Below, one piece after another: positions 1-64,000 of a stretch of 64,000 nt of DNA. The notes under the pieces were generated by a model. The model saw only the letters and a list, made by a program, of their open reading frames with translations. It was not told the DNA's origin and made no database searches. The DNA is taken from contig CAMJDT010000003.1 of NCBI GenBank assembly GCA_946404495.1, forward strand, positions 4,630 to 68,629, in the 5' to 3' direction. The stretch comes from an uncultured Bacteroidales bacterium (lineage in GTDB: Bacteria; Bacteroidota; Bacteroidia; Bacteroidales; Paludibacteraceae). Position numbers and translations under genes: made by a program. Every line of letters starts with the position of its first letter. The stretch's first letter is position 1.

Positions 1-2403
1 CTCGATCTTGCTGTCGATCTCCTCGCCGTTCTCCTTGATGAGGAAGTTGGTGGAGATACGCAGACGGTTGTCGTTACCCACGGTGATGACACGGATCGTC
101 AGGTTCTCACCGGCAGGATTCTCCGGGGTGAAGACATCGGTCAGGGTGTTCTGCACAGCCTCCGTGGAGACGGGTTCGGCAAAACGAACGACGTAGTTAC
201 GACCACCGGTGAAGTCGATACCGAGGTTGAGGCGTCCCATCAGGTGGGGCTCCAGACCCAGCAGACCGATAACAACCAATACACCCGAGATGATGTAGAA
301 CATCTTGCGGTTCTCCACGAAGCGGAACTTGGTATCCTGCAGGAAGTTCTTCATGTAGGAAGTGGTGAAGCTGAGCTCCTTGGCATCCTCACGGCTTGCA
401 TATGCCTCGAGCCACAGACGGGTCAGGAAGACAGCGGTCAGGAACGACGAGATGATACCGATCATGTACGTTACGGCGAAGCCCTTGATGGGACCTGTAC
501 CGAAGATAGCCAAGATAGCACCGGTCAGGAAGCTGGTGACGTTGGCATCCACGATGGCCGAGATGGCACCCTTGAAACCGTCCTGGATAGCCTTGCGCAT
601 GTTCTTACCGGCGCGCATCTCCTCACGGATACGCTCGTAGATAAGCACGTTGGCATCGACGGCCATACCCATGGTCAGCACGATACCGGCGATACCCGGC
701 AGGGTCAGTACGGCAGAGAACGAAGCCAGAATACCTACCAGCAGGAATACGTTGCACAGCAACGCTGCGTCGGCAATCAGGCCGGGGATCAGACCGTAGT
801 AGAAGATCATATAGAGGAGGATCAGCAGGAAGCCGATAGCGAAGCTCCAGAGACCGTTAACCACGGCTTCGTGACCCAGACTCGGACCTACTACGTCCTC
901 TTGGATGATGCGTGCGGGAGCCGGCATCTTACCGGATTTGAGGGTGTTAGCCAAGTCCTTGGCTTCCTCTACGGTGAAGTGACCGGTGATCTGCGAGTTA
1001 CCGCCGGCGATCTCGTTTTGCACGGTGGGGTAGCTGTATACATAGCCGTCCAAAACGATAGCTACGGATTTGCCGATATTGTCCTTGGTGATACGCTGCC
1101 AAGCCTTGGCGCCCTCAGCGTTCATCGACATCGATACATTGGCATAAGCGCTGGTCTGCGAGAAGTCGGCACGGGCGTCGGTGATGACGTCGCCTTCGAG
1201 GCTGGCGCGACCGTCACGCTGTGCCTTGAGTGCTACGAGGGTGAAGTACTGACCGGCCTCGTCCACAGCCTTGACGCTCCAGTAGAAACGTACGTCGCGG
1301 GGCAGCAGCTGCTTGGCGATCGTACCGGTGAGCATCTGCATCACGCGTGCGGTGTCCTTGGCATGCACGGTACCTACGACGGGACCCTGATAAGCCTGAC
1401 CGGCAGCGCTGATGCTGGGGTTGAGGATGAAGAACAGGGGGTTCACCTTCTGCATCTCGCGCAGCTGTGCCTCACGCTCTTCGTCGCTAACGGCCGACTC
1501 CTCGGTCTCATTAGCGGTGTTCTCTACGAGCGCTGCGAGATCATCGGTGGTCTCCTCGGCCTTTACTTCCTCGGCCTTTACTTCCTCGGCGGGAGCAGCC
1601 TCGGTCTCCTCCTCAGCCTCTACGGCTGCGGTAGCCTCGGTAGCCTTGGCATATTCGTTGTTGATAGCAGCCAATTGGGGCAGTATCTCGCTCAGTTCGT
1701 AGGTCTCCCAGAACTCCAGGTTGGCGCTACCTTGCAGCAGTTTGCGCACGCGCTCCGGCTCCTTGATACCCGGTAGCTCGATGAGGATACGGCCGGCTTG
1801 GCTCAGACGCTGGATATTGGGTTGAACGACACCGAAACGGTCAATACGCGTACGGAGCACGTTGAAGGAGTTGGCGATAGCGCCATCCACTTCCTCGCGG
1901 ATGACCTTTTCCACCTCGGCGTTGGTGCTGTTGAGCGCTACCTTGTCCTTCAACTCGAAGGTCGAGAAGATAGTTGCCAATTGCGCGTTGGGGTCAATCT
2001 CATTGAACGACTCGATGAAGAGGGTCACGAAATCGCGGCCGTCACCGTTGCGCTGTTTATCGTTGGCCTTTTGCATAGCTTGGGTAAACAGGGGAGACGT
2101 GCTATTACCGCTCAGCGAGCGCAGGATGTCAGGCACGCTGACCTCCATGATCACGTTCATACCACCCTTCAGGTCAAGACCCAGGTTGATTTCCTTGGCG
2201 CGGCATTCTTTGAGTGTGTAACCGAACCAAACTTTTTGCGTTGCAATCGAATCGAGATACACGTTTACCAATGCATCGTCGCCGGCTGCAAACTCCTTCG
2301 CCTTGTTGTCATAGTGACGAACAACGGCGCTGAAACTCAGATAAAAGGCGCATACCAGTGCAAGGCACACCGCCAAAATCCGAACAAGTCCTTTGTTTTG
2401 CAT
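1..2403 (-). CDS. secDF: Protein translocase subunit SecDF (fused SecD/SecF); 3' end runs off the window
   Basis: Absent from the ORF track because no stop lies inside the window. Manual translation from the ATG at 2403-2401 gives MQNKGLVRILAVCLALVCAFYLSFSAVV...INLGLDLKGGMNVIMEVSVPDIL, which has the SecD N-terminal TM and the GLDLKGG signature. The same frame is still open at nt 60-1 (RISTNFLIKENGEEIDSKIE). The + strand ORFs 244-1776 and 1798-2547 are antisense shadows. Confidence 0.85.
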   Translation of the reverse strand, partial: MQNKGLVRILAVCLALVCAFYLSFSAVVRHYDNKAKEFAAGDDALVNVYLDSIATQKVWFGYTLKECRAKEINLGLDLKGGMNVIMEVSVPDILRSLSGNSTSPLFTQAMQKANDKQRNGDGRDFVTLFIESFNEIDPNAQLATIFSTFELKDKVALNSTNAEVEKVIREEVDGAIANSFNVLRTRIDRFGVVQPNIQRLSQAGRILIELPGIKEPERVRKLLQGSANLEFWETYELSEILPQLAAINNEYAKATEATAAVEAEEETEAAPAEEVKAEEVKAEETTDDLAALVENTANETEESAVSDEEREAQLREMQKVNPLFFILNPSISAAGQAYQGPVVGTVHAKDTARVMQMLTGTIAKQLLPRDVRFYWSVKAVDEAGQYFTLVALKAQRDGRASLEGDVITDARADFSQTSAYANVSMSMNAEGAKAWQRITKDNIGKSVAIVLDGYVYSYPTVQNEIAGGNSQITGHFTVEEAKDLANTLKSGKMPAPARIIQEDVVGPSLGHEAVVNGLWSFAIGFLLILLYMIFYYGLIPGLIADAALLCNVFLLVGILASFSAVLTLPGIAGIVLTMGMAVDANVLIYERIREEMRAGKNMRKAIQDGFKGAISAIVDANVTSFLTGAILAIFGTGPIKGFAVTYMIGIISSFLTAVFLTRLWLEAYASREDAKELSFTTSYMKNFLQDTKFRFVENRKMFYIISGVLVVIGLLGLEPHLMGRLNLGIDFTGGRNYVVRFAEPVSTEAVQNTLTDVFTPENPAGENLTIRVITVGNDNRLRISTNFLIKENGEEIDSKIE

Positions 2404-2492
2404 AAATGTTTTTTTTATTGTTACTATTATTTTTTCCTTGTTTTAGTGCTTGCGCCCGTACGCGTGTGGGCGCACTCGCACAAAATAGCCCG

Positions 2493-2524
2493 CAAAGGTA
2501 CAACAAAATTCTCATATACGCAAA
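2493..2524 (-). promoter_or_regulatory. Bacteroidota sigma-A promoter for secDF
   Basis: The minus strand reads TTTGCGTATATGAGAATTTTGTTGTACCTTTGCGGGC, giving a -33 TTTG and a -7 TACCTTTG. It lies about 90 nt upstream of the secDF ATG. Confidence 0.6.
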
Positions 2525-2564
2525 TATTTCTTGCTTTTTTTTGCTGAAAAAGACGTTTTTTACA

Positions 2565-2595
2565 GAAAAAAGACCCGCAATGCAGGTCTTTTTTC
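2565..2595 (-). terminator. Rho-independent terminator after the LRR protein gene (A/T runs on both sides, so possibly bidirectional)
   Basis: Hairpin AGACC-N9-GGTCT (2571-2589) is flanked by an A-run upstream and a T-run downstream. It lies 25 nt past the stop codon at 2619. Confidence 0.55.
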
Positions 2596-2618
2596 AGTAT
2601 AGATAGGTTCAAAACGCC

Positions 2619-5600
2619 TTATTCCACGCTTTGTCCCTGTGCATCGTAACGCTGTCCGTTGACGATGATGAGGAGGCGTCCGTTCTCGATGATTTTCTCG
2701 GTCATGGCAGCGGGAATGCCCTCTATGTCGCGGCAGTCGGTAGGTGTCTGAGGCACATTGAACGAACCGTTCTGGGCAGAGATGCACTCTTCGTCTGCGT
2801 TGTAGGAATCCAGCGTGAAGGTGTAGTCCTGACCGAACTCCAGATTGCTCAGGTTAACCTGGTAAACCGACGGATCGGCGTCCACGGTGGTAGCTTGGAT
2901 ACGCGAGGGAGCGGCCCAAATGATATCACCTACAATCTGACCGAAGGCATTAATGTGGACGGTGGCTACCAGTCGACCGTGCATGTAAACCTTCAGTTCG
3001 TAGAGCACAGCATCCACGATAGGCTCGAAGCTGATGGTAATCTCCGATACTTCCGCAACGGTGGATTGTCCGGCTATGATGGTCTGTTCTTCCTGTTCTT
3101 CTTTATCAAAGAACGCGCGCAATGTAGTGTCGCAGGTTACGACGAAGTTCTTGGTGCTGCTTGTCGAGCCGTCGGACCACTGCGAGAAGACAAAGCCTTC
3201 ATCCGGTGTAGCCACCAGTGCTACGGTTGAGTTGGCAGCGTAGGTACCTGTACCGGTCACCTGACCGTGGTTAGCCAGAGCCTTGACGGTGTAGTAACTA
3301 TCCAGTGCAATAAAGTTCGTGAAATAGTTCCATCCTGGAGCTGCCTGATATGCGGACGGATTCGGTACATAGACGGGAATAGCAGGGTTGATATTGATGG
3401 ACGTTTCTGTTCCATAATTGAAGGCTTGGGGTCCGACATGGGGAGGATTAACCGCAAAGCAGGTAATGGATTCCAGGCCTTTGCAATAGATGAGTCCGTT
3501 GTGGGCAATACTGTCAACGGTTTCGGGCAGGTTGATGAACTTCAGATTCCAGCAACTCCAGAATGCACCCTCACCGATAACCTCGATTTCATCGGGAATA
3601 ACGGTCGTGTTGCAACCCTTAATGAGCACGTTGGTCGCGGTCTCGATGATGGCGTTGCAGTTGTCGCGGCTGTCGTAACGCGGGTTGCCCGGGTTGACGG
3701 ACAGTGTGTTGAATTTGCAACCGGCAAAGGCTGAACCGTCGATATCCACCAACGAGGACGGAATAACCAAGTCGGTCAGACCGCTGCAGTATTGGAAGCA
3801 ATAGGAATCCAGACGGGTTACGCTGTTGGGGATACGGATTTGCGTCATGTTACGCAACGATGAGAATGCTTGCGTGCCGATAGTTACTACGGTATTGGGA
3901 ATTACGGTCACGTGGCAACCGGCAACCAGTTTGTTCGTAGCCGTTTGGATGACTGCGTTGCAGTTCTCGCGGCTGTCAAATACCATATTGTTCGCATCAA
4001 CCACAATGCTGGTCAGCGACGTACAACCCTCCGTCAGACGGCTACCGATGGAGCGCACAGCGGCCGGAATGGTGAGTGATTGTAATGCCCAGTTCTCTGA
4101 GAATACACCACCATCAATCGTCTGCAAAGTGCTCGGTAATGTGATAGCCGGCAACTGATTCTCACCGGAGAAAGCGCAGTAACCGATGCTTGTCACACCT
4201 TCGGGAACAACGACCGCAGTATTCAAGCTATCCATCTGATAGAATGCGTACCTACCGATGGTAGTCAATCCGGCAGGCAGATCCAATGCGTGCACTTTGT
4301 GGCGCAGGCTGTTCCACGGTCCATAGTTCGGGTAATTGAAGTCCGGCATCGGACCGGAACCTGTCAGTTTCAGTACGTTGTCGCAGGTCAGCGCCCAGTT
4401 CAGAGTTTCAGTCAGGGTACCCGATGCAATGGCACATATAGGTTCCTCTTCCGGAAGGGGCAGATAGTTGGTGAACTCATTCCATCCGGGAGCGGCCTGA
4501 TAAGCCGGGATAGAGGCGGCGGGTACGTAAACGGGGATGGATTTGTTGATCAACTTGAAGATAAAGGTGTCGCCTGTGGTGATAGCCGGCGGGGTCACAT
4601 TCTTGCACTTGATTTCAGCCAGATCCTTGCAGTTATAGAACGCACCTCTACCTAAGCTGTCCACGCTTTCGGGGATCGTGATCGTTGTCAACGGAACGAC
4701 CGAAGCGAAGGCATAGCCGCCAATGGTGGTCACCGTATTGGGGATGACCGTTTCCAGACCGCCTTTGACCAAGGTGTTGGTAGCCGTCTCGATGATGGCG
4801 TTGCAGTTGTCGCGACTGTCATAACGGGGATTGGCGGGGTTGACGTCAATGAAATGGATATAGCAGCCGTTGAACGATTCGTCGGTGATCGTTGTCAGCG
4901 AACTCGGAATGCGCAGGGAGTCCACATGCCAGCAGCTGGCGAAACTCTCCAGGCCCAGACTCTGAACGCCTTCGGGAATGTCAATCACGCGCAGATTGTT
5001 CAGTCCGGCAAACACATACCAGTTGTCAATCGCCGTAACGGAGCTCGGGATGACCGTATTGGCGCAGGCGGCAATCATGGTGTTGGTAGATGTCTTGATG
5101 ATGGCGTTGCAGTTGTTGCGGCTGTCGTAGGTGGTGTTACCGGCTTCTACAACGACGTTGGTCAGCATATCGCAGGTATGCAGCACACCGAAACTGATAT
5201 AGTACACCGAGGCCGGAATCGTCAGCGAAGGCAGGCTCTCACAATTGGAGAAAGCCAGGTTCTCGATGGTCTGAAGGGTGCTCGGCAACGTGAGCGAGAT
5301 GAGCGAGCGGCATTCTGCAAAGCAGGAAGCACCCAGTGCGGTCACGCCTTCCGGAACGACGATAGAGGTCACCTGTGTACAATGAAAGAAAGCATAATTA
5401 CCTATGTAGGTCAGACCTGCGGGCAGTGAGATGGAGGTCACGGGACTGATGTTGGCGAACCAGGGAGCGTGAGCAGAGCCGGTGTAGTCGTTCATAGCGC
5501 CCGTACCGGAGATGACCAGTGAACCGTCATCGTTGAGTACCCAAGTGAGGTTCGCGCCGCAGGAGCCCGAACCCATTTCAGCGCGTACATTCATCGCGCC

Positions 5601-5651
5601 TGTGAAGATAAACAAGCCGATGAACAGCGTAAAGAGTTTGAGTTTTTGCAT
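2619..5651 (-). CDS. BspA-type leucine-rich-repeat (LRR_5-like) cell-surface protein with signal peptide and short T9SS-like C-terminal motif
   Basis: 1010-aa ORF with an N-terminal signal peptide (MQKLKLFTLFIGLFIFTGAMNVRA). It carries two blocks of repeats of the form IP.SVT.I...AF..C..L.S. and ends ...KIIENGRLLIIVNGQRYDAQGQSVE. Confidence 0.8.
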   Translation of the reverse strand: MQKLKLFTLFIGLFIFTGAMNVRAEMGSGSCGANLTWVLNDDGSLVISGTGAMNDYTGSAHAPWFANISPVTSISLPAGLTYIGNYAFFHCTQVTSIVVPEGVTALGASCFAECRSLISLTLPSTLQTIENLAFSNCESLPSLTIPASVYYISFGVLHTCDMLTNVVVEAGNTTYDSRNNCNAIIKTSTNTMIAACANTVIPSSVTAIDNWYVFAGLNNLRVIDIPEGVQSLGLESFASCWHVDSLRIPSSLTTITDESFNGCYIHFIDVNPANPRYDSRDNCNAIIETATNTLVKGGLETVIPNTVTTIGGYAFASVVPLTTITIPESVDSLGRGAFYNCKDLAEIKCKNVTPPAITTGDTFIFKLINKSIPVYVPAASIPAYQAAPGWNEFTNYLPLPEEEPICAIASGTLTETLNWALTCDNVLKLTGSGPMPDFNYPNYGPWNSLRHKVHALDLPAGLTTIGRYAFYQMDSLNTAVVVPEGVTSIGYCAFSGENQLPAITLPSTLQTIDGGVFSENWALQSLTIPAAVRSIGSRLTEGCTSLTSIVVDANNMVFDSRENCNAVIQTATNKLVAGCHVTVIPNTVVTIGTQAFSSLRNMTQIRIPNSVTRLDSYCFQYCSGLTDLVIPSSLVDIDGSAFAGCKFNTLSVNPGNPRYDSRDNCNAIIETATNVLIKGCNTTVIPDEIEVIGEGAFWSCWNLKFINLPETVDSIAHNGLIYCKGLESITCFAVNPPHVGPQAFNYGTETSININPAIPVYVPNPSAYQAAPGWNYFTNFIALDSYYTVKALANHGQVTGTGTYAANSTVALVATPDEGFVFSQWSDGSTSSTKNFVVTCDTTLRAFFDKEEQEEQTIIAGQSTVAEVSEITISFEPIVDAVLYELKVYMHGRLVATVHINAFGQIVGDIIWAAPSRIQATTVDADPSVYQVNLSNLEFGQDYTFTLDSYNADEECISAQNGSFNVPQTPTDCRDIEGIPAAMTEKIIENGRLLIIVNGQRYDAQGQSVE

Positions 5652-5682
5652 AAAATGTATTGTTAGTTAGTAAAATTTGGCG

Positions 5683-5714
5683 CAAAGGTACTGCTTTTTT
5701 TTGACATATGCAAA
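5683..5714 (-). promoter_or_regulatory. Promoter of the LRR protein gene
   Basis: The minus strand reads TTTGCATATGTCAAAAAAAAGCAGTACCTTTGCGCC (-33 TTTG, -7 TACCTTTG), about 30 nt upstream of the ATG at 5651. Confidence 0.6.
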
Positions 5715-5752
5715 TATTTTATCGTTTTTTGCAGCATAATGTTTAAAATAAC

Positions 5753-5780
5753 AAAAAAAAGACTCGCTTTTGACGAGTCT
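5753..5780 (-). terminator. Terminator after tRNA-Met
   Basis: The minus strand reads GACTCG-TCAAAAG-CGAGTC followed by T8. Confidence 0.6.
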
Positions 5781-5790
5781 TTCTCTTCGG

Positions 5791-5862
<72 letters not shown>

Positions 5863-5891
5863 ATATAACGCGCTTCTCACGAAACGGGCTG

Positions 5892-5923
5892 CAAAATTAC
5901 TGCTTTTTTTTGATATGACCAAA
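5892..5923 (-). promoter_or_regulatory. Promoter of tRNA-Met
   Basis: The minus strand reads TTTGGTCATATCAAAAAAAAGCAGTAATTTTGCAGCC. The -7 box lies about 30 nt upstream of the tRNA 5' end. Confidence 0.65.
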
Positions 5924-5972
5924 TTTTTGAGCAACTTTTTTCATTTTTTATGCAAAAATATGCATTTTTTTG

Positions 5973-7415
<1,443 letters not shown>

Positions 7416-7456
7416 TATCTAAAAATTAAAGCCGCCTATTTTAGACGGCTCCTATG

Positions 7457-7527
7457 AGGTCGGTAGCAGATTCGAACCGCTGTCCCCGGTTTTGCAGACC
7501 GGTCCCTAACCACTCGGGCAACCGACC
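7457..7527 (-). tRNA. tRNA-Cys (anticodon GCA)
   Basis: The minus strand reads GGTCGGTTGCCCGAGTGGTTAGGGACCGGTCTGCAAAACCGGGGACAGCGGTTCGAATCTGCTACCGACCT. The acceptor stem is GGTCGGT/ACCGACC and the anticodon loop is CTGCAAA. Confidence 0.85.
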
Positions 7528-7566
7528 AAATTGACTTTTCTGCTTCCCTTTTTGGGAAAGCGGCTG

Positions 7567-7598
7567 CAAAAGTACTGCTTTTTTTTGATATGACCAAA
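7567..7598 (-). promoter_or_regulatory. Promoter of tRNA-Cys
   Basis: The minus strand reads TTTGGTCATATCAAAAAAAAGCAGTACTTTTGCAGCC, nearly identical to the tRNA-Met and tRNA-Glu promoters. Confidence 0.65.
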
Positions 7599-7644
7599 TA
7601 TTTTGAGAGAAAAATGCATTTTTTCTTTGATTTTGGCTTTTTTT

Positions 7645-7676
7645 CTTGTATATGTCAAAAAAAAGCTGTACCTTTG
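7645..7676 (+). promoter_or_regulatory. Promoter of the HD-domain gene / lpx cluster
   Basis: CTTGTATATGTCAAAAAAAAGCTGTACCTTTGCAGGC. The -7 TACCTTTG lies 20 nt upstream of the ATG at 7696. This promoter is divergent from the tRNA-Cys promoter. Confidence 0.6.
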
Positions 7677-7695
7677 CAGGCTCAATTGTGTTAAA

Positions 7696-8961
7696 ATGGG
7701 AAATAAGCGCAAAATAATAAATGACCCGGTGTTTGGGTTTCTGACGATACCGAACGAGCTGGTGTACGATGTGTTGCAGCATCCGTATGTACAGCGTCTG
7801 GGGCGGATTCGTCAGTTGGGCTTGAGTAATTTTGTGTATCCGGGTGCGATGCATAGCCGCTTCTTGCATTCATTGGGTGCGATGCACCTGATGCAGGAGG
7901 GCTTGGCGACGCTGCGTAATAAAGGGGTGGAACTGAGCGATAACGAGGTAGTAGCGGCTGAGATTGCCATCCTATTGCACGATATCGGGCACGGTCCGTT
8001 CAGCCATGTGCTGGAGCACACGCTCGTGGACGGCATCACGCACGAGGAGATATCGCTGCTGATGATGGAGCAGATCAACCGTGACCTGCAGCAGAGCGTG
8101 ACGGAGGGACGGTTGGAGATAGATGACTACCACGGTCCGTTGGATCTGGCAATCGCCATCTTCCGCAACCAGTATCCCCGCCGGTTCCTGCATCAGTTGA
8201 TCTCGTCGCAGTTGGATGTGGATCGCATGGACTACCTCTGCCGTGACTCCTTCTTCTGCGGCGTGCAGGAGGGTAGGGTAGCGAGCGAGCGGCTGCTGAA
8301 GATGCTCAATGTGGTGGATGACAAACTGGTGGTGGAACTGAAGGGTATCTATTCGGTGGAGAAGTTCCTCGTAGCACGGCGCTTGATGTACTGGCAGGTG
8401 TATCTGCACAAGACCTCCGTCGCCGCGGAGCAGCTGCTTATTAAGGTACTGACACGCGCCAAGGAGTTGGCGGGTCAGGGCGTGGAGCTGTTCTGCTCGC
8501 CGTCGTTGCATTATTTCCTCTATAATAGAATTACGGCTAAGGACTTCACCTTAGGCAGCGAGGCGATGCGCGAGTACGCGCTGTTGGACGACTCCGACGT
8601 GCTGAGTGCCATCAAGGCCTGGATGGACGGTCCGGATAGGCTGCTGAGGCTATTGAGTGCGGCGTTTACCAACCGCAGTCTCTTCCGCGGGCGACTGCTG
8701 ACGGAACCGCTGACGGAGGAGGACAAGGAGGCGCTGAGGATGTACTACAGCCGCGAGTTGGGTATCACGCCGCACGAAGCGGACTACTGCTTCGTGGAGC
8801 ATGTGTCCACCTCCAACACCTACTCGGAGAAGGATGACTCCATCGATATCCTCTATAACGACGGTACGGTGCGTGACATCGCCTCGGCGAGCGAAATACT
8901 CGACCTGAAAGCCCTCACGCGCAAACCCAAGAAGTTGTATTTATTCCAATATAGAATATGA
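7696..8961 (+). CDS. HD-domain metal-dependent phosphohydrolase (dNTP triphosphohydrolase-like)
   Basis: [19 protein letters not shown]...RLGRIRQLG...SRFLHSLG...[12 protein letters not shown] carries the HD motif. The start is moved from the ORF-track position (7603) to 7696 because 7603 lies upstream of the promoter. Confidence 0.8.
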
Positions 8962-9947
8962 CCTTTACAGCAAATCAAATAGCAATGCTCCTCGGGGGCA
9001 AGGTCGTAGGTGACGGCAATCGTACGGCAAGTAACGTGTCGGGACTCGAGACCGCCAAAGAGGGCGACCTGTGCTTTGTATGCGAGGAGAAATACCTGCC
9101 GTTGCTCGGCGAGACCAAGGCGAGTGTGGTACTGATCACCGAGTCGTTGATGACCGAAGCAATCGCATCCCCGGCGACGCTCATCCCCGTGGAGAACGCC
9201 CGCGCGTCGATGGCGCAACTATTGCAGGCGGTAGCGGAGACCCTGAATCCCCGCAAGCAAGGCATCGAACAGCCCTGTTATATCGCAGAAGGCGTCGAGG
9301 TGCCCGAGGATGCCTATATCGGTGCGTTTGCCTATATCGGCAAGAACGTGCGCCTGGGAAAGGGCGTGCAGATCTATCCGCAGGCCTATCTGGGCGATAA
9401 CGTGGTCGTAGGAGACCATAGTATTATATATGCAGGCGCGCGCGTATATTATAATTGTGTAGTCGGTAAGGACTGCATCCTGCACGCCGGTGCGGTCATC
9501 GGTGCGGACGGTTTTGGCTTCGAACCCGACAAAGAGGGCGTCTATCATAAGATCCCGCAGATCGGTCGCGTCGTCATCGAGGACGATGTGGAGATAGGTG
9601 CCAACACGACCATCGACCGTGCGATGATGGGAGAGACGCGCGTGAGACAGAATACCAAGCTGGACAACCTCGTTCAGATCGGTCACAATGTAGAGATCGG
9701 TCAATCGACCGTCCTCTGCGCCCAAGTGGGCGTGGCCGGCAGTACCAAGATCGGCAACCGCTGCACGCTGACCGGTCAAGTCGGAGTAGCCGGACATATC
9801 GAGATCACGGACAACTGCATCTTCGGTGCACAGTCCGGTATCGCCGGCACGATCCGCAAACCCGGCGTATATATGGGTTCGCCGGCGATCGATGCCAATA
9901 TATGGAAACGTGCGGCTGTCAAATTCAAACAATCCGGAAAATCATGA
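8958..9947 (+). CDS. lpxD: UDP-3-O-acylglucosamine N-acyltransferase LpxD
   Basis: 329-aa ORF with an LpxD N-terminal domain followed by left-handed beta-helix hexapeptide repeats. It overlaps the upstream gene by 4 nt. Confidence 0.9.
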
Positions 9948-10846
9948 AACAGCATACATTAAGAGAGAGTTTCTCCGTAGAAGGCAAAGGCCTGCATACG
10001 GGTCTGTATATTCACGCTACCTTCTTTCCTGCCGCCCCGAACACGGGCATACGCCTGCGCCGTGTGGATCTGCCCAAGCAACCCACGCATGAGGCCTTGG
10101 CCGAATACGTGTCGGCCACGGAGCGCGGAACGGTCGTGGAGCGCGGTAAATGGAAAGTGAGCACCCTGGAGCACGCGATGTCGGCGCTCTATGCTATGGG
10201 GGTGGATAACTGCCTCATAGAACTGGACGGCCCCGAGGTACCGATACTGGACGGCAGTGCGCGCATCTTCGTCAAGGAGATCAAACGTGTCGGACTGGAG
10301 GAACAGGATGCGGAGCAGAAGGTGTTTGTGGTGGATAAACCGATCGAATACCGTTCCGAGCACGGCAATCATATGCTCATCATGCCCTCTGACCACTACG
10401 AGGTGGAGGTCATCATCCGCTATCCGACGGGACTGCTGATGGAGCAACGGGCGGAACTGACCGACCTGAAAGACTACGGTCGCGAGGTGTCGGCAGCGCG
10501 TACGTTCTGCTTCATGCGCGAGATCGAACCCCTGCTGCGCCTGGGACTCATCAAGGGCGGCGACCTGAAGAACGCCCTCGTCATCTACGAGACACCCCTG
10601 TCGCAAGAGGGATTCGACTATATCGCCGACAAACTCGGTCAACCGCATATGGATGCGACCAAACTCGGCTATCTCAGTCCGCTTAACTACCCCAACGAAC
10701 CCGCACGGCATAAGCTGTTGGACTTGATCGGCGACATGGCACTGCTCGGATGCCGCATCCAGGGACGCATCATCGCGACCCGCCCGGGACATACGTTCAA
10801 CACGCAGTGCTGCCGGCAGTTGCGTAATTTAGTAATTGATAATTGA
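9944..10846 (+). CDS. lpxC: UDP-3-O-acyl-N-acetylglucosamine deacetylase LpxC (stand-alone, no FabZ domain)
   Basis: [43 protein letters not shown]...[14 protein letters not shown]...RPGH. There is an ATGA overlap with lpxD. The protein is 300 aa, and its last residues NLVIDN plus the stop codon are encoded by the heptamer repeat. Confidence 0.88.
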
Positions 10847-10862
10847 TAATTGACAATTGACA
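10825..10862 (+). repeat. Tandem heptamer array (TAATTGA/CAATTGA)n at the lpxC-lpxA junction
   Basis: taatttag-TAATTGA-TAATTGA-TAATTGA-CAATTGA-CA. The array contains the lpxC stop codon (10844-10846). Confidence 0.9.
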
Positions 10863-10869
10863 TTTTTAT

Positions 10870-11646
10870 ATGAATAATCCGCTTGCATCGATTCATCCGG
10901 AGGCGAAGATTGCTCCGGACGTAAAGATAGGACCGTTTGTCTGCATCGAGAGGGATGTGGAGATCGGCGAAGGAACCGTTATCGACAGCAATGTCACCAT
11001 TTGCGAAGGCACCCGTATCGGCAAGAACTGCCACATCTTTCCGGGAGCGGTCATCGGAGCGATACCGCAGGACCTGAAGTTCAAGGGCGAGAAGACCTAT
11101 GTGCGTATTGGTGATAGAAACAACATCCGTGAGTTCGTGACCATTCACCGCGGCACGGCATCCAAGGGTGAGACCGTCATCGGAGACGACAACCTCATTA
11201 TGGCCTACTGCCACGTGGCACACGACTGCCGTCTGGGCAATCATATCATCATGTCCAACGCAACGCAACTGGCCGGCGAGGTCGTCGTGGACGACTGGGC
11301 AATCCTCGGCGGCGGAAGTCTGGTTCACCAGTTCTCGCATATCGGCTCGCACGTCATGATTCACGGCGGCAGCCGTATCAACAAGGATATACCGCCGTAT
11401 ATCTTAGCGGCTCGCGAACCGATAGCCTACTGCGGAATCAACTCCGTCGGTCTGCGCCGTCGCAACTTCACCCACGACCAGATCGATGCCATCCAGGATG
11501 TATACCGGCTCATCTTCAGTCCGATGTACAATGTGTCGCAGGCAATCGAGCATGTGGTGAACGAATTACCCGAGAGCGCAGAGCGCGATGAGATCGTTAA
11601 TTTCATCAAATCGTCGCCTCGAGGCATCCTTCGTGGACCACTTTAA
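10870..11646 (+). CDS. lpxA: Acyl-ACP--UDP-N-acetylglucosamine O-acyltransferase LpxA
   Basis: 258-aa ORF. MNNPLASIHPEAKIAPDVKIGPFVCIE... hexapeptide repeats followed by an LpxA C-terminal helical domain. Confidence 0.92.
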   Translation: MNNPLASIHPEAKIAPDVKIGPFVCIERDVEIGEGTVIDSNVTICEGTRIGKNCHIFPGAVIGAIPQDLKFKGEKTYVRIGDRNNIREFVTIHRGTASKGETVIGDDNLIMAYCHVAHDCRLGNHIIMSNATQLAGEVVVDDWAILGGGSLVHQFSHIGSHVMIHGGSRINKDIPPYILAAREPIAYCGINSVGLRRRNFTHDQIDAIQDVYRLIFSPMYNVSQAIEHVVNELPESAERDEIVNFIKSSPRGILRGPL

Positions 11647-11696
11647 GGCAAAAATGACTGCTTTTTCAAAAAAAAATGCACTTTTTTCAAAAAAAA

Positions 11697-11728
11697 TTTG
11701 GTCATATCAAAAAAAAGCAGTAATTTTG
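11697..11728 (+). promoter_or_regulatory. Promoter of tRNA-Glu (and apparently rpsT)
   Basis: TTTGGTCATATCAAAAAAAAGCAGTAATTTTGCACGC. The -7 box lies about 43 nt upstream of the tRNA. Confidence 0.65.
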
Positions 11729-11770
11729 CACGCTTTTTCGGCAATGAGTGATCAGAACCGATAAAGTGAT

Positions 11771-11845
11771 GGCCTATTCGTCTATCGGCTAGGACGAGAG
11801 ATTTTCATTCTCTAAAGAGCAGTTCGACTCTGCTATAGGCTACCA
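11771..11845 (+). tRNA. tRNA-Glu (anticodon TTC), CCA encoded
   Basis: GGCCTATTCGTCTATCGGCTAGGACGAGAGATTTTCATTCTCTAAAGAGCAGTTCGACTCTGCTATAGGCTACCA. It folds as a cloverleaf with a G1:U72 wobble, a TTTTCAT anticodon loop and a TTCGACT T-loop. Confidence 0.78.
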
Positions 11846-11905
11846 GAAAACGAAAAGTAAAACCACTAAAACACGCCGAGAGGCGAATAAAACAAGAAGC
11901 TATTT

Positions 11906-12160
11906 ATGGCAAACCACAAATCATCACTGAAACGCATACGCCAAACGGCTACCCGCAAGGCTCACAACCACTACTATGCAAAGACTGCCCGCAACGCCGT
12001 CCGCGACCTGCGTGCTACTAAGGAGAAGGCTGCTGCTGCCGCTATGCTTCCGAAGGTAAGCTCGATGCTGGATAAGTTGGCTAAGCGCAACATCATCCAT
12101 CGCAACAAGGCTGCTAACCTGAAGAGCTCGTTGGCTATCTATATCAACAAGCTGGCCTAA
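11906..12160 (+). CDS. rpsT: 30S ribosomal protein S20
   Basis: 84-aa [39 protein letters not shown]... is a typical S20. Confidence 0.93.
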
Positions 12161-12187
12161 GGCGTTTCGGAAAAATACACCGATTAA

Positions 12188-12218
12188 GGGCTACCTGAAG
12201 GGGTAAGCCCTTTGTTTT
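12188..12218 (+). terminator. Terminator after rpsT
   Basis: GGGCT-N12-AGCCC followed by TTTGTTTT. Confidence 0.55.
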
Positions 12219-12260
12219 CGTATAAAAAGTGCAGGTATGACCAAAAAAATGCAAGAAATA

Positions 12261-12292
12261 TTTGCACAAGTAAAAAAAATGTTGTATCTTTG
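12261..12292 (+). promoter_or_regulatory. Promoter of small membrane ORF / parC
   Basis: TTTGCACAAGTAAAAAAAATGTTGTATCTTTGCACG (-33 TTTG, -7 TATCTTTG). Confidence 0.6.
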
Positions 12293-12325
12293 CACGTTAA
12301 AATGTAAATTTAATACACCCTATAT

Positions 12326-12484
12326 ATGAAAGACCTTGGAATTATTCTGATTTTGCTCGGCGTGGTATGCCTTATCGTGTACGCCTGCGCGCTGCCCGCG
12401 AACGGACTGTTGGTAACGGCTTTGGTGCTGGAGTTCATCGGCATCATAGCGTATATTCTGATGAATCGCTTCGCAAAAGATTAG
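12326..12484 (+). CDS. Small two-TM hydrophobic protein (52 aa), hypothetical
   Basis: Manual translation gives MKDLGIILILLGVVCLIVYACALPANGLLVTALVLEFIGIIAYILMNRFAKD. It is below the ORF-track size cut-off and lies between the promoter and parC. Confidence 0.4.
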   Translation: MKDLGIILILLGVVCLIVYACALPANGLLVTALVLEFIGIIAYILMNRFAKD

Positions 12485-12514
12485 TAGTAAACTGCCCGTA
12501 GCACAGCGCAAGTT

Positions 12515-15166
12515 ATGGCTGAGTTTAACGACGCAGTAAAATATCATCTGACAGGCATGTACCAGGATTGGTTCCTGGACTATGCCTCGTACGTCATACT
12601 CGAGCGTGCCGTGCCGGCGGTGGAGGACGGATTGAAGCCCGTTCAGCGCCGTATCCTGCATGCTATGAAGGGTGTGGACGACGGTAAGTACAACAAGGTA
12701 GCCAATATCGTAGGTCAGACGATGCAGTATCACCCCCACGGTGATGCCTCGATCGGTGATGCCTTGGTGCAGTTGGGTCAGAAGGATCTACTCATCGACT
12801 GTCAGGGTAACTGGGGCAATATCCTCACCGGTGACGGTGCTGCGGCTCCGCGTTATATCGAGGCGCGACTCAGTAAGTTTGCCCTCGAGACCGTCTTCAA
12901 CGACAAGACCACCCACTGGATGCAGTCCTACGACGGACGCAAAGCCGAACCGATTCATCTGCCCGTTAAGTTCCCGCTGCTATTAGCACAAGGCGTGGAG
13001 GGTATTGCCGTCGGACTCAACTCCAAGATCCTGCCGCATAACTTCTGCGAACTGTGTGACGCTGCCTTAGCCTATCTGCGCGGGGAGGAGTTTGTGCTCT
13101 ATCCCGACTTCCCGACGGGAGGTGAGATCGATGTGTCGAAGTACAACGACGGCGAGCGCGGAGGCGTAGTCAAGATACGCTCCAAGATCACCAAGGCGGA
13201 CGATAATAAGACGCTCATTATCTCCCAAGTGCCGTACGGAACCACTACCGCCAAGATCATCGAGACAATCCTCAAGGCGCAGGAGAAGGGGAAGATCAAG
13301 ATCCGCAAGGTGGACGACTTCACGGCCGAGGAGGCGCGTATCGTGGTGCAACTAGCGCCCGGAGCCTCGTCGGACAAGACCATCGATGCCCTCTATGCCT
13401 TCACCGACTGCGAGGTCAGCGTCTCGCCCAACTGCTGCGTCATCATCGATAAGAAACCCGTCTTCACCACCGTGAGCGACCTCTTGCGCGTGTCGGTCGA
13501 TAACACCAAGTCGCTGCTCAAATGGGAACTGGAGATCAAGAAGGGCGAACTGGAAGAGCAGTATTTCTATACCTCGCTGGAGAAGATATTCATCGAGAAC
13601 CGTATCTACAAGGAGCCCGAATACGAGAACGCTCCCGACAAGGAGAAACTCATCCGCTTTGTGGACAAGGCCCTCGAGCCCTTCAAGGCCAAACTGCTGC
13701 GCGAGGTTCGCAAAGAAGACATCGAGCGCCTCTTCGACATCCGCATGATCCGTATCACCCGCTTTGATACCAAGAAGGCGGACGAACTGATGAAGGACCT
13801 CAGCCGTAAGATCAAGGATACGGTCTATCACCTCAACCACCTGACGGAATATACCATCGACTGGTTTGAGGCACTCAAGAAGAAATACGGCGACAAGTAC
13901 CCGCGCCGCACCGAGGTGCGCAACTTCGCCAACATCAACGTCAAGACCGTCGTCGAGGCCAATGAGAAACTCTATATCAACCGCGAGGACGGCTTTATCG
14001 GCACGGGTCTGAAGAAGGATGAGTTCCTCTTCAACTGCTCCGACATAGACGATATCATCATCTTCCACCGCGACGGTAAATACAAGGTCGTACGCGTGGC
14101 GGAGAAGATCTTCATCGGCACCGACATCCTGCATATCGCGATCTTCAAAAAGAACGATACCCGCACCATCTACAACGTGGTCTATCGTGACGGTAAGGGC
14201 GGTATATGCTATATGAAACGCTTCTTCGTCACCGGCGTGACGCGCGATAAGGAGTACGACCTGACGCAAGGTAAGGCCGGCAGCCGGATCATCTATTTCA
14301 CGGCCAACCCCAACGGCGAGGCCGAGGTGATCAAGATCACGTTGAAGCCCCAGCTGCACCTACGCAACCTCGAGGTGATGAAGGACCTCAGCGAACTGGC
14401 CGTCAAGAGTCGTGCGGCACGCGGCAATGTGCTGACCAAATACGATGTCAAGTCCATTGTGCTCAAGCAGAAAGGTCGCTCGACCTTGGGCGGACGCAAG
14501 GTATGGTTTGACCCCGATATACTGCGTATCAACTACGACGGACAGGGAATGTACCTGGGTGAGTTCCAGGACGAGGACCGCGTGCTCGTCATCACCACTA
14601 CCGGCGATTACTACCTCACCACCTTCGAGGAGACAGCCCACTTCGACCGTAATATATGGCGCATCGAGCGCTTCCGGCCGGAGAAGACCTGGTCGCTCGC
14701 GCTCTGGAACGCCGACCTCGGCTTCTACTACGGCAAGCGCTTCCAACTGGATGCCCAACTCAAGCCGCAGAATATGTTAGGCGAGAACACCGACAACCGC
14801 CTCATCGTGCTCTCCGACCGCGACGAAGCTATCTTCCGCATCAACTACGCCGACGGCATTCATGCCTCCACGGAGATTCTGATGTCCGATTTCATCGAGG
14901 CCAAATCCCCCAAGGCACGCGGCAAACGCTTCACCACATTGGAGGTCGCCTCCATCGAGGATATCACACCTCCGCCTCCCGAACCCGAGGAACCGGAGGA
15001 AGAGGAAGCACCCGAAACGCCCGATGAGACCCCGGAAACAACGGAGCCTACGCAAAATACGGAGACTACGGAACCTACCTCTCCCGCCCTCGATGTCCCC
15101 TTCACCATTACGAACGAGGTACCGGAGTCGTCGCAACCGGTGGACAATCAGTTGTCGCTCTTCTGA
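12515..15166 (+). CDS. parC: DNA topoisomerase IV subunit A (ParC; GyrA-family) with acidic P/E/T-rich tail
   Basis: 883-aa ORF. ...YASYVILERAVPAVEDGLKPVQRRILHAMK...QYHPHGDASIGDALV...AAPRYIEARL is the type IIA topoisomerase A-subunit signature. The Bacteroidota ParC-like N-terminus lacks a GyrA-box. Confidence 0.85.
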   Translation: MAEFNDAVKYHLTGMYQDWFLDYASYVILERAVPAVEDGLKPVQRRILHAMKGVDDGKYNKVANIVGQTMQYHPHGDASIGDALVQLGQKDLLIDCQGNWGNILTGDGAAAPRYIEARLSKFALETVFNDKTTHWMQSYDGRKAEPIHLPVKFPLLLAQGVEGIAVGLNSKILPHNFCELCDAALAYLRGEEFVLYPDFPTGGEIDVSKYNDGERGGVVKIRSKITKADDNKTLIISQVPYGTTTAKIIETILKAQEKGKIKIRKVDDFTAEEARIVVQLAPGASSDKTIDALYAFTDCEVSVSPNCCVIIDKKPVFTTVSDLLRVSVDNTKSLLKWELEIKKGELEEQYFYTSLEKIFIENRIYKEPEYENAPDKEKLIRFVDKALEPFKAKLLREVRKEDIERLFDIRMIRITRFDTKKADELMKDLSRKIKDTVYHLNHLTEYTIDWFEALKKKYGDKYPRRTEVRNFANINVKTVVEANEKLYINREDGFIGTGLKKDEFLFNCSDIDDIIIFHRDGKYKVVRVAEKIFIGTDILHIAIFKKNDTRTIYNVVYRDGKGGICYMKRFFVTGVTRDKEYDLTQGKAGSRIIYFTANPNGEAEVIKITLKPQLHLRNLEVMKDLSELAVKSRAARGNVLTKYDVKSIVLKQKGRSTLGGRKVWFDPDILRINYDGQGMYLGEFQDEDRVLVITTTGDYYLTTFEETAHFDRNIWRIERFRPEKTWSLALWNADLGFYYGKRFQLDAQLKPQNMLGENTDNRLIVLSDRDEAIFRINYADGIHASTEILMSDFIEAKSPKARGKRFTTLEVASIEDITPPPPEPEEPEEEEAPETPDETPETTEPTQNTETTEPTSPALDVPFTITNEVPESSQPVDNQLSLF

Positions 15167-15191
15167 GAAGACGGTATATAGGATAGAGAAA

Positions 15192-15222
15192 GGACACGAC
15201 CTTGCGGTTGTGCCCTTTTTTT
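15192..15222 (+). terminator. Terminator after parC
   Basis: GGACACGACC-TTGC-GGTTGTGCCC followed by T7. Confidence 0.65.
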
Positions 15223-15242
15223 GAATAAACGGTTTCTCTCCG

Positions 15243-16103
15243 TTATCCCAAATACGTCTTCAGTACGCGGCTTCGGCTGCTCTCCTGGAGTTTGTGGATG
15301 GCCTTCTCTTTGATCTGACGTACGCGCTCGCGGGTAAGGTCGAGGTCTATACCGATCTCTTCCAGCGTCTTCTCGGGTACGCCTATACCAAAGAACTTGC
15401 GCAAGATGTCGGCTTCACGGGGTGTGAGTCCGATGAGCGCGCGATCAATCTCGCGGCGCAGCGACTCGTTGATGAGCCCTCTGTCGGCGTTGGGCGAATC
15501 CTCATTGACCATTACATCGATGAGGCTGTTGTCCTCGCCTTCTACAAAGGGAGCATCCACGCTGACGTGACGTCCGGACATCTTGAGTGTATCGGCAATC
15601 TTCTCAACGGGTATGTCCAACTCTTCTGCCAATTCTTCGGCGCTTGGCTTGCGCTCATGTTCTTGTTCGAAGCGCTGATAAGCCTTGTTGATTTTGTTCA
15701 GGGACCCTACCTGGTTGAGGGGCAGACGCACAATACGTGCTTGTTCGGCCAATGCCTGGAGTATCGACTGACGGATCCACCACACGGCGTACGAGATGAA
15801 TTTGAAACCACGTGTCTCATCGAATTTCTCGGCAGCCTTGATCAGTCCCAAGTTACCCTCGTTAATCAAGTCGGGCAGACTCAGACCCTGATTCTGGTAT
15901 TGCTTGGCTACGGAAACCACGAAACGCAGGTTTGCCTTCGTCAAGCGCTCCAGTGCGGCACGGTCTCCGTTGCGGATACGTCCGGCCAATTCCACTTCCT
16001 CCTCCACCGTGACCAGATCCTCGCGGCCGATCTCTTGCAAGTACTTATCCAGCGAAGCGGACTCACGGTTGGTGATTGATTTGGTGATTTTTAATTGGCG
16101 CAT
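15243..16103 (-). CDS. rpoD: Primary RNA polymerase sigma factor (RpoD / sigma-A of Bacteroidota)
   Basis: 286-aa [29 protein letters not shown]...[14 protein letters not shown]...[10 protein letters not shown]...[21 protein letters not shown] covers regions 2-4. Confidence 0.92.
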
Positions 16104-16129
16104 ATAATTGGTTTTATTATATTTCTTCG

Positions 16130-16203
16130 TGATTCGGCCGGGATTCGAACCCGGGACCCACAGCTTAGAAGGCTGTTGCTCTATCCAACTGAGCTACCGA
16201 ACC
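16130..16203 (-). tRNA. tRNA-Arg (anticodon TCT)
   Basis: The minus strand reads GGTTCGGTAGCTCAGTTGGATAGAGCAACAGCCTTCTAAGCTGTGGGTCCCGGGTTCGAATCCCGGCCGAATCA. The anticodon loop is CTTCTAA. Confidence 0.88.
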
Positions 16204-16250
16204 GGCGCACAAAACAATGCCAAAAATGGCATTCTTGTGCAATTAGCCTG

Positions 16251-16282
16251 CAAAGATACGGTATTTTAGCGATATATGCAAA
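16251..16282 (-). promoter_or_regulatory. Promoter of tRNA-Arg (and apparently rpoD)
   Basis: The minus strand reads TTTGCATATATCGCTAAAATACCGTATCTTTGCAGGC. The -7 box lies about 48 nt upstream of the tRNA 5' end. Confidence 0.6.
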
Positions 16283-16333
16283 TTTTTCTTGAAAAAAATG
16301 CATTTTGTAAGCTACTCTTTGCGTTTTTTGGCT

Positions 16334-17938
16334 TTATTGGAGTTCCTGCACCGCCCGTTTGGTGATTTCATCGTCGCGTTCGAAGAGCGGGAAGAAGCCT
16401 TCATCGCCTAAGATATTGCGTACGATATACGCGTTAACGATGCGTACCAAGAGCGGCTTGGAGGTGTTGATCTGCGCGCGGTTGGGTTCCACGCCTTTCT
16501 CCTTGGCGAAAGCCACAAACTCCTCCACCCAATCGGCCTTCAGCAGGTGTTTCTCCAGCGACTGCCAATCCTTATAGCGACTCAGCTCCTTGCGGTGCTG
16601 GTCGGTGTAACGGAAGGCAAACTGGTAGGTGTAGGCGCGATTGGAGACCATATTGAACCACGGCGTATTGAGCGAGGTGTCGCGTCCGACGAAGATGTCG
16701 GGCATGATACCTCCGCCGCCATAGACGATACGTCCTTTCTTGAGCGTGCGATAGACGGTGGTGTCGCCGTACTGGATGCTGTCGGCCGAGAAGAACTCAC
16801 CGTGCTCCCAGCGCTCGAGCAGATCCTGCGCGTAGTCTTCCTGATCGCCCAGTTTATAGGGCTTCTGGATGCAGCGACCGGAGGGCGTATAGTAACGGGC
16901 TACGGTCAGCCGTACGGCACTGCCGTCGTCGAAGGGGATCTGTTGTTGCACCAATCCCTTGCCGAACGAGCGGCGACCGATGATCGTCGCGCGGTCGTTG
17001 TCCTGCATGGCGCCGGAGAAGATCTCACTCGCCGAAGCGGAGAAGTTATCGATGAGCACCACGAGCGGCACGTTCTTGAAGCGTCCCGTACCGTCGGCTT
17101 TGGCCTCGTAGCGCGGGTAGGCTCTGCCCTCCGAATAGACAATTCCGTCGCCTATGGAGAGGAACTCATTGGCCATCCGTATCGCCTGATCCATGAATCC
17201 GCCGGAGTTCTCACGGAGGTCCACGATATAGCTCGTCGCACCCTGAGCCTTCAGTTCGTTCAGTGCCTGAATGAACTCGGAGTAGGTGTGCTCGGCAAAC
17301 TTATTGACGCGGATGAATCCGATCTTTTTGTCGATGAGGAACTTGGCATCTACGCTATATACGGGTATGTCGCCACGCGTCACGGTGAAGCGCAGCGTCT
17401 CCTTCTCGCCTGCGCGTTTGACGCCCAATTGCACCTCCGTACCTTTCTCACCGCGCAGCGTCGTCATCACCTTCTCGTTGGTCATCTTCTTGCCGGTGAA
17501 GTTGGAGTCGTTGACCTCGATGAGTTTGTCGCCGGCTATGATGCCGACACCCTCAGAGGGGCCGCCGGCAATGACGGCTACGATATTGACCGTGTCGTTC
17601 TGGATGGTGAACTGCACGCCGATACCCGAGAACGAACCCGACAGTTCGCTATTGACCATGTCGAGGTCTTCTTTGGGGATATACGACGAGTGGGGGTCGA
17701 GCCGTTTGACCAACTCCTGCATGGCTTCGTCGGTGATGGAATCGATATTGAGGGGATCCACGTAGGCACGCTCCAAGAGCTGGAGCAGGTGGTCCACTTT
17801 ACTCGACGGGGCAGAGATGATCTGGCCGTTCTGGATGATGAAACGTTGCGCGTTGACTTTGTTGGAGACGGCATTGCCGATCAGAAATCCCAACATCAGC
17901 GTTACAACGGTCACGGTCGGAAGGATGTATTTCTTCAT
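16334..17938 (-). CDS. Carboxy-terminal processing protease (S41 family, PDZ-containing)
   Basis: 534-aa ORF with a signal/TM N-terminus, a PDZ region (GVGIIAGDKLIEVND) and the S41 core (LIDNFSASASEIFSGAMQDNDRATIIGRRSFGKGLVQ). Confidence 0.88.
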   Translation of the reverse strand: MKKYILPTVTVVTLMLGFLIGNAVSNKVNAQRFIIQNGQIISAPSSKVDHLLQLLERAYVDPLNIDSITDEAMQELVKRLDPHSSYIPKEDLDMVNSELSGSFSGIGVQFTIQNDTVNIVAVIAGGPSEGVGIIAGDKLIEVNDSNFTGKKMTNEKVMTTLRGEKGTEVQLGVKRAGEKETLRFTVTRGDIPVYSVDAKFLIDKKIGFIRVNKFAEHTYSEFIQALNELKAQGATSYIVDLRENSGGFMDQAIRMANEFLSIGDGIVYSEGRAYPRYEAKADGTGRFKNVPLVVLIDNFSASASEIFSGAMQDNDRATIIGRRSFGKGLVQQQIPFDDGSAVRLTVARYYTPSGRCIQKPYKLGDQEDYAQDLLERWEHGEFFSADSIQYGDTTVYRTLKKGRIVYGGGGIMPDIFVGRDTSLNTPWFNMVSNRAYTYQFAFRYTDQHRKELSRYKDWQSLEKHLLKADWVEEFVAFAKEKGVEPNRAQINTSKPLLVRIVNAYIVRNILGDEGFFPLFERDDEITKRAVQELQ

Positions 17939-17950
17939 ATTCTTTCAATT

Positions 17951-17998
17951 TTCAACTATCACCAATAACCTATCACCAATAACCTATCACCTATCACC
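17951..17998 (-). repeat. Tandem heptamer array (CCTATCA/CCAATAA)n at the deaminase-protease junction
   Basis: ttcaactatcaccaataaCCTATCACCAATAACCTATCACCTATCAcc. On the coding (minus) strand this reads TGATAGG/TTATTGG. It supplies the last codons and the stop (17987-17989) of the dCMP deaminase gene. Confidence 0.85.
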
Positions 17999-18415
17999 TT
18001 TATCTGGTAAGTAATCTACCTGAATTCCGGCGCGTTTGAGCAGGTCGAGGCCGTCGGTGATGCGGTAGGTCTCGCCGTAAACGACGCGTCGGATGCCGGA
18101 TTGGATGATGAGTTTGGAGCACTCCATGCAGGGCGAGGTGGTCACATACAGCGTCGCGCCCTCGGAGGAGTTATGCGAGCGGGCTACCTTGGTGATGGCA
18201 TTGGCCTCGGCGTGCAGCACGTAGGGTTTGGATACATTGTTCTCGTCTTCGCATTGGTTCTCGAAGCCGGAGGGGGTGCCGTTATAGCCGTCGGAGATGA
18301 TCATATTATCCTTGACGAGCAGGGCGCCCACTTGGCGTCGGATGCAGTACGAGTTCTCGGACCATGTCCGAGCCATCCGCATATAGAGGTAGTCGCGTTT
18401 GAGTTGCTTATCCAC
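17987..18415 (-). CDS. Deoxycytidylate (dCMP) deaminase, ComEB-like
   Basis: 142-aa ORF with zinc-binding motifs HAEANAI and PCMECSKLI. Confidence 0.85.
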   Translation of the reverse strand: MDKQLKRDYLYMRMARTWSENSYCIRRQVGALLVKDNMIISDGYNGTPSGFENQCEDENNVSKPYVLHAEANAITKVARSHNSSEGATLYVTTSPCMECSKLIIQSGIRRVVYGETYRITDGLDLLKRAGIQVDYLPDKGDR

Positions 18416-18418
18416 GGT

Positions 18419-19744
18419 TCAGTTTTTGTTTAGCAGTTCGTTGGCAAAGTCATTGACGCGTATCCCGTCGAAGGTACCGGACGACATCATCAGCAGCGCC
18501 GTGTTGTCGTAGCTGAGCGTACGCAGGTATTCCTGCATCGCCTGGCTGTCGGTGAAGACCTTGACGTTGTTCGTGCCGAAGGCCTTGGCTACCTCCTCGG
18601 CCGTGATCGGCGTGAGGCGTTTGTGCTCGATGACCTTGGGGTTGAAATAGACCAGCGCCGTGTCGGCCTCCGCCATGCAACCTTTGTACTGCGGCAGGAA
18701 GTCGGCCATGAGGCTCGAGAAGGTGTGCAGCTCCATGCAGGCGATGAGTTTTTTCTCAGGATACTTCTCCCGCACGGCATTGATCGTCGCGCGCAGTTTG
18801 GAGGGAGCGTGGGCAAAGTCCTTGTAGGCTACCGAAGTCTCGGTCTCGCCTATTTTCTCCAGCCGGTTGCTGGCGCCCTTGAATCCCGCGAGCGTGCGGT
18901 AGAAGTCGTCGGCCTTGACGCCGATGGCTTCGCAGGCATGGCAGGCGGCCTCCAGGTTCTGCATGTTATGCCGTCCGAACACTTGCATCTCCACCTCGCC
19001 CGTATAGCCGCTGTAGGGGATACACCTTATATCTTTACGCGCGTGCGACGCGAGCGCGCGCAGGTTGTCGTCGCCGGCGTAGTAGATCAGCGTGCCGTTC
19101 GCTTCGATCGAATCGACGAATTTACGGAACGTATCCACGTACTCGGGGAAGGTGGGGAACACATTGATATGATCCCAGGCGATACCGGTGATGATAGCTA
19201 CTTGGGGGTGGTACCAGAGGAACTTACTGCGCAGATCCAGCGGCGAGGTCAGATATTCGTCGCCCTCGAAGACGGCGTAACGCGCCGTGTCGCTGAGTCG
19301 AACCATCCGTTCGAATCCCTCGATCTGTGCACCTACCATATAGTCCGCCTCAATGCCGAGGTGCTGCAGGGCATAGAGGATCATAGCCGTAGTGGTGGTC
19401 TTGCCGTGCGAACCGGCCACGACGATACGCGTCTTGTTGCGCGTCTCGTAGTAGAGGTACTCGGGGAAGGAGTAGATCTTGAGTCCCAACTCCCGTGCCC
19501 GTACCAGTTCGGGGTTATCCTCGCGTGCATGCATGCCGAGGATGATGGCATCTATATCCGGAGTGATACGCTCCGGATGCCAACCCATCTCCGGGGGCAG
19601 CAGTCCCGCATCACGGAGGTGGGTGAGGGCAGGGTCGAAGATCTCGTCGTCCGACCCTGTTACCACGTATCCCTCGCGTTGGGCCACAGCGAGTGCCAAA
19701 TTATGCATCGCTGCTCCACCGATAGCTATGAAATGTATCCTCAT
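18419..19744 (-). CDS. mpl: Mur-ligase family protein, Mpl-like (UDP-N-acetylmuramate:tripeptide ligase)
   Basis: MRIHFIAIGGAAMHNLALAV...VVAGSHGKTTTTAMI...FEGDEY. The start is set at the conserved MRIHF (19744). The ORF-track start at 19765 would overlap the tig stop. Confidence 0.8.
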   Translation of the reverse strand: MRIHFIAIGGAAMHNLALAVAQREGYVVTGSDDEIFDPALTHLRDAGLLPPEMGWHPERITPDIDAIILGMHAREDNPELVRARELGLKIYSFPEYLYYETRNKTRIVVAGSHGKTTTTAMILYALQHLGIEADYMVGAQIEGFERMVRLSDTARYAVFEGDEYLTSPLDLRSKFLWYHPQVAIITGIAWDHINVFPTFPEYVDTFRKFVDSIEANGTLIYYAGDDNLRALASHARKDIRCIPYSGYTGEVEMQVFGRHNMQNLEAACHACEAIGVKADDFYRTLAGFKGASNRLEKIGETETSVAYKDFAHAPSKLRATINAVREKYPEKKLIACMELHTFSSLMADFLPQYKGCMAEADTALVYFNPKVIEHKRLTPITAEEVAKAFGTNNVKVFTDSQAMQEYLRTLSYDNTALLMMSSGTFDGIRVNDFANELLNKN

Positions 19745-19754
19745 GTCTTGTGTT

Positions 19755-21092
19755 TTATTCCGCAAAGAGTTTGCCGAAGTCCTCGTGCGAGATAGCCTGT
19801 TCTTCCACTTTGGCTACGCCCTCGAGGGCCTTGTAGATCTTCTGCTCGGCGCAGCGTTCTACCAGCGCGCGGAGTTGATCCTCTTTCTTCATCATCTCCT
19901 GTGTGTAGGAGGTGAGGTATTGGTCGTCCACGTGCATCAGACCGTACTGCATGAACTGCATGCGGGCTACCTCCTTGGCGTAAGCCTCTACGTCCTCTTT
20001 CTCCACCTTCAGGTCGAAGTGCTTCAGTAGTTGCTCCTTAGCGAGGTGCCATTTCAGTTCTTCTATCATAGCGGGGAAGTCTTTCTCCAGCTGCTCGTCG
20101 GTGAGTTCGGGATTGTTGGTCTTGACCCAGCGACGCAGGAACGTCTCGGGGAATTCCAACTTCTCCAGTTTCTTCATTACGGCAGCTTTGGCATCCAGGC
20201 CGAACTTATAGTCGCTGTCCTGACGCATGTTGTCCTCGATCTCGGCTTTCACTTTGGCACGGAACTCTGCCTCGTCCTTGACGTTGTTGTCGCCGTAAAC
20301 CTTGGCAAACAGCTCGCCGTCGATCTTGGCGTTCTCGTGACGGGTGATGGTCTGAATCTCAAAGGTGAAGTCGGTAGTCAGCTCTTTGGCTTCCTCTTTC
20401 TTGATATCCAGCATCGAGGCTACCTCTACCTCCGAACCGTAGGCTTTCATCGGGTTGAAGGTAACGACGTCGCCTTTCTTGGCACCGTTGAACAGTTTCT
20501 TGCTCTCCTCGTCGCGCATGTAAGCGGGGTTGAGGATGGCGTTCTCTTTGACGATACCGTTCTCCTTCTGCTCGGTCATCAGTCCGCGCAGCATGTCGCC
20601 CTCCTGGAAGGCATCAGCGTCAACGTAGTCGCCGAAGCGGCCGGCGTAGCTCTCCACCTGACGGTCTACCATCTCGTCCGTGACGGTGATGTTGTAGCGC
20701 GTCAGTTTGTTGCGACCGTTCAACAGGGCATCAAACTCGGGAGCAATTGCGATGTCGAAGGCGAAGGTGAAGGTGTCCTGATTGTCGAAGTCCACAGCGG
20801 GAGTCAGCTCCTCGTTGGGCAGCGGATCACCTAAGATATTGAGGTTCTTCTCCTCAATGTATTTCTGCAGTTGTACGCCGATCTCGCGGTTGATCACCTC
20901 GGCCAGCACACCCTTGCCGTACATTTTCTTAACCAATCCCAGGGGTACCATACCGGGGCGGAATCCGGGGATATTGGCTTTCTGACGAATTTGGCGCAGC
21001 TCCTTGTCGGCTGCCTCTTGGTAGTCAGCAGGCTCCATTGTCATCGTGAGCACAGCCTGCATGTCTTTAATTTCGGATTGTTCAATCTTCAT
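19755..21092 (-). CDS. tig: Trigger factor
   Basis: 445-aa ORF. ...QKANIPGFRPGMVPLGLVKKMYGKGVLAEVI... is the trigger factor N-terminal ribosome-binding region. Confidence 0.9.
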   Translation of the reverse strand: MKIEQSEIKDMQAVLTMTMEPADYQEAADKELRQIRQKANIPGFRPGMVPLGLVKKMYGKGVLAEVINREIGVQLQKYIEEKNLNILGDPLPNEELTPAVDFDNQDTFTFAFDIAIAPEFDALLNGRNKLTRYNITVTDEMVDRQVESYAGRFGDYVDADAFQEGDMLRGLMTEQKENGIVKENAILNPAYMRDEESKKLFNGAKKGDVVTFNPMKAYGSEVEVASMLDIKKEEAKELTTDFTFEIQTITRHENAKIDGELFAKVYGDNNVKDEAEFRAKVKAEIEDNMRQDSDYKFGLDAKAAVMKKLEKLEFPETFLRRWVKTNNPELTDEQLEKDFPAMIEELKWHLAKEQLLKHFDLKVEKEDVEAYAKEVARMQFMQYGLMHVDDQYLTSYTQEMMKKEDQLRALVERCAEQKIYKALEGVAKVEEQAISHEDFGKLFAE

Positions 21093-21101
21093 AAATATAT
21101 G

Positions 21102-21144
21102 TAAATCTTAAATTTTAAATCTTAAATCTTAAATCTTAAATCAA
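21102..21144. repeat. Tandem heptamer array (TAAATCT)n at the typA-tig junction
   Basis: TAAATCT-TAAATTT-TAAATCT-TAAATCT-TAAATCT-TAAATCA, directly abutting the typA stop (21145-21147). Confidence 0.9.
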
Positions 21145-22953
21145 TTATCTGTTCGCTCTTTTCCGCTCCAACTCATCGAGGATGATCTTCCTCAGTCGCA
21201 TATGCGTCGGCGTCACCTCCACATATTCGTCCTCCTTGATATACTCCAGCGCCTCTTCCAGCGAGAAGATGATCGGAGGCGGCAGCACGGCTTTGTCGTC
21301 GGCCGACTTGGAACGCATATTGGTGAGTTTCTTCGACTTGGTCACGTTGATCACGATATCGCCTTCCTTGGCGTTCTCACCTACGACTTGCCCGGCATAC
21401 ACTTCCTCCTGCGGGTAGATGAAGAACTTACCGCGGTCCTGCAGTTTGTCCAGCGCGTAGGCATAGGCCGTACCGGATTCCATCGCGATGAGGCTGCCGT
21501 TGGTGCGTTTCTCGATCTCGCCCTTATAGGGTTGGAACTCTAAGAATCGGTGTGCCATAATGGCCTCTCCGGCAGACACGTTCATGACGTACGTTCGCAT
21601 ACCTATGATACCGCGTGACGGGATCTCAAACTCCAGCTGCACACGGTCGTTCACGAGTTCCATCTTGGTCATCTCGCCCTTGTGGGTGGAGACGTACTCG
21701 ATGATCTTACCGGAGCACTCCTCGGGGGTGTTCACCGTCAGTTGCTCCACGGGTTCGCACTTGACGCCGTCGATGGTCTTGATGATGACTTGCGGCTGAC
21801 CCACCTGCAGTTCGTAGCCCTCGCGACGCATTGTCTCTATCAGCACACTCAGGTGCAGCACACCGCGGCCGTATACGCGCCATACATCCTCGTTGGGGTT
21901 CTTCTCCACGCGCAGCGCCAGGTTCTTCTCCAACTCTTTCATCAGTCTATCGTGGATATGACGCGAGGTGACGAACTTACCCTCCTGACCGAAGAAGGGG
22001 CTGTCGTTTATCGTGAATACCATCGACATCGTCGGCTCGTCGATGGCAATCGGTTGCAGCGCCTCCGGCTGGAGTGCATCGCAGATCGTGTCGCCGATCT
22101 CGAAGCCGTCGATACCGATCAGGGCGCATATATCACCCGACGATACGGCGTCGGTCTTCACGTGACCCATTCCGGAGAAGGTGTGTAGCTCCTTGATCTT
22201 GGTCTTGACATTCGTGCCGTCTTTCTTGGCGAGCGTCACGGTCTGTCCGTCCGTCAGCGTACCGCGATGCACCCTTCCTACGGCGATACGGCCTACGTAG
22301 GGGTTGTAGTCCAGGCTGGTGATCAGCATCTGCGGCGTACCCTCCAGCACCTCCGGCGCGGGGATGTACTCGATGATGGCATCCATCAGCGCGGTGATGT
22401 CCGTGGTGGGTTTGTGCCAGTCGGTGGACATCCATCCGTTCTTGGCCGAACCGTAGATGGTCTGGAAGTCGAGTTGGTCGTCCGTAGCGTTGAGGTTCAC
22501 CATCAGGTCAAACACAGCCTCCTGTACCTCGTCGGGACGGCAGTTGAGCTTGTCCACTTTGTTGATCACCACGATCGGCTTGAGGTTCATCTCCAATGCC
22601 TTCTGCAGCACGAAGCGGGTCTGCGGCATCGGACCCTCAAAGGCGTCCACCAGCAGCAGTACGCCGTCGGCCATATTCAGCACGCGCTCTACCTCGCCTC
22701 CGAAGTCCGCGTGCCCCGGAGTGTCGATGATGTTGATCTTCACGCCCTTGTACTCGATGGCTACGTTCTTGGCCAAGATGGTGATGCCGCGTTCGCGTTC
22801 CAACTCGTTGTTATCCAGGATCAGTTCCTTCTGCTCCTGAAACTCGCCGTGAGCCTCTTTCACTACCTTGGCGGTGTAGAGCATCTTGTCCACCAGGGTC
22901 GTTTTTCCGTGGTCCACGTGTGCGATAATTGCTATATTTCGTATCTCTTGCAT
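21145..22953 (-). CDS. typA: Translational GTPase TypA/BipA
   Basis: 602-aa [28 protein letters not shown]...[14 protein letters not shown]...NKVDK. Confidence 0.93.
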
Positions 22954-22967
22954 AGTCGTTTTTATTA

Positions 22968-23035
22968 GTGCCTATATGGCCGTTTTTTTATGCCTATATG
23001 TTTGTTTTTTTTGTGCCTATATGGCCGTTTTTTTA
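22968..23035 (-). repeat. Three tandem ~22-nt repeats in the typA 5' UTR
   Basis: GTGCCTATATGGCCGTTTTTTTA / TGCCTATATGTTTGTTTTTTTT / GTGCCTATATGGCCGTTTTTTTA, located between the typA ATG (22953) and its promoter. Confidence 0.85.
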
Positions 23036-23066
23036 ATGCCCTTCTTTGGCAAATTAAATTAGCCTG

Positions 23067-23098
23067 CAAAAGTACGACTTTTTTTTGATATATGCAAA
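23067..23098 (-). promoter_or_regulatory. Promoter of typA (and possibly the typA-tig-mpl-deaminase-protease string)
   Basis: The minus strand reads TTTGCATATATCAAAAAAAAGTCGTACTTTTGCAGGC. Confidence 0.6.
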
Positions 23099-23250
23099 TA
23101 AATTTGCACTTTTTCTGAGAACGCTTTGATTTTTTTTCTGTTTTGGCATATCAATTCGCATTTTTTTTGCGTGAGATGAATAGAATTTATGACGTAGAAT
23201 GTGCCGTTTAGAACAGTATCATCACGGGACCATGTTACGATGACCTTACT

Positions 23251-23748
23251 GTCCTTTTCCCCGACTTCACCGAGCCATTCTCGAGACTTTCCCGAGTCAA
23301 TCTCGAGACAATCACAGGTCGTTTCCGATTCGATCCTAGACCATTGCCGAGTCAATCTCGAACCGTTTACGAGACAATCCTAGACTTTAGTCCTTCCATT
23401 CAGCCAATCACAAGCCAACCTCGCCCTATCAAATGACTCTCATAGTTGATATTTTTGCATGAGATTTTTGAGATTTTTGAGACTTTCCGCCGGATCCCCC
23501 TTATTTTACTGGATCTAACATAGTCTCACCAAAATCTCATAGTCTCACTTCATTTTTCTTCGTGTCGCTATGTCGCTTTGTCGCTGTTCCATTTTTCGTC
23601 GTGACGGTTTGACGGTTTGTCGGTTTCGTTCGGAATGCCTGTATTTAAAGGGCTTGTCGCTATTTCCCTATTCCGGCAAACCGTCATATTGTCATCATTC
23701 CAATTTTACTCTAGCTTAGTCCCTGTTCCGCTTCCTAAGGCTCTGGTA
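23251..23748 (+). repeat. Left arm of a long, patchy inverted repeat (core 23251-23310)
   Basis: 23251-23310 (GTCCTTTTCCCCGACTTCACCGAGCCATTCTCGAGACTTTCCCGAGTCAATCTCGAGACA) matches the reverse complement of 27096-27154 at about 51/60 positions. A second collinear patch at 23723-23748 matches the reverse complement of 26911-26936 at 23/26. Confidence 0.8.
23461..23626. repeat. Iteron-like cluster of short direct and inverted repeats
   Basis: GAGATTTTT x2 + GAGAC (23461-23483) faces GTCTCACCAAAATCTCATAGTCTCAC (23523-23548) as an imperfect inverted repeat. This is followed by TGTCGCT x3 (23563-23586) and GACGGTTT-like x3 (23603-23626). Confidence 0.7.
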
Positions 23749-23821
23749 AGCCCTCAATTCCGAACAATCAACACTAAGTTAGAATGCTCAAAATGACGTG
23801 AAAATGAGTCAAATAAGATGA

Positions 23822-23850
23822 ATCTGCATCAAAAGTGCAGATTTTTTGTT
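23822..23850 (+). terminator. Orphan Rho-independent terminator (no ORF upstream)
   Basis: ATCTGCA-TCAAAAG-TGCAGAT followed by TTTTTTGTTTTTT. The T-run is present only in the + orientation. Confidence 0.6.
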
Positions 23851-23865
23851 TTTTATAGCGAAATA

Positions 23866-23897
23866 TTTGCATATATCAGAAAAAAAACGTAATTTTG
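23866..23897 (+). promoter_or_regulatory. Promoter of TA-like module 1
   Basis: TTTGCATATATCAGAAAAAAAACGTAATTTTGCAGCG. The 62-nt leader is identical to the one upstream of module 3. Confidence 0.65.
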
Positions 23898-23959
23898 CAG
23901 CGATTTTGGGATACTATGTATCCGTGAGACAAAATCAATACGAGAAGGAGGATTGAATT

Positions 23960-24142
23960 ATGGCAACAGCAATTAAAGCGATTCCGACGCTGTATGGCGA
24001 AGAAGCAACACGTTTCCGCCAAATGGCAGAGGAGGCGGAGAGACGTTATGAGTCCACTCCGGTACGAGACCGCAGAAGCGATCCGTACGTTATTAACATG
24101 CGTACAATGCTACAACGTAGCGGAATGTCAGTCGCTTTATGA
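23960..24142 (+). CDS. Small protein (60 aa), putative antitoxin partner of the GNAT protein
   Basis: MATAIKAIPTLYGEEATRFRQMAEEAERRYE.... It has a 4-nt ATGA overlap with the downstream GNAT gene. Two paralogs in the window share the motif IP.LYGE(E/D)A.RF. Confidence 0.6.
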   Translation: MATAIKAIPTLYGEEATRFRQMAEEAERRYESTPVRDRRSDPYVINMRTMLQRSGMSVAL

Positions 24143-24762
24143 TTGATATCTTACGAGACTGTACATTGCATGTTTTGACGGATGATGTTCTTAAGGAATG
24201 TTATCCCTTTAGTTGTGGGCAGAACGATGATATGGATGAATTTTTCCGTGTAGATGCTCTGGAGTATGCCAAGTTTCGTATGGGAAAGTCGTATTGTTTT
24301 CGCCTAATTAGTGACCCTAAGCAAATCATTTGCTGTTTTACATTGTCGAGTGACAGTATTCGTATATACGATTTGCCAAACTCGCGCAAGAACCGAATGT
24401 GGGGAATAACGAATCGCGAGAAGATGTTGAGCCGTTATCCGGGTGTATTGATTGGTCGTTTTGCTGTTGACGCCAAGTATGCCAATCAAGGAGTGGGTTC
24501 GCAAGCTTTGCATTTTATACGTCGTTGGATAATGGAGGATGATGCAAAGATGGCTAATCGACTGGCTATAGTGGATGCTGTGAATAAACCGGAGGTATTG
24601 CATTTCTATGAAAAGAACGGTTTTACCCCTCTCTTTTCATCGGAACTACAGGAAGACTTGTACACCAAGCGTCCATTGAACGACGCTGATCGACAGGACC
24701 GCGAGCAACATCCTCGCCATCTTAGTACAAGGTTAATGTTTTGTGATTTGTTGACTTGCTAG
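24139..24762 (+). CDS. GNAT-family N-acetyltransferase (207 aa), putative toxin of a type II TA-like pair
   Basis: Acetyl-CoA motif A (GVLIGRFAVDAKYANQGVGSQALHFI) plus FYEKNGF. The gene is translationally coupled to the small upstream gene. Confidence 0.7.
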   Translation: MIDILRDCTLHVLTDDVLKECYPFSCGQNDDMDEFFRVDALEYAKFRMGKSYCFRLISDPKQIICCFTLSSDSIRIYDLPNSRKNRMWGITNREKMLSRYPGVLIGRFAVDAKYANQGVGSQALHFIRRWIMEDDAKMANRLAIVDAVNKPEVLHFYEKNGFTPLFSSELQEDLYTKRPLNDADRQDREQHPRHLSTRLMFCDLLTC

Positions 24763-24770
24763 TCATAAAA

Positions 24771-24950
24771 ATACACATCTAACTTGCGGATGTAAAATGC
24801 AAGCCGCTGGGGCCGATAGCGTTAAAAAGCGGTGACATGTTGATTAAGTTTATAGACGCGAAATTTTCAAAAAGAACTGAAGAGTCCATAAAATTGAAGA
24901 AAAATGACATAAAATTTGCATATGTCATTTTTTTGTTGTACCTTTGCAGC
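24771..24950 (+). repeat. Cassette-junction repeat, copy 1 (full length, ~180 bp, contains promoter)
   Basis: ATACACATCTAACTTGCGGATGTAAAATGCAAGCCGCTGGGGCCGATAGCGTTAAAAAGCGGTGACATGTTGATT...AATGACATAAAATTTGCATATGTCATT...TACCTTTGCAGC. It is about 90% identical to copy 3 (26467-26646). Confidence 0.9.
24915..24946 (+). promoter_or_regulatory. Promoter of cassette 2
   Basis: TTTGCATATGTCATTTTTTTGTTGTACCTTTGCAGCC. The -33 box sits inside the 8-bp-arm palindrome AATGACAT-N11-ATGTCATT. Confidence 0.6.
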
Positions 24951-24975
24951 CCAAAGGTATGCAAAGGAACTAACA

Positions 24976-25173
24976 ATGGTAGAATTGAAGAACATAAGAT
25001 GGAGCGATTTTGAGGTTGTAGATGCACCCAAGCACGAGTTGAAACCCGGGCAGAAAGTGCAATGCACTTACTTTCGTATAAATCCGGGTAGCTACAAACC
25101 TGTGCACTCAAATCTTACCATTACGGATATGCCAAAAGAGTTATATGATGCGTTCTTTCAAGCAAGAGTATAA
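24976..25173 (+). CDS. Small hypothetical protein (65 aa)
   Basis: MVELKNIRWSDFEVVDAPKHELKPGQKVQCTYFRINPGSYKPVHSNLTITDMPKELYDAFFQARV. The start is moved to the first ATG downstream of the predicted TSS. Confidence 0.45.
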   Translation: MVELKNIRWSDFEVVDAPKHELKPGQKVQCTYFRINPGSYKPVHSNLTITDMPKELYDAFFQARV

Positions 25174-25231
25174 TTGTCAGGCAGAAGCAATCATTACTGA
25201 AGCAGTAGATTAATAGAAAGAGGATAAAACT

Positions 25232-25402
25232 ATGGCACGACCAATTGCAGAAACACCGATTTTGTATGGCGAAGATGCGCTTCGCTTCATACAGAGAGCG
25301 CAGTATGTGGAAAGTCTGTCCAAAACACAGCGGCAAGCTAATCTCAGAGCTTTAGAAGATCGTTTGGCTCGATCAAAACATCAAATAGAGTTCTGTTTAT
25401 AA
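25232..25402 (+). CDS. Small protein (56 aa), antitoxin-like paralog (orphan)
   Basis: Manual translation gives MARPIAETPILYGEDALRFIQRAQYVESLSKTQRQANLRALEDRLARSKHQIEFCL. It shares the P.LYGE.A.RF motif with 23960-24142 and 25653-25823. Confidence 0.55.
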   Translation: MARPIAETPILYGEDALRFIQRAQYVESLSKTQRQANLRALEDRLARSKHQIEFCL

Positions 25403-25405
25403 GAG

Positions 25406-25480
25406 ATGAATATTGTTCCGCTGACAAAGGACTACGCTTTGACCGCATTTGATTGTGGCGACAGGGTTAAAAAGCGTTGA
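25406..25480 (+). pseudogene. 5' remnant (24 codons) of a GNAT toxin-like gene, truncated at the cassette-junction repeat
   Basis: MNIVPLTKDYALTAFDCGDR|VKKR*. The FDCGD motif aligns with PFSCGQ/PFVCGS of the two intact GNATs. Homology to the junction repeat begins exactly at GTTAAAAAGCG (25466). Confidence 0.6.
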
Positions 25481-25594
25481 CATGTTAATTTGGTTATTGA
25501 CGCGGAATTCTCAAAAAAGACCGTAAAGTCCATAAAAATGAAGAAAAATGACATAAAATTTGCATATGTCATTTTTTTTGTGTAATTTTGCAGC
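25466..25594 (+). repeat. Cassette-junction repeat, copy 2 (5'-truncated, ~130 bp)
   Basis: GTTAAAAAGCGTTGACATGTTAATTTGGTTATTGACGCGGAATTCTCAAAAAAGACCGTAAAGTCCATAAAAATGAAGAAAAATGACATAAAATTTGCATATGTCATTTTTTTTGTGTAATTTTGCAGC. Confidence 0.9.
25559..25590 (+). promoter_or_regulatory. Promoter of TA-like module 3
   Basis: TTTGCATATGTCATTTTTTTTGTGTAATTTTGCAGCG, with the same palindrome over the -33 box. Confidence 0.65.
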
Positions 25595-25652
25595 GATTTT
25601 GGGATACTATGTATCCGTGAGACAAAATCAATACGAGAAGGAGGATTGAATT

Positions 25653-25823
25653 ATGGCAACAGCAATTAAAGCGATTCCGACGCTGTACGGCGAAGAAGCA
25701 TTGCGCTTTTTAACCGCTGCTCAAGCCGCAGAGAGGCGCTACGATGAGCGAGGACCAATTGATTGGTCGCAAACACAAGGTGTGCAAACAGCACGCCAAA
25801 TATGGGCTAATATGATGCAATAG
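25653..25823 (+). CDS. Small protein (56 aa), putative antitoxin partner
   Basis: MATAIKAIPTLYGEEALRFLTAAQAAERRYDERGPIDWSQTQGVQTARQIWANMMQ. The first ~50 nt and the 5' leader are identical to module 1. Its stop lies 2 nt before the GNAT ATG. Confidence 0.6.
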   Translation: MATAIKAIPTLYGEEALRFLTAAQAAERRYDERGPIDWSQTQGVQTARQIWANMMQ

Positions 25824-25825
25824 AC

Positions 25826-26464
25826 ATGAGTTTCCTGGCAGACAATTGTTTACTTAGTCCATATACGGAAGATGTGCGTCAAGCATGTCTGCCTTTTGTG
25901 TGTGGTAGTGAAGACATGGATGAGTTCTTCGCTAAAGATTTTGCTGCCTACGCTCATTACTTAATGGGCAAATCCTATTGTTTCCGACTTAAGGAAAGTC
26001 CCAAACAGATAGTGTGTGCATTTACGATCAGCAATGATAGTATACGAATATACGATTTGCCACGCTCACGACGAGACTATATGAAAGCCATTACGCACCA
26101 TGAGAAGCATTTACGCAGATACCCCGGTGTGTTAATTGGACGATTGGCTGTAGCAAAAGAGTTTGCCGGTAAAGGCGTTGGATCCGCAGTATTGACATTT
26201 GTGAAAGACCTGTTCTCCGATCCGGCGATACAAACAGGTTGCCGATTTATAATTGTAGATGCCGTGAATTCTCCTGAGATATTGTCCTTTTATCAGAAGA
26301 ACGGTTTTGTATTCCTATTTACTACTGAGGGACAGGAGGCATTATACACCTATCCGCCCAAGGATGAGGAAGAACGTCAAGCGTTGAAGAATAATCCGCA
26401 TCCATTGCAAACACGATTGATGTACTTTGATCTTCTTGATTTGAAGAATCAAAAAGAACAATAA
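25826..26464 (+). CDS. GNAT-family N-acetyltransferase (212 aa), paralog of 24139-24762
   Basis: GVLIGRLAVAKEFAGKGVGSAVLTFV plus FYQKNGF. By eye it is collinear with, and roughly half identical to, the first GNAT (MGKSYCFRL, DSIRIYDLP, RYPGVLIGR, IVDAVN). Confidence 0.7.
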   Translation: MSFLADNCLLSPYTEDVRQACLPFVCGSEDMDEFFAKDFAAYAHYLMGKSYCFRLKESPKQIVCAFTISNDSIRIYDLPRSRRDYMKAITHHEKHLRRYPGVLIGRLAVAKEFAGKGVGSAVLTFVKDLFSDPAIQTGCRFIIVDAVNSPEILSFYQKNGFVFLFTTEGQEALYTYPPKDEEERQALKNNPHPLQTRLMYFDLLDLKNQKEQ

Positions 26465-26466
26465 CG

Positions 26467-26646
26467 ATACACATCTAACTTGCGGATGTAAAATGCAAGC
26501 CGCTGGGGCCGACAGCGTAAAAAAGCGGTGACATGTTGATTAGGTTTATAGACGCGAAATTCTCAAAAAGGGCTGTAAAGTCCATAAAAATGAAGAAAAA
26601 TGACATAAAATTTGCATATGTCATTTTTTTTGTGTAATTTTGCAGC
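26467..26646 (+). repeat. Cassette-junction repeat, copy 3 (full length)
   Basis: Same unit as copy 1. It starts 3 nt after the GNAT stop. Confidence 0.9.
26611..26642 (+). promoter_or_regulatory. Orphan cassette promoter (no ORF for ~830 nt downstream)
   Basis: TTTGCATATGTCATTTTTTTTGTGTAATTTTGCAGCC. The next credible start codon on this strand is 27474. Confidence 0.55.
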
Positions 26647-26910
26647 CGTATTCGTTTTACGCTGCGTGAGTGAGATTTTTTGTAGCTCACGTCGGGAAGT
26701 GTCCTATTAGTGCGAGGCGGGTACAGGACATGATAAAAAGCGTCTTAAATGCGCTTTGTTTTGGCATTCTGAAATCTGGTAAATTTCGATAACTTCCAAG
26801 ACAATGTGACACTAAGATGCTCATGGTGTATATTGTAAGTGCACGCGTACGCGCGTGTATATATACATATTGGCGTGGGCTTCGGTGTTGCTGTTTGGAA
26901 GTAAAGGCAA

Positions 26911-27154
26911 TACCAGAGCCTCAGAATGCGGAACAGCAAGATTGCAGTCCCGCTTTTTTCGTGTGTACATGAGTGGAAGGGATTAAGCTATAGAGGAAAG
27001 GACTAAGCCAGAGTGGAGGGGACTAAGTGGGGACCAAGCTGAAAGGGGGCAAGGTGAAAAAAGGAACAGGCTGTGAGGGAAGTGAATTAGGAAATGACTC
27101 GAGATTGGATCGGGATTTTCTCGAGAATGGCTCGAAGAAGTCGGAGAAAAGGAC
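26911..27154 (-). repeat. Right arm of the long patchy inverted repeat (core 27096-27154)
   Basis: See the left arm. The reverse complement of 27096-27154 is GTCCTTTTCTCCGACTTCTTCGAGCCATTCTCGAGAAAATCCCGATCCAATCTCGAGTCA. Confidence 0.8.
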
Positions 27155-27372
27155 AAATGGACAAATGGAAAAATGGACAAAAAGGACCAAGTAACAATAC
27201 AAGCGCAATACAAGTAGGATACAAGTACAATACAAGGTAGAGAGAAAAAGTGCAGAAAGTGCAGAAAGTGCAAAGCAAAATTTTAAGAGTGCCAGAGTGT
27301 CAGAGTGTCAGAGTGCCACGACAAAAAAATGAAATGGACAAATGGACATATGGACAAAATGGACAGAGTAAA
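27151..27372. repeat. Block of five different short tandem-repeat arrays (8-11 nt units)
   Basis: (GGACAAAT)x4, degenerate, at 27151-27186. (CAATACAAG-N)x4 at 27195-27237. (AAAGTGCAG)x3 at 27247-27273. (AGAGTGYC)x4 at 27286-27317. (ATGGACAWA)x4 at 27333-27366. Confidence 0.8.
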
Positions 27373-27473
27373 ATTACGATAAAGTAACCCACCAGTGACG
27401 TCCACGATGATCGCGAGATGGTCACGGAGGAGGAAGCAAAAAAATAGAAACTATTAAAGCACAAGATATAGTT

Positions 27474-30389
27474 ATGGCAGAAGAGAAGAAAAATATTCCG
27501 GAGAACGCAATCATCTTCCGTATGGGAGAAGAGACGGGTATTGTGATTGAGAAAACAGAGGAGCAATTTAAGCATTCTCCGTTCAAAGAGCAGTACCGTC
27601 AAGTATTTGATATCATGGACACCATTATTGTGCGTTCGACTAAGACGGAAACGCACAAAGACATAGATGATAAGATGTCAAATATCATCGTGTTCTGTGG
27701 TGATCGGGGAGAAGGTAAGACTTCTGCTCTTGAGACTGTGCGTGGAATTCTTTCCAATAAAACGATTATGAAAAATGCACAGGATGCCAAATTATTCTCG
27801 TCAGAAAGAATTGATTCTGATAGTTTTAAAGTATTACGATTAGTTGATCCGGCCTTCTTCGACTCAAAACATAACTTATTGGAATTGTTAATCGGTCAGA
27901 TGTATGCTGACATATGCGATGACGACAGACGTAAAATGGTGGAGGATGAATGCTCTAATAGATGTAATGAAAACATTGCTAATCGTAATCGCTTAATGGA
28001 GAAATTCCAGAAGGTGAAAAGAAGTTTGGCGATAATCAATAAGGCTCCGGATAAAAATGCTTATGACGATTTAGAAGAAATAGATGATCTGGCAGCCGGT
28101 ATTGAATTGAAAAGCAAATTTAACGAGTTGTTGCATTGCTATGCACGATATTTTCATAAAGAACGTGTCTTAATCAGTATTGATGATCTTGACTTAAATG
28201 CTACGGAAGGATATCAAATGGCGGAAGAGATCCGCAAATATCTTAGTTCGCCAGAGCATTGTGTTGTGTTGTTGGCGGTTAAGATAGAACAGATGGTAGA
28301 GGTCGTTCAATCGTACTTGCGGCAACGAATGGACAAAGAAGTTGTTTCTAACGAGACTATCAAAGAGATGGCCATTCGGTATGTGATGAAATTAATACCT
28401 GAAAGTAACCGTATTTTGATGCCAAGTGGAGAAGAAATAGTAGAGCAGATGGTTCAATTATACAATGGAGATAAACCTGATGATGATCCTTTATCAGTAA
28501 AAGAAACTGTTGTTCGGCTTATTTATAAGAAGACAGGATATATTTTTGTGAACGGGCGAAACATATCTCCTATAGTGCCCATTAATCTCCGTTCGGTTCG
28601 CCTTCTATTGGGAATGTTATGGAAGATGCCGAACTCAAAGAACGAAGATAACAGTGATAACTTAAAAAATAAAGCCGACTTTAAAGCATATTTCAACTCT
28701 GTATGGATCGCTGGTCTTTCAGAGGAGAATTTGGTATTTGTGGAAACATTAGCTCATAATGAAGACATCATTTCTATTAATAAAGATGTTGTATCTCATT
28801 TAGGAAACATACTACGCCCCAAAGACAGAAAAGAAACAATAGAAATATCAGACAGCATAGTTACGGCTATTTTACATCCTTATAATGCTATGCAGAACAT
28901 TTCTCTAGGAGACGTGTTCTATGTTATGAATTATGTAGAGAATGTTAATGCTTCGGCTGAGACTAAGCATCTTATCTATTTCTTACGAGCTTTTTACTCC
29001 ATGAAATTGTATGAGACTTATAATGTTATTTCAGAATCTGAGGATAAGTTGTTTCCTAAAGAAGAAGGGAATGTCGCAATATATAAATACGATAAAAAAA
29101 TTCAGAAACTTAACTTGTTACAAAGATTAGTCAATGGCTCATATTTCACATACGAAGCAGGAGCTTTAATACGTAAAGACGATCGTCACATTCCAAGAGA
29201 CAAAAGAGCTATTAATGGTAAGGAGTTGTGCTCTTTATTTAAAAATCTTTCCCCTGAATCAAGTGATGTAGATTGGCAATTATGTGAGTTTTTCGCATTA
29301 ACTACGAGATATCCTCTATATTCTCGGCAAGATTTAGATTATGATAGGACACAAACTACTCGTTCGTATTATGATGCTTTTAGTGATCACAATAACTACA
29401 TAGCGTTTGATGTTTTATCCATATTTAGCAATGTTGTTAACATTAAGCAAACATACCAAAGGTGGAATGAACTATACAAAGGAGGTACGTCTGACTTCTT
29501 CGAAGATTCATTGGCTCGCGACAAATCCTTGTTAAAAGATATATTAGCTATTTGTCTGCAAAAACATAATACAAATGAAAATAATTTAGAACATCAATGG
29601 CATTGTTTCATTTCGGAGGCGATAATTCGTTTCTCTGAAGTGCAGTTGGCAATTGTAGATACGTTAATTAATAAAAGAGATGCAGCCAAGACCGGAGGCA
29701 ACTTATTCAATATAGCTAACACATATCAATATATACGTGACTTAGGAATAAAACTATATCCGAATCATATTCAGGAGGAAGAAGATTCTTATAACATGGA
29801 ATTTTGGTTTTTGGAACCAATCATTACGTTCTTAAATCATAAAGAAACTAATTTAACTGAAGAGAAATTTAATAGTATATATCAATTTGATGTTACGGCG
29901 AAATCTATTAGAGACGCATTAGAAACAATATTTGGCAAAACTATTCTTAAACCAAAACAAGAAGAGCTTACGGGAATAGAGATTCGTAAAATTATTGAAA
30001 AACAGAAAGATTCAGATATATACGAGAATATAAATTGGGAAGAACTATTTGATGAGAGCACGAAATACTCGAGAGAAGATATCATTGCCATACTTTCTGA
30101 GGAAAAGACTTTTAGTGTTGTAAGGCAGATTTCTCGTTCTATCCAAGAGCGTGAAAGGATGGCAGAAAAGGTGACTGAGAGTGTAATGCGCAAGGTTACC
30201 AAAGAAATAAGCACTACGCAAACTGCTGTCCAAAGGGCATTAGAGCCCTTTACTAAACAAATATCGGATCTTGCGTCTAAGATGGAAGAAGTGAAAGCAA
30301 ACATAATAGAAGAAGGACTTAATAGGGCAGCTGAAATTGAAAGAATAGAAAAGAGATTAGACGAACAGCAAAAGGGAATAACTGAGTAA
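27474..30389 (+). CDS. rdrA: Large KAP-like P-loop NTPase (971 aa); RdrA-like ATPase of a RADAR-type defence system
   Basis: Walker A is IIVFCGDRGEGKTSAL and Walker B is RVLISIDDLDLN (a KAP-type DDLD). About 650 aa of helical sequence follow, ending in a coiled-coil tail. The stop TAA is directly abutted by the ATG of the deaminase gene. The gene is AT-rich. Confidence 0.7.
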   Translation: MAEEKKNIPENAIIFRMGEETGIVIEKTEEQFKHSPFKEQYRQVFDIMDTIIVRSTKTETHKDIDDKMSNIIVFCGDRGEGKTSALETVRGILSNKTIMKNAQDAKLFSSERIDSDSFKVLRLVDPAFFDSKHNLLELLIGQMYADICDDDRRKMVEDECSNRCNENIANRNRLMEKFQKVKRSLAIINKAPDKNAYDDLEEIDDLAAGIELKSKFNELLHCYARYFHKERVLISIDDLDLNATEGYQMAEEIRKYLSSPEHCVVLLAVKIEQMVEVVQSYLRQRMDKEVVSNETIKEMAIRYVMKLIPESNRILMPSGEEIVEQMVQLYNGDKPDDDPLSVKETVVRLIYKKTGYIFVNGRNISPIVPINLRSVRLLLGMLWKMPNSKNEDNSDNLKNKADFKAYFNSVWIAGLSEENLVFVETLAHNEDIISINKDVVSHLGNILRPKDRKETIEISDSIVTAILHPYNAMQNISLGDVFYVMNYVENVNASAETKHLIYFLRAFYSMKLYETYNVISESEDKLFPKEEGNVAIYKYDKKIQKLNLLQRLVNGSYFTYEAGALIRKDDRHIPRDKRAINGKELCSLFKNLSPESSDVDWQLCEFFALTTRYPLYSRQDLDYDRTQTTRSYYDAFSDHNNYIAFDVLSIFSNVVNIKQTYQRWNELYKGGTSDFFEDSLARDKSLLKDILAICLQKHNTNENNLEHQWHCFISEAIIRFSEVQLAIVDTLINKRDAAKTGGNLFNIANTYQYIRDLGIKLYPNHIQEEEDSYNMEFWFLEPIITFLNHKETNLTEEKFNSIYQFDVTAKSIRDALETIFGKTILKPKQEELTGIEIRKIIEKQKDSDIYENINWEELFDESTKYSREDIIAILSEEKTFSVVRQISRSIQERERMAEKVTESVMRKVTKEISTTQTAVQRALEPFTKQISDLASKMEEVKANIIEEGLNRAAEIERIEKRLDEQQKGITE

Positions 30390-32987
30390 ATGGACTTTGA
30401 ACGAGCGAGCATAAAGGCGTTATTCTACGATTATCCGGTAGAAGCGGTGGTGAAAGCCATCGAGGATGCACGTAGATATAAGGATGACTTCATTGACATC
30501 CTCCCTCAACTTGTGCGTTGGCGTGAAGATGCTTTCACGACAACTGAGGCTCGCTTAATGGAGAATTTGGCGCAAGATATATGGATGAATCTGAATAGCG
30601 AGAATGCGCTAAATGAATATGCAGATGAGCAAGATGCGACAAGGATTCCATTTATCTACCGCCCGTTCTTACTCGTTCGGTATATGGCCGATATTTTAGT
30701 GACGCATGATGCGAAGACACATCAACCTATGGCTGTCTTCGATGAATTGCTTAGATGGAAGGATACAACATTATTTGTAGGAGAAGACTTGCTGACAACT
30801 GCATATTTGGCAAATAAAGATGTAATTTCTAATCCCAAGTGCCAAACAACTCTCTTCGCATGGCCGGACCATATAAGGCATAATAACGAGGAGTTACACG
30901 AGGTGTTAAGCCGAGGAGTAATAGATCTTCATGCACATTATAATGCGACATGTGATGTCTTTAACCTCAATTGGATCGATTTAACAAACTCGCTAAATAA
31001 TATCGAAAAAAAATTGAATGATGTTAAGCAATATCAAGATGTGACACTCTCTGTAGCCAATACGGAGCAGTTATATACGTTCAAACGAATGTGTATTGCT
31101 GCAGCATACTTGAGGGTGCAATTCTTTAAGTTGCTAAACAACCTATGCACTTGCGACAAGCAGTTCTGTCATAGCATAATGTGTGTAAAGCGCATTTTGG
31201 AAGACGAGATGTATGCGAATCGGATTAAGCGGGATCTTAGTGCAGAAATCGGTGTTTTGCGGACATCTGCTATAAAAAGTCGAAATGGAAGAACTTTGGA
31301 TTATGCCATCCTCCCCGATGATGTAAAGGGACATGTTAAGGATGCTAATATCATCTTCCACGGAGAACGTAAACTGATGTATCAGTTCTTCTATCGCTTC
31401 TATGGATACGATAAGACGATGTGGGCATTGGCACCGTATTTCTACTTGTATTTGATACTAAAGACGCGTATCCGCAAGGAGTTCGTCCAAATCAATCAAC
31501 TGAAGGGCTTTGAGAATTTTGAGACCTATCAAGATAGAAAAGATATCTTTATCAAGGAGCACGATCCGATTGCAGAAATATTTGACCCTATAGTACTACA
31601 GACTACATTGCGTGGTAGTGACAATGATCACTTAGAAGGACGTATTACTCCGAAGGAATTGCGACATATGACGAGTCACTCGCGTATGCGTGTACTCAAT
31701 TATAATAAAGGAATATTCACACAACGCAAAGTTATGGATAATGCTGCGAAGCATCTGTCGTTAGTCGTGCATTTCATAAAAGCCAACTATAGTAAATCGG
31801 AAAAAGCGCATGATTTATATTTGAGCAACCGTCAGGACTATCCACGTTACTATAACTATCGCAATGAATTAAAGGCTCATATCAAACAAGTCCTGAGGGT
31901 TTACAAGAAACAGCAAAGTCGTCCGGACGATATACAAATAGTGGGTATAGATGCAGCCAGCACGGAGATGTTCTGCCGACCGGAGGTATTCGGTCATGTG
32001 TTCCGATATGCGCGTAAAAGGGGATTAAATAACCTGACGTATCATGTTGGAGAAGATTTCTTCGATATCGTAGATGGTCTGCGTGCGATAGATGAAGCGA
32101 TGTTGTTCTTAGGCTTAGGAGCTAAATGCCGTATCGGACATGCGTTAGCAATGGGTGTTGAAGCCAAGAAGTATTACGAGAAACGGAGATTCAATATCCT
32201 TGCGCCTAAACAATATGTGTTGGATAATTGCGTTTGGCTCTGTATGACTGCCAGCAAAGAAGATGTAGAAATACCGAACTCCTTAGAAACAGAACTTAAT
32301 CGTTTTGCGCGAGAACTATACAAGGCAATAGGCTATAATAAGGTTTGTCCGTTCGACATGCAGACATATTGGAATAGTATGCTTTTGCGCGGAGATGAAC
32401 CATGTAAACTGGATCAAAAGTCTAACCTGACATTATGGGCGAAAGCGACCATGACCGATTGGGACCAAACGGCAGAAGTAGATGAAGAAATAGTTAATGT
32501 GGCTCGTCAAGATCAAGAAGCATGCCTTCTTTATCAGACATATCATTTTGATCATATCGTTAAAGTCAATGGAGAAAAACGCTATCAAGGCAAATACCCA
32601 GAGACGATAGCTGATATTGTTGATCAACTCCAAGCAAAAATGCGCTGCAAGGTTGCTGCTAAACAGATTGCTGTGGAGTGTAATCCGACTTCGAACTTAA
32701 AGATTGGCTTTGTGGATAAGTATTGCGAACATCCGTTGCTCACAAAGTTTGATCCGATTGAATATCAATCAGACTCGCATTACCCGTTATTGAACGCTTC
32801 TGTAAATACGGATGATAGAGGAGTCTTTGCGACAACATTATATAACGAGTTCTCATTACTGGCCTTGGGAATGATAAAAGAGAAGAAAGAAAACGGAGAA
32901 CGCAAATATGGAACGCGTCAGGTAATGGAATACATTGAACACCTTCGCCAAGCAGGTGAGAAACAACGATTTAATAATTTGAAATAA
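30390..32987 (+). CDS. rdrB: Large divergent adenosine-deaminase-fold protein (865 aa); RdrB-like
   Basis: The ADA/amidohydrolase motifs appear in canonical order: VIDLHAHYN (HxH, ~30918), TYHVGEDF (~32040), RIGHALAMG (~32130), VECNPTSN, SVNTDDRGVF (~32803). They are embedded in a protein about 2.5x the size of a housekeeping Add. Confidence 0.75.
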   Translation: MDFERASIKALFYDYPVEAVVKAIEDARRYKDDFIDILPQLVRWREDAFTTTEARLMENLAQDIWMNLNSENALNEYADEQDATRIPFIYRPFLLVRYMADILVTHDAKTHQPMAVFDELLRWKDTTLFVGEDLLTTAYLANKDVISNPKCQTTLFAWPDHIRHNNEELHEVLSRGVIDLHAHYNATCDVFNLNWIDLTNSLNNIEKKLNDVKQYQDVTLSVANTEQLYTFKRMCIAAAYLRVQFFKLLNNLCTCDKQFCHSIMCVKRILEDEMYANRIKRDLSAEIGVLRTSAIKSRNGRTLDYAILPDDVKGHVKDANIIFHGERKLMYQFFYRFYGYDKTMWALAPYFYLYLILKTRIRKEFVQINQLKGFENFETYQDRKDIFIKEHDPIAEIFDPIVLQTTLRGSDNDHLEGRITPKELRHMTSHSRMRVLNYNKGIFTQRKVMDNAAKHLSLVVHFIKANYSKSEKAHDLYLSNRQDYPRYYNYRNELKAHIKQVLRVYKKQQSRPDDIQIVGIDAASTEMFCRPEVFGHVFRYARKRGLNNLTYHVGEDFFDIVDGLRAIDEAMLFLGLGAKCRIGHALAMGVEAKKYYEKRRFNILAPKQYVLDNCVWLCMTASKEDVEIPNSLETELNRFARELYKAIGYNKVCPFDMQTYWNSMLLRGDEPCKLDQKSNLTLWAKATMTDWDQTAEVDEEIVNVARQDQEACLLYQTYHFDHIVKVNGEKRYQGKYPETIADIVDQLQAKMRCKVAAKQIAVECNPTSNLKIGFVDKYCEHPLLTKFDPIEYQSDSHYPLLNASVNTDDRGVFATTLYNEFSLLALGMIKEKKENGERKYGTRQVMEYIEHLRQAGEKQRFNNLK

Positions 32988-33010
32988 TAACAAAAAATTA
33001 TACAAACATT

Positions 33011-36000
33011 ATGAAAAAGATTAAATTTTTAAAAACACTATTGGTATTGATAGGAGTACTAATAGGGAGTGTATCACACATGAGGGCAGAAGCATGGCTC
33101 AAGGGCGGTGTTTGGATGCAATTGTCCTATAATAGTACAACATGGAGTGCAGATCACTATGTGAACGATAAGGCACAAGCTAAAGGAAGCCTTGGTACAC
33201 TAACGACGGACGTTGTGGTAACACAATGTTATTGGAAAAATACAACTGACTGGGGCGTACATCATACAGTTAATGGATTACAGTGGACATTAGACAACGG
33301 TTCAAATTGGTCAAATCACACAGAGAACCACACCGGTGAAAACGGCACGTATCAAGTGGGGAGCAATTCATATTCATGGACGCTTATAGAAGTAGAAAGC
33401 AACTCGGGAATCTTCACTATGAAATATGATTTTTGGGCTGATTACTATTACGATGCAAGTAACTGTAACGATCATTCATGGGCACCTGGTGGTTCTGGAA
33501 ATGATTTCTCATTAACCTACACCATTCTTCCTCCGGATCCGACTGCTATTAGTGTAACAGCCAGTTCAGGTAGTATTGGCGGTGATGGCTCTGCGGGGAG
33601 TCCTTTTTTAGTTCAACACAATGGTAGTCTGACGCTATCGACATCCGGAACTCCGGCTCATAACAATGATGGAAACTCAAGTCTGTATGTTAAATATGGT
33701 AGCGATAGTTATAGTGGCACTACAACTAAAACAATATCTTCTATCACTTCTACGGATGCCCAATATATAGATATAGAAATCAAATACTATAATAGCGGAG
33801 CATCACTATCCTCGGCTACGCCAAGAACTAAACGAGTATACTATAAAGTAGCAACTTATGCCATCACATTGGATGATAATGGTTCGTATCTAAGCGATGG
33901 TAGTGCGACGGCAGCATATAAGCGTACTACGTTAACGAATATCACTGCTCCGCGCCGTACTGGTTATCACGTTGACGGATATTATGGAGAGGCTGGAACC
34001 ACTACGCATATATCTGACGCGAGCGGTAACTTACAAGCCAGCAAGACTGTAAGCACTACTCCATACACAGATAAAGATAGTCAGTGGTTAAAACAATCTG
34101 CAACTACCCTTTATACAAAGTGGGCTGCGAACACTTATGATGTAACGCTGAAAGCTAACACAGGTACTGGTGATGACCAAGTTGTACAAGCGACGTATGA
34201 TGCTGAAATGCCAACGACCTTGAAAGGAAGTAGTGATGCCGTTACGGTACACACCAAGACGGGATATAATCTGTTAGGATATTGGGATGCAACATCTGAC
34301 GGAAATCAGTACTATAGTTATAATGTAGGAACAAGTACCCTATCTTCGTATACGACTTGGAATAAGACAAGCGCTACTGACCTTTATGCGCATTGGTCTG
34401 CTGCGACATACACCGTAACGCTTGATTATAACGAAATGGGTTATGGAAGTGCAGGAGCAGGTGTGGAGAATTCGGTAAGTGCTACTTATGATGCCGCTAT
34501 GCCGGCAATGGGTACTGCTCCGACACCGGCAGTTGGATATACGTTCATGGGATATTTCACCGAAGCAGGCGGTGGAGGTACGAAATATTATAATGCAAAT
34601 GGTTCCTCCGCCCATATCTGGGATATAGCGGAGAATACAACTCTCTATGCGTACTATAAGAAAACGACCATTACTGGTTTTACTCATGCAGCAACTATAG
34701 CAAAGGCTTCAACGACATACTTGACGGTTAATCCGACATTGGATCCGGCGAGCGGTTTCCAAGGATACGTTGACATCTGCTGGACGCTGCTCTATGCCGA
34801 TACAGATAACCCGGTTGATGGCTCGCATTGGAGCGTAGCAGCTGATACAGAAGGCGGTTCAAAACCCCGTCAAGTTAAGTATACCTTGACTAGTTTGGAG
34901 AACGGTTCGTATAAGGTAAAAGCTGTGTTGAAAGCCAACGCAACTTCAGGTTTTACTCCTTGCTCTGCCGGTACAGAACTGCAAACGGCGACCAGTACTT
35001 TCTCAATCATTGGTGACAATACCGTGACGATAAAGTATGTAGATAACACTTCGGGTGCAACGATTGCTGCAAATAGTAGTACTTCTATTCCTGCCGGCGA
35101 CTCTGTGGATGTAGTCGCCCCAAGCATCATCGGTTATAACTTTACTACGTGGGAAATGGGTGATGGCGTTGCTTTAGCTGGTAACCCGGTATCAGTAGCA
35201 ACCAACTGTACCATCAAGATTAAAGCTACCTACGATGGTACGATTAAGGCGAAGTATACGAAGGTAAATACGATTTACTTTAAGAATACTTTAGGATGGT
35301 CGGCTGTTTATGTGAACTTACTGACATCATCCTACTGGAATGACATTACAGGTTCCGGTAACTATGATAGGGGGAATCGTAATATCGCGATGGAAAGGAT
35401 AGGAACTAGTGATATTTGGTATTACGAATACACCGATAAAGGTACCTCAAATTATGTTTCGTTTACGAATAAGATTCAAAATGGAGCAGATGAAAGAGGT
35501 GCTGGAAATTTCTGGGATTCAGATGAAAATGACAATGTACAAGTAGTTTATCCGACTCGGCCGAATGATGATGCAAGCGAGCAAGATGCTTACGGCTTCA
35601 ATGTAAATACTCCGATGTTTATTCCTCTTTCGGAACAAACTCCGTTAGAGAAAAACAGCACAAATTCACCGGCTGGCCGCGCATTTTACTATAACAAGGG
35701 ATATTGGGCAAAATATGATCCTATCACTCGTGAGACGGGTTATACCTTAACGATATTTAATAAAAAGACGCGTGCTGATTCTCCTGATGCCGGATCGAAA
35801 GATCCTGCGATACTGAAATCGATACCGTTTGTATTTAGTGAAGGAATGACTTTCCCTGTAACGGTAACGGTAGATTTGGAGGCTGGTATCACATATGGAT
35901 TCAAAATTTACCGTGATAAGGGTAACTCAGGTGATCAATACAGTTGGTACGGGAATGCTAATACTATGTCAAACGGACATAGCGGTGATTTCAGCGCAGC

Positions 36001-38599
36001 GCAAACGGCTTGGGAGTTCCGACCTGGTAATACTTATTCAAATGCCGGTTTGACAACTGCCGGAGCCGGTAACTATGAGTTTACATTGACATATGATGAG
36101 GATGCACAAGGAACACCTAAATACAACTACTTAGTAGGTGTAAAATATCCGGAATCAACCGGTGACTTCCGAGTACAGTATTACGATAATGTAAAGACTT
36201 TCTGGCGTTCGTCTTCTGTTATATCGAGTCATGCAGACAGCGCTATTGTTTCTTACTATGTTCGTAAAGGTCAAAGCCCGAAAATTCGTGCACAGAAGTG
36301 TACGGTTACATATGTAGATGATGTAACAACTGTTACTTGGACGAACGAAAATGGTGGTGCCAATATGATCAGTCCTTTACCCTCCGCTATCACAGAAGAT
36401 GGTGTGTATAATTTCACTTTCAAAATCAATGGGAGCGGTGAATTGTACTTGGTACGAACGGAGCCGTATGAGGGTAACTTCTATATTCGTACAGATGGTG
36501 CAGGTACTTCGAAGTGGGATAACTTCCGCAATAGTGACCACCAGATGGCATATTCGGAGTATGCAGAGAAGAAAGAGAACTTTACGCATTCGTTCACTCA
36601 ATGGTATGATATCTCAAAATGCAAGAATATTAAGTTTGTCGTGGCGAATGATTATAGTGTCGATATATCCGACACATTGATACGCGAAGCGCTTGAAGGA
36701 CAGTGGCAATACATTAGCGATTACATTGATGCTTCCGGTGATTTGAGTCGTAACGCAAATATTCGCTTCATGTATAACAAAAAGACGAACGCTATTAGCC
36801 GTGCATATATTGATGGCTCATACGCAGACGGTGGTAACTTCTTGAAGATATTAGCAAATACAACGTATCATAAGATATATGAGAATGCCGAAGGAGGTGA
36901 TCCTGTAGCCGAGATTACATTCAAGGATAAGGGTAACTGGGTATATGAGAAGACTGTTTATGCACTCCCCGGAGCAAAATATAAACTACGGTCCATTTAT
37001 GGTACTACCGCAGATAGTAAGCATGAAATCACTCAATACTTCAAGGGTGGTGAAGGCTCGACTGCTTCTGATTCGGCAACACTTATAGGCGGTTCCGGTT
37101 CTACGAGATATAAGATCCGTCTCCTATATGATTTCAAGACCAACCGTCTTGTTACAGCGTATGTTCCTTCCGGAACGATAGAGACTGATATGGAAATACA
37201 TGCAGATATCATGTTCTTACGTGAACATCAAGGTGATATAGACGAGATTTCATTTGCTGATGGAAAATCCATTTCTGAGATTGAAAATGTTTATTGCGGA
37301 GTACAATTCAGTAAGTGGACGTTGAATAATAAGTCTAAAGAAACCGGAAATCCTGTATTGAGTCCGTTACTCTCTCGCTACGAACGAGACTTGTTCTACG
37401 TATCGTTCCCGTATGATGTCAAACTGAGTGATGTGATTGGTTTCGGTACCTATGGTCAGCACTGGATCATCGAATATTACGATGGCGCTGACCGTGCCGC
37501 TAAAGGATTCTGGGCAGACAGCGAGAGCTTCTGGAAGTTTGTCACACCTGCTATGAAGAACAACTTTACGCTAAAAGCAGGTACGGGTTATATTGTGGCG
37601 CTGGATTTAGATGAGTTGGGAGAGAGTTCAGATATATGGACAAATACAGATCAGGTCGAGTTGCTCTTCCCTGGTAATGTAACGAGTATCTCAAGTACTT
37701 CCGTTACTTACGAGATGCCGGCACACGAATGCACGATTAACCGTCCGACGCCAAAGGGAGATCGTACGATAGCAGATAGTCACTGGAACGTGTTGGGCGT
37801 ACCTACATACCATAATCTAACCGGAAGTCCAGCCGTAAGTATGGCTAATGAGACTTGGACTGCTGATCATCCGAACTTTATCTACACGTGGAATCCGCAA
37901 GATAACTCGCTGACAGCTACCGCCGCTACATCATTTAATTACAAAGCTATGCATGCGTACGTGGTTCAGTACTGCGGAAATGTCACCTTTACGACCAGTA
38001 CATCACCGGCTCCCACTCCAATCGCAGCACGTATGACGGATACGCCGGATAAGGAGTATAAGTTGGAACTGATTAGCGAGGAGCAAGTGGAGGATCAGAC
38101 CTTTGTACGTATGACGGATAATGAGGGTGTAACCACCGGATTCGAGTTCGGTGATGACCTCAGTAAAGAGATGAATCGTAACCGCGGTAACATCTGGACG
38201 GTGACGACGGATAGTGTAGAAGTTGCCGGTAACAGCATGCCGAAACCGTTGCAGACAACCCTTGTACCCGTAGGCGTGAAAGTGGTTGCCAACGGCGAAT
38301 ATACCTTCTCGATGCCGGAAGGCACGAATGGAGGCGATGTATGGCTCATCGATAATGCCAACAGCTCGCGCACAAACCTCGGACTGATGGATTATACCGT
38401 TAATCTCACGACAGGTACCTACGAAGGCCGCTTCTCACTCGAATTCCCGGTTCAGAACATTGTAACTGAAATCGAGAATGCAGCCAATGCCAACGCCAAT
38501 GCTAATGCCGACGCAGTCCGCAAGGTATTCGTCGGCGGACGACTCTATATCCTCCGCGACGGTAAGGCGTATGACGCGACCGGCGCACAGGTACGATAG
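33011..38599 (+). CDS. Giant secreted/cell-surface repeat protein (1862 aa) with Listeria-Bacteroides (InlB B-repeat-like) repeats and T9SS-like C-terminus
   Basis: Signal peptide MKKIKFLKTLLVLIGVLIGSVSHMRA. At least 3 repeats of the type Y.VTLD.N.......V.ATYDA.MP......P...GY.F.GY. A CBM-like segment (IYFKNTLGWSAVYVNL...). It ends NANANANADAVRKVFVGGRLYILRDGKAYDATGAQVR. Confidence 0.75.
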   Translation: MKKIKFLKTLLVLIGVLIGSVSHMRAEAWLKGGVWMQLSYNSTTWSADHYVNDKAQAKGSLGTLTTDVVVTQCYWKNTTDWGVHHTVNGLQWTLDNGSNWSNHTENHTGENGTYQVGSNSYSWTLIEVESNSGIFTMKYDFWADYYYDASNCNDHSWAPGGSGNDFSLTYTILPPDPTAISVTASSGSIGGDGSAGSPFLVQHNGSLTLSTSGTPAHNNDGNSSLYVKYGSDSYSGTTTKTISSITSTDAQYIDIEIKYYNSGASLSSATPRTKRVYYKVATYAITLDDNGSYLSDGSATAAYKRTTLTNITAPRRTGYHVDGYYGEAGTTTHISDASGNLQASKTVSTTPYTDKDSQWLKQSATTLYTKWAANTYDVTLKANTGTGDDQVVQATYDAEMPTTLKGSSDAVTVHTKTGYNLLGYWDATSDGNQYYSYNVGTSTLSSYTTWNKTSATDLYAHWSAATYTVTLDYNEMGYGSAGAGVENSVSATYDAAMPAMGTAPTPAVGYTFMGYFTEAGGGGTKYYNANGSSAHIWDIAENTTLYAYYKKTTITGFTHAATIAKASTTYLTVNPTLDPASGFQGYVDICWTLLYADTDNPVDGSHWSVAADTEGGSKPRQVKYTLTSLENGSYKVKAVLKANATSGFTPCSAGTELQTATSTFSIIGDNTVTIKYVDNTSGATIAANSSTSIPAGDSVDVVAPSIIGYNFTTWEMGDGVALAGNPVSVATNCTIKIKATYDGTIKAKYTKVNTIYFKNTLGWSAVYVNLLTSSYWNDITGSGNYDRGNRNIAMERIGTSDIWYYEYTDKGTSNYVSFTNKIQNGADERGAGNFWDSDENDNVQVVYPTRPNDDASEQDAYGFNVNTPMFIPLSEQTPLEKNSTNSPAGRAFYYNKGYWAKYDPITRETGYTLTIFNKKTRADSPDAGSKDPAILKSIPFVFSEGMTFPVTVTVDLEAGITYGFKIYRDKGNSGDQYSWYGNANTMSNGHSGDFSAAQTAWEFRPGNTYSNAGLTTAGAGNYEFTLTYDEDAQGTPKYNYLVGVKYPESTGDFRVQYYDNVKTFWRSSSVISSHADSAIVSYYVRKGQSPKIRAQKCTVTYVDDVTTVTWTNENGGANMISPLPSAITEDGVYNFTFKINGSGELYLVRTEPYEGNFYIRTDGAGTSKWDNFRNSDHQMAYSEYAEKKENFTHSFTQWYDISKCKNIKFVVANDYSVDISDTLIREALEGQWQYISDYIDASGDLSRNANIRFMYNKKTNAISRAYIDGSYADGGNFLKILANTTYHKIYENAEGGDPVAEITFKDKGNWVYEKTVYALPGAKYKLRSIYGTTADSKHEITQYFKGGEGSTASDSATLIGGSGSTRYKIRLLYDFKTNRLVTAYVPSGTIETDMEIHADIMFLREHQGDIDEISFADGKSISEIENVYCGVQFSKWTLNNKSKETGNPVLSPLLSRYERDLFYVSFPYDVKLSDVIGFGTYGQHWIIEYYDGADRAAKGFWADSESFWKFVTPAMKNNFTLKAGTGYIVALDLDELGESSDIWTNTDQVELLFPGNVTSISSTSVTYEMPAHECTINRPTPKGDRTIADSHWNVLGVPTYHNLTGSPAVSMANETWTADHPNFIYTWNPQDNSLTATAATSFNYKAMHAYVVQYCGNVTFTTSTSPAPTPIAARMTDTPDKEYKLELISEEQVEDQTFVRMTDNEGVTTGFEFGDDLSKEMNRNRGNIWTVTTDSVEVAGNSMPKPLQTTLVPVGVKVVANGEYTFSMPEGTNGGDVWLIDNANSSRTNLGLMDYTVNLTTGTYEGRFSLEFPVQNIVTEIENAANANANANADAVRKVFVGGRLYILRDGKAYDATGAQVR

Positions 38600-38661
38600 G
38601 AGCGTTTAGACCCAAACCCTCCCAGCAAGGAGAGGTTATTTTCATAATGATTTTATATTTA

Positions 38662-38699
38662 GCTACTGCAACTCGTGAGAGCAGCAGTAGCGTTTTTTT
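38662..38699 (+). terminator. Rho-independent terminator ending the rdrA-rdrB-giant gene transcription unit
   Basis: GCTACTGC-N14-GCAGTAGC followed by GTTTTTTT. Confidence 0.7.
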
Positions 38700-38723
38700 C
38701 GGGATATCGGGATAACGAAAGGG

Positions 38724-38778
38724 AAAATCTCCCTCAATGAGTGATTATTTTCCAAAAAATCTCCCTCAATGAGTGATT
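38724..38778 (+). repeat. Two 23-nt perfect direct repeats just upstream of the ATPase promoter
   Basis: AAAATCTCCCTCAATGAGTGATT occurs at 38724-38746 and 38756-38778 (32-nt period). The second copy ends 15 nt before the -33 box. Confidence 0.85.
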
Positions 38779-38792
38779 TTTTGTGCATTTTA

Positions 38793-38824
38793 TTTGCATA
38801 TATGAGAAAAATGTTGTACCTTTG
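38793..38824 (+). promoter_or_regulatory. Promoter of the AAA ATPase gene
   Basis: TTTGCATATATGAGAAAAATGTTGTACCTTTGCAGC. Confidence 0.6.
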
Positions 38825-38875
38825 CAGCAAATTTTGATTTTTTGTAATTTACAAAATTGTAAAAATATTCGAGAT

Positions 38876-40186
38876 ATGAAATTCTACGGCAGGAATCAAG
38901 AGGTTGAAAGGTTGTTGCAGTTAGACCGTCAATCGGAGCAAACAGCGGTATTCACGTTGCTTATCGGTCGCAGGCGTATCGGCAAGACCACGCTGGTCAA
39001 ACAAGCATTTGCAGACAAGCCGATGCTCTATTTCTTTGTGTCTCAGAAATCGGAACAGTTGCTTTGCCAAGAGTTGCAGCAAACGGTGGAAGCCGTTTTA
39101 GGGTTGCACTTGTACGGACGTGCAAACAAGTTCGCGGATATATTGCGCGAATTGATGATCTACAGCGAGCAAAATCATGTGACATTCATGGTGGATGAGT
39201 TCCAACGCTTATACGATATCAATCCTGCCATCTTGTCCGAGATACAAGATGTATGGGATAGCTACAAGGACAAAGCGCACATGCACTTGATCGCGTGCGG
39301 TTCAGTCTATTCGATGATGCTGAAGATTTTCCGCGACAAGAAACAACCTTTGTTCGGCAGAGCAACGGCAGAGATCCGTTTGCAACCTTTCTCCACAGCT
39401 TTGCTCAAGCAGATTCTGTCCGATTATAATCCCGATTATACATCGGAGGACTTATTGGCACTCTATACCATTAGCGGCGGTGTAGCGAAATACGTGGAGC
39501 TACTCATGGACGCGCACGCGGTAAATAAGGATAAGATGATTGATGCCGTGTGTCAAAACGGTTCGGTGTTCCTCAACGAGGGTACGGAACTGTTGGTTGG
39601 TGAGTTCGGCAAACGCTATCAGGTGTATTTCAGTATTATGCAACTGATAGCCAACAGCATGACCACACAATCGCAAATAGACAGCGTCATCGGAGGTAAT
39701 AACGGGCGGTACTTGGCTACATTAGAAGAGGAATATAACCTTATTCAAAAGGTGCGACCGATGTTTGCCAAGCCTAACTCGCAAGGTGTCAAGTTCGCTT
39801 TGTATGATAATTTCCTGACGTTCTGGTTCCGCTTCATCGAATCCAACCGTTCGATTGTCGAGATGGGCAAGTCGGAGTTGCTCAAAGAGACAATCAACAA
39901 AGACTATGACCAATTCAGCGGTCTGATGTTGGAGCGCTATTTCCGGCAGTTGTACGCTGAGAAAGAACGTGTGACGGAAGTCGGACACTGGTGGGACAAG
40001 AGCGGAGAGAACGAGATAGACTTGATTGCTATTGAGAAGTTGGATAAACGTGTGACGATAGGCGAGGTGAAACGTAATGAGAAGAAGATCAGTATGCAGG
40101 CGTTGGAGGAGAAGTGTGCAAACATCCGTTCTCATTTCCGTGGCTATCAGGTACAGTTTGTCGCATTGAGTTTAGGTGATATGTAA
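38876..40186 (+). CDS. AAA+ ATPase of the archaeal-ATPase/DUF234 type (436 aa)
   Basis: MKFYGRNQEVERLLQL...FTLLIGRRRIGKTTLV (Walker A) ...FMVDEFQ (Walker B). The C-terminal part has a DUF234-like ending (WWD...EIDLIA). The start is moved from 38783, which lies inside the promoter, to 38876. Confidence 0.75.
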   Translation: MKFYGRNQEVERLLQLDRQSEQTAVFTLLIGRRRIGKTTLVKQAFADKPMLYFFVSQKSEQLLCQELQQTVEAVLGLHLYGRANKFADILRELMIYSEQNHVTFMVDEFQRLYDINPAILSEIQDVWDSYKDKAHMHLIACGSVYSMMLKIFRDKKQPLFGRATAEIRLQPFSTALLKQILSDYNPDYTSEDLLALYTISGGVAKYVELLMDAHAVNKDKMIDAVCQNGSVFLNEGTELLVGEFGKRYQVYFSIMQLIANSMTTQSQIDSVIGGNNGRYLATLEEEYNLIQKVRPMFAKPNSQGVKFALYDNFLTFWFRFIESNRSIVEMGKSELLKETINKDYDQFSGLMLERYFRQLYAEKERVTEVGHWWDKSGENEIDLIAIEKLDKRVTIGEVKRNEKKISMQALEEKCANIRSHFRGYQVQFVALSLGDM

Positions 40187-40222
40187 GCAAAATCCACTTT
40201 CCCGAACATTTTTTTGCAAAAA

Positions 40223-40254
40223 TTTGCGTATGTCGGAAAAAAGTTGTACCTTTG
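40223..40254 (+). promoter_or_regulatory. Promoter of the cation/proton antiporter gene
   Basis: TTTGCGTATGTCGGAAAAAAGTTGTACCTTTGCAGGC. Confidence 0.6.
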
Positions 40255-40292
40255 CAGGCTAAAATAGCAATAATTTAAAATCTATATAGTGT

Positions 40293-41645
40293 ATGGTACA
40301 TGATTTGTACATCTTGATGATCACGGCGGGCGTGGTGAGTCTGCTATTTAAGTTGCTAAAGCAACCTGTTGTGTTGGGCTACATCGTAGCCGGTATTTTG
40401 GTTGGTCCGAACCTGTTCGGTGAGAACCTGGTGAATCATGAGAACGTCGAAGCCTGGGGCAATATCGGCGTGCTGTTTGTGTTGTTCTGCATCGGATTGG
40501 AGTTCCGGCTGAAGAACCTGTTTGAGAGCGGCAAGACCGCGCTCATAGGTGCCGCGACTATTATCATCGGTATGATGGTGTTGGGCTACGGAGTAGGAAG
40601 GATTTCGCTGTTGGATAACATGAACTCCTTGTTCCTGGCCGCGATGCTGTGTATGAGTAGTACGACCATCGTGATGAAGGCCATCGACGAGGCGGGACTG
40701 ACGAAAGCACGCTTTGTGAAAGGTGCGACGGGTATATTGATATTGGAAGATATCGTAGCGGTCGTGCTGTTGGTGCTGCTGTCGAGTATCGCAGTAAAGA
40801 ACAGTTTCGAGGGCGTAGAGCTACTGAAGAAAGTGGGCGTACTGGCTGTGACACTGGTGGTGTGGTTTGTAGTCGGAATACTGATTATCCCGACGTTGCT
40901 GCGCAAGGTTCGTCCGTACCTCAATGACGAGACGCTGATCATCTTGGCCTTGGGCCTCTGCTTAGGCATGGTTTTGACCGCTGAGGAAGCCGGATTCAGT
41001 AGTGCCTTGGGTGCTTTCGTAATGGGTATGGTTTTGGCAGAGACGCTGGAGGCGCATCGTATCGAGAAACTGATGGCGCCGCTGAAGAACGTGTTTGCCG
41101 CTATCTTCTTCGTGTCGGTAGGTATGATGATCAATCCTGCATCGCTGCTGGAGTACTGGTCGCCGATTGTGATTGTATCGGTGGTTATTATCATTGGTAT
41201 GATCGTATTCGGTACGCTGGGCTGCTGGTGGGGCGGAGAGACCCTGAAGGACTCTATGTCCACGGGTTTCGCGTTCGTACAGATCGGTGAGTTCTCGTTC
41301 ATCATCGCATCCCTGGGCAGCAAACTGAACGTGACCGACCCGGCGCTGTATCCGATCATCGTGGCAGCGAGTGTGCTGACCACCTTCCTCACACCGTATA
41401 TCATGAAGGCAACCGTGCCGTGCTATAATTTCCTGTACAGCCATTTCCCGCAGCGCACCAAGGAGAAGATCGACGTGCGTGAAAAGGAGGTGGAAGAGGC
41501 AGAGAAGAATGCTACCGGCAGTTCGGAAGCCAGCTTCCTCTCGCATTCCGAGCAGGTACAACACGCACTGAGGCACACGATCATCACCAAGCGGGTGGTG
41601 AAGCTGTTCTATCAGAATATGAGTGAGAACGATAAGAAGGAGTGA
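40293..41645 (+). CDS. Monovalent cation:proton antiporter (CPA2/Kef-type Na+/H+ exchanger family)
   Basis: 450-aa polytopic membrane protein. The N-terminus ...LFKLLKQPVVLGYIVAGILVGPNLFG is typical for CPA2. Confidence 0.8.
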   Translation: MVHDLYILMITAGVVSLLFKLLKQPVVLGYIVAGILVGPNLFGENLVNHENVEAWGNIGVLFVLFCIGLEFRLKNLFESGKTALIGAATIIIGMMVLGYGVGRISLLDNMNSLFLAAMLCMSSTTIVMKAIDEAGLTKARFVKGATGILILEDIVAVVLLVLLSSIAVKNSFEGVELLKKVGVLAVTLVVWFVVGILIIPTLLRKVRPYLNDETLIILALGLCLGMVLTAEEAGFSSALGAFVMGMVLAETLEAHRIEKLMAPLKNVFAAIFFVSVGMMINPASLLEYWSPIVIVSVVIIIGMIVFGTLGCWWGGETLKDSMSTGFAFVQIGEFSFIIASLGSKLNVTDPALYPIIVAASVLTTFLTPYIMKATVPCYNFLYSHFPQRTKEKIDVREKEVEEAEKNATGSSEASFLSHSEQVQHALRHTIITKRVVKLFYQNMSENDKKE

Positions 41646-41672
41646 TAATTAATTGATAATTGACAATTGACA
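41645..41672 (+). repeat. Tandem heptamer array (AATTGAY)n
   Basis: TAATTAATTGATAATTGACAATTGACA fills the whole gap between the antiporter stop (41643-45) and the next ATG (41676). Confidence 0.9.
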
Positions 41673-41675
41673 TTT

Positions 41676-42506
41676 ATGAAGAAGGTATATACGATATTGG
41701 CGGCGGTGGTGATGACTGTAACTGCCGCGTGGGGTCAGAATCAGCAGAGTGATCCCTTGGCCAACGGATTGGCGGCGGTAGCTGCTGTGTCCGGAGAGGT
41801 GAGGACACCCGCAGACAGTGTGAAGGAGATAACGCCGGAGGAGGTTCCGATGTGGAAGAAGAAGTTATACTACGGCTATAACTTCGATATCTATTTCCAC
41901 AACGACTCGCGTACGACGCACAAGGAGAACGGTTGGTCCATCTCGTTGCAACCCGAGATCGGTTGGCGGCTGAAGGAGCGCGTGTATCTGGGAATGAGAA
42001 TAGGCGGTTCGTATGCTGACACCAGGAGCACCTACTCGTACCTGGATGTGAACGACAAGACCTATACGGAGGAGCTACGCGTGATGGCGGGTTCGTGGGA
42101 CGTGACGCCTTACGTGAGGTATCGTCTCAAGACAATGTTCAACGGAAAAGTGGGCATCTGGCTGGAGGCACACCTCTATGCAGGGATGTCGTTCCCCCGC
42201 GTGACGGACGGTAATGTAGCAGGTACGGACTACGACGGTCTGCGCTACAGCGCTACCTACGGCTGTCAGGTGTCGCCTGTCATCACCTATCAGTTCAACC
42301 GCCGGAGCACGTTCCAGTTGTTCTTCTCGATTCTGAGCTTGGGCTATAGCGGAACGACCTTCTGCTACGAAAATCCGACGCAGGGTCGCTATCGTGAGTA
42401 CACCAACGATGTGATCATCTTCTCCGGCAAACTGCGCAACCTGCTGGCCAATCAGTTCACCCCGGGTCTGTACGGACTGAAGATCGGAATACAGAAGAGC
42501 TTTTGA
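41676..42506 (+). CDS. Outer-membrane beta-barrel protein (hypothetical)
   Basis: Signal peptide MKKVYTILAAVVMTVTAAWGQ, alternating beta-strand pattern, and a C-terminal ...GLKIGIQKSF ending in an aromatic residue. The start is set at the ATG rather than the TTG inside the repeat. Confidence 0.6.
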   Translation: MKKVYTILAAVVMTVTAAWGQNQQSDPLANGLAAVAAVSGEVRTPADSVKEITPEEVPMWKKKLYYGYNFDIYFHNDSRTTHKENGWSISLQPEIGWRLKERVYLGMRIGGSYADTRSTYSYLDVNDKTYTEELRVMAGSWDVTPYVRYRLKTMFNGKVGIWLEAHLYAGMSFPRVTDGNVAGTDYDGLRYSATYGCQVSPVITYQFNRRSTFQLFFSILSLGYSGTTFCYENPTQGRYREYTNDVIIFSGKLRNLLANQFTPGLYGLKIGIQKSF

Positions 42507-42560
42507 TAGTTGATAATTGATAATTGACAATTGATATTTAAATTGACAATTGATATTTAA
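42504..42560 (+). repeat. Largest tandem heptamer array (AATTGAY / ATTGATA)n
   Basis: TGATAGTTGATAATTGATAATTGACAATTGATATTTAAATTGACAATTGATATTTAAG. It contains the upstream stop codon (42504-06) and the putative TTG start (42550) of the next gene. Confidence 0.9.
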
Positions 42561-45500
42561 GCGTAGTCTCTGGTGGAAGATTCCTACGGCATTCGTCGGA
42601 GTGACGGTAGGATTGGTTTTGCTGCTGTTGGGGACGGTAGCCTGCGTGCTCTATGTACCATCGATTCGGAGCACGGTGGTCAATAAGGCACTCACGTTTG
42701 CCAACGACAAGACGGGCTACGACATCGATCTCGGCGGCATCTACCTCTCGCCGCTGCATCACTCGCCGATGATGCTCTACCGTGCCTATAAGGGGCAGAC
42801 GGACTTACCTGTGCAGGTGGAGATCGACAGTCTCTATGTCGGTCACCGCGGCGAGGATACCCTCGTCTATGTGCATGCCTTGCGACTCAGAGCAACCCTT
42901 GAGACGGGCGACAAAGAAGCACCCTTCAGCGATTTTCTGTCGCTGCCGATAGCGGTAGATACCCTGTCGCTGGAGCAGGCGGTCTTCCACTCCGGCAGTA
43001 TGATCGACGGGGTAGGCGTAGATGCCATAGTAGGTCTGCTGGCCGTCGCGAGTCCCGAGATTCGAATCAAGGAAGGGCAGTACCCGCTACACGGACTGCA
43101 GTTGAGTGATGCCGACGTAGGCATCAGCCTTTGGGAAAAGGAACCGGACACCACGGCACAGGACACCGTGGAGAACAATCCGCTTCGATTGGCCTTCGAT
43201 CTGCCGGACGCACAATTACGCAATATTCATTATTGGATGCCGTCGCTCAAGATGGACATCTGCGTAGGCTCGCTTCAGCCCGACGCCCTGATCGATGTAG
43301 GCGCGAACGTATATGACGCACGCCAAATCGCGTTAGGAGGCTTCTGTTTCGATCTGGATAAGGTGCACGTGCCGGTGGATACGCTCTACGGCAATGCGCG
43401 GGTGGAGTTGGCCAACAATCGAATCGTCAGCCAAGGTCTGCATGTGCGCTCGAACGAGATGGGAGCGCGTGCCGATTTGTATGCCACGGAGATGGACCTG
43501 GAGAGTCTGCGCATCGACGTGCGCGGTGAGGCGGAATATCAGGGCAGTCAGGCTCGACTGAACGGTTACTATGCCATCAACGAAGAAGCCTACGACATGT
43601 ACGTGGAGGTGGAGCGGGTGAACCTCGCGCCCTTCCTCAAGGACAGTACGAAGGTGATCATAGCCGGTACGATTGATGCCCGCGGTAAGGGTATCGACCC
43701 CAACTCGAAGGCGATGCGCAGTAAGGTGAAGCTCCAACTGACGGATGCCGTATATGATAACATCGATGTGTCGGGTATCGCGCTGGATGCCGAACTGAAG
43801 AACAAGGCCATAGAGGGCAACCTGCATCTGCCCTTTAGGATGCAAGACCAAAGCTTGCGCGTGCAGGCTCAGACGGAGCATCAGTTCCGCGTCGCGGAGT
43901 TCATGACGCCGGAGAGGATGGCCGTGGACTATCACACTCAGATGCGGGGTGTGCGTGCACACGTCGCCGGCGAGACCTTCCGAGCGGAGAGCCTGAATGT
44001 GGATTTCAGGACCGACACCGCTACCGCTGTCGCCGTGACGACACCCGGACTCAGCGTCGCGGCACGCAGTCCGATGCATGTGTTAGCGCTGGTAAGCGAG
44101 GTGCAGCAGCTATTGGCGACCCTGAGCGATACGACGCTGATGCAGGGTCTGACGACGCTGCAAGACCTGACGGCCCTAGATACGATACGACGAAAGATAC
44201 CGGCCTTACAGGCGGATATAGACCTTCGGAAAGGCAGCCCCGTGCAGCCGATCATCGACAGCCTCGGCGTAGATATCCGGCAGGTGAAGTTGGCGCTGCG
44301 GTCTGACGAACTACGCACACAACTTGCTCTCAATGCCTCCACCAATAAGGACTCCGTCATACCGGCTATCGATGCGGAGGTAGGCGTAGAGATGATGGAA
44401 GGACGAACGGATGTGGCGCTGCTGGCAACGTCGCATCTGCTGGTTCAGGCGGCGGACTCCAATGACCTCCGCACGGATGCCAAGGTACGGATGAACCTCG
44501 CGCGGGAGGGATACCGACTGCAGGGCGAGGGACAGCTGCTGATGGATAGCCTCTCGTACGGAACGACCGCGTTGGGCAATCACACCGTTGATCTGCGCGT
44601 AGCGCCGTCGCAGGTATATGAGCACGCCTTGCGCGCGGAGGTGCAGTTGAACGATATCCCTCTGAATGTGGTGGAGGGTTTTGTGTCGCTGCCGGATATC
44701 GACTTGGAAGGCGCAATACGGGCTACGGCGTCGGTGGACGGTCTGCCGGCTAAGACCGACATATCGGCAGAGGTGCAACCGATCGGCGTGAAGGCGCAGT
44801 ATGCACCCTATGAGGTGGGTATCAGTCTGGGCGAGACGCCGATCATTATGCAGCATAACAAGGTGGACCTGAACGGCCTGACGATCTATGCGGCCGACAG
44901 CACCTATCTCACCCTCGCGGGCGGTCTGGACCTGGATAGCATGCGGCTCGACATCGTGCTGGATGCCGACAGTTTTGCGCCGGCGAAGTTGCCTGAGGGC
45001 GGTAAGTTACCCGTATATGGCGAACTGGCGACCGACATCCATGGCCGTGTCACAGGACCGCTGGACAGCATACTGGCGGATGTAGAGGTGACGCTGTTGC
45101 CGGTGACGGACATCACCTATCCGATCGATAAGAAGAACTTGGCGCAGGTGAAGCCGCACGGCACGGTCAGAGTGAAATACGGCACGGCGGACGGTTCGCT
45201 GGATCTGGGCGGAAGGATCAACGTCGATGACGGATTCCTGCGCTACTCGCCTAAGATCTATCCCATCATGCCTTTCCACGTGGACTCGGGCAGTCATGTG
45301 GCCTTCCACGGACCGATCGGTCAGACGGAACTGGATGTGTCGGCCTCGCAGAAGGTGAAGGCTAATGTGCAGTCGGAGGGCGAATACATGCGTTCGGTGG
45401 ATTTCACGACGGGCGTGCGGGTGAAAGGCGTAGTGGACTCCATTGATTTCAAGAATATCGGATTCTTCCTCGAGGCACCGAAGGATGAACAGGTGACGGA

Positions 45501-47340
45501 AGAGTTAGCCTCGCTGGACGAGGACAAACGCGAAGAGATCGCGGCGGTGCTGCTGGCGACGGGTATGTATATGGGAGATAGCAACGTGGCGGTGGAGCAA
45601 AACGGCTATGCGCTGACCAGCATCATCAACAGCCGTATCGATGCGTCGATGACCAATTCGAAGCTGGGGAAGGTGGTGGATATCAACATCAGCAGCTCCG
45701 AGAACGAGCGGGCGTCCGGCACGACGAACGATTTCGGTGTATCGCTGAGTAAGTCGTTCTTCAAGGATCGCTTCAAGATCACGGTCGGTGCCTCTATCGT
45801 GGATAACCCCGAGGCTACCAACGCCGTCGGACTCTACGGCATGGCTTCGGCGGAGTATAAATTGACCAAAGAGGGGAACGTGCTGCTGCGCGCCTTCACC
45901 CAACGCGACTATAATAATATCTTGGAGGGCGACCTGCAGAAGTCGGGCATAGGTCTGCGTGTCAGTCACGACTGGCTGCGCCGCGAGTGGTACAAGACCG
46001 ACTCCATCACCCGCACCTACGGCCTGATGCTGGACGCCGACGTGGCGTACCGCTCGAACAACAGTATCGGCCCGAACCTGACGCTGAAGCAGACGATTAG
46101 TAACCTGATGGGCAAAAACGAGACTTTCTCCATCAAGGGCTACGGAGCCTACTATTGGACGCTGCGCGGACGCAATCCCGGCGACCCGGTGCGGTCCAAC
46201 ACATTCAAGGTAGGCGCGGAGGCGGCGCTGATCTTCCCCTATCTGCATTGGGCGGGCGACAACAACCCCAAGGGCGATACGCGTTACCGCCTCGGCTACG
46301 GCTACGAGAACATCGCTGGCGGATACGGCGTGCATAAGGTATATGGTTCGCTCACCTATTTCATCCCCTCGCCCCGCAACCGTTTTATCACGCATGCCTT
46401 CACGCCCTTCTCGCTGTCAGTGGTGCAGATGTCAGCGTCGGATGAATTGGTCAAAAAGGCACTCGAGCAGCCGCAACTGCTGAAACTGCTGGCCAGCGAC
46501 GAGTTCATCGCCTCCGTCGGATACGAGTTCACCTACAACGACTACTCCGCCAAGCGGGCGGTCAATACGATGCTCGACCTGGAGCTGAAGGAGGCCGGCA
46601 ATATCATCAACGGACTCTATTGCCTCTTCGGTTATAAGTGGAACGACAAGAAAAAGCCGCTGGGTAAGATCACCTTCAACCAGTTTGTGACGATGGCGGT
46701 GGAACTGCATAATAAGTTCAACCTCACGGATAAGGTCTGCTTCGCTACGCGACTCTACGCCGGCGGATGTCTGCCGTACGGTAACTCGGACAAAACGCCG
46801 CTGTCGGAGAATTTCTATACCGGCGGTCCCAACAGCCTGAGAGCTTCGGCGCCGTATGCCTACGGTCCGGGTAACTTCTACAGCTATAAGTACAACCAGA
46901 ACTTCTTCCACGCCGGCGATGCCAAGCTGGAGGCCAATGTGGAGCTGAGGTTCCCGATCGTGTGGAAGCTGTTCGGCGCGGTGTTCGTAGATGCGGGTAA
47001 TGTGTGGAACTGGTACAACAGCTCCGAGACGCTATCCAAGAGTGACTATGACGCGTACGTGAAAATGATGGAGTTGCACGAGGATCTGTACGACGGATTG
47101 ATTCGCAACCCGTATCTGGGCAACGAGACCGCCCTCGGCACGGGTGCCGGTCTGAGACTGGATATCGAGGGATTGGTGATACGACTGGATCTGGGCGTAG
47201 GTATCCACGCACCGTGTCAGACCTACAAGTACGATAAGGAGGGCAAACCCGACTTCACGCAGCCGATCACCACTTACTTCAATATGCCCTCCGCACTCGA
47301 TGCCATCCGCGTCAACTTCGGTATCGGATATCCGTTCTAG
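42550..47340 (+). CDS. Giant envelope protein: N-terminal TM anchor + TamB/AsmA-like region fused to a C-terminal Omp85 (BamA/TamA-type) beta-barrel
   Basis: 1596-aa ORF. TM segment WWKIPTAFVGVTVGLVLLLLGTVACVLYV. A long beta-rich region ends in a DUF490-like ...GMASAEYKLTKEGNVLLRAFTQRDY. The last ~450 aa carry Omp85 barrel motifs FYTGGPNSLRAS, VELRFPI...GAVFVDAGNVW, GTGAGLRLD...IRLDLGVG and a terminal F. The start codon is uncertain (TTG). Confidence 0.7.
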   Translation: MIFKRSLWWKIPTAFVGVTVGLVLLLLGTVACVLYVPSIRSTVVNKALTFANDKTGYDIDLGGIYLSPLHHSPMMLYRAYKGQTDLPVQVEIDSLYVGHRGEDTLVYVHALRLRATLETGDKEAPFSDFLSLPIAVDTLSLEQAVFHSGSMIDGVGVDAIVGLLAVASPEIRIKEGQYPLHGLQLSDADVGISLWEKEPDTTAQDTVENNPLRLAFDLPDAQLRNIHYWMPSLKMDICVGSLQPDALIDVGANVYDARQIALGGFCFDLDKVHVPVDTLYGNARVELANNRIVSQGLHVRSNEMGARADLYATEMDLESLRIDVRGEAEYQGSQARLNGYYAINEEAYDMYVEVERVNLAPFLKDSTKVIIAGTIDARGKGIDPNSKAMRSKVKLQLTDAVYDNIDVSGIALDAELKNKAIEGNLHLPFRMQDQSLRVQAQTEHQFRVAEFMTPERMAVDYHTQMRGVRAHVAGETFRAESLNVDFRTDTATAVAVTTPGLSVAARSPMHVLALVSEVQQLLATLSDTTLMQGLTTLQDLTALDTIRRKIPALQADIDLRKGSPVQPIIDSLGVDIRQVKLALRSDELRTQLALNASTNKDSVIPAIDAEVGVEMMEGRTDVALLATSHLLVQAADSNDLRTDAKVRMNLAREGYRLQGEGQLLMDSLSYGTTALGNHTVDLRVAPSQVYEHALRAEVQLNDIPLNVVEGFVSLPDIDLEGAIRATASVDGLPAKTDISAEVQPIGVKAQYAPYEVGISLGETPIIMQHNKVDLNGLTIYAADSTYLTLAGGLDLDSMRLDIVLDADSFAPAKLPEGGKLPVYGELATDIHGRVTGPLDSILADVEVTLLPVTDITYPIDKKNLAQVKPHGTVRVKYGTADGSLDLGGRINVDDGFLRYSPKIYPIMPFHVDSGSHVAFHGPIGQTELDVSASQKVKANVQSEGEYMRSVDFTTGVRVKGVVDSIDFKNIGFFLEAPKDEQVTEELASLDEDKREEIAAVLLATGMYMGDSNVAVEQNGYALTSIINSRIDASMTNSKLGKVVDINISSSENERASGTTNDFGVSLSKSFFKDRFKITVGASIVDNPEATNAVGLYGMASAEYKLTKEGNVLLRAFTQRDYNNILEGDLQKSGIGLRVSHDWLRREWYKTDSITRTYGLMLDADVAYRSNNSIGPNLTLKQTISNLMGKNETFSIKGYGAYYWTLRGRNPGDPVRSNTFKVGAEAALIFPYLHWAGDNNPKGDTRYRLGYGYENIAGGYGVHKVYGSLTYFIPSPRNRFITHAFTPFSLSVVQMSASDELVKKALEQPQLLKLLASDEFIASVGYEFTYNDYSAKRAVNTMLDLELKEAGNIINGLYCLFGYKWNDKKKPLGKITFNQFVTMAVELHNKFNLTDKVCFATRLYAGGCLPYGNSDKTPLSENFYTGGPNSLRASAPYAYGPGNFYSYKYNQNFFHAGDAKLEANVELRFPIVWKLFGAVFVDAGNVWNWYNSSETLSKSDYDAYVKMMELHEDLYDGLIRNPYLGNETALGTGAGLRLDIEGLVIRLDLGVGIHAPCQTYKYDKEGKPDFTQPITTYFNMPSALDAIRVNFGIGYPF

Positions 47341-47359
47341 TAATTTTTTCGACAAAAAA

Positions 47360-47391
47360 CTTGCATAATTGGAAAAATTGTAGTACCTTTG
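47360..47391 (+). promoter_or_regulatory. Promoter of OMP gene 47408
   Basis: CTTGCATAATTGGAAAAATTGTAGTACCTTTGCAGCG. Confidence 0.55.
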
Positions 47392-47407
47392 CAGCGAATT
47401 TGGTAGA

Positions 47408-48214
47408 ATGAGAAGAATGCGACTGAGAAGCAAGATAGGATATAGTCTGATCTGCATGATAGTATGCAGCGTGATGAGCGTGTCGGCTTGGGCGCAGAGC
47501 AAGGCGCCTGAGAAGCCCGATCTGCAGACGGCGGAGGGCGATATCTTCGACCCCACGCGGATGGAGAAAGAGACGGAGCAGTATGAGTTTAAGGTGGAGT
47601 ACCGCATCACGGGCGGTTATATGCAGGAGCTGCAGCGCTCGCGCCGCGACAACTATCCCAATATGTACCTCCACGGCGGTCAGATCGGTGCGACCTTTGA
47701 TTTCTGCCTGCCGCTGCATTTCTCGATTCAGACGGGTCTGCTCTATAGCCTCACGTACGGCACGCGGGAGCAACACTGGGCGCAGATCGATGCCTCGGAC
47801 ATCTACGGCTCGACCAACTTCCTCAAGCACCGCGTCTATAATCATCAGCTGAGCATCCCCGTACGAGTGTACTATACCGTTCCGCTGGTGAAGAAGTTCA
47901 GTATGTTCTTCTGGGGCGGACCGCAGTTCCAGGTGGGCTTGGCGGCGTACGATGCCGTGGAGAACCACCTGACGCCGATGACCACCGACTGGTTTGAGGC
48001 CAACGGCAAGCATACAGAGCCGTATGACTTGTATAAGGACGAACTGAACCGTTTCAACGTGCAGATCGGTGTCGGCGGCGGATTTGAGTGGGATGCCTAC
48101 CGCATCGAGGCCGGATACGACTTCGGACTCAATAACCGCGTCAAGCACCCCGTCCCCTATGACCAACACATGTGGGAGTGGAGCTGGTTTGTGCGATTTG
48201 CATACCGGTTTTAG
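47408..48214 (+). CDS. Outer-membrane beta-barrel protein (porin-like, hypothetical)
   Basis: 268-aa ORF with signal peptide ...CSVMSVSAWAQ and a C-terminal ...WFVRFAYRF beta-signal. Confidence 0.6.
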   Translation: MRRMRLRSKIGYSLICMIVCSVMSVSAWAQSKAPEKPDLQTAEGDIFDPTRMEKETEQYEFKVEYRITGGYMQELQRSRRDNYPNMYLHGGQIGATFDFCLPLHFSIQTGLLYSLTYGTREQHWAQIDASDIYGSTNFLKHRVYNHQLSIPVRVYYTVPLVKKFSMFFWGGPQFQVGLAAYDAVENHLTPMTTDWFEANGKHTEPYDLYKDELNRFNVQIGVGGGFEWDAYRIEAGYDFGLNNRVKHPVPYDQHMWEWSWFVRFAYRF

Positions 48215-48282
48215 AGAGCGACCTAATGGATGACGTCATAACGTCACAACGATGGTAGAACGACAAAAATAACAAAACATAG

Positions 48283-48362
48283 TTCATGATTTAGGGGTGC
48301 TGCTTCGCGGCTGAGAATATACCCTCTGAACCTGAACAGATAATGCTGTTAAGGGAAATGAA
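48283..48362 (+). promoter_or_regulatory. TPP (THI-box) riboswitch
   Basis: TTCATGATTTAGGGGTGCTGCTTCGCGGCTGAGAATATACCCTCTGAACCTGAACAGATAATGCTGTTAAGGGAAATGAA. The conserved blocks GGGGTGC, GCTGAGA, ACCC, TGAACCTGA, GATAATGC and AGGGA are present. P1 pairs TTCAT with ATGAA. Confidence 0.85.
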
Positions 48363-48420
48363 AACATCTAACAAATGCTCCATGTTCGGAGCTCAAGTTG
48401 CTGTTCAGACAGCACGACGA

Positions 48421-50577
48421 ATGAAATCGGCACGATTCGCTGCCGCAGTTTTAACCGTATGCCTTGCACCCTGGGGGATGCTGCGTGCGCAAGATGACAC
48501 GCTGACCATCGAGATGAAGACGCTCGATGTCATTGAGGTAAGCGTGCCCGTCATTCAGGTAGCTAACAACCGCGAGGAAACCAAGCGCGAGGAGCTGAAT
48601 GCACACAATGCCGGACAGAACCTACCCTACTTATTGCAGACGATGCCATCAATGGTAGTGACTTCGGACGATGGTTTGGGTATCGGTTATACCTATTTTC
48701 ACGTGCGCGGTACAGACCAGACACGTATCAACGTAACGCTGAATGAGGTGCCGCTGAATGATGCCGAGAGTCAGTCTCTATTTTGGGTCAACCTTACCGA
48801 TATGGCAAGCGGTACGAGCAGCCTGCAGCTACAACGCGGTGTCGGAACCAGCGCCAACGGTGGTAGTAGTTTCGGCGCAAGCGTCAACCTCCGCACCTTT
48901 GACACGCAAGTGGTCGAGAGTCCGCATCCCGGACCGCTGCGGGCAGAGCTGGATTTTAACGGCGGTATGTACAACACCTTCCGAGAGATGGTGAAAGCCG
49001 ACGTCTATCTGGGTGACAAACAGTCCAAAAAAGGCCTATGGCATATAGGCGGACGATTCTCGAAGGTCAACTCGGACGGTTACATCGAGCGCGCTAAGTC
49101 AGACCTGCTGAGTTACCAAGGCGAGGTAGGCTGGCAGAACAGCAAAACGGCTGTGATGCTAACGGCCTTCGGTGGCAAGGAGAAGACCTACATGGCGTGG
49201 TACGGCATAGATGCCGATATGCTCAAAATCAACCGACGCTACAACCCTGCCGGCGAGTATATTGACGCGAAAGGCAACATAGCTTACTACGATAACCAGA
49301 CCGACAACTATCAGCAACACCACGTTCATCTGCATGTCGGGCACCGCTTCAACAACCATTGGTCACTATCCGCCACGGGGCATTATACCTACGGAACCGG
49401 CTATTTTGAGATGTATGACCAATGGATCATAGGAGGCATTGTGCAACGCGGACTGCGCAACCATTTCTACGGCGGGATTCTCAGCACTAAATATATCCAC
49501 GAGAAAGCCGACCTGCAGATTGGCGTAGCGCTAAACCGCTACCAGGGCCTGCAATATGGAAATATAGACCCGCTCTTTGTCGGTAAGAACTTCACCCAAT
49601 ACATGGAGGGCTACGGCAATAAGATGGACGGCAACGTCTATGCCAAAGCCAACTGGCGTGTGTTGCACCGCGCCAAGGAGAAACTAACGCTATACGGCGA
49701 CCTGCAGTACCGCTTGGTGGATTACCGCATATGGGGCGACAACGAGGAGGCAACGATGCCCGGACTGCCTGTGGCAGCCGATTGGCATAAGACCTGGCAC
49801 TTCTTCAATCCCAAAGCCGGCCTCACCTATCTCAACGCCGGCCACTGTCTGTCGGCTACCTTTGCCTTGGCACACCGCGAACCCACGCGTAATAACTTTG
49901 TGACCAACACCGCCCCCCAAGATCCGCTTCCCGAACGACTCTACGACTACGAGTTAGGCTATACCTACAGCGGAGCAGGCTTGCTAAAAAGCGGCTACAC
50001 GATGCCGTGGACCTTAGGACTGAACCTATATTTCATGGACTACGATAATCAGCTCATCACCACCGGCGATGTGACCAGCGTGGGGTACCTGATCACTACT
50101 AACGTGAAGAAATCCTATCGTACAGGCGTGGAGTTTCAGTTCGGCGTGGAATGGACCAAGTGGTTCGGCTGGCACGGCAACCTGACTTGGAGCCGTAATA
50201 AATGGAAAGATGGCGGCGTATGGCGTACTATCTCCTTTTCGCCCGATTGGACTGCCTCCAATAGTTTCAGATTCCACGCTGCCGGCTTCACGGGAGACAT
50301 TCAGACACAAGTCGTCAGCCGGCAATACTTGGGCAATATGGAGGACGCAAAAGCCATACTGAAAGCCTACACGGTAACCAATGTACAACTCAGCTACCTC
50401 CTGCCTCTACACAAATCCAAGCACGCACGCTACCTGCCTGACATCACACTAAAATGCCAGCTTAACAATATTTTTGACACCAAATATGAGAGTAACGGTG
50501 GTACCGATGGTACCTACGTATGGTATTTCCCGCAGGCGGGTATCAACGTGCACGGCGGTCTGATTGTACGTTGGTAA
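48421..50577 (+). CDS. TonB-dependent outer-membrane receptor (thiamine/thiamine-precursor uptake inferred from riboswitch)
   Basis: Signal peptide MKSARFAAAVLTVCLAPWGMLRAQ, a plug region (...VVTSDDGLGIGYTYFHVRG...INVTLNEVPLNDAESQ), and a 22-strand-type barrel ending ...GGLIVRW. The start is chosen downstream of the riboswitch. Confidence 0.85.
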   Translation: MKSARFAAAVLTVCLAPWGMLRAQDDTLTIEMKTLDVIEVSVPVIQVANNREETKREELNAHNAGQNLPYLLQTMPSMVVTSDDGLGIGYTYFHVRGTDQTRINVTLNEVPLNDAESQSLFWVNLTDMASGTSSLQLQRGVGTSANGGSSFGASVNLRTFDTQVVESPHPGPLRAELDFNGGMYNTFREMVKADVYLGDKQSKKGLWHIGGRFSKVNSDGYIERAKSDLLSYQGEVGWQNSKTAVMLTAFGGKEKTYMAWYGIDADMLKINRRYNPAGEYIDAKGNIAYYDNQTDNYQQHHVHLHVGHRFNNHWSLSATGHYTYGTGYFEMYDQWIIGGIVQRGLRNHFYGGILSTKYIHEKADLQIGVALNRYQGLQYGNIDPLFVGKNFTQYMEGYGNKMDGNVYAKANWRVLHRAKEKLTLYGDLQYRLVDYRIWGDNEEATMPGLPVAADWHKTWHFFNPKAGLTYLNAGHCLSATFALAHREPTRNNFVTNTAPQDPLPERLYDYELGYTYSGAGLLKSGYTMPWTLGLNLYFMDYDNQLITTGDVTSVGYLITTNVKKSYRTGVEFQFGVEWTKWFGWHGNLTWSRNKWKDGGVWRTISFSPDWTASNSFRFHAAGFTGDIQTQVVSRQYLGNMEDAKAILKAYTVTNVQLSYLLPLHKSKHARYLPDITLKCQLNNIFDTKYESNGGTDGTYVWYFPQAGINVHGGLIVRW

Positions 50578-51004
50578 TAACGATCACGACGACCAGCAGA
50601 AGCACCGTCGGAATCATCGTCCATAGATCGGACAGACGGAAGAAGGGATACCACGACATCGGTATCCACGCTTGCCATATGACTATCGAGGCATAGAGTG
50701 CCGCGACGACGAGTGCCATGACGGAGGCGGAGAAGGTGCGACGGTCGAAGGCACGACGATAGTTGAGGAAGAGATAGGAGAAGGGTAGGAGAAAGAGCAG
50801 CGAGGGCAACCACCACGAGGCGATCGCCAGTATGATCGTCGACGAGAAAGCCTCACCCGGCGCGGAGTCCTGATGTTTCTCTACGCCGAAGAGCGTGTTC
50901 AGACCAATCGCTATCAGCGCCGCCGGTATCAGTCCCCACAGCATACAGCTGCGTACGTCGGTCGGCACCAACACGGCCGCTGCGGCGAACAAGAGCCCTG
51001 CCAA
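50543..51004 (-). CDS. Hypothetical polytopic membrane protein (153 aa, TTG start uncertain)
   Basis: Four to five hydrophobic segments. It overlaps the 3' end of the TonB receptor gene convergently by 35 nt. No recognisable family. Confidence 0.4.
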   Translation of the reverse strand: MAGLLFAAAAVLVPTDVRSCMLWGLIPAALIAIGLNTLFGVEKHQDSAPGEAFSSTIILAIASWWLPSLLFLLPFSYLFLNYRRAFDRRTFSASVMALVVAALYASIVIWQAWIPMSWYPFFRLSDLWTMIPTVLLLVVVIVITNVQSDRRAR

Positions 51005-51054
51005 TAGCGGGAGTGCTATCGGCAGAGCCTTGATGATATTTTCGCGGGACGAAG

Positions 51055-51090
51055 TTTTCGTAGTTTACGTGTTTTACGTAGTTTACGTTA
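51055..51090 (-). repeat. Short tandem 9-mer array (CGTAGTTTA-like) abutting the dcp stop
   Basis: ttttCGTAGTTTACGTGTTTTACGTAGTTTACGTTA. The last TTA is the reverse complement of the peptidase stop codon. Confidence 0.75.
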
Positions 51091-53163
51091 ATCGATGAAA
51101 CCCTTGCGGCGGAGCAGGTACTGCGGGTCGGCGTCCTTGCCGCGGAACTCGAGGTAGAGTTCCTGCGCATCGCGCGTACCGCCCTGTTCGAGCAGGTGAC
51201 GGAACTTCTTGGCGGTCACGGGGTTGAAGATATTACCGGTCTCCTTGAAGGCAGCAAACGCGTCGGCATCCAGCACGGCCGACCAGGTGTAGCTGTAGTA
51301 GCCAGCCTCGTAGCCGGTGGTGAAGATGTGGTTGTAGAAGGTAGAACGGTAGCGCACGATGATCTCCGGAATCATCTGCATCTTCTCCATCGAAGCAGCC
51401 TCAAAGGCGTTGGCATCGAGGTCCTCAGCCGAGGTCAGCTCGTGGTAGTCCATATCCAGAATCGATGCACTGAGCAGTTCGGTCTCTACGAAGCCCTGAT
51501 TGAATTTCGATGCAGCGTTGATCTTCTCGATGAGTTCGGCAGGGATGACCTCACCCGTCTCGTAGTGCAGGGCGTAGGTCTTGAGTACCTCGGGTTCGTA
51601 GCAGTAGTTCTCCATGAACTGCGAGGGCAGTTCGACGAAGTCGCGCGGGGTGTTCGTGCCGCTGAGGCTGCGATAGTGCGCCTTACTGAGCAGGCCGTGC
51701 AGCGCGTGACCGAACTCGTGGAAGAGGGTCTCTACGTCGTCCATCGACAGCAGCGAGGGATTGCCTTGGGTAGGCTTGTTGAAGTTACCTACATTGATGA
51801 TGACGGGACGATGATCCACGCCCTCGGCATCGATATACTGCGACGAGATATTGTTCATCCAGGCACCCGGACGCTTGCCGGCGCGGGGGAAGTAGTCGGT
51901 ATAGAGGTAGCCGACCAGGCTGCCGTCTTTCTCTGTCACGCGGAACACCTCCACCTCGGGGTTATACACCGGCATGTCATATACCTGTTCGAACTGAATG
52001 CCGTACAGCTTGGTCGCTACGCCAAAGGCGCCGCGGCGTACGTTGGAGAGTTCGAAGTAGGGCTTGATCTGTTCCTCGTCCAGGGCATATTTCTCCTGAC
52101 GCAGTTTCTCGGCATAGTACCACCAATCCCAGGGCATCAGTTTCTCGCCCGGCAGGTCGCGGTTCATCACCTCCTGCAGTTCCTGTGCTTCGCGCTTGGC
52201 GGCGATGAGGCTCGGCTCCCACACGCTCAGCAGGAAGGCATCTACGGTCTTGGCATTATGTGCCATGCAGTCTTGCAGAATATAGTCGGCGGGGTTGTCG
52301 AAGCCGAAGAGTTGGGCTTTCTCGATACGCAGCTGCATCGTGCGACGGATGACGGCTTTGTTGTCGTACTGATTGTCGCGGTTGCCGCGGGTGGTGTAGG
52401 CCATCAGCAGTTGGCGGCGCAGGTCGCGGTTCTCGCAGTATTGGAGCACGGGCGTAAAGCTGGTACGCTTGGGCGTGAAGAGCCACGCGTCGCTGCGACC
52501 GGCAGCCTCTGCTTCCTCTTTGGCAGCAGCCTTGGCGCTCTCAGGCAGACCCTTGAGTTCGTTCTCGTCGGTGACGAAGATCTTGATCGAGTTGGTCTCG
52601 TTGACTACGTTCTGACCGAACTTGAGCGACAGCATTGCCAGCTCCTGGTTGATCTCTTTGAGGCGTGCTTTCTTGTCGTCCGGCAGGTTGGCACCGTTCT
52701 GCTCAAAGCGTTTGTAGGTCTCTGTCAACAGACGCATATCCTCATCGCTGAGGTTCAGGATATCGCGCTGGTCATATACGGCCTTGACGCGTTGGAACAG
52801 ACCCTCGTTGAGGATGATGCCGTCCGAGAGCTCCGAGAGCTTGGGCTGTATCTCTTCGGCCAAGGCATCCATCTCGGCATTGCCGTCGGCCTCGAGTACG
52901 TTGAAGAAGATAGCCGACACGCTATCCAGCATCATACCGCTGCGGTCGAGAGCTACGAGCGTGTTCTCAAACGTAGGCGCTTCGGGGTTAGCGACGATGG
53001 CGTCTATCTCCGCACGGTTGGCTGCGATAGCCTCGTCGAAGGTCGGCATAAACGTCTCGATGTTCATTTGGTCAAAAGCAGGCACCTGATAGGTGGTCTT
53101 GACCGCTTCGTTGCAGGCAACTAAACTCATGGCTGCAAAAATTAATACGGGTACTTTTTTCAT
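51088..53163 (-). CDS. dcp: M3-family zinc metallopeptidase (peptidyl-dipeptidase Dcp / oligopeptidase A-like)
   Basis: 691-aa ORF with a lipoprotein-type signal (LVAC), the HEFGHALH zinc motif, and M3 length and architecture. Confidence 0.85.
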   Translation of the reverse strand: MKKVPVLIFAAMSLVACNEAVKTTYQVPAFDQMNIETFMPTFDEAIAANRAEIDAIVANPEAPTFENTLVALDRSGMMLDSVSAIFFNVLEADGNAEMDALAEEIQPKLSELSDGIILNEGLFQRVKAVYDQRDILNLSDEDMRLLTETYKRFEQNGANLPDDKKARLKEINQELAMLSLKFGQNVVNETNSIKIFVTDENELKGLPESAKAAAKEEAEAAGRSDAWLFTPKRTSFTPVLQYCENRDLRRQLLMAYTTRGNRDNQYDNKAVIRRTMQLRIEKAQLFGFDNPADYILQDCMAHNAKTVDAFLLSVWEPSLIAAKREAQELQEVMNRDLPGEKLMPWDWWYYAEKLRQEKYALDEEQIKPYFELSNVRRGAFGVATKLYGIQFEQVYDMPVYNPEVEVFRVTEKDGSLVGYLYTDYFPRAGKRPGAWMNNISSQYIDAEGVDHRPVIINVGNFNKPTQGNPSLLSMDDVETLFHEFGHALHGLLSKAHYRSLSGTNTPRDFVELPSQFMENYCYEPEVLKTYALHYETGEVIPAELIEKINAASKFNQGFVETELLSASILDMDYHELTSAEDLDANAFEAASMEKMQMIPEIIVRYRSTFYNHIFTTGYEAGYYSYTWSAVLDADAFAAFKETGNIFNPVTAKKFRHLLEQGGTRDAQELYLEFRGKDADPQYLLRRKGFID

Positions 53164-53165
53164 GA

Positions 53166-53210
53166 TATAAATTGTTAAATATCAATTATCAACTATCAAT
53201 TATCAATTAT
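53166..53210 (-). repeat. Tandem heptamer array (AATTGAY)n, minus-strand orientation
   Basis: The plus strand reads ...ATCAATTATCAACTATCAATTATCAATTAT, so the minus strand reads ATAATTGATAATTGATAGTTGATAATTGAT. The array spans the AsmA stop (53207-09) to the peptidase ATG (53163). Confidence 0.9.
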
Positions 53211-56200
53211 TCTTCGTCTTCCTGCGGTTTGACATTCTGTCGCATCGACTCACGGATGAGTGCGCGCAGTTCGGCCGACTGCGTATCGACCTTACCGTGG
53301 AAGAGCGGTTTGAAGTCCTTGGCGTAGCGGCAGGGCGCGAGGCGGATATCCAGGTCATCGAACGTACCGCCTACGTCCACACCCAGATAGATAGGCGAGA
53401 GGACATTGACGTGGTAGTCGAAGGTCATATCCAAATTATGCCGTCCGCCGAGGGCAACCATATAATTGTCCATCGATACGCAGAAGGGGTAGATGTCGAT
53501 CTCTTTCTTATAGAGCGTGATCTCAGCCGACAGGCTATCGATTTTGTTCTCGGTCTTCTTACTAAACATCAGCAGCTTGGCGATCTGCGAGAAGGTCTCG
53601 CTATCCAGCACGACGAGGTCCTTACCGAATATGGAGCAGGCACCGCGTAGCGTGGAGGGTTTGATCGAGTAGTCCTGACGCATGTAGGTCTCGGCTGCGA
53701 GGTGGAATTCGGCCTCACCGCGGAACGACTTGAGCATCGGCAGCATCGTATCGATCTGCGGAATCATGCCGATGAGTTCCTCGATATTGACATCCAGCAT
53801 ATGGTAGTCAAATCCCACATAGAGGTGGTTCTTACGGGGCGTGCGGTACATAGCGGTGAGTTGCATCTTAGCCGCCTGGCACACAAATCCCATCTCTTCC
53901 AGCACCAGCGTGCCGTCCTTGACGTAGAGACGACCTGCGAGGTTGCGTACGCGCTGGTTGAACACATCGGCCTGATAGATCTTGGTATTGAGCGCCAGAT
54001 CAATCGAGGTCGGCACCAGGAAGGGCTCGGATTCTGTAGGTTCCGTAGTTTGCGTAGTTTCCGTAGGTTTCGTGGTTTGCGTAGTTTCCGCTGTCTCCTC
54101 GCTGCCTTCGTCGGCGGAGAAGAGGGCCATCAGTTCGTTGATGTCGGAGTACTGCGAGGTGAAGGTGAGTTCGCCTTGGAGTATGCCCTTATGCTGCATC
54201 CATTGACCCATATTGGTCACTTTGCCCACGAGCGCGAAGTCGGAGTTGCCGATATGGAACTGCGAGGTCTCGATCGTGAAGCGGCGGTTGGAGTAGTCGA
54301 AGGTGATCTGCGGGATACTGATATCGCGGTCGAACATCGAGGTACGGATCAGCGCTGTGTGCAGGTCTACACTCACCAGCGGGTTCAACTGTAGCAAGAT
54401 ATTCTGTCCCTTGGGGTTGTAGCGCGAGGCGGCTTTTACATCGATACGTCCGGTCTCGGCCTTGACCATCTCGCCGTAGTCGGCCTTGAGCACGTCGGCA
54501 CCGATGGAGGCACGGAACGAGGGCAGCGCGCCCTCCGTCTTGGTGTCGTATTCTACGTACGCACTCACCATCGGAGCTTGCATGTAGGCGTGTATCGTAT
54601 CCATCGCGGCCAGTAGTTCCTCCTTGGATTCGATATAGGCGGAAGCGTATATCTTGGGATCGGACGACAGCATATTGCCCGTCTCGATCGTCCAGTCGGC
54701 ACTGCCGATGTGCGCCTCCGTAGTGGGCAGCATGACGGCATCCGTCTTGTCCGTGTGCATCTCTGCGCGCAGCCACGTGAGCGTCTTATAGGACGGAGCG
54801 GGGTTCGGTAGGTCGAAGTGCAGACGGGTCGTACCCGGCAGCTCGGCATAGAGGCTGTCGGTGCGGTAGCTGAGTTCGCTAAGGCTGAGATCACCGCTGA
54901 TTTTTCCGCGCTCGATGTGCATATCCGTCAGGTCGCTGAGGCGAATCTGGAGCCCCACCGTACCTTTGGTGCGACCGTCCACCTTCATATCCTTGGGCAG
55001 GAAATAGGCGATGTCCTTGAGGTTGACATCGGCGTCGGCGGTGAGGTCGAGGTACATATCACCCATCAGGTGCTCTACGCGGCCTTTGGCACCCAGTTGC
55101 GTGTCGCGGGTCTTGGCGCGGAGTTCGTTCACTTGCACCGACGATGCCGTCGTGTCGTTCAGATCCAGGTGCGCTGCGATGTCGGCACGGATGTCGCGCA
55201 GTTGATACGGCAGCGGTTTGTACTGTCCCTTGCCTTCCGTCAAATAGACGCGGGCATCGATGAGCGGCAGTTCGTTCTCCCTGACATAGCCCTTGGCGTG
55301 TGCGTCCAGACGCAAGAGACCGTCTACGTTGATATCCTTGAGGCCTTCGGTAAACTGTTCGGGAACGAGTGCCAGCACGTTCTGAATGCCCCAGACGCCG
55401 GTGCGGAGGTTCATATCGACCTCAATGTCGTCTTTTATCGCTACGCGGCCGTCCAGACCGATCTCAAACTGATTGATAGCCAATGTTGCTTCCCTCAGCG
55501 TGATGGCCATCTTATCCATCTCAACGCCGGCAGGCAGGTCGGCCCTTAGCGAGAGGTGGTCGGCATAGGTGGTGCCCTGCATCATGACGCTTACATCCGG
55601 CAGCGCGAGCTTCAGGTGCATCTCGTCCCAACTGCCGATGGAGGCCTTGAGCGAGGCATCGCGCAGCGTCGCGTGGATCGTATCCTTGTCGCTGTCGAAG
55701 AATACCCGACTCAGTCCCAGGCTGAGGCTGTTGACCTCGATGGTCTCAAAGGGTAGGGAGAACGCCGTGGTGTCCTCCTCGGTAGTGTCCGGCGAAGTGA
55801 GGAAGACGGAGAAATTGTCCCGCCCCTCCGCGTTGATATAGACGCAGGCCTCTACGTCCTCCATCTTGAGTTGGCTTACGCGCAGCGCCTCGTCGTTAAG
55901 GAACGCCATCACATTGACCTTGGCTACCACCTCCGGTGCATAGAGCAGGGTATCGCTGCCGGCACCCTCCATCGGGTTAATGAGGCAGATACCGTTGGCC
56001 TTCAGGCCGAACTCCGGGAAGGTGGAGAAGAAGGTCAACTCCACCTCTCCGATCTCGTGCGGACAGAGGATATATTGGTCGGCCACGTCGCGTACGATAG
56101 GCGTCAGGCGCTTGGGCGTGAACACTACCCACACCGCGATGCAGGCGGCTATCAGCACGACGCCCACCAGGCACGCTACCGTGATTCCCAGTATCTTAAA

Positions 56201-56212
56201 GAAACGTTTCAT
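53207..56212 (-). CDS. AsmA-family outer-membrane biogenesis protein (1001 aa)
   Basis: N-terminal anchor MKRFFKILGITVACLVGVVLIAACIAVWVV followed by a long beta-rich periplasmic region. There is an internal T/E/P/Q low-complexity insert (ETAETTQTTKPTETTQTTEPTESEP). Confidence 0.7.
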   Translation of the reverse strand: MKRFFKILGITVACLVGVVLIAACIAVWVVFTPKRLTPIVRDVADQYILCPHEIGEVELTFFSTFPEFGLKANGICLINPMEGAGSDTLLYAPEVVAKVNVMAFLNDEALRVSQLKMEDVEACVYINAEGRDNFSVFLTSPDTTEEDTTAFSLPFETIEVNSLSLGLSRVFFDSDKDTIHATLRDASLKASIGSWDEMHLKLALPDVSVMMQGTTYADHLSLRADLPAGVEMDKMAITLREATLAINQFEIGLDGRVAIKDDIEVDMNLRTGVWGIQNVLALVPEQFTEGLKDINVDGLLRLDAHAKGYVRENELPLIDARVYLTEGKGQYKPLPYQLRDIRADIAAHLDLNDTTASSVQVNELRAKTRDTQLGAKGRVEHLMGDMYLDLTADADVNLKDIAYFLPKDMKVDGRTKGTVGLQIRLSDLTDMHIERGKISGDLSLSELSYRTDSLYAELPGTTRLHFDLPNPAPSYKTLTWLRAEMHTDKTDAVMLPTTEAHIGSADWTIETGNMLSSDPKIYASAYIESKEELLAAMDTIHAYMQAPMVSAYVEYDTKTEGALPSFRASIGADVLKADYGEMVKAETGRIDVKAASRYNPKGQNILLQLNPLVSVDLHTALIRTSMFDRDISIPQITFDYSNRRFTIETSQFHIGNSDFALVGKVTNMGQWMQHKGILQGELTFTSQYSDINELMALFSADEGSEETAETTQTTKPTETTQTTEPTESEPFLVPTSIDLALNTKIYQADVFNQRVRNLAGRLYVKDGTLVLEEMGFVCQAAKMQLTAMYRTPRKNHLYVGFDYHMLDVNIEELIGMIPQIDTMLPMLKSFRGEAEFHLAAETYMRQDYSIKPSTLRGACSIFGKDLVVLDSETFSQIAKLLMFSKKTENKIDSLSAEITLYKKEIDIYPFCVSMDNYMVALGGRHNLDMTFDYHVNVLSPIYLGVDVGGTFDDLDIRLAPCRYAKDFKPLFHGKVDTQSAELRALIRESMRQNVKPQEDEE

Positions 56213-56625
56213 TTCAAGACTACTTTGTTAAACGAATGTTCGCGTTTGTAACTGTCCTTGAGCAACATCTCGGTACTCGTCAGTTTCGATACCGTGTAGA
56301 TCTTCGGAATAGGTGCACCCTGGTTATCCATCAGGTGCAGCTCCGTCAGCTCGGCTTCCACCAGTTTCCACTTAAACCAACCGTTGCCGTGGTACACCAG
56401 ATCCTCAGGCTTGACGTCCTCCTTGAGGTCCCACTCGTAGCCGAACTTATACTCACCGTCGATGGTGTCCTCGGCTGCTGTCAGAAAACGCACATACGCC
56501 TCCGTGCCGTCTTCCTGCCACGTGCCGTACAGGTCACTCTCCGAGAAATTTACCGACTGCTGTTGGCACGAAGCCAAAGCGATAATCACACCCAATAAGA
56601 GGGTCCATTTCAAAGACTTTTTCAT
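56209..56625 (-). CDS. Small lipoprotein, lipocalin-like (138 aa)
   Basis: Lipobox LLGVIIALASC. ...LYGTWQE... is typical for lipocalin-like domains. There is a 4-nt overlap with the AsmA gene. Confidence 0.6.
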   Translation of the reverse strand: MKKSLKWTLLLGVIIALASCQQQSVNFSESDLYGTWQEDGTEAYVRFLTAAEDTIDGEYKFGYEWDLKEDVKPEDLVYHGNGWFKWKLVEAELTELHLMDNQGAPIPKIYTVSKLTSTEMLLKDSYKREHSFNKVVLK

Positions 56626-56630
56626 CGTCT

Positions 56631-56668
56631 ATAATTTTAAATTTGAAATCTTAAATCTTAAATCTTCA
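56631..56668. repeat. Tandem heptamer array (TAAATCT-like) at the ileS-lipoprotein junction
   Basis: ATAATTTTAAATTTGAAATCTTAAATCTTAAATCTTCA. It is the same family as 21102-21144 and reaches the ileS stop (56666-68). Confidence 0.85.
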
Positions 56669-59600
56669 ATTTTTGATGCTAATCAAAATTGTGTATCCTT
56701 CCATCTCCACCTCTTCGGCTCCGCTGAGCGTCTCCTTGGGAGCGGTCGTCAGGCTCGTTGCCAGCACCTGTTGGGCGATATACTGTCCGCAGTGAGCTAC
56801 GGCATCGCGTACCTCGTCCCGATTCTCGATGCGCACTTCGATACGGTCGGTGATCTCCAGGCCGGAGGACTTTCTTAGGTTCTGGATACGGTTCACCAGT
56901 TCGCGGGCCACACCTTCCTCGATCAGTTCGGGCGTCAGCTCGATATCCAGCGCGATCGTCAGCTGTCCCTCGTTCATCACGAGCCAACCCGGCATATCCT
57001 CGGTCGCGATCTCCACGTCTTCGGCGGTCAGTTGATAGTTGACAGTTGATAATTGATATTGGCCGGTGGACTCCATCGTGGCGATCTGGTCCTGACTCAT
57101 GGCAGTGATCTCGGCCGCTGCGGCTTTCATCTGGCCTCCGAGTTTCTTACCCAATACCTTGAAGTTGGGTTTGATCTTCTTCACCAACTTCACCTCACTC
57201 TCTTCGGCGAGCACGATATCCAGTTCCTTGACGTTCACCTCGCTGCGGATGAGGTCGGCCACGTGCATCAGGGCCTGTTTGGTCTCACCGTCCTGTACGG
57301 GGATGACGGCTTTCTGCAGGGGTTGGCGCACGTTCTTCTCGGCGCGCTTGCGCAAGCTCAGTATCATCGACGTAGCCTGTTGTGCCAGGTACATCTGCCT
57401 CTCCAGCGTCTTGTCGATGGCATTGGCATTGGCCGTTGGCCATTGGCTCAAGTGAACCGTTTCGCCTACGAGGTCGCGGTATAAACGATCAGCATAGAAA
57501 GGCGCATTGGGTGCCATGAGTTGGGCCACGGTCTTGAGGCAGGTATAGAGCGTCGTGTAGGCTGCCTCTTTGTCGGCATTCATCTCGCCGCCCCAGAAAC
57601 GTTTGCGGTTGAGTCGCACGTACCAGTTGCTCAGATCGTCCTGCACGAAGTCGCTGATGAGTCGTCCGGCTTTCGTCGGCTCGTAGGCCTCATAGTTGGC
57701 CGTCACGTCCTTCACAAGCGAGTTCAGCTTCGAGAGTATCCACTTATCGATCTCACTAGGCTGACTAAGCGTCCTTGGATTCCTATGAACACTAGTCCAG
57801 TTATCAACATTCGCGTACAAAGCAAAGAACCCGTACGTATTATACAGCGTGCCGAAGAACTTACGCCGGATCTCGTCCACGCCTTCGGGGTCGAACTTGA
57901 GGTTCTCCCACGGGCTCGAGTTGGTCAGCATATACCACCTTACGGCATCCGCGCCGTACGCGGCCAACGCACCGAACGGATCTACGGCATTGCCCAGACG
58001 CTTCGACATCTTGGCGCCTTTCTTATCCAGTACGAGGCCGTTGGAGATGACGTTACGGTAGGCCACGGTGCCCTCGATCATCGTGTGGATCGCGTGCAGG
58101 GTGAAGAACCAACCGCGGGTCTGATCCACGCCCTCCGAGATGAAGTCGGCCGTGCGCGGTGCATTGGCGTTCTCGAAGGGGTAGTGGTTCTGGGCGTAGG
58201 GCATCGCGCCTGAGTCGAACCACACATCGATGAGGTCCAACTCGCGCTTCATCGGTTTGCCGCTCGGCGATACGAGGATGATCTGGTCCACGTACGGACG
58301 ATGCAGGTCGATGACCTCCGGCGCGTAGTTCGCTTTCGAGTAGTCGCCCACCTTGTGCTTGGGCCACGGATTGGCCTTCATCAGTCCGGCAGCGATGGAT
58401 TTGTCGATCTCCTCAAACAGCTCCTTGATGCTGCCGATGCATTTTTCCTCCTGACCGTCCTCGGTGCGCCAGATCGGCAGCGGGGTACCCCAGTAACGCG
58501 AGCGGGAGAGGTTCCAGTCGTTGAGGTTCTCCAACCATTTGCCGAAGCGTCCCGTACCCGTCGATTCGGGTTGCCAGTTGATGGTATTATTGAGCGCGAT
58601 CATCTCGTCGCGGGCTTGCGTGGAGCGGATGAACCACGAGTCGAGCGGGTAGTACAGCACCGGCTTGTCGGTGCGCCAGCAGTGGGGGTAGGTGTGCACA
58701 TGCTTCTCGGTCTTGAACATGCGTCCGTCGCCCTTCATCTCCAGGCACAGGTGCAGATCCAGCGTCTCGGCCTTGGCGGCAGCGTCTTCGTCGTACTTGC
58801 CGTCAACGGTGAACTGCGGGTCATAGGCGTTCTTGACCCACCTGCCGGCATACTTGCCGTAGAGCTCTGTGTTGACGTTCTGCTTTACCCACTCCTCGTC
58901 CAGGTCCTCGATCTTCCAATACTTACCCGTGAAATCCACCATAGGTCTCGGACCGTAGTTTTTGGTCTGCATATAGAGTCCGGGTACGCCCGCAGCGTCG
59001 GCTACGCGTTTGTCGTCCGCACCGAAGGTGGGCGCGATATGTACGATACCCGTTCCGTCGTCGGTCGTCACGTAGTCGCCGGCGATCACCTTGTAGGCGC
59101 CCTCGCCCGGGTTCACCCAGGGGAAGAGGGGTTCGTATTCTAATCCTACGAGGTCGGCTCCCTTGTAGCGTGCCACGATCTCCGGCTCCATCAGCTTGCC
59201 GTCGGCATCTACGCCGCACAACTCTTTCTTATACGCCTCCAGCCGTGCCTCCGCCAGAATGATAGTCTGTACTCTGTCAGCGGAGCGGTCTGTATTCTGT
59301 ACTCTAACTTCGACATAGTCAATCTTCGGCCCTACGCACAGCGCCGTATTGCTCGGCAGCGTCCACGGCGTCGTCGTCCACGCGATGATGTATCTGTCTG
59401 TATTCTGTACTCTGTCAGCGAAGCGGTCTGTATTCTTTAAATGGAATTTCGCCGTGCAGGTGAGGTCCTTCACATCTCTATAGCACCCGGGTTGGTTCAA
59501 CTCGTGGCTGCTCAGTCCCGTACCCGCTGCCGGCGAATAGGGTTGGATCGTGTAACCCTTGTAGAGGTAGCCCTTCTTGTAGAGCTCCTTCAGCAGGTAC

Positions 59601-60082
59601 CACAAGGTCTCAATATATTTGTTATCGTAGGTGATATACGGTTCTTTCATATCCACCCAATATCCCATCTTGCGGGTCAGATCCTCCCACTCAGCCGTAT
59701 ATTTCATCACCTCGCGACGGCAGGCAGCGTTGTATTCGTCCACCGAGATCTTCTTTCCGATATCCTCCTTGGTGATGCCTAACATCTTCTCTACGCCCAA
59801 TTCCACGGGCAAACCGTGGGTATCCCAACCGGCCTTTCGGCGCACCTGATAGCCCTGCATCGTCTTATACCGGCAGAAGGTGTCCTTGATGGTACGTGCC
59901 AGCACGTGGTGAATGCCGGGCTTGCCGTTCGCCGAGGGAGGTCCCTCAAAAAACAGGAACGGACGATGACCCTCGCGGGTCGTTACACTCTTCTCAAACA
60001 GCTTCTCTTCCTCCCACAGGCGCAGCACTTCCTCGCTCACCGCCGAGAGATTCAATTGCTTGTACTCGTTAAATCTTTTCAT
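56666..60082 (-). CDS. ileS: Isoleucine--tRNA ligase
   Basis: MKRFNEYKQLNLSAVSEEVLRLWEEEKLFEKS...FFEGPPSANGKPGIHHVLAR (HIGH) ...AWTTTPWTLPSNTAL...KMSKRLGN (KMSKS). The start is set at the second ATG (60082), 35 nt from the predicted TSS. Confidence 0.93.
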   Translation of the reverse strand: MKRFNEYKQLNLSAVSEEVLRLWEEEKLFEKSVTTREGHRPFLFFEGPPSANGKPGIHHVLARTIKDTFCRYKTMQGYQVRRKAGWDTHGLPVELGVEKMLGITKEDIGKKISVDEYNAACRREVMKYTAEWEDLTRKMGYWVDMKEPYITYDNKYIETLWYLLKELYKKGYLYKGYTIQPYSPAAGTGLSSHELNQPGCYRDVKDLTCTAKFHLKNTDRFADRVQNTDRYIIAWTTTPWTLPSNTALCVGPKIDYVEVRVQNTDRSADRVQTIILAEARLEAYKKELCGVDADGKLMEPEIVARYKGADLVGLEYEPLFPWVNPGEGAYKVIAGDYVTTDDGTGIVHIAPTFGADDKRVADAAGVPGLYMQTKNYGPRPMVDFTGKYWKIEDLDEEWVKQNVNTELYGKYAGRWVKNAYDPQFTVDGKYDEDAAAKAETLDLHLCLEMKGDGRMFKTEKHVHTYPHCWRTDKPVLYYPLDSWFIRSTQARDEMIALNNTINWQPESTGTGRFGKWLENLNDWNLSRSRYWGTPLPIWRTEDGQEEKCIGSIKELFEEIDKSIAAGLMKANPWPKHKVGDYSKANYAPEVIDLHRPYVDQIILVSPSGKPMKRELDLIDVWFDSGAMPYAQNHYPFENANAPRTADFISEGVDQTRGWFFTLHAIHTMIEGTVAYRNVISNGLVLDKKGAKMSKRLGNAVDPFGALAAYGADAVRWYMLTNSSPWENLKFDPEGVDEIRRKFFGTLYNTYGFFALYANVDNWTSVHRNPRTLSQPSEIDKWILSKLNSLVKDVTANYEAYEPTKAGRLISDFVQDDLSNWYVRLNRKRFWGGEMNADKEAAYTTLYTCLKTVAQLMAPNAPFYADRLYRDLVGETVHLSQWPTANANAIDKTLERQMYLAQQATSMILSLRKRAEKNVRQPLQKAVIPVQDGETKQALMHVADLIRSEVNVKELDIVLAEESEVKLVKKIKPNFKVLGKKLGGQMKAAAAEITAMSQDQIATMESTGQYQLSTVNYQLTAEDVEIATEDMPGWLVMNEGQLTIALDIELTPELIEEGVARELVNRIQNLRKSSGLEITDRIEVRIENRDEVRDAVAHCGQYIAQQVLATSLTTAPKETLSGAEEVEMEGYTILISIKN
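57029..57060 (+). repeat. AATTGAY-family heptamer array embedded in-frame inside ileS (antisense, stop-free orientation)
   Basis: The plus strand reads AGTTGATAGTTGACAGTTGATAATTGATATT. On the ileS strand it encodes ...QYQLSTVNYQLT.... Confidence 0.8.
59265..59436 (-). repeat. Two direct ~41-nt repeats inside ileS (in-frame, flanking the AWTTTPWTLPSN segment)
   Basis: 59265-59305 and 59396-59436 share TCTGTACTCTGTCAGCG(G/A)AGCGGTCTGTATTCT. They encode RVQNTDR(S/F)ADRVQ(NTDR) twice. Confidence 0.85.
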
Positions 60083-60122
60083 TATATTGCGTGTATATTG
60101 TTGCACATTTTATTCCAGCCTG

Positions 60123-60154
60123 CAAAATTACTACAAATTTTCGAAATATGCAAG
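60123..60154 (-). promoter_or_regulatory. Promoter of ileS
   Basis: The minus strand reads CTTGCATATTTCGAAAATTTGTAGTAATTTTGCAGGC. Confidence 0.55.
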
Positions 60155-60171
60155 ATTTTGACGAAAAAAAA

Positions 60172-60271
60172 ATAATCGTGCCCTCTTTTTTAAGAGGGCT
60201 AAGGTATAATCGTGCCCTCTTTCAAGAGGGCTAAGAAATAAAATCGCAGATTTTTGTTCAAAACCTGCGAT
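60172..60271 (-). terminator. Three consecutive hairpins downstream of the NRPS gene (two form a ~34-nt tandem duplication)
   Basis: Hairpin 3 is ATCGCAG-N15-CTGCGAT (60243-60271). Hairpin 2 is GCCCTC-TTTCAA-GAGGGC (60214-60231). Hairpin 1 is GCCCTC-TTTTTTAA-GAGGGC (60180-60199). In the minus orientation hairpin 1 is followed by ACGATTATTTTTTTT. Confidence 0.55.
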
Positions 60272-60281
60272 TTTACCATTA

Positions 60282-60314
60282 ACCGAGTACCGAGTACCCG
60301 GAACCGAGAACCGG
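60282..60314. repeat. Tandem heptamer array (ACCGAGW)n next to the NRPS stop codon
   Basis: ACCGAGT-ACCGAGT-ACCCGGA-ACCGAGA-ACCGG, 7 nt from the stop at 60321-23. Confidence 0.75.
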
Positions 60315-60320
60315 TCTATA

Positions 60321-63300
60321 TCACACATCAAAGAATCCTAATTGGCTAATGGCGGTTAGCATACGATTGACATACGCGCTATCCGGTGCAGACCAATGGA
60401 ATCCCAAACGGAGCAGGACTGCGGAGGTATAGCGGTTATCACGCTCGATCGTAACCGCCTTCTGTCCATGCGTCATGTCTTGGTATGCCAAGAGAGCGGA
60501 CATGAGGCTGGCTTTCTTCGGGTCTTTGCTCGCCTCGAGAATCGCTTGCTGGAACTCGTCTTCCTCCACGTAACGGATGGACTTGCCTATCTTCTCAAAG
60601 CCCGCGAGGATATCGCCCAAGAGGTCGGTATGGTTATTGAAGGGTTGGAAGACGTTACACTCCTTCGGCGTAGAGGCAAGCAGTACGACTGCCTTTGCGG
60701 TCTCGTTCACCGGTGAGAACTCTGCCGGCGAGTCGTATTCGTCGATCGGACAGCAGCCGAGCGTGGAGAACACTTTGAGTCGACCCATGTAACTGTTCGT
60801 CTGGAAGTTCGCCTGGAACTCACCGTCATAGCTACGCGCCGCGAGGTTACCCACACGCATGATCTTAGCGTTCAGTCCATGACGAGCTACCGCTTCGAGA
60901 ATGACACGTTCGGCAAGGAACTTCGACCGCATATAGCGGTTATCGAGGAACTGGCCGAAATAGAGGAGACGCTCCGAGAGTTCGGGCACCGCTTTTCCAT
61001 CGCCACGATCGACCCAAATCTCTCCGACCGAAGTGGTGGATATATGTACGAGTCGTGTACCGGTCTTGAGACAGAACTCCACGCATCGCTCCGCGCCGCC
61101 GATATTCACCTGTTCGATGTCGTCGGTCTTGGAGAAGTGCTTGACGTTCGCGGCGCAGTTAAAGACTGTCTGAATACTAATATCGGATAACTGATTACTG
61201 AAATCGTTTGTCACATCGCCGTTAACGACGAAGAGGCGGGAACCGAAGAGTTCATCAAAACGTCGGTCGAAATAGTAGAAGAGCAAGTTACGCAGACGAC
61301 GCTCGGCATCGTGCTGGTCTTTTCCGCGAACAAGACAAGTGATGGTCTTGGCGTCCGAATCAATCAGTTCGCGCAGGACGTGAATGCCGAGATAGCCGGT
61401 AGCACCGGTGAGCAGTACATTGCCTAACTCCTGACGCTCGCCGCGCAGGAACGTATTGAGGTTATTGCGCTGCAGAATCGCATCAATGCCCGTATAATTG
61501 AAGGATGCTTCTTCTTGGTCATTGGCCGTTTGTTCATCCTTGTCACCGGACAGGAACTGCGCCAAGAGACGAGGCGTCGGATGGGTGAAGATATCACCGT
61601 AAGCGACATGCTTTCCGGCTTTGTCCGCTTCGATGATAACACGCGTGACCATGAGCGACGTGCCGCCGAGTTCAAAGAAGTTATCCGTAGCACCTATCTT
61701 ATCCTGATTGAGGATCGATGCAAAGATGTCGCAGAAGAGTTTCTCGTTGTCATTTGCCGGCGCCACGTAGTCGCGGTCGGTGTCCGTCAACTGCGGAACA
61801 GGCAGCGCACGTTTGTTCACTTTCTGGTTCTGGTTCAGCGGAATGACGTTGATCTGCATGGTCGAAGCCGGAACCATGTACGGCGGCTTGCGATCGCGGA
61901 TGAAGGCATTGAGTGCGGCGACGTCGATTTTCTGATCGCTCACGATATACGCGGCAATGAACTTACCTCCGTTGGGGTAATCAAAGGCCTGTACGGTAGC
62001 ATCGTTGATGCCCGGGAACTCACGGATGACCGCCTCAACCTCTTTGAGTTCGATACGGAAACCGCGGATCTTTACCTGACCATCCTGCCGTCCGACAAAC
62101 TGAATATTGCTGTCTGCGAGATAGCGAACGACGTCACCGGTGCGGTAACAGCGAAGACCATTCCAGTCGATATAGGTCTCGGCGGTCTTGTCGGGACGGT
62201 TGAGGTAACCTCGGCTGACTTGTGGACCGGAGACGAGCAGCTCGCCTGTAGCACCTACAGGCACACGGTGCAGGTCCTTATCAACGATGAAGAGCCGGAA
62301 GTTATCCAGCGGTTTGCCGATAGGGATATTCTTCTCCTGCTCGTGTATCGGATAGGTCGTCGTGAAGATCGTACACTCGGTCGGACCGTACGCGTTATGA
62401 AGCAGGTAGTTAGCCGGCGGCGCGATAGTCGCGAGTTTTTCTCCTCCCACAGACAAGTGCTTGAGGGAATGATTGTCGCAGTTCTGGGCAAACTGATAGC
62501 CGACCTGGGTCGTCATGAACGAATGGGTGATACCTTCGGCTTCGAAATAATGATTGAGATCCGGCAAGTTGAGTCGGATATCCTCGCCGATGATATAGAC
62601 TGCTGCACCGCAAGTGAGCGCCGGGTACATATCCATCATGTTCGCATCGAAACCGTAGGAAGCGTACGCCGCCACTTTGTCTCCGGCATGGAGGTCATAA
62701 TAGCGATGGTACCAATGACAGAACGCCACAAGGTTGCGGTGCTCGAGTTGGCAGCCTTTGGGTACGCCGGTGGAGCCGGAGGTATAAAGGAGGATGAATA
62801 AATCCTGTGGATTTATAAGACCGCTATCGCTCAAAGTAGAAAGACCGCTATCGCTCAAAGTAGAAAGATCTTTTGTCAGGAGGACGGGGCCGGAGTATTC
62901 ATTGACGATGGGACGGAGGTCGGTATCGGCGATGAGAAGGGACGCGTTGGCATCCTTCATCATGAAGTTCAGACGCTCTGCCGGATAAGACGGATCGAGC
63001 GGCTGGTACGCACAACCGGCTTTGAGGGCAGCCAACGAAGCGACTACCATCCATTCGGAACGGTTGATGAGGATAGAAACAACTTTCTCTTTCGTATCGT
63101 TGCCAATGACCTCTATGATCCGTGCAGCGATAGCGTCCGTGCGTTCATCCACCTCTTTGTACGTGAGGCGGACGTCGTGATAAACGACCGCGAGGTTATC
63201 GGGCGTCTCTGCCGCTTGCTTACGGAAGAGCGAGACGATGGTCCGGGTGTCATCATAAGGCACCTCAGTCTGATTGAACGAGTCGAGCACCGCTGTCTGC

Positions 63301-64000
63301 GCTTTATTAAGAAGCGAGATGGCACGCACGGGTGCGTTCGTGTTCGCCGCAAAAGCTTGCACGGCGTTTGCCACCGACTGCGCGAGGTTGGTAATCAGCG
63401 CTTCGCTATACCATCCGTTGTCGTACTCGACCGCAATACTCGGCACGCCGTCCATCGGCATGATATAGAACGCGATCTTGAATTTCGGCACGTTCTGCTC
63501 CATGGTCTCGTCGGCGAAAACGGGTTTGCCAAAGACGCTATAGTTGCTCAGCACGCCCATCTGGTAAGCGAACATGATCTCCGCCTTCAAGTCATAATCC
63601 GCTGCTACGCGTGCAAACGGATAATCCTCGTGCGCGAGCGTTTGCTCGAAGGACTGCGCGTTCTCTTTAACAAACTCCTCTACCGTCTGGTTCGCTATCT
63701 TCGTAGTCAGCGCAAGGGTGTTGACGAACATTCCCATCGTGTTATTGACGCGGAGGTTGCTTCGTCCGTTGGAGATGGTAGTGATACATACATCATCCGT
63801 TCCGGCAAAACGTGCCAGCGAATAATACACCGCACTCAGCAGTACTGCCGCAGGTGTCACACCTAATTGAGCCGCGTATTTCTCCGCTGTCTGCATATCG
63901 AAAGGTACGCACACACGTCCGTTCTCGCCTTGCGGCAGGGCATTGGTGAGGTCGGGTTGGATCTCGGTGACACTCTCGATGCCGGTCAGACGCTCCGCGA
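60321..64000 (-). CDS. Non-ribosomal peptide synthetase, (C)-A-T-R organisation with terminal thioester reductase; 5' end beyond the window
   Basis: The ORF stays open to nt 64000 (manual check gives ...AERLTGIESVTEIQPDLTNALPQGENGRVCVPFD). The C-domain tail is followed by an A domain (LLYTSGSTGVPKG, NAYGPTE, YRTGDVVRY, GRQDGQVKIRGFRIELKEVE), a PCP (FFELGGTSLMVTRV) and an R domain (VLLTGATGYLGIHVLREL, YMRSK). Confidence 0.85.
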   Translation of the reverse strand, partial: AERLTGIESVTEIQPDLTNALPQGENGRVCVPFDMQTAEKYAAQLGVTPAAVLLSAVYYSLARFAGTDDVCITTISNGRSNLRVNNTMGMFVNTLALTTKIANQTVEEFVKENAQSFEQTLAHEDYPFARVAADYDLKAEIMFAYQMGVLSNYSVFGKPVFADETMEQNVPKFKIAFYIMPMDGVPSIAVEYDNGWYSEALITNLAQSVANAVQAFAANTNAPVRAISLLNKAQTAVLDSFNQTEVPYDDTRTIVSLFRKQAAETPDNLAVVYHDVRLTYKEVDERTDAIAARIIEVIGNDTKEKVVSILINRSEWMVVASLAALKAGCAYQPLDPSYPAERLNFMMKDANASLLIADTDLRPIVNEYSGPVLLTKDLSTLSDSGLSTLSDSGLINPQDLFILLYTSGSTGVPKGCQLEHRNLVAFCHWYHRYYDLHAGDKVAAYASYGFDANMMDMYPALTCGAAVYIIGEDIRLNLPDLNHYFEAEGITHSFMTTQVGYQFAQNCDNHSLKHLSVGGEKLATIAPPANYLLHNAYGPTECTIFTTTYPIHEQEKNIPIGKPLDNFRLFIVDKDLHRVPVGATGELLVSGPQVSRGYLNRPDKTAETYIDWNGLRCYRTGDVVRYLADSNIQFVGRQDGQVKIRGFRIELKEVEAVIREFPGINDATVQAFDYPNGGKFIAAYIVSDQKIDVAALNAFIRDRKPPYMVPASTMQINVIPLNQNQKVNKRALPVPQLTDTDRDYVAPANDNEKLFCDIFASILNQDKIGATDNFFELGGTSLMVTRVIIEADKAGKHVAYGDIFTHPTPRLLAQFLSGDKDEQTANDQEEASFNYTGIDAILQRNNLNTFLRGERQELGNVLLTGATGYLGIHVLRELIDSDAKTITCLVRGKDQHDAERRLRNLLFYYFDRRFDELFGSRLFVVNGDVTNDFSNQLSDISIQTVFNCAANVKHFSKTDDIEQVNIGGAERCVEFCLKTGTRLVHISTTSVGEIWVDRGDGKAVPELSERLLYFGQFLDNRYMRSKFLAERVILEAVARHGLNAKIMRVGNLAARSYDGEFQANFQTNSYMGRLKVFSTLGCCPIDEYDSPAEFSPVNETAKAVVLLASTPKECNVFQPFNNHTDLLGDILAGFEKIGKSIRYVEEDEFQQAILEASKDPKKASLMSALLAYQDMTHGQKAVTIERDNRYTSAVLLRLGFHWSAPDSAYVNRMLTAISQLGFFDV
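62818..62865 (-). repeat. Perfect 24-nt tandem duplication inside the NRPS A domain
   Basis: AGACCGCTATCGCTCAAAGTAGAA x2. It encodes LSTLSDSG-LSTLSDSG just upstream of the A3 core motif. Confidence 0.9.

Follow-up and report, generated by a model that had tools for sequence, protein, structure and literature searches.

The GNAT toxins AtaT, TacT, KacT and GmvT inhibit translation: they acetylate aminoacyl-tRNA at its amino group. Almost all of the work on GNAT toxins has been done in Proteobacteria, where they are partnered by DUF1778 antitoxins. A precedent for a GNAT toxin whose DUF1778 antitoxin was swapped for another family is the DUF4065-GNAT system VcaAT, and the same study described bicistronic, toxin-antitoxin (TA)-like GNAT loci with short divergent upstream ORFs that lie outside the 'true TA clade' and whose function, including whether they act as TA systems, was left open (Bikmetov et al. 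2022, PMC9177977).

Here, we analysed a tandem site in a rumen Bacteroidales genome where a foreign low-GC island holds two gene pairs that are intact and a third that has decayed. The window, i.e. the whole stretch of DNA that was analysed, has a length of 64,000 nucleotides. The array lies at the margin of this low-GC defence island and is adjoined there by a RADAR-like pair.

Organisation of the tandem array

The ORFs, the four Bacteroidota promoters and the three junction repeats listed in the preliminary description were all found at the positions given there or only a few nucleotides away (Table 1). The near-identical leader and 5' coding segment of cassettes 1 and 3 was also confirmed and extends over 119 nt at 99% identity (23889-24007 versus 25582-25700). 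In cassette 1, the start codon of GNAT 1 overlaps the stop codon of the small ORF (ATGA), and in cassette 3 the small ORF and GNAT 3 are separated by a gap of 2 nt. The promoter pattern TTTG-N17-23-TAnnTTTG was matched 15 times in the window, compared to 0.66 matches expected by chance, and the four promoters of the site follow this pattern on the plus strand.

Table 1. Positions of the features of the array within the window
Feature	Position	Strand	Evidence or remark
Promoter, cassette 1 (TTTG ... TAATTTTG)	23866-23897	+	pattern search
Leader, cassette 1	23898-23959	+	sequence, repeat comparison, identity profile; same as cassette 3 leader
Palindrome GGATAC-TAT-GTATCC, cassette 1 leader	23909-23923		sequence
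SD-like AAGGAGG, cassette 1 leader	23945-23951		sequence
Small partner protein 1, 60 aa	23960-24142	+	ORF
GNAT 1, 207 aa, TA-toxin-like	24139-24762	+	ORF, Pfam, PDB-sequence profile search, tree
Junction repeat copy 1: 3' flank with dispersed core (24806-24836) and cassette 2 promoter (24915-24946)	24765-24951	+	
65-aa ORF, cassette 2	24976-25173	+	gene 1 of a two-gene module of unrelated type
21-codon stub of a retropepsin-like aspartic protease gene	25148-25213	+	alignment to locus L123
Small partner protein 2, 56 aa (MARPIAETPILYGEDALRF...)	25232-25402	+	subtype paired with 170-186-aa GNATs
24-codon stub of a short-type GNAT	25406-25480	+	ends ...FDCGD, then junction core
Junction repeat copy 2, 5'-truncated: degenerate core (25458-25481) and cassette 3 promoter (25559-25590)	25459-25594	+	
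Small partner protein 3, 56 aa	25653-25823	+	ORF
GNAT 3, 212 aa, TA-toxin-like	25826-26464	+	ORF, Pfam, PDB-sequence searches, tree
Junction repeat copy 3: core (26502-26532) and orphan promoter (26611-26642), no cassette behind	26461-26647	+	

The GNAT enzymes and their small partner

By sequence and by predicted fold, both GNATs are nearest to the solved TA toxins AtaT, TacT, KacT and GmvT, which bears out their first assignment to the TacT/AtaT/KacT type. Pfam Acetyltransf_7 and Acetyltransf_1 matched above the cut-offs (GNAT fold with the acetyl-CoA loop Q/R-x-x-G-x-G/A), and G117 and G119 of the loop are invariant in the family alignment. When PDB sequences were searched with single sequences and with a profile, GNAT TA toxins led the matches (AtaT 1e-10, KacT 2e-8, TacT3 6e-8), and the best 15 profile matches were all GNAT TA toxins. 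The alignments are near full-length and include the N-terminal F-x-CG motif, the G-x-G acetyl-CoA motif and the catalytic tyrosine of the FY motif. Y156 (GNAT 3 numbering) is invariant within F-Y-x-K-N-G-F and aligns with the FY of AtaT; the catalytic tyrosine equivalents are Y144 in AtaT and Y145 in KacT, as numbered in the titles of the PDB entries. The GNAT was modelled with AF2 (pLDDT 86) and the model was analysed with Foldseek. The top 37 matches were TA toxins (E 2e-9 to 2e-7, target TM 0.63-0.78).

The GNAT fold, the F-x-CG motif, the acetyl-CoA loop and the catalytic tyrosine are shared with the GNAT/DUF1778 systems AtaRT, TacAT1-3, KacAT, ItaRT and GmvAT. Likewise, these systems have a translationally coupled small partner gene immediately upstream and are patchy, multicopy and located on mobile elements. 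The long-type GNAT, however, is about 30-45 aa longer than the toxins of these systems (its basic loop is longer and a helical insertion precedes the last strand). GNAT 1 and GNAT 3 are 54% identical and fall into different subclades of the tree. The DUF1778-partnered GNATs from this order cluster together with 100/100 support, and those with the new partner form a clade apart.

The Bacteroidales partner is unrelated to the DUF1778 antitoxins, with 50-60 aa and no predicted DNA-binding domain. Partner 1 starts with the near-invariant N-terminal motif MATAIKAIPTLYGEEA-RF, which is followed by two helices, and the other two small proteins of the array are 50% and 33% identical to partner 1. The family is large and stands alone, with 524 clusters at 50% identity. 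No Pfam match was obtained for the three small proteins of the window or for 52 family members, and for the partner there was no PDB sequence match at E<=10, no Foldseek fold match and no match in NCBIfam or PADLOC. The possibility that the partner is an RHH/DUF1778 protein, or only the toxin-binding tail of one, was rejected on these results and on hhalign, which gave a probability of 0.1% against 10 Bacteroidales DUF1778 proteins. In the Atlas, the nearest named clusters were YhfG and VbhA, with scores of only 0.46-0.47. The partner had been described as unlike the DUF1778/RHH antitoxins, and this holds in all four comparisons (Pfam, PDB, fold and hhalign), with no other named family taking their place. 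Judged by these searches, the partner family is unnamed and lacks a recognisable DNA-binding domain. It is also much smaller than the antitoxin of VcaAT and has no DUF4065 match in Pfam. The Bacteroidales family may be one of the GNAT loci with short upstream ORFs of Bikmetov et al. (2022, PMC9177977).

No operator, palindrome or motif was kept across 78 upstream regions; the palindrome of Table 1 lies in the leader common to cassettes 1 and 3. Since there is neither a DNA-binding domain nor a conserved operator, a classical type II autoregulation is unsupported.

A natural read-through fusion of one pair was modelled with AF2 and gave a pTM of 0.85. The N-terminal 10 residues of the partner had a pLDDT of 81 with a beta-bridge in the fusion and a pLDDT of 63 as a coil in the AF2 model of the partner alone, a comparison that draws on confidence values only and on two models with different sequences. 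It gives a hint that the N-terminal peptide of the partner may dock on the GNAT.

Conservation and proposed role of the gene pair

Among 80 loci from other species, the small gene was found upstream of the GNAT in about 76. Both genes were intact and 2-25 nt apart in 68 loci, and the co-occurrence survey suggested earlier for the Bacteroidales revealed a conserved, self-contained two-gene module. Seven loci had an intact small gene beside a disrupted GNAT, one had no recognisable small ORF and four were cut by a contig end. The 7:1 ratio of GNAT loss to small-gene loss is close to the roughly 3.6:1 predicted by gene length alone, and some of the GNAT disruptions may be MAG assembly errors.

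The family comprises at least 361 species loci and is found in Bacteroidales of the gut and rumen, on their plasmids and in a temperate phage. Its spread is patchy, with the pair present in 15 of 81 genomes of the genus. The pair is carried by a plasmid of Segatella copri DSM 18205, by Parabacteroides plasmids and by the temperate Bacteroides phage BS-TP1, where it lies beside the phage integrase. The 133 flanking ORFs match 138 Pfam families, none of which recurs more than four times, and this survey showed neither a conserved third gene nor a biosynthetic operon around the pair. A biosynthetic setting, which had been named as an argument against a TA function, was rejected since the neighbours are unrelated to one another; the contexts are variable and on mobile elements. 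We found no description of this Bacteroidales pair in the literature searched. The cfiA element of B. fragilis has genes named 'GNAT/XAT', and their gene context is a different one.

Each pair is probably a variant of a known toxin-antitoxin type. Each intact unit would be a self-contained, self-promoted two-gene module of the TA type. Its downstream gene codes for a GNAT that shares ancestry and active-site architecture with AtaT, TacT, KacT and GmvT and that may be toxic by acting on tRNA. The translationally coupled upstream gene codes for a 50-60-aa protein that most likely binds and neutralises the GNAT directly. The near-invariant N-terminal peptide of the partner is probably in contact with a conserved region of the GNAT, and its variable helical hairpin probably sets the cognate specificity. 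The module may serve to stabilise the island or act in abortive infection.

We regard it as unlikely that the GNAT is not a toxin and instead acetylates the small protein, for example at the invariant N-terminus or at Lys6, or another cellular target, in a regulatory or modification module. The N-terminal motif stays near-invariant even between GNAT subtypes that differ widely, which would fit a peptide that serves as a substrate or for recognition. The partner also lacks an antitoxin-like domain, and what such pairs do is left open in the literature (PMC9177977). However, all of the nearest sequence and fold relatives of the GNATs are tRNA-acetylating toxins, the pair is patchy, multicopy and borne by plasmids and phage among variable neighbours, and the decayed copies retain the small gene and lose the enzyme.

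Mosaic structure and decay of the array

When cassettes 1 and 3 were compared in a sliding window, the identity was 97-100% at 23900-24000 and 85-97% at 24766-24945 but just 27-77% between these flanks. A tandem duplication was ruled out by this profile and by the tree, which places the two GNATs in different subclades. The site can therefore not be called amplified in tandem, as was first proposed, since only the flanks are common to cassettes 1 and 3 and cassette 2 is a patchwork. Cassette 2 is the debris of two truncated modules and retains two small genes, whereas both enzymes are lost. The module of the 65-aa ORF has a retropepsin-like protease as its partner gene in other genomes. The junction of the short-GNAT stub has a microhomology of 7/8 nt, so that it is explained by a simple deletion. 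Heterologous tandem pairs were also found in another genome of the same genus (locus L112).

The junction repeat is made up of a lineage-specific dispersed core of ~33 nt and the generic promoter of the genome. Copies 1 and 3 are 92% identical, and copy 2 is partial. The 3' half was rejected as a special repeat because it matches the extended promoter consensus of this genome. In this genome, the core was found at 8 places behind accessory cargo of unrelated kinds. Of 24 same-genus genomes that were searched, 3 showed the same arrangement. Sometimes it follows a promoter directly, without cargo, and two truncated genes abut it. Together with cassette bodies that differ between nearly identical flanks, this is what would be expected of a site-specific cassette system, integron-like or Xer/dif-module-like, that captures and shuffles accessory modules at the core. 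We consider such a system quite improbable. Junction copies 1 and 3 gave no attC-like fold as RNA or ssDNA on either strand (z -0.9 to +0.7), and the conservation of the core extends ~15 nt past any putative crossover point. No IntI-type integrase was found near the array, and the assembly (87% complete) has only two tyrosine recombinases (PF00589 matches), on contigs C1 and C20 and neither on this contig (C3). Every cassette has its own TTTG...TAnnTTTG promoter, in contrast to the mostly promoterless integron cassettes that are driven by Pc, and the stub junction requires only a deletion. The integron/attC reading was rejected on folding, integrase and promoters, and the likeness to a gene-cassette array, which was pointed out in the first view of the site, is superficial.

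The TA cassettes of sedentary chromosomal integrons, e.g. the Vibrio superintegron, likewise are self-promoted modules in one orientation with a repeated intergenic element. In the present array, however, IntI and an attC-like folding site are absent and the repeat is a dispersed core with a generic promoter; we propose that its cassettes were put together and worn down through recombination, either homologous or mediated by microhomology. A search of the junctions for structured RNA with Rfam gave only a sub-threshold rimP match. The inverted-repeat arms at 23250-23310 and 27095-27155 were rejected as transposon ends, as both flanks are made of dispersed repeats with 20-40 partial copies in the genome, many of them at contig ends.

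Unitigs that match every cassette body with 0-6 differences and at similar depth were recovered from three metagenomes of the ruminant gut, which come from different studies, and from an RNA library, and the cassette parts are therefore real. In the RNA library, contigs were found for all three cassette bodies, with contaminating DNA as a possible source. The unitigs break at the repeats and therefore speak for the cassette bodies but not for their order. Although no read-level record spans a junction and the repeats are dispersed in this genome, often at contig ends, it is highly improbable that separate loci were falsely joined via the shared junction and leader repeats, given that the bodies of cassettes 1-3 have near-equal depth within each of the three metagenomes (32.4, 34.9, 36.0 and 31.7 in one), that 8% of positions are different between junction copies 1 and 3, both of which run on into unique sequence, and that heterologous tandem pairs recur in the other genome.

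As a whole, the site is best explained, with somewhat better than even confidence, by TA-type modules in an array that was gathered and eroded by recombination. Diverged modules of different sublineages would have been brought together at the edge of the defence island by recombination between the flanks that they share, namely the generic promoter with the leader at the 5' end and the lineage-specific dispersed element at the 3' end. Later deletions would have destroyed the enzyme genes of the two middle modules and left the small partner genes intact. A bolder proposal, which we think unlikely, is that the partner is a new kind of antitoxin without a DNA-binding half. Its near-invariant N-terminal peptide (M)ATAIKAIPTLYG would plug the conserved substrate cleft of the GNAT as a pseudo-substrate mimicking the free amino group of aminoacyl-tRNA, and the variable hairpin would set the cognate specificity. 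As a separate part of this proposal, the ~33-nt core would be the mark of a recombination system, other than an integron, by which small two-gene defence modules are gathered and eroded in this lineage.

Should the pair prove to be a true TA system, it would represent a second way to neutralise and regulate a tRNA-acetylating toxin. With Segatella copri DSM 18205, a cultured strain offers a testable case. The array beside RADAR is a natural experiment in which two cognate pairs that have diverged lie together with an orphan partner and stubs of toxin genes, an arrangement that suits the study of cross-neutralisation and of the assembly and decay of defence islands.

Layout of the three cassettes and their promoters

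All the open reading frames that the preliminary description had listed for the region were found, as was its junction repeat, whose two full copies are 92% identical and whose third copy is truncated at the 5' end. The common 5' segment of cassettes 1 and 3 that it had noted comprises 119 nt with 99% identity and takes in the -7 box, the leader and the start of the coding sequence (48 nt). The Bacteroidota promoter pattern is matched before each of the three cassettes, in agreement with that description, and a fourth time behind the last junction; the window has 15 such matches, where 0.66 are expected by chance.

Open reading frames, junction repeats and core copies of the array
Unit	Feature	Position	Remark
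Cassette 1	60-aa ORF	23960-24142	
Cassette 1	207-aa ORF (GNAT 1)	24139-24762	ATGA overlap with 60-aa ORF
Junction repeat	J1	24765-24951	full copy
Cassette 2	65-aa ORF	24976-25173	
Cassette 2	56-aa ORF	25232-25402	
Cassette 2	24-codon GNAT stub	25406-25480	
Junction repeat		25459-25594	5'-truncated copy
Cassette 3	56-aa ORF	25653-25823	
Cassette 3	212-aa ORF (GNAT 3)	25826-26464	2 nt past 56-aa ORF
Junction repeat	J3	26461-26647	full copy
Core	copies in the window	24806-24836, 25458-25481, 26502-26532	
Core	further places of core or its cargo	loci L084, L098, L101, L103, L092-L102	

Promoters across this genome follow one consensus of unusual length, TTTGCATATATCA-A-run-G-nn-GTAnnTTTG (e.g. 5683-5714, 11697-11728, 23067-23098 and 38793-38824), so that many near-identical matches of 35-60 nt occur among unrelated intergenic regions. 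A strong Shine-Dalgarno-like motif is unusual in Bacteroidota; here, AAGGAGG (23945-23951 and 25638-25644) is located 8 nt ahead of the small-ORF start codon, and AGGAG-like motifs also precede many homologous small ORFs of other species. The leader of cassette 1 contains a palindrome at 23909-23923. In the region 26611-27473, the promoter of the last junction has no cassette; dispersed and short tandem repeats fill the next 830 nt or so, up to the RdrA-like gene. Contigs of an RNA library span 26750-26956.

Three gut metagenomes of ruminants, produced by different studies, and one RNA library from sheep contain identical or near-identical unitigs for every cassette body, at comparable depth. 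The unitigs end at the repeats, and the independent support applies to the cassette bodies, not to the cassette order.

The acetyltransferases and their small partner protein

Both GNAT 1 and GNAT 3 exceed the Pfam GNAT thresholds. When each enzyme and a 22-member family profile were compared with the PDB sequences, the best matches were GNAT toxins of toxin-antitoxin (TA) systems (AtaT 1e-10, AtaT2 3e-9, KacT 2e-8, GmvT 5e-8, TacT3 6e-8). Within the aligned part, approximately residues 6-175, lie the F-x-C-G motif, the G-x-G loop for acetyl-CoA and, in its FY segment, the catalytic tyrosine. With an AF2 model (pLDDT 86, pTM 0.85), the top 37 Foldseek matches were TA toxins, followed by NAT10. 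The proposed likeness to TacT and AtaT was thus borne out by the sequence and profile matches and by the modelled fold. The additional 30-45 residues or so form a longer basic loop after D-L-P-R-S-R and a helical insertion ahead of the last strand.

The N-terminus is near-invariant across the three small proteins (M-A-x-x-I-K-A-I-P-T-L-Y-G-x-x-A-x-R-F) and the C-terminal halves vary. Searched with a profile, 1.84 billion representatives yielded 524 clusters of the partner family. The best 150 of these are short stand-alone proteins, except for two long repetitive proteins, and no fused known domain was found among them. Searches of Pfam, NCBIfam, PADLOC and the PDB sequences gave no match for any family member searched. 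The partner was modelled alone by AF2 as an N-terminal coil and two helices, for which Foldseek returned no significant match. Compared profile to profile with ten same-order DUF1778 antitoxins, the partner scored a probability of 0.1%, which excludes it as an RHH antitoxin or a detectable fragment of one and confirms that it does not resemble the usual DUF1778/RHH type.

To see how the partner may act, the natural read-through product of a locus with both genes in one frame was modelled with paired and unpaired alignments and the stop codon as Gly. The partner region reached a pLDDT of 81-89 with a beta-bridge at residues 10-11 (overall pTM 0.85), whereas in the partner alone the first ten residues were a coil with a pLDDT of 63 (pTM 0.39). 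This comparison is between different family members and rests on confidence values and secondary structure, not on coordinates. The models suggest that the GNAT could be the docking surface for the invariant N-terminal peptide. The motif would contact a conserved GNAT surface, e.g. the active-site cleft, which would fit its invariance across very different GNAT subtypes.

Conservation and distribution of the gene pair

At least 361 loci with GNAT relatives were detected by a pattern scan of species-representative genomes, and the pair statistics rest on 80 kept loci. Both genes are intact with a gap of 2-25 nt in 68 of the 80. The small gene is intact and the GNAT disrupted in 7, a recognisable small ORF is absent at 1, and 4 are truncated where the contig ends. 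Among the 133 flanking ORFs closest to the pairs, 138 different Pfam families were matched, each at most 4 times, and neither a conserved third gene nor a biosynthetic context was seen. The preliminary description had set a biosynthetic against a mobile or defence context; no biosynthetic neighbourhood emerged, and the pair is present on plasmids and in phage. Relatives are carried by a plasmid of 59 kb in Segatella copri DSM 18205 (where the annotation reads 'hypothetical protein' and 'GNAT family N-acetyltransferase'), by Parabacteroides plasmids and by the Bacteroides phage BS-TP1 next to its integrase. The accession of the GNAT homologue in S. copri DSM 18205 is WP_006848195. Within the genus the distribution is patchy, with any match in 15 of 81 genomes.

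Shorter GNATs (170-186 aa, FDCGD motif) are also preceded by the same partner family. In the maximum-likelihood tree, the 200-212-aa GNATs form a well-supported clade among these short forms having the new partner. The DUF1778-partnered GNATs of the same order group apart from them, in a clade supported at 100/100. Canonical pairs of DUF1778 and a 164-168-aa GNAT of that separate clade occur in 13 of the 201 same-order genomes sampled (loci L128-L141).

Origin and setting of the array

The 'inverted-repeat arms' flanking the array are copies of other dispersed repeats. The preliminary description had likened the array to gene cassettes. Integron cassettes are mostly promoterless and come with attC sites and an integrase, whereas the cassettes here have their own promoters. 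No RNA or single-stranded DNA folding signal of the junction was detected, Rfam gave no match, and the assembly encodes just two tyrosine recombinases, both on contigs other than C3, the contig of the window. With no attC-like fold and no nearby recombinase, the integron analogy does not hold.

It had also been proposed that the array was amplified in tandem. In 40-nt windows, cassettes 1 and 3 share 27-77% identity over their bodies but 85-100% over their flanks, and GNAT 1 and GNAT 3 belong to different subclades of the maximum-likelihood tree. Recent duplication is therefore excluded, and the array is neither amplified nor integron-like. In another species of the genus (locus L112, G080:C14:1900-4300), two heterologous small-protein/short-GNAT pairs stand back to back on one strand, so tandem stacking of these modules recurs.

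Judged by its sequence matches, cassette 2 is the debris of two modules. Its promoter and 65-aa ORF, together with the 21 codons that follow, match a module found elsewhere that encodes this small protein and an overlapping 145-aa retropepsin-like protease; the 21 codons are all that is left of the protease in the window. The stretch 24976-25213 corresponds to L123:4001-4640, a rare two-gene module with a retropepsin-like aspartic protease (PF13975), which may be another TA-like or defence pair. The 56-aa protein and the 24-codon stub match short-type pairs of related genomes. In both remnants the enzyme gene was cut and the small gene kept. The GNAT stub meets the junction repeat at a microhomology of 7/8 nt, so a simple deletion suffices as explanation.

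The 3' part of the junction repeat is the extended promoter consensus of the genome, which accounts for more than 30 partial matches genome-wide. The 5' part contains a core of about 33 nt, GCTGGnnCCGACAGCGTWAAAAAGCGGTGAC. Its strict 24-nt pattern has eight matches in the 2.1-Mb assembly, with one more degenerate copy on contig C44. Of the 24 genomes of the same genus that were searched, only 3 have the core, and the 80 loci of other species lack it. It lies 3' of unrelated cargo, named from sequence motifs as an MNT-type nucleotidyltransferase, RhuM-like and KilA-N-like proteins and a zeta-toxin-like pair, and elsewhere directly behind a promoter without cargo. Two truncated genes, the GNAT stub and a second gene, run into it. 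Contig C4 of this genome (500-6000; L091, L098, L101) carries a second accessory nest made of the same dispersed repeats. An MNT-type nucleotidyltransferase and two small ORFs are encoded there along with a third small-protein/GNAT pair at C4:3715-4490, and copies of the core lie on both sides.

The array makes up the left margin of a segment of low GC content (0.32-0.47 versus 0.53-0.58 in the flanks), in which an RdrA-like ATPase and a protein with an adenosine-deaminase domain are also encoded. The array is best read as two diverged intact modules and relics, brought together in a defence island through recombination.

The partner of the GNATs in the 'true TA clade' is DUF1778 or, for one subclade, DUF4065, and TA-like bicistronic GNAT loci outside this clade have short upstream ORFs without DNA-binding domains, the function of which was left open (Bikmetov et al. 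2022, PMC9177977). Our literature search found no account of this Bacteroidales small-protein/GNAT family. The pair is probably a variant of the GNAT type II toxin-antitoxin systems with a new partner family.

Follow-up and report, generated by a model that had tools for sequence, protein, structure and literature searches.

A probable stand-alone RADAR anti-phage system in an uncultured Bacteroidales genome

In the window, a stretch of 64,000 nucleotides from an uncultured Bacteroidales bacterium (contig CAMJDT010000003.1), a gene encoding a large P-loop ATPase is immediately followed by a gene encoding an oversized adenosine deaminase. The question raised by this locus is whether the pair constitutes a RADAR anti-phage system, as a sequence-only reading had proposed, or belongs to a sister family, which the same reading had left as an option. 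The answer presented here is that the pair is very probably a RADAR system of the stand-alone (rdrAB) type, its function being assigned by analogy with characterized homologues. The window locus is new and the kind of system is already known. The two genes are intact, abutting open reading frames:

27474..30389, + strand: rdrA-like gene encoding protein A, a 971-aa AAA+/KAP-like P-loop ATPase (NCBIfam RdrA, family profile, AF2 model, Foldseek)
30390..32987, + strand: rdrB-like gene encoding protein B, an 865-aa enzyme of the adenosine deaminase fold with large insertions (profiles, AF2 model, Foldseek)

The junction between them reads GAG TAA ATG GAC, where the TAA (30387-30389) terminates A and the ATG at 30390 initiates B. 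A third ORF of 1862 aa (33011-38599) begins on the same strand with an ATG at 33011, 23 nt past the stop codon of B, and displays a signal-peptide-like N-terminus. These ORFs, the stop/start junction and the 23-nt gap are exactly as had been described from the letters alone, and all the motifs quoted at that time were located in the translations of A and B. Database searches at E<=0.001 retrieved 353 relatives of A and 192 relatives of B; each protein thus belongs to a large conserved family and the ORFs are more than chance.

Protein A is organized as an N-terminal ATPase carrying a helical 'crown' insertion, followed by a C-terminal helical lobe and a coiled-coil tail. Two ATPase motifs were located in it:

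27690..27731, + strand: Walker A / P-loop VFCGDRGEGKTSAL, residues 73-86, including G81-K82-T83
28164..28199, + strand: Walker B RVLISIDDLDLN, residues 231-242, including D237 and D238

Residues G76, R78, G79, E80, G81, K82 and S84 of the former are invariant among 40 relatives, as are D237, D238 and D240 of the latter, which aligns with 'ITFDDID' of E. coli RdrA. The Walker A residues of E. coli RdrA are G81/K82/T83 (PMC9994260), with a numbering identical to that of protein A, and the Walker B Asp pair is likewise common to both proteins. The sensor 1 residue D253 of E. coli RdrA corresponds, by reading of the alignment, to a lysine in protein A and in S. suis RdrA; judging from its position, R373 of protein A may be sensor 2.

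The NCBIfam RdrA model NF041743 matches protein A with an E-value of 2e-18 and 66.3 bits (equivalog cut-off 600), and the profile built on the A family matches S. suis RdrA (8fnu) at 4.3e-23 and, less strongly, the E. coli protein (1.1e-9). The PADLOC RdrA profile is matched by 16 of 40 A-family members and gave no match to the window protein at E<=0.01. The AlphaFold (AF2) monomer model of A was obtained with a pLDDT of 83, and the 20 best places in a Foldseek search of the PDB are all occupied by RdrA chains (E 1.8e-16 to 1.1e-11, about 830-1016 aligned columns). The first of these is 8fnu_A (E 1.8e-16, 902 columns, TM 0.47/0.56), and the first fold other than RdrA is ClpX at E 0.03, weaker by at least 13 orders of magnitude. 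The RADAR system of S. suis SS993, from which 8fnu originates, protects E. coli from T2, T4 and T6 (PMC9994260), and its RdrA is the best match to protein A by both structure and profile, the latter match extending beyond the ATPase domain up to profile position 528. A P-loop context GDRGxGKTS is present in both proteins, as is a two-layer plan combining an N-terminal AAA+ domain with crown insertion and a C-terminal helical lobe. They differ in length (971 aa in the window versus 907 aa), in the coiled-coil tail of the window protein and in host phylum (Bacteroidota versus Bacillota), with 18% identity over the structural alignment. In the model, helices 877-942 and 950-970 make up this tail, which spans about 95 residues and is absent from many relatives. 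The 'KAP-like' label initially given to A stands less firmly: Pfam KAP_NTPase (PF07693) gave no match to the window protein at E<=0.01 and matches 3 of 40 relatives (best 6e-8), with a precomputed PF07693 match in four database relatives, although the validated S. suis RdrA is itself deposited in the PDB as 'KAP NTPase domain-containing protein'.

Protein B carries the metal-binding and catalytic motifs of the adenosine deaminase fold, to which ECNPTSN at residues 763-769 can be added:

30924..30944, + strand: HxH metal-binding motif DLHAHYN, residues 179-185, with H181 and H183 both invariant and equivalent to H152/H154 of E. coli RdrB
32040..32156, + strand: YHVGEDF, residues 551-557 (H552, catalytic E555), and RIGHALAMG, residues 581-589 (H584), invariant
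32805..32828, + strand: NTDDRGVF, residues 806-813, the C-terminal Asp motif of the adenosine deaminase fold, with D808 and D809

Residues H181, H183, H552, E555, H584 and D808 are invariant among 38 relatives; T807 is invariant as well and D809 is present in at least 90% of the relatives. The histidine tetrad (four zinc-binding His) and the catalytic Glu are intact. The zinc ligands and catalytic Glu H181/H183/H552/E555/H584 correspond to H152/H154/H498/E501/H530 of E. coli RdrB in a region that aligns residue by residue, with identical spacings of 3 from H to E and 32 from H to H, and NTDDRGVF aligns with 'GSDDPGIF' of the E. coli protein. B is matched by the PADLOC RdrB profile (1.4e-20), by the NCBIfam RdrB model NF041744 (2.4e-31, 109.1 bits, equivalog cut-off 800) and by Pfam A_deaminase (42.5 bits, above the gathering cut-off of 27). 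E. coli RdrB (8fnw) matches B at 1.5e-24 as a single sequence and at 2.5e-45 by family profile. The AF2 monomer model of B (pLDDT 86, pTM 0.89) adopts the full-length RdrB fold, and the 8 best Foldseek matches in the PDB are all E. coli RdrB (E 2.9e-23, TM 0.64/0.71, 931 columns).

On the strength of these profiles and predicted models, A is homologous to RdrA and B to RdrB over the full length, in structure as well as in sequence. A second reference is the RADAR system of E. coli P0304799.3, for which structures of RdrA (8fnt/8hr8), RdrB (8fnv) and their complex (8fnw/8hr7) are available; its RdrB shares the fold of B over the whole length and its genes form the same rdrA-rdrB tandem. Identity to the solved RdrA and RdrB proteins is 12-18% over structural alignments, and sequence similarity to the E. 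coli system is confined to the ATPase core of A and to the C-terminal two-thirds of B. Validated RADAR systems are reported to share 22-28% among themselves, somewhat more than the 12-18% of the window, but that figure covers conserved domains only and is not directly comparable. The locus nevertheless displays the features by which RADAR is recognized, namely an RdrA-type ATPase, an RdrB-type deaminase, the Walker motifs, the tandem and kinship with catalogued systems. The last point settles the sister-family option, which was rejected because Duncan-Lowey et al. 2023 had already recorded a locus of the same family, in Prevotella jejuni DSM 26989 (L013), as RADAR alongside other Bacteroidetes entries of their Table S1 (contig position 65010, RdrA of 828 aa; coordinates and length agree). 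The family profiles of the window match the L013 RdrA with 675 bits and an RdrB fragment with 145 bits, identifying the same protein families; the host belongs to the order Bacteroidales, like that of the window, and its RdrA is about 30% identical to A. The RADAR reading is thus upheld by the profile matches, the full-length folds, the active sites and the tandem.

The curated thresholds are not reached (66.3 of 600 bits for NF041743, 109.1 of 800 bits for NF041744, no PADLOC RdrA match), and with scores so far under the equivalog cut-offs, automated pipelines would not call the window pair RADAR. Such thresholds gauge nearness to the seed sequences and do not define the system. The subclade of the window is composed of rumen and gut genomes of uncultured Bacteroidales and Paludibacteraceae-like organisms, whose proteins are nameless or 'hypothetical' in the databases. 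A well-supported RADAR system is thereby added to an uncultured gut/rumen Bacteroidales lineage. The PADLOC RdrA and NCBIfam equivalog models overlook the several hundred systems that make up this clade, and counts of RADAR in Bacteroidales metagenomes are therefore probably too low.

By analogy with the E. coli, C. rodentium and S. suis systems (PMC9994260), the window RdrA would form a heptameric AAA+ ring whose N-terminal crown would dock on a dodecameric RdrB shell. In RADAR the ATPase controls the ATP-deaminating enzyme, and the nucleotide pool of the host would thereby be poisoned and the infection aborted. The substrate is expected from the homologues, rather than from the window protein, to be ATP/dATP. 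An alternative that we regard as improbable retains the same family with another effector chemistry, RdrB editing adenosines in RNA or acting on another adenine compound instead of ATP/dATP pools. A-to-I RNA editing was the original RADAR model (Gao et al. 2020, summarised in PMC7699616), and the PDB contains two structures, 8hra and 8hrb, under the title 'RdrA ring in RNA-loading state'. Robust RNA editing was however not found by Duncan-Lowey et al., and the active site of B is of the mononucleotide adenosine deaminase type, its His tetrad and Glu being spaced as in E. coli RdrB. The structural neighbours of B beyond RdrB are adenosine and adenine deaminases (from 2e-4) and the ATP-deaminating Cad1 (from 3.7e-4, about 19 orders of magnitude behind RdrB); none is ADAR-like. 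Cad1 (CARF-adenosine deaminase of type III CRISPR; 9c67, 8z3k) is an effector of the same fold that converts ATP to ITP in defence and to which B may be likened by analogy. The PADLOC CARF_ADA profile matches B weakly (4e-9) and over the deaminase part only (residues 479-588). Unlike Cad1, B has neither a CARF domain nor a CRISPR context, and its partner is the RdrA ATPase.

ATP/dATP deamination by a two-gene system thus remains the preferred reading, and its gene content can be examined in the related loci. According to the part of PMC7699616 summarising Gao et al. 2020, Csx27-associated (rdrABC) and SLATT-associated RADAR subtypes exist. The Csx27 type is present in the relatives L001 and L004, where a gene for a Csx27-like membrane protein directly follows rdrB (PADLOC Csx27, 1.3e-6 and 6e-10). 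The window copy is of the stand-alone rdrAB subtype, with no third gene of the Csx27 or SLATT type at the locus. The 1862-aa protein had been suggested to stand in place of rdrC/rdrD, so that rdrA, rdrB and the secreted protein (33011-38599) would form a three-gene unit. This is very unlikely. The giant gene does lie on the same strand just 23 nt past rdrB, its co-transcription is possible as no further consensus Bacteroidetes promoter is found in 26611-38793, and a homologue directly follows rdrB in L003, L005 and L036 and is found close to the pair in L001, L006 and L038-L041. However, the giant gene is absent from most related loci, being limited to 6 genome loci and the closest relatives of the window, and in L001 it is located upstream of the pair. 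In the closest relative (90% identity over rdrAB), the space between rdrB and the giant gene is occupied by a toxin-antitoxin pair plus a 69-aa ORF, the giant protein is just 41% identical and DNA homology ends with rdrB. The giant product carries a signal peptide and is a surface protein of the InlB-B-repeat/Flg_new kind, and as such would be kept apart from cytoplasmic nucleotides. Moreover, giant homologues devoid of RADAR carry same-strand MNT-HEPN, PIN, GmrSD_N, Bro-N, RhuM and ORF6N cassettes at the equivalent 5' position. Such variety argues for a hotspot rather than a partnership: the site just upstream of the giant gene receives varied defence and toxin-antitoxin cassettes, and the giant gene of the window is a neighbour at this hotspot.

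Expression of the two-gene system was considered by means of a pattern scan:

26611..26642, + strand: promoter-like motif of Bacteroidetes type, TTTG-N20-TAATTTTG, the nearest one upstream of rdrA

This is the sole full + strand match in 26611-38793 and belongs to a repeated motif family of 7 copies. Transcription of rdrA-rdrB, and perhaps of the giant gene too, may start from it. The scan revealed no consensus Bacteroidetes promoter directly before rdrA, the nearest being about 830 nt upstream. The leader upstream of rdrA is odd in composition, rich in purines and micro-repeats. The possibility that the genes are a decayed or silent relic, homologous to RADAR and non-functional in this genome, could draw on this promoter distance and leader, and on degenerate copies known elsewhere: L035 is reduced to a 209-aa RdrA fragment, and in L037 a short RdrA ORF (794 aa) is followed by a 397-nt gap with a 104-aa ORF before rdrB. 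It is given as slight a chance as the three-gene unit, since A (971 aa) and B (865 aa) are both encoded in full despite AT-rich DNA with frequent stop codons, the family residue is found at every invariant column (by construction), catalytic ones included, and the independent copies L038-L041 show about 90% nucleotide identity to the pair without frameshifts.

A B-type gene follows the A-type gene on the same strand in all 33 related loci where DNA extends beyond a full-length A, the median distance between the two being 4 nt; a tandem of rdrA and rdrB is described for every known RADAR system (PMC9994260). The pair is a strictly conserved, translationally coupled tandem. In the closest locus, homology extends from 9 nt 5' of the A start codon to at most 13 nt from the end of rdrB (89.7% identity, 5520 nt). 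This relative, with 90% nucleotide identity, occupies a different neighbourhood with unrelated flanking genes, and no window flanking gene was found in the related loci L001-L041; conservation in core-genome synteny, which would have indicated a metabolic role, is not observed. The pair resides in a 17-kb low-GC island (22960-40200) with a GC content of 0.414, versus 0.542 and 0.551 in the left and right flanks, and the AT-richness noted earlier is confirmed for both genes (0.356 for A and 0.410 for B). Besides the pair, the island contains a PDC-S27 ATPase and, upstream of rdrA, duplicated cassettes of a small ORF and a GNAT acetyltransferase (23960-24762 and 25653-26464). Of the toxin-antitoxin-like neighbours reported by the sequence-only reading, the two cassettes are indeed present; both look like toxin-antitoxin pairs, a putative assignment made by resemblance. 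Taken as sequence evidence, these boundaries depict a sharply delimited two-gene cassette that travels between genomic contexts, here within a low-GC defence/toxin-antitoxin island. A core metabolic role, in which B would be a housekeeping adenosine deaminase of purine salvage and A its associated ATPase, is effectively refuted: Pfam A_deaminase and NCBIfam adenosine-deaminase models match the C-terminal 70 residues of B weakly, but the Add equivalogs (TIGR01430 / PRK09358) score 18-43 bits against cut-offs of 216-530, the 865 aa of B compare with about 333 aa in E. coli Add, a ratio of about 2.6, RdrB exceeds any other structural match by 19 orders of magnitude, and the distribution is patchy, with non-syntenic flanks and a low-GC defence/toxin-antitoxin setting.

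Comparison of the related loci also revealed that rdrA is not inherited as a single block:

28431..30386, + strand: swappable 3' part of rdrA, residues ~320-971, covering the end of the AAA+ domain and the C-terminal helical lobe (putative phage sensor)

Between the window and the relative L002, nucleotide identity is 87% up to 28430, falls to about 50% in 28431-30386 and returns to 85% through rdrB. Breakpoints are located at RdrA residues ~280-375 throughout the family, and the second exchange boundary coincides with the rdrA stop codon in the sole pair examined by nucleotide (window versus L002). The N-terminal type of the window is paired with 5 different C-terminal types, and its C-terminal type is found on 4 different N-terminal types. 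RdrB co-varies with the crown-bearing N-terminal module of RdrA and not with the C-terminal lobe, which lends indirect support to a crown-mediated complex of the two proteins. We lean slightly towards the view that RdrA in this Bacteroidales RADAR clade is made of two freely reassorting modules: RdrB and the N-terminal ATPase/crown module would be inherited as one chassis, and what follows about residue 300, for the most part the C-terminal helical lobe, would come in dozens of types that replace one another through homologous recombination. Exchange of the lobe on a constant chassis is the pattern expected of a specificity (phage-sensing) module. A role of the RdrA C-terminal lobe as phage sensor is the hypothesis of Duncan-Lowey et al., for which the association of near-identical RdrB/RdrA-ATPase chassis with unrelated lobes, and the converse, provides independent sequence-based support. 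Should the lobe indeed sense phages, the relatives are natural chimeras in which one effector chassis is re-targeted by a swap of the sensor cassette; their comparison could map the specificity determinants and triggers of RADAR, and the swapped lobes offer ready-made material for asking which phages each recognises.

The rdrA-like gene (A) and the rdrB-like gene (B) are abutting reading frames whose junction reads GAG-TAA-ATG. The surrounding 17 kb (about 22960-40200) have a GC content of 0.414, against 0.542 and 0.551 in the flanks. The main features of the region are the following:

23960-24762 and 25653-26464: two copies of a 'small ORF + GNAT acetyltransferase' cassette, upstream of rdrA
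27474..30389, + strand: ORF A, rdrA-like gene, 971 aa
30390..32987, + strand: ORF B, rdrB-like gene, 865 aa
33011-38599: giant gene, 1862 aa, directly downstream of B
38783(38876)-40186: ATPase_2 + DUF234 gene, after the giant gene (PADLOC candidate PDC-S27, 6.6e-49)
Left flank: TypA/BipA-like GTPase gene, recognized by eye from GTPase motifs in the translation
Right flank: Na+/H+ exchanger gene

The sequence-only reading had reported two abutting ORFs, AT-richer than their surroundings and carrying the motifs of an ATPase and of an adenosine deaminase. All of these were recovered at the expected places: the P-loop VFCGDRGEGKTSAL at A residues 73-86, the Walker B RVLISIDDLDLN at A residues 231-242 and, in canonical adenosine deaminase order, the B motifs DLHAHYN, YHVGEDF, RIGHALAMG, ECNPTSN and NTDDRGVF. 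The GC contents of A (0.356) and B (0.410) are indeed below those of both flanks.

The proposed assignment to RADAR, an anti-phage system composed of the RdrA ATPase and the adenosine-deaminase-fold enzyme RdrB, was borne out by profile and structure searches alike. B matched PADLOC RdrB (1.4e-20), NCBIfam RdrB NF041744 (2.4e-31, 109 bits), Pfam A_deaminase above its gathering score and, in a single-sequence search, E. coli RdrB in the PDB (1.5e-24). A matched NCBIfam RdrA NF041743 (2e-18, 66 bits) and, marginally, E. coli RdrA by single sequence (0.011). The PADLOC RdrA model, which gave no match for the window protein, was matched individually by 16 of 40 A-family members. At E<=0.001 the families of A and B comprise 353 and 192 clusters, nearly all of them unnamed metagenomic Bacteroidales proteins. 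The A family profile matched the RdrA proteins of S. suis (4.3e-23) and E. coli (1.1e-9), and the B family profile matched E. coli RdrB at 2.5e-45. Confident AlphaFold2 models were obtained from the family alignments (A: pLDDT 83, pTM 0.72; B: pLDDT 86, pTM 0.89) and compared to the PDB using Foldseek. The best 20 matches of A were all RdrA chains, headed by S. suis 8fnu_A (E 1.8e-16, 902 columns), the next fold being ClpX at 0.03. The best 8 matches of B were all E. coli RdrB (E 2.9e-23, TM 0.64/0.71, 931 columns), ahead of ordinary adenosine/adenine deaminases, which begin at 2e-4, and Cad1, which begins at 3.7e-4.

Residues K82, D237 and D238 are invariant across the A family, as are H181, H183, H552, E555, H584 and D808 across the B family. 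The catalytic residues of the window proteins correspond to those of E. coli RdrA (G81/K82/T83, D221/D222) and RdrB (H152, H154, H498, E501, H530) (PMC9994260), with identical H-to-E and H-to-H spacings. A and B are full-length homologues of RdrA and RdrB with intact active sites. Their identity to the solved RADAR proteins is 12-18% over structural alignments, a measure not directly comparable with the mere 22-28% shared by validated RADAR systems within single conserved domains. Every testable feature of RADAR membership was found except for a PADLOC RdrA match and the curated score thresholds, set at 600 bits for NF041743 and 800 bits for NF041744, below which the pair falls. Such thresholds reflect closeness to the seed sequences, and the gap explains why entries from this clade go unnamed or carry the label 'hypothetical' in databases. 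The KAP label attached to A by the earlier reading is weakly supported: the Pfam model matched 3 of 40 relatives and not the window protein, although S. suis RdrA was itself deposited under the KAP name.

A scan of one genome per species yielded 37 loci, among them loci from Bacteroidales MAGs, Segatella copri, Prevotella jejuni, Bacteroides muris, Parabacteroides acidifaciens, Muribaculaceae and Dorea sp. 5-2. Wherever the DNA continues beyond a full-length A (33 loci), a B gene comes next on that strand, the median gap between the two being 4 nt. One of the loci (L013), on a contig of P. jejuni DSM 26989 where the A gene starts at 65010 and encodes 828 aa, is exactly a RADAR entry of Table S1 in Duncan-Lowey et al. 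2023; the table also contains further Bacteroidetes RADAR systems. The window pair is a member of this already catalogued family, and the option of a sister family, left open by the sequence-only reading, falls. Our literature search returned no paper on RADAR in Bacteroidales; for RdrA, the RADAR structure paper was the sole relevant match among the matches listed. Two copies are degenerate. L035:673-1299, from a Clostridia MAG, encodes a 209-aa RdrA fragment alone, without RdrB. In Parabacteroides acidifaciens (L037:9986-12711) a short RdrA ORF of 794 aa is separated from rdrB by a 397-nt gap with a 104-aa ORF.

Judging from the published structures (PMC9994260), RdrA would assemble into a heptameric ring, and an insertion in its N-terminal ATPase part, the crown, would dock on the dodecameric RdrB shell. 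The crown of A is probably made up of helices lying between the P-loop and Walker B, at about residues 135-226 of the model. The two parts of RdrA were compared between A, the loci L002, L001 and L005/L036, and the proteins P0001-P0120.

Identity of the window to locus L002, by segment
27480-28430 (A residues 3-319): 87% nucleotide, about 90% protein
28431-30386 (rest of A): about 50% nucleotide, no BLAST alignment; 16-54% protein
30387-32974 (all of B): 85% nucleotide, 90% protein

The 153 RdrA-like proteins compared include 252 pairs with at least 75% identity over the N-terminal 300 residues, and 103 of these are less than 55% identical C-terminally. The reverse discordance was also observed, the extremes being N 98%/C 32% and N 67%/C 99%, and in 19 discordant pairs the change point was placed at residues of about 280-375. 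Clustering produced 80 N-terminal types, 80 C-terminal types and 112 combinations of them; the N-terminal type of the window occurs with 5 C-terminal types and its C-terminal type on 4 N-terminal types. Rate heterogeneity alone fails to explain this pattern because the discordance runs both ways and the nucleotide breakpoints are sharp, and assembly chimeras are unlikely since the same combinations recur in independent assemblies. As far as sequence comparison can tell, RdrA is a mosaic in which an N-terminal ATPase/crown module that reaches approximately residue 300 and the remaining C-terminal part appear to reassort in both directions across the family.

RdrB covaries with the N-terminal module only. 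In all six locus pairs whose RdrB proteins are at least 90% identical, the N-terminal module of RdrA is 90-98% identical, and the C-terminal part is 97, 93, 79, 51, 41 and 40% identical. The crown-bearing ATPase module therefore moves with RdrB, in keeping with a crown that serves as the contact surface for RdrB (PMC9994260). Reassortment of the helical C-terminal lobe is the pattern that would be expected of a specificity module and lends support to a published proposal in which phages are sensed by the C-terminal domain of RdrA (PMC9994260). The question of what RADAR senses becomes more tractable as a result.

The closest relatives of the window pair (L038-L041) share 89.7% nucleotide identity with it over 5520 nt, from 9 nt before the ATG of A to within 13 nt of the rdrB end. 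Their flanks differ from those of the window and contain RelA/SpoT, a ParE toxin-antitoxin pair, OmpH and Wzi. Conservation in core-genome synteny had been named earlier as a sign of a metabolic role; none of the window flanking genes recurs among loci L001-L041. Carriage by phages or prophages is unsupported, as the RdrA family profile found no relatives when run against viral contigs. Given these homology limits, differing flanks and the lack of viral relatives, rdrAB behaves as a two-gene cassette with sharp boundaries, lodged in a variable island, and its context in the window is a defence island.

The giant gene starts 23 nt past the stop of B and encodes a protein with a signal-peptide-like N-terminus, from a family of 1,400- to 3,200-aa InlB-B-repeat/Flg_new surface proteins, some labelled Paludibacteraceae. 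The sequence-only reading had hinted that it might stand in place of rdrC/rdrD, and its position next to rdrAB recurs in the subclade of the window. However, homologues chosen regardless of RADAR carry same-strand MNT-HEPN, PIN, GmrSD_N, Bro-N, RhuM or ORF6N cassettes just upstream, and a RADAR component is rejected since RADAR-less homologues have other cassettes at the same 5' position. In L038-L041, where the giant protein is 41% identical, a toxin-antitoxin pair lies between rdrB and the giant gene, and the DNA homology stops at the rdrB stop; in L001 the giant gene is upstream of the rdrAB pair. The giant gene is therefore a neighbour that marks a cassette hotspot and not an accessory, although it could be co-transcribed with rdrAB. 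The site just upstream of giant genes looks like a hotspot for defence and toxin-antitoxin cassettes. Just 5' of the giant genes in L042-L045, L003, L005, L036 and L038, RADAR or other defence/toxin-antitoxin cassettes were seen, depending on the genome. An ATPase_2-type gene often lies downstream of the giant gene (e.g. L044); in L001 the ATPase_2/DUF234 homologue is between the giant gene and rdrAB.

Third genes were found in relatives. Csx27-like membrane proteins, a known rdrC-type RADAR accessory (PMC7699616), are encoded directly after rdrB in two close relatives (L001:15522-16178; L004:15226-15906). A second Csx27-like paralogue was seen in L001 at 17416-18126, 1.2 kb further along. In four related loci a cyclase-like gene of about 230 aa directly follows rdrB, overlapping its end in three (L014:14832-15533; L015:14855-15541; L028:11596-12300) and starting 6 nt beyond it in L017 (14800-15495). 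This gene matched the PADLOC PycC (Pycsar cyclase) model PDLC02368 at up to 3.7e-18, gave neither Pfam nor PDB sequence matches in the four loci, and may be an undescribed RADAR accessory.

Since a scan for sigma-70 promoters and terminators returned counts equal to the shuffled expectation and was uninformative, a Bacteroidetes-specific motif search was used in its place. The promoter-like motif ATTTGCATAT...TAnnTTTGCAG has seven copies in the window (23082-23117, 23865, 24914, 25558, about 26610, about 38792 and 40222), which precede both GNAT cassettes, gene D and the gene at 40293. On the + strand of the rdrA-to-giant-gene stretch, consensus motifs occur at about 26610 and about 38792 only. 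As listed, the ATPase_2/DUF234 gene starts at a GTG (38783) and would include the latter motif (38792-38827); its start is therefore probably ATG 38876. The region upstream of rdrA (26650-27473, about 820-830 nt) is non-coding and strongly purine-rich, with micro-tandem repeats of AAATGGAC (several times), AGTGCAGAA (three times) and AGAGTGTC (three times). In L005, L036 and L038, short pieces of this leader recur both 5' of rdrA and at other places in the locus. A conserved non-coding RNA or leader is unsupported: the Rfam scan of the whole window returned 4 tRNAs and nothing else, and only short micro-repeats are common to relatives. A GC-rich hairpin motif (CACGCG-TACG-CGCGTG and variants) was seen 40-70 nt before the giant genes in L003, L005, L036 and L042. 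Its window copy is at 26843-26858, about 600 nt upstream of rdrA, and the rdrB/giant-gene gap of the window contains no hairpin.

Toxin-antitoxin-like cassettes had also been reported beside the pair. The arrangement of the two GNAT cassettes does look toxin-antitoxin-like, with a 4-nt overlap between the small ORF and the GNAT start in the first copy and the small ORF ending just before the GNAT start in the second, but the small ORF gave no match to an antitoxin family. The two copies have 119-nt heads that are 99% identical and 187-nt tails that are 92% identical. An 85-aa ORF (24916-25173) lies between them, and a 61-nt inverted repeat (23250-23310 and 27095-27155, 85% complementary) brackets both cassettes.
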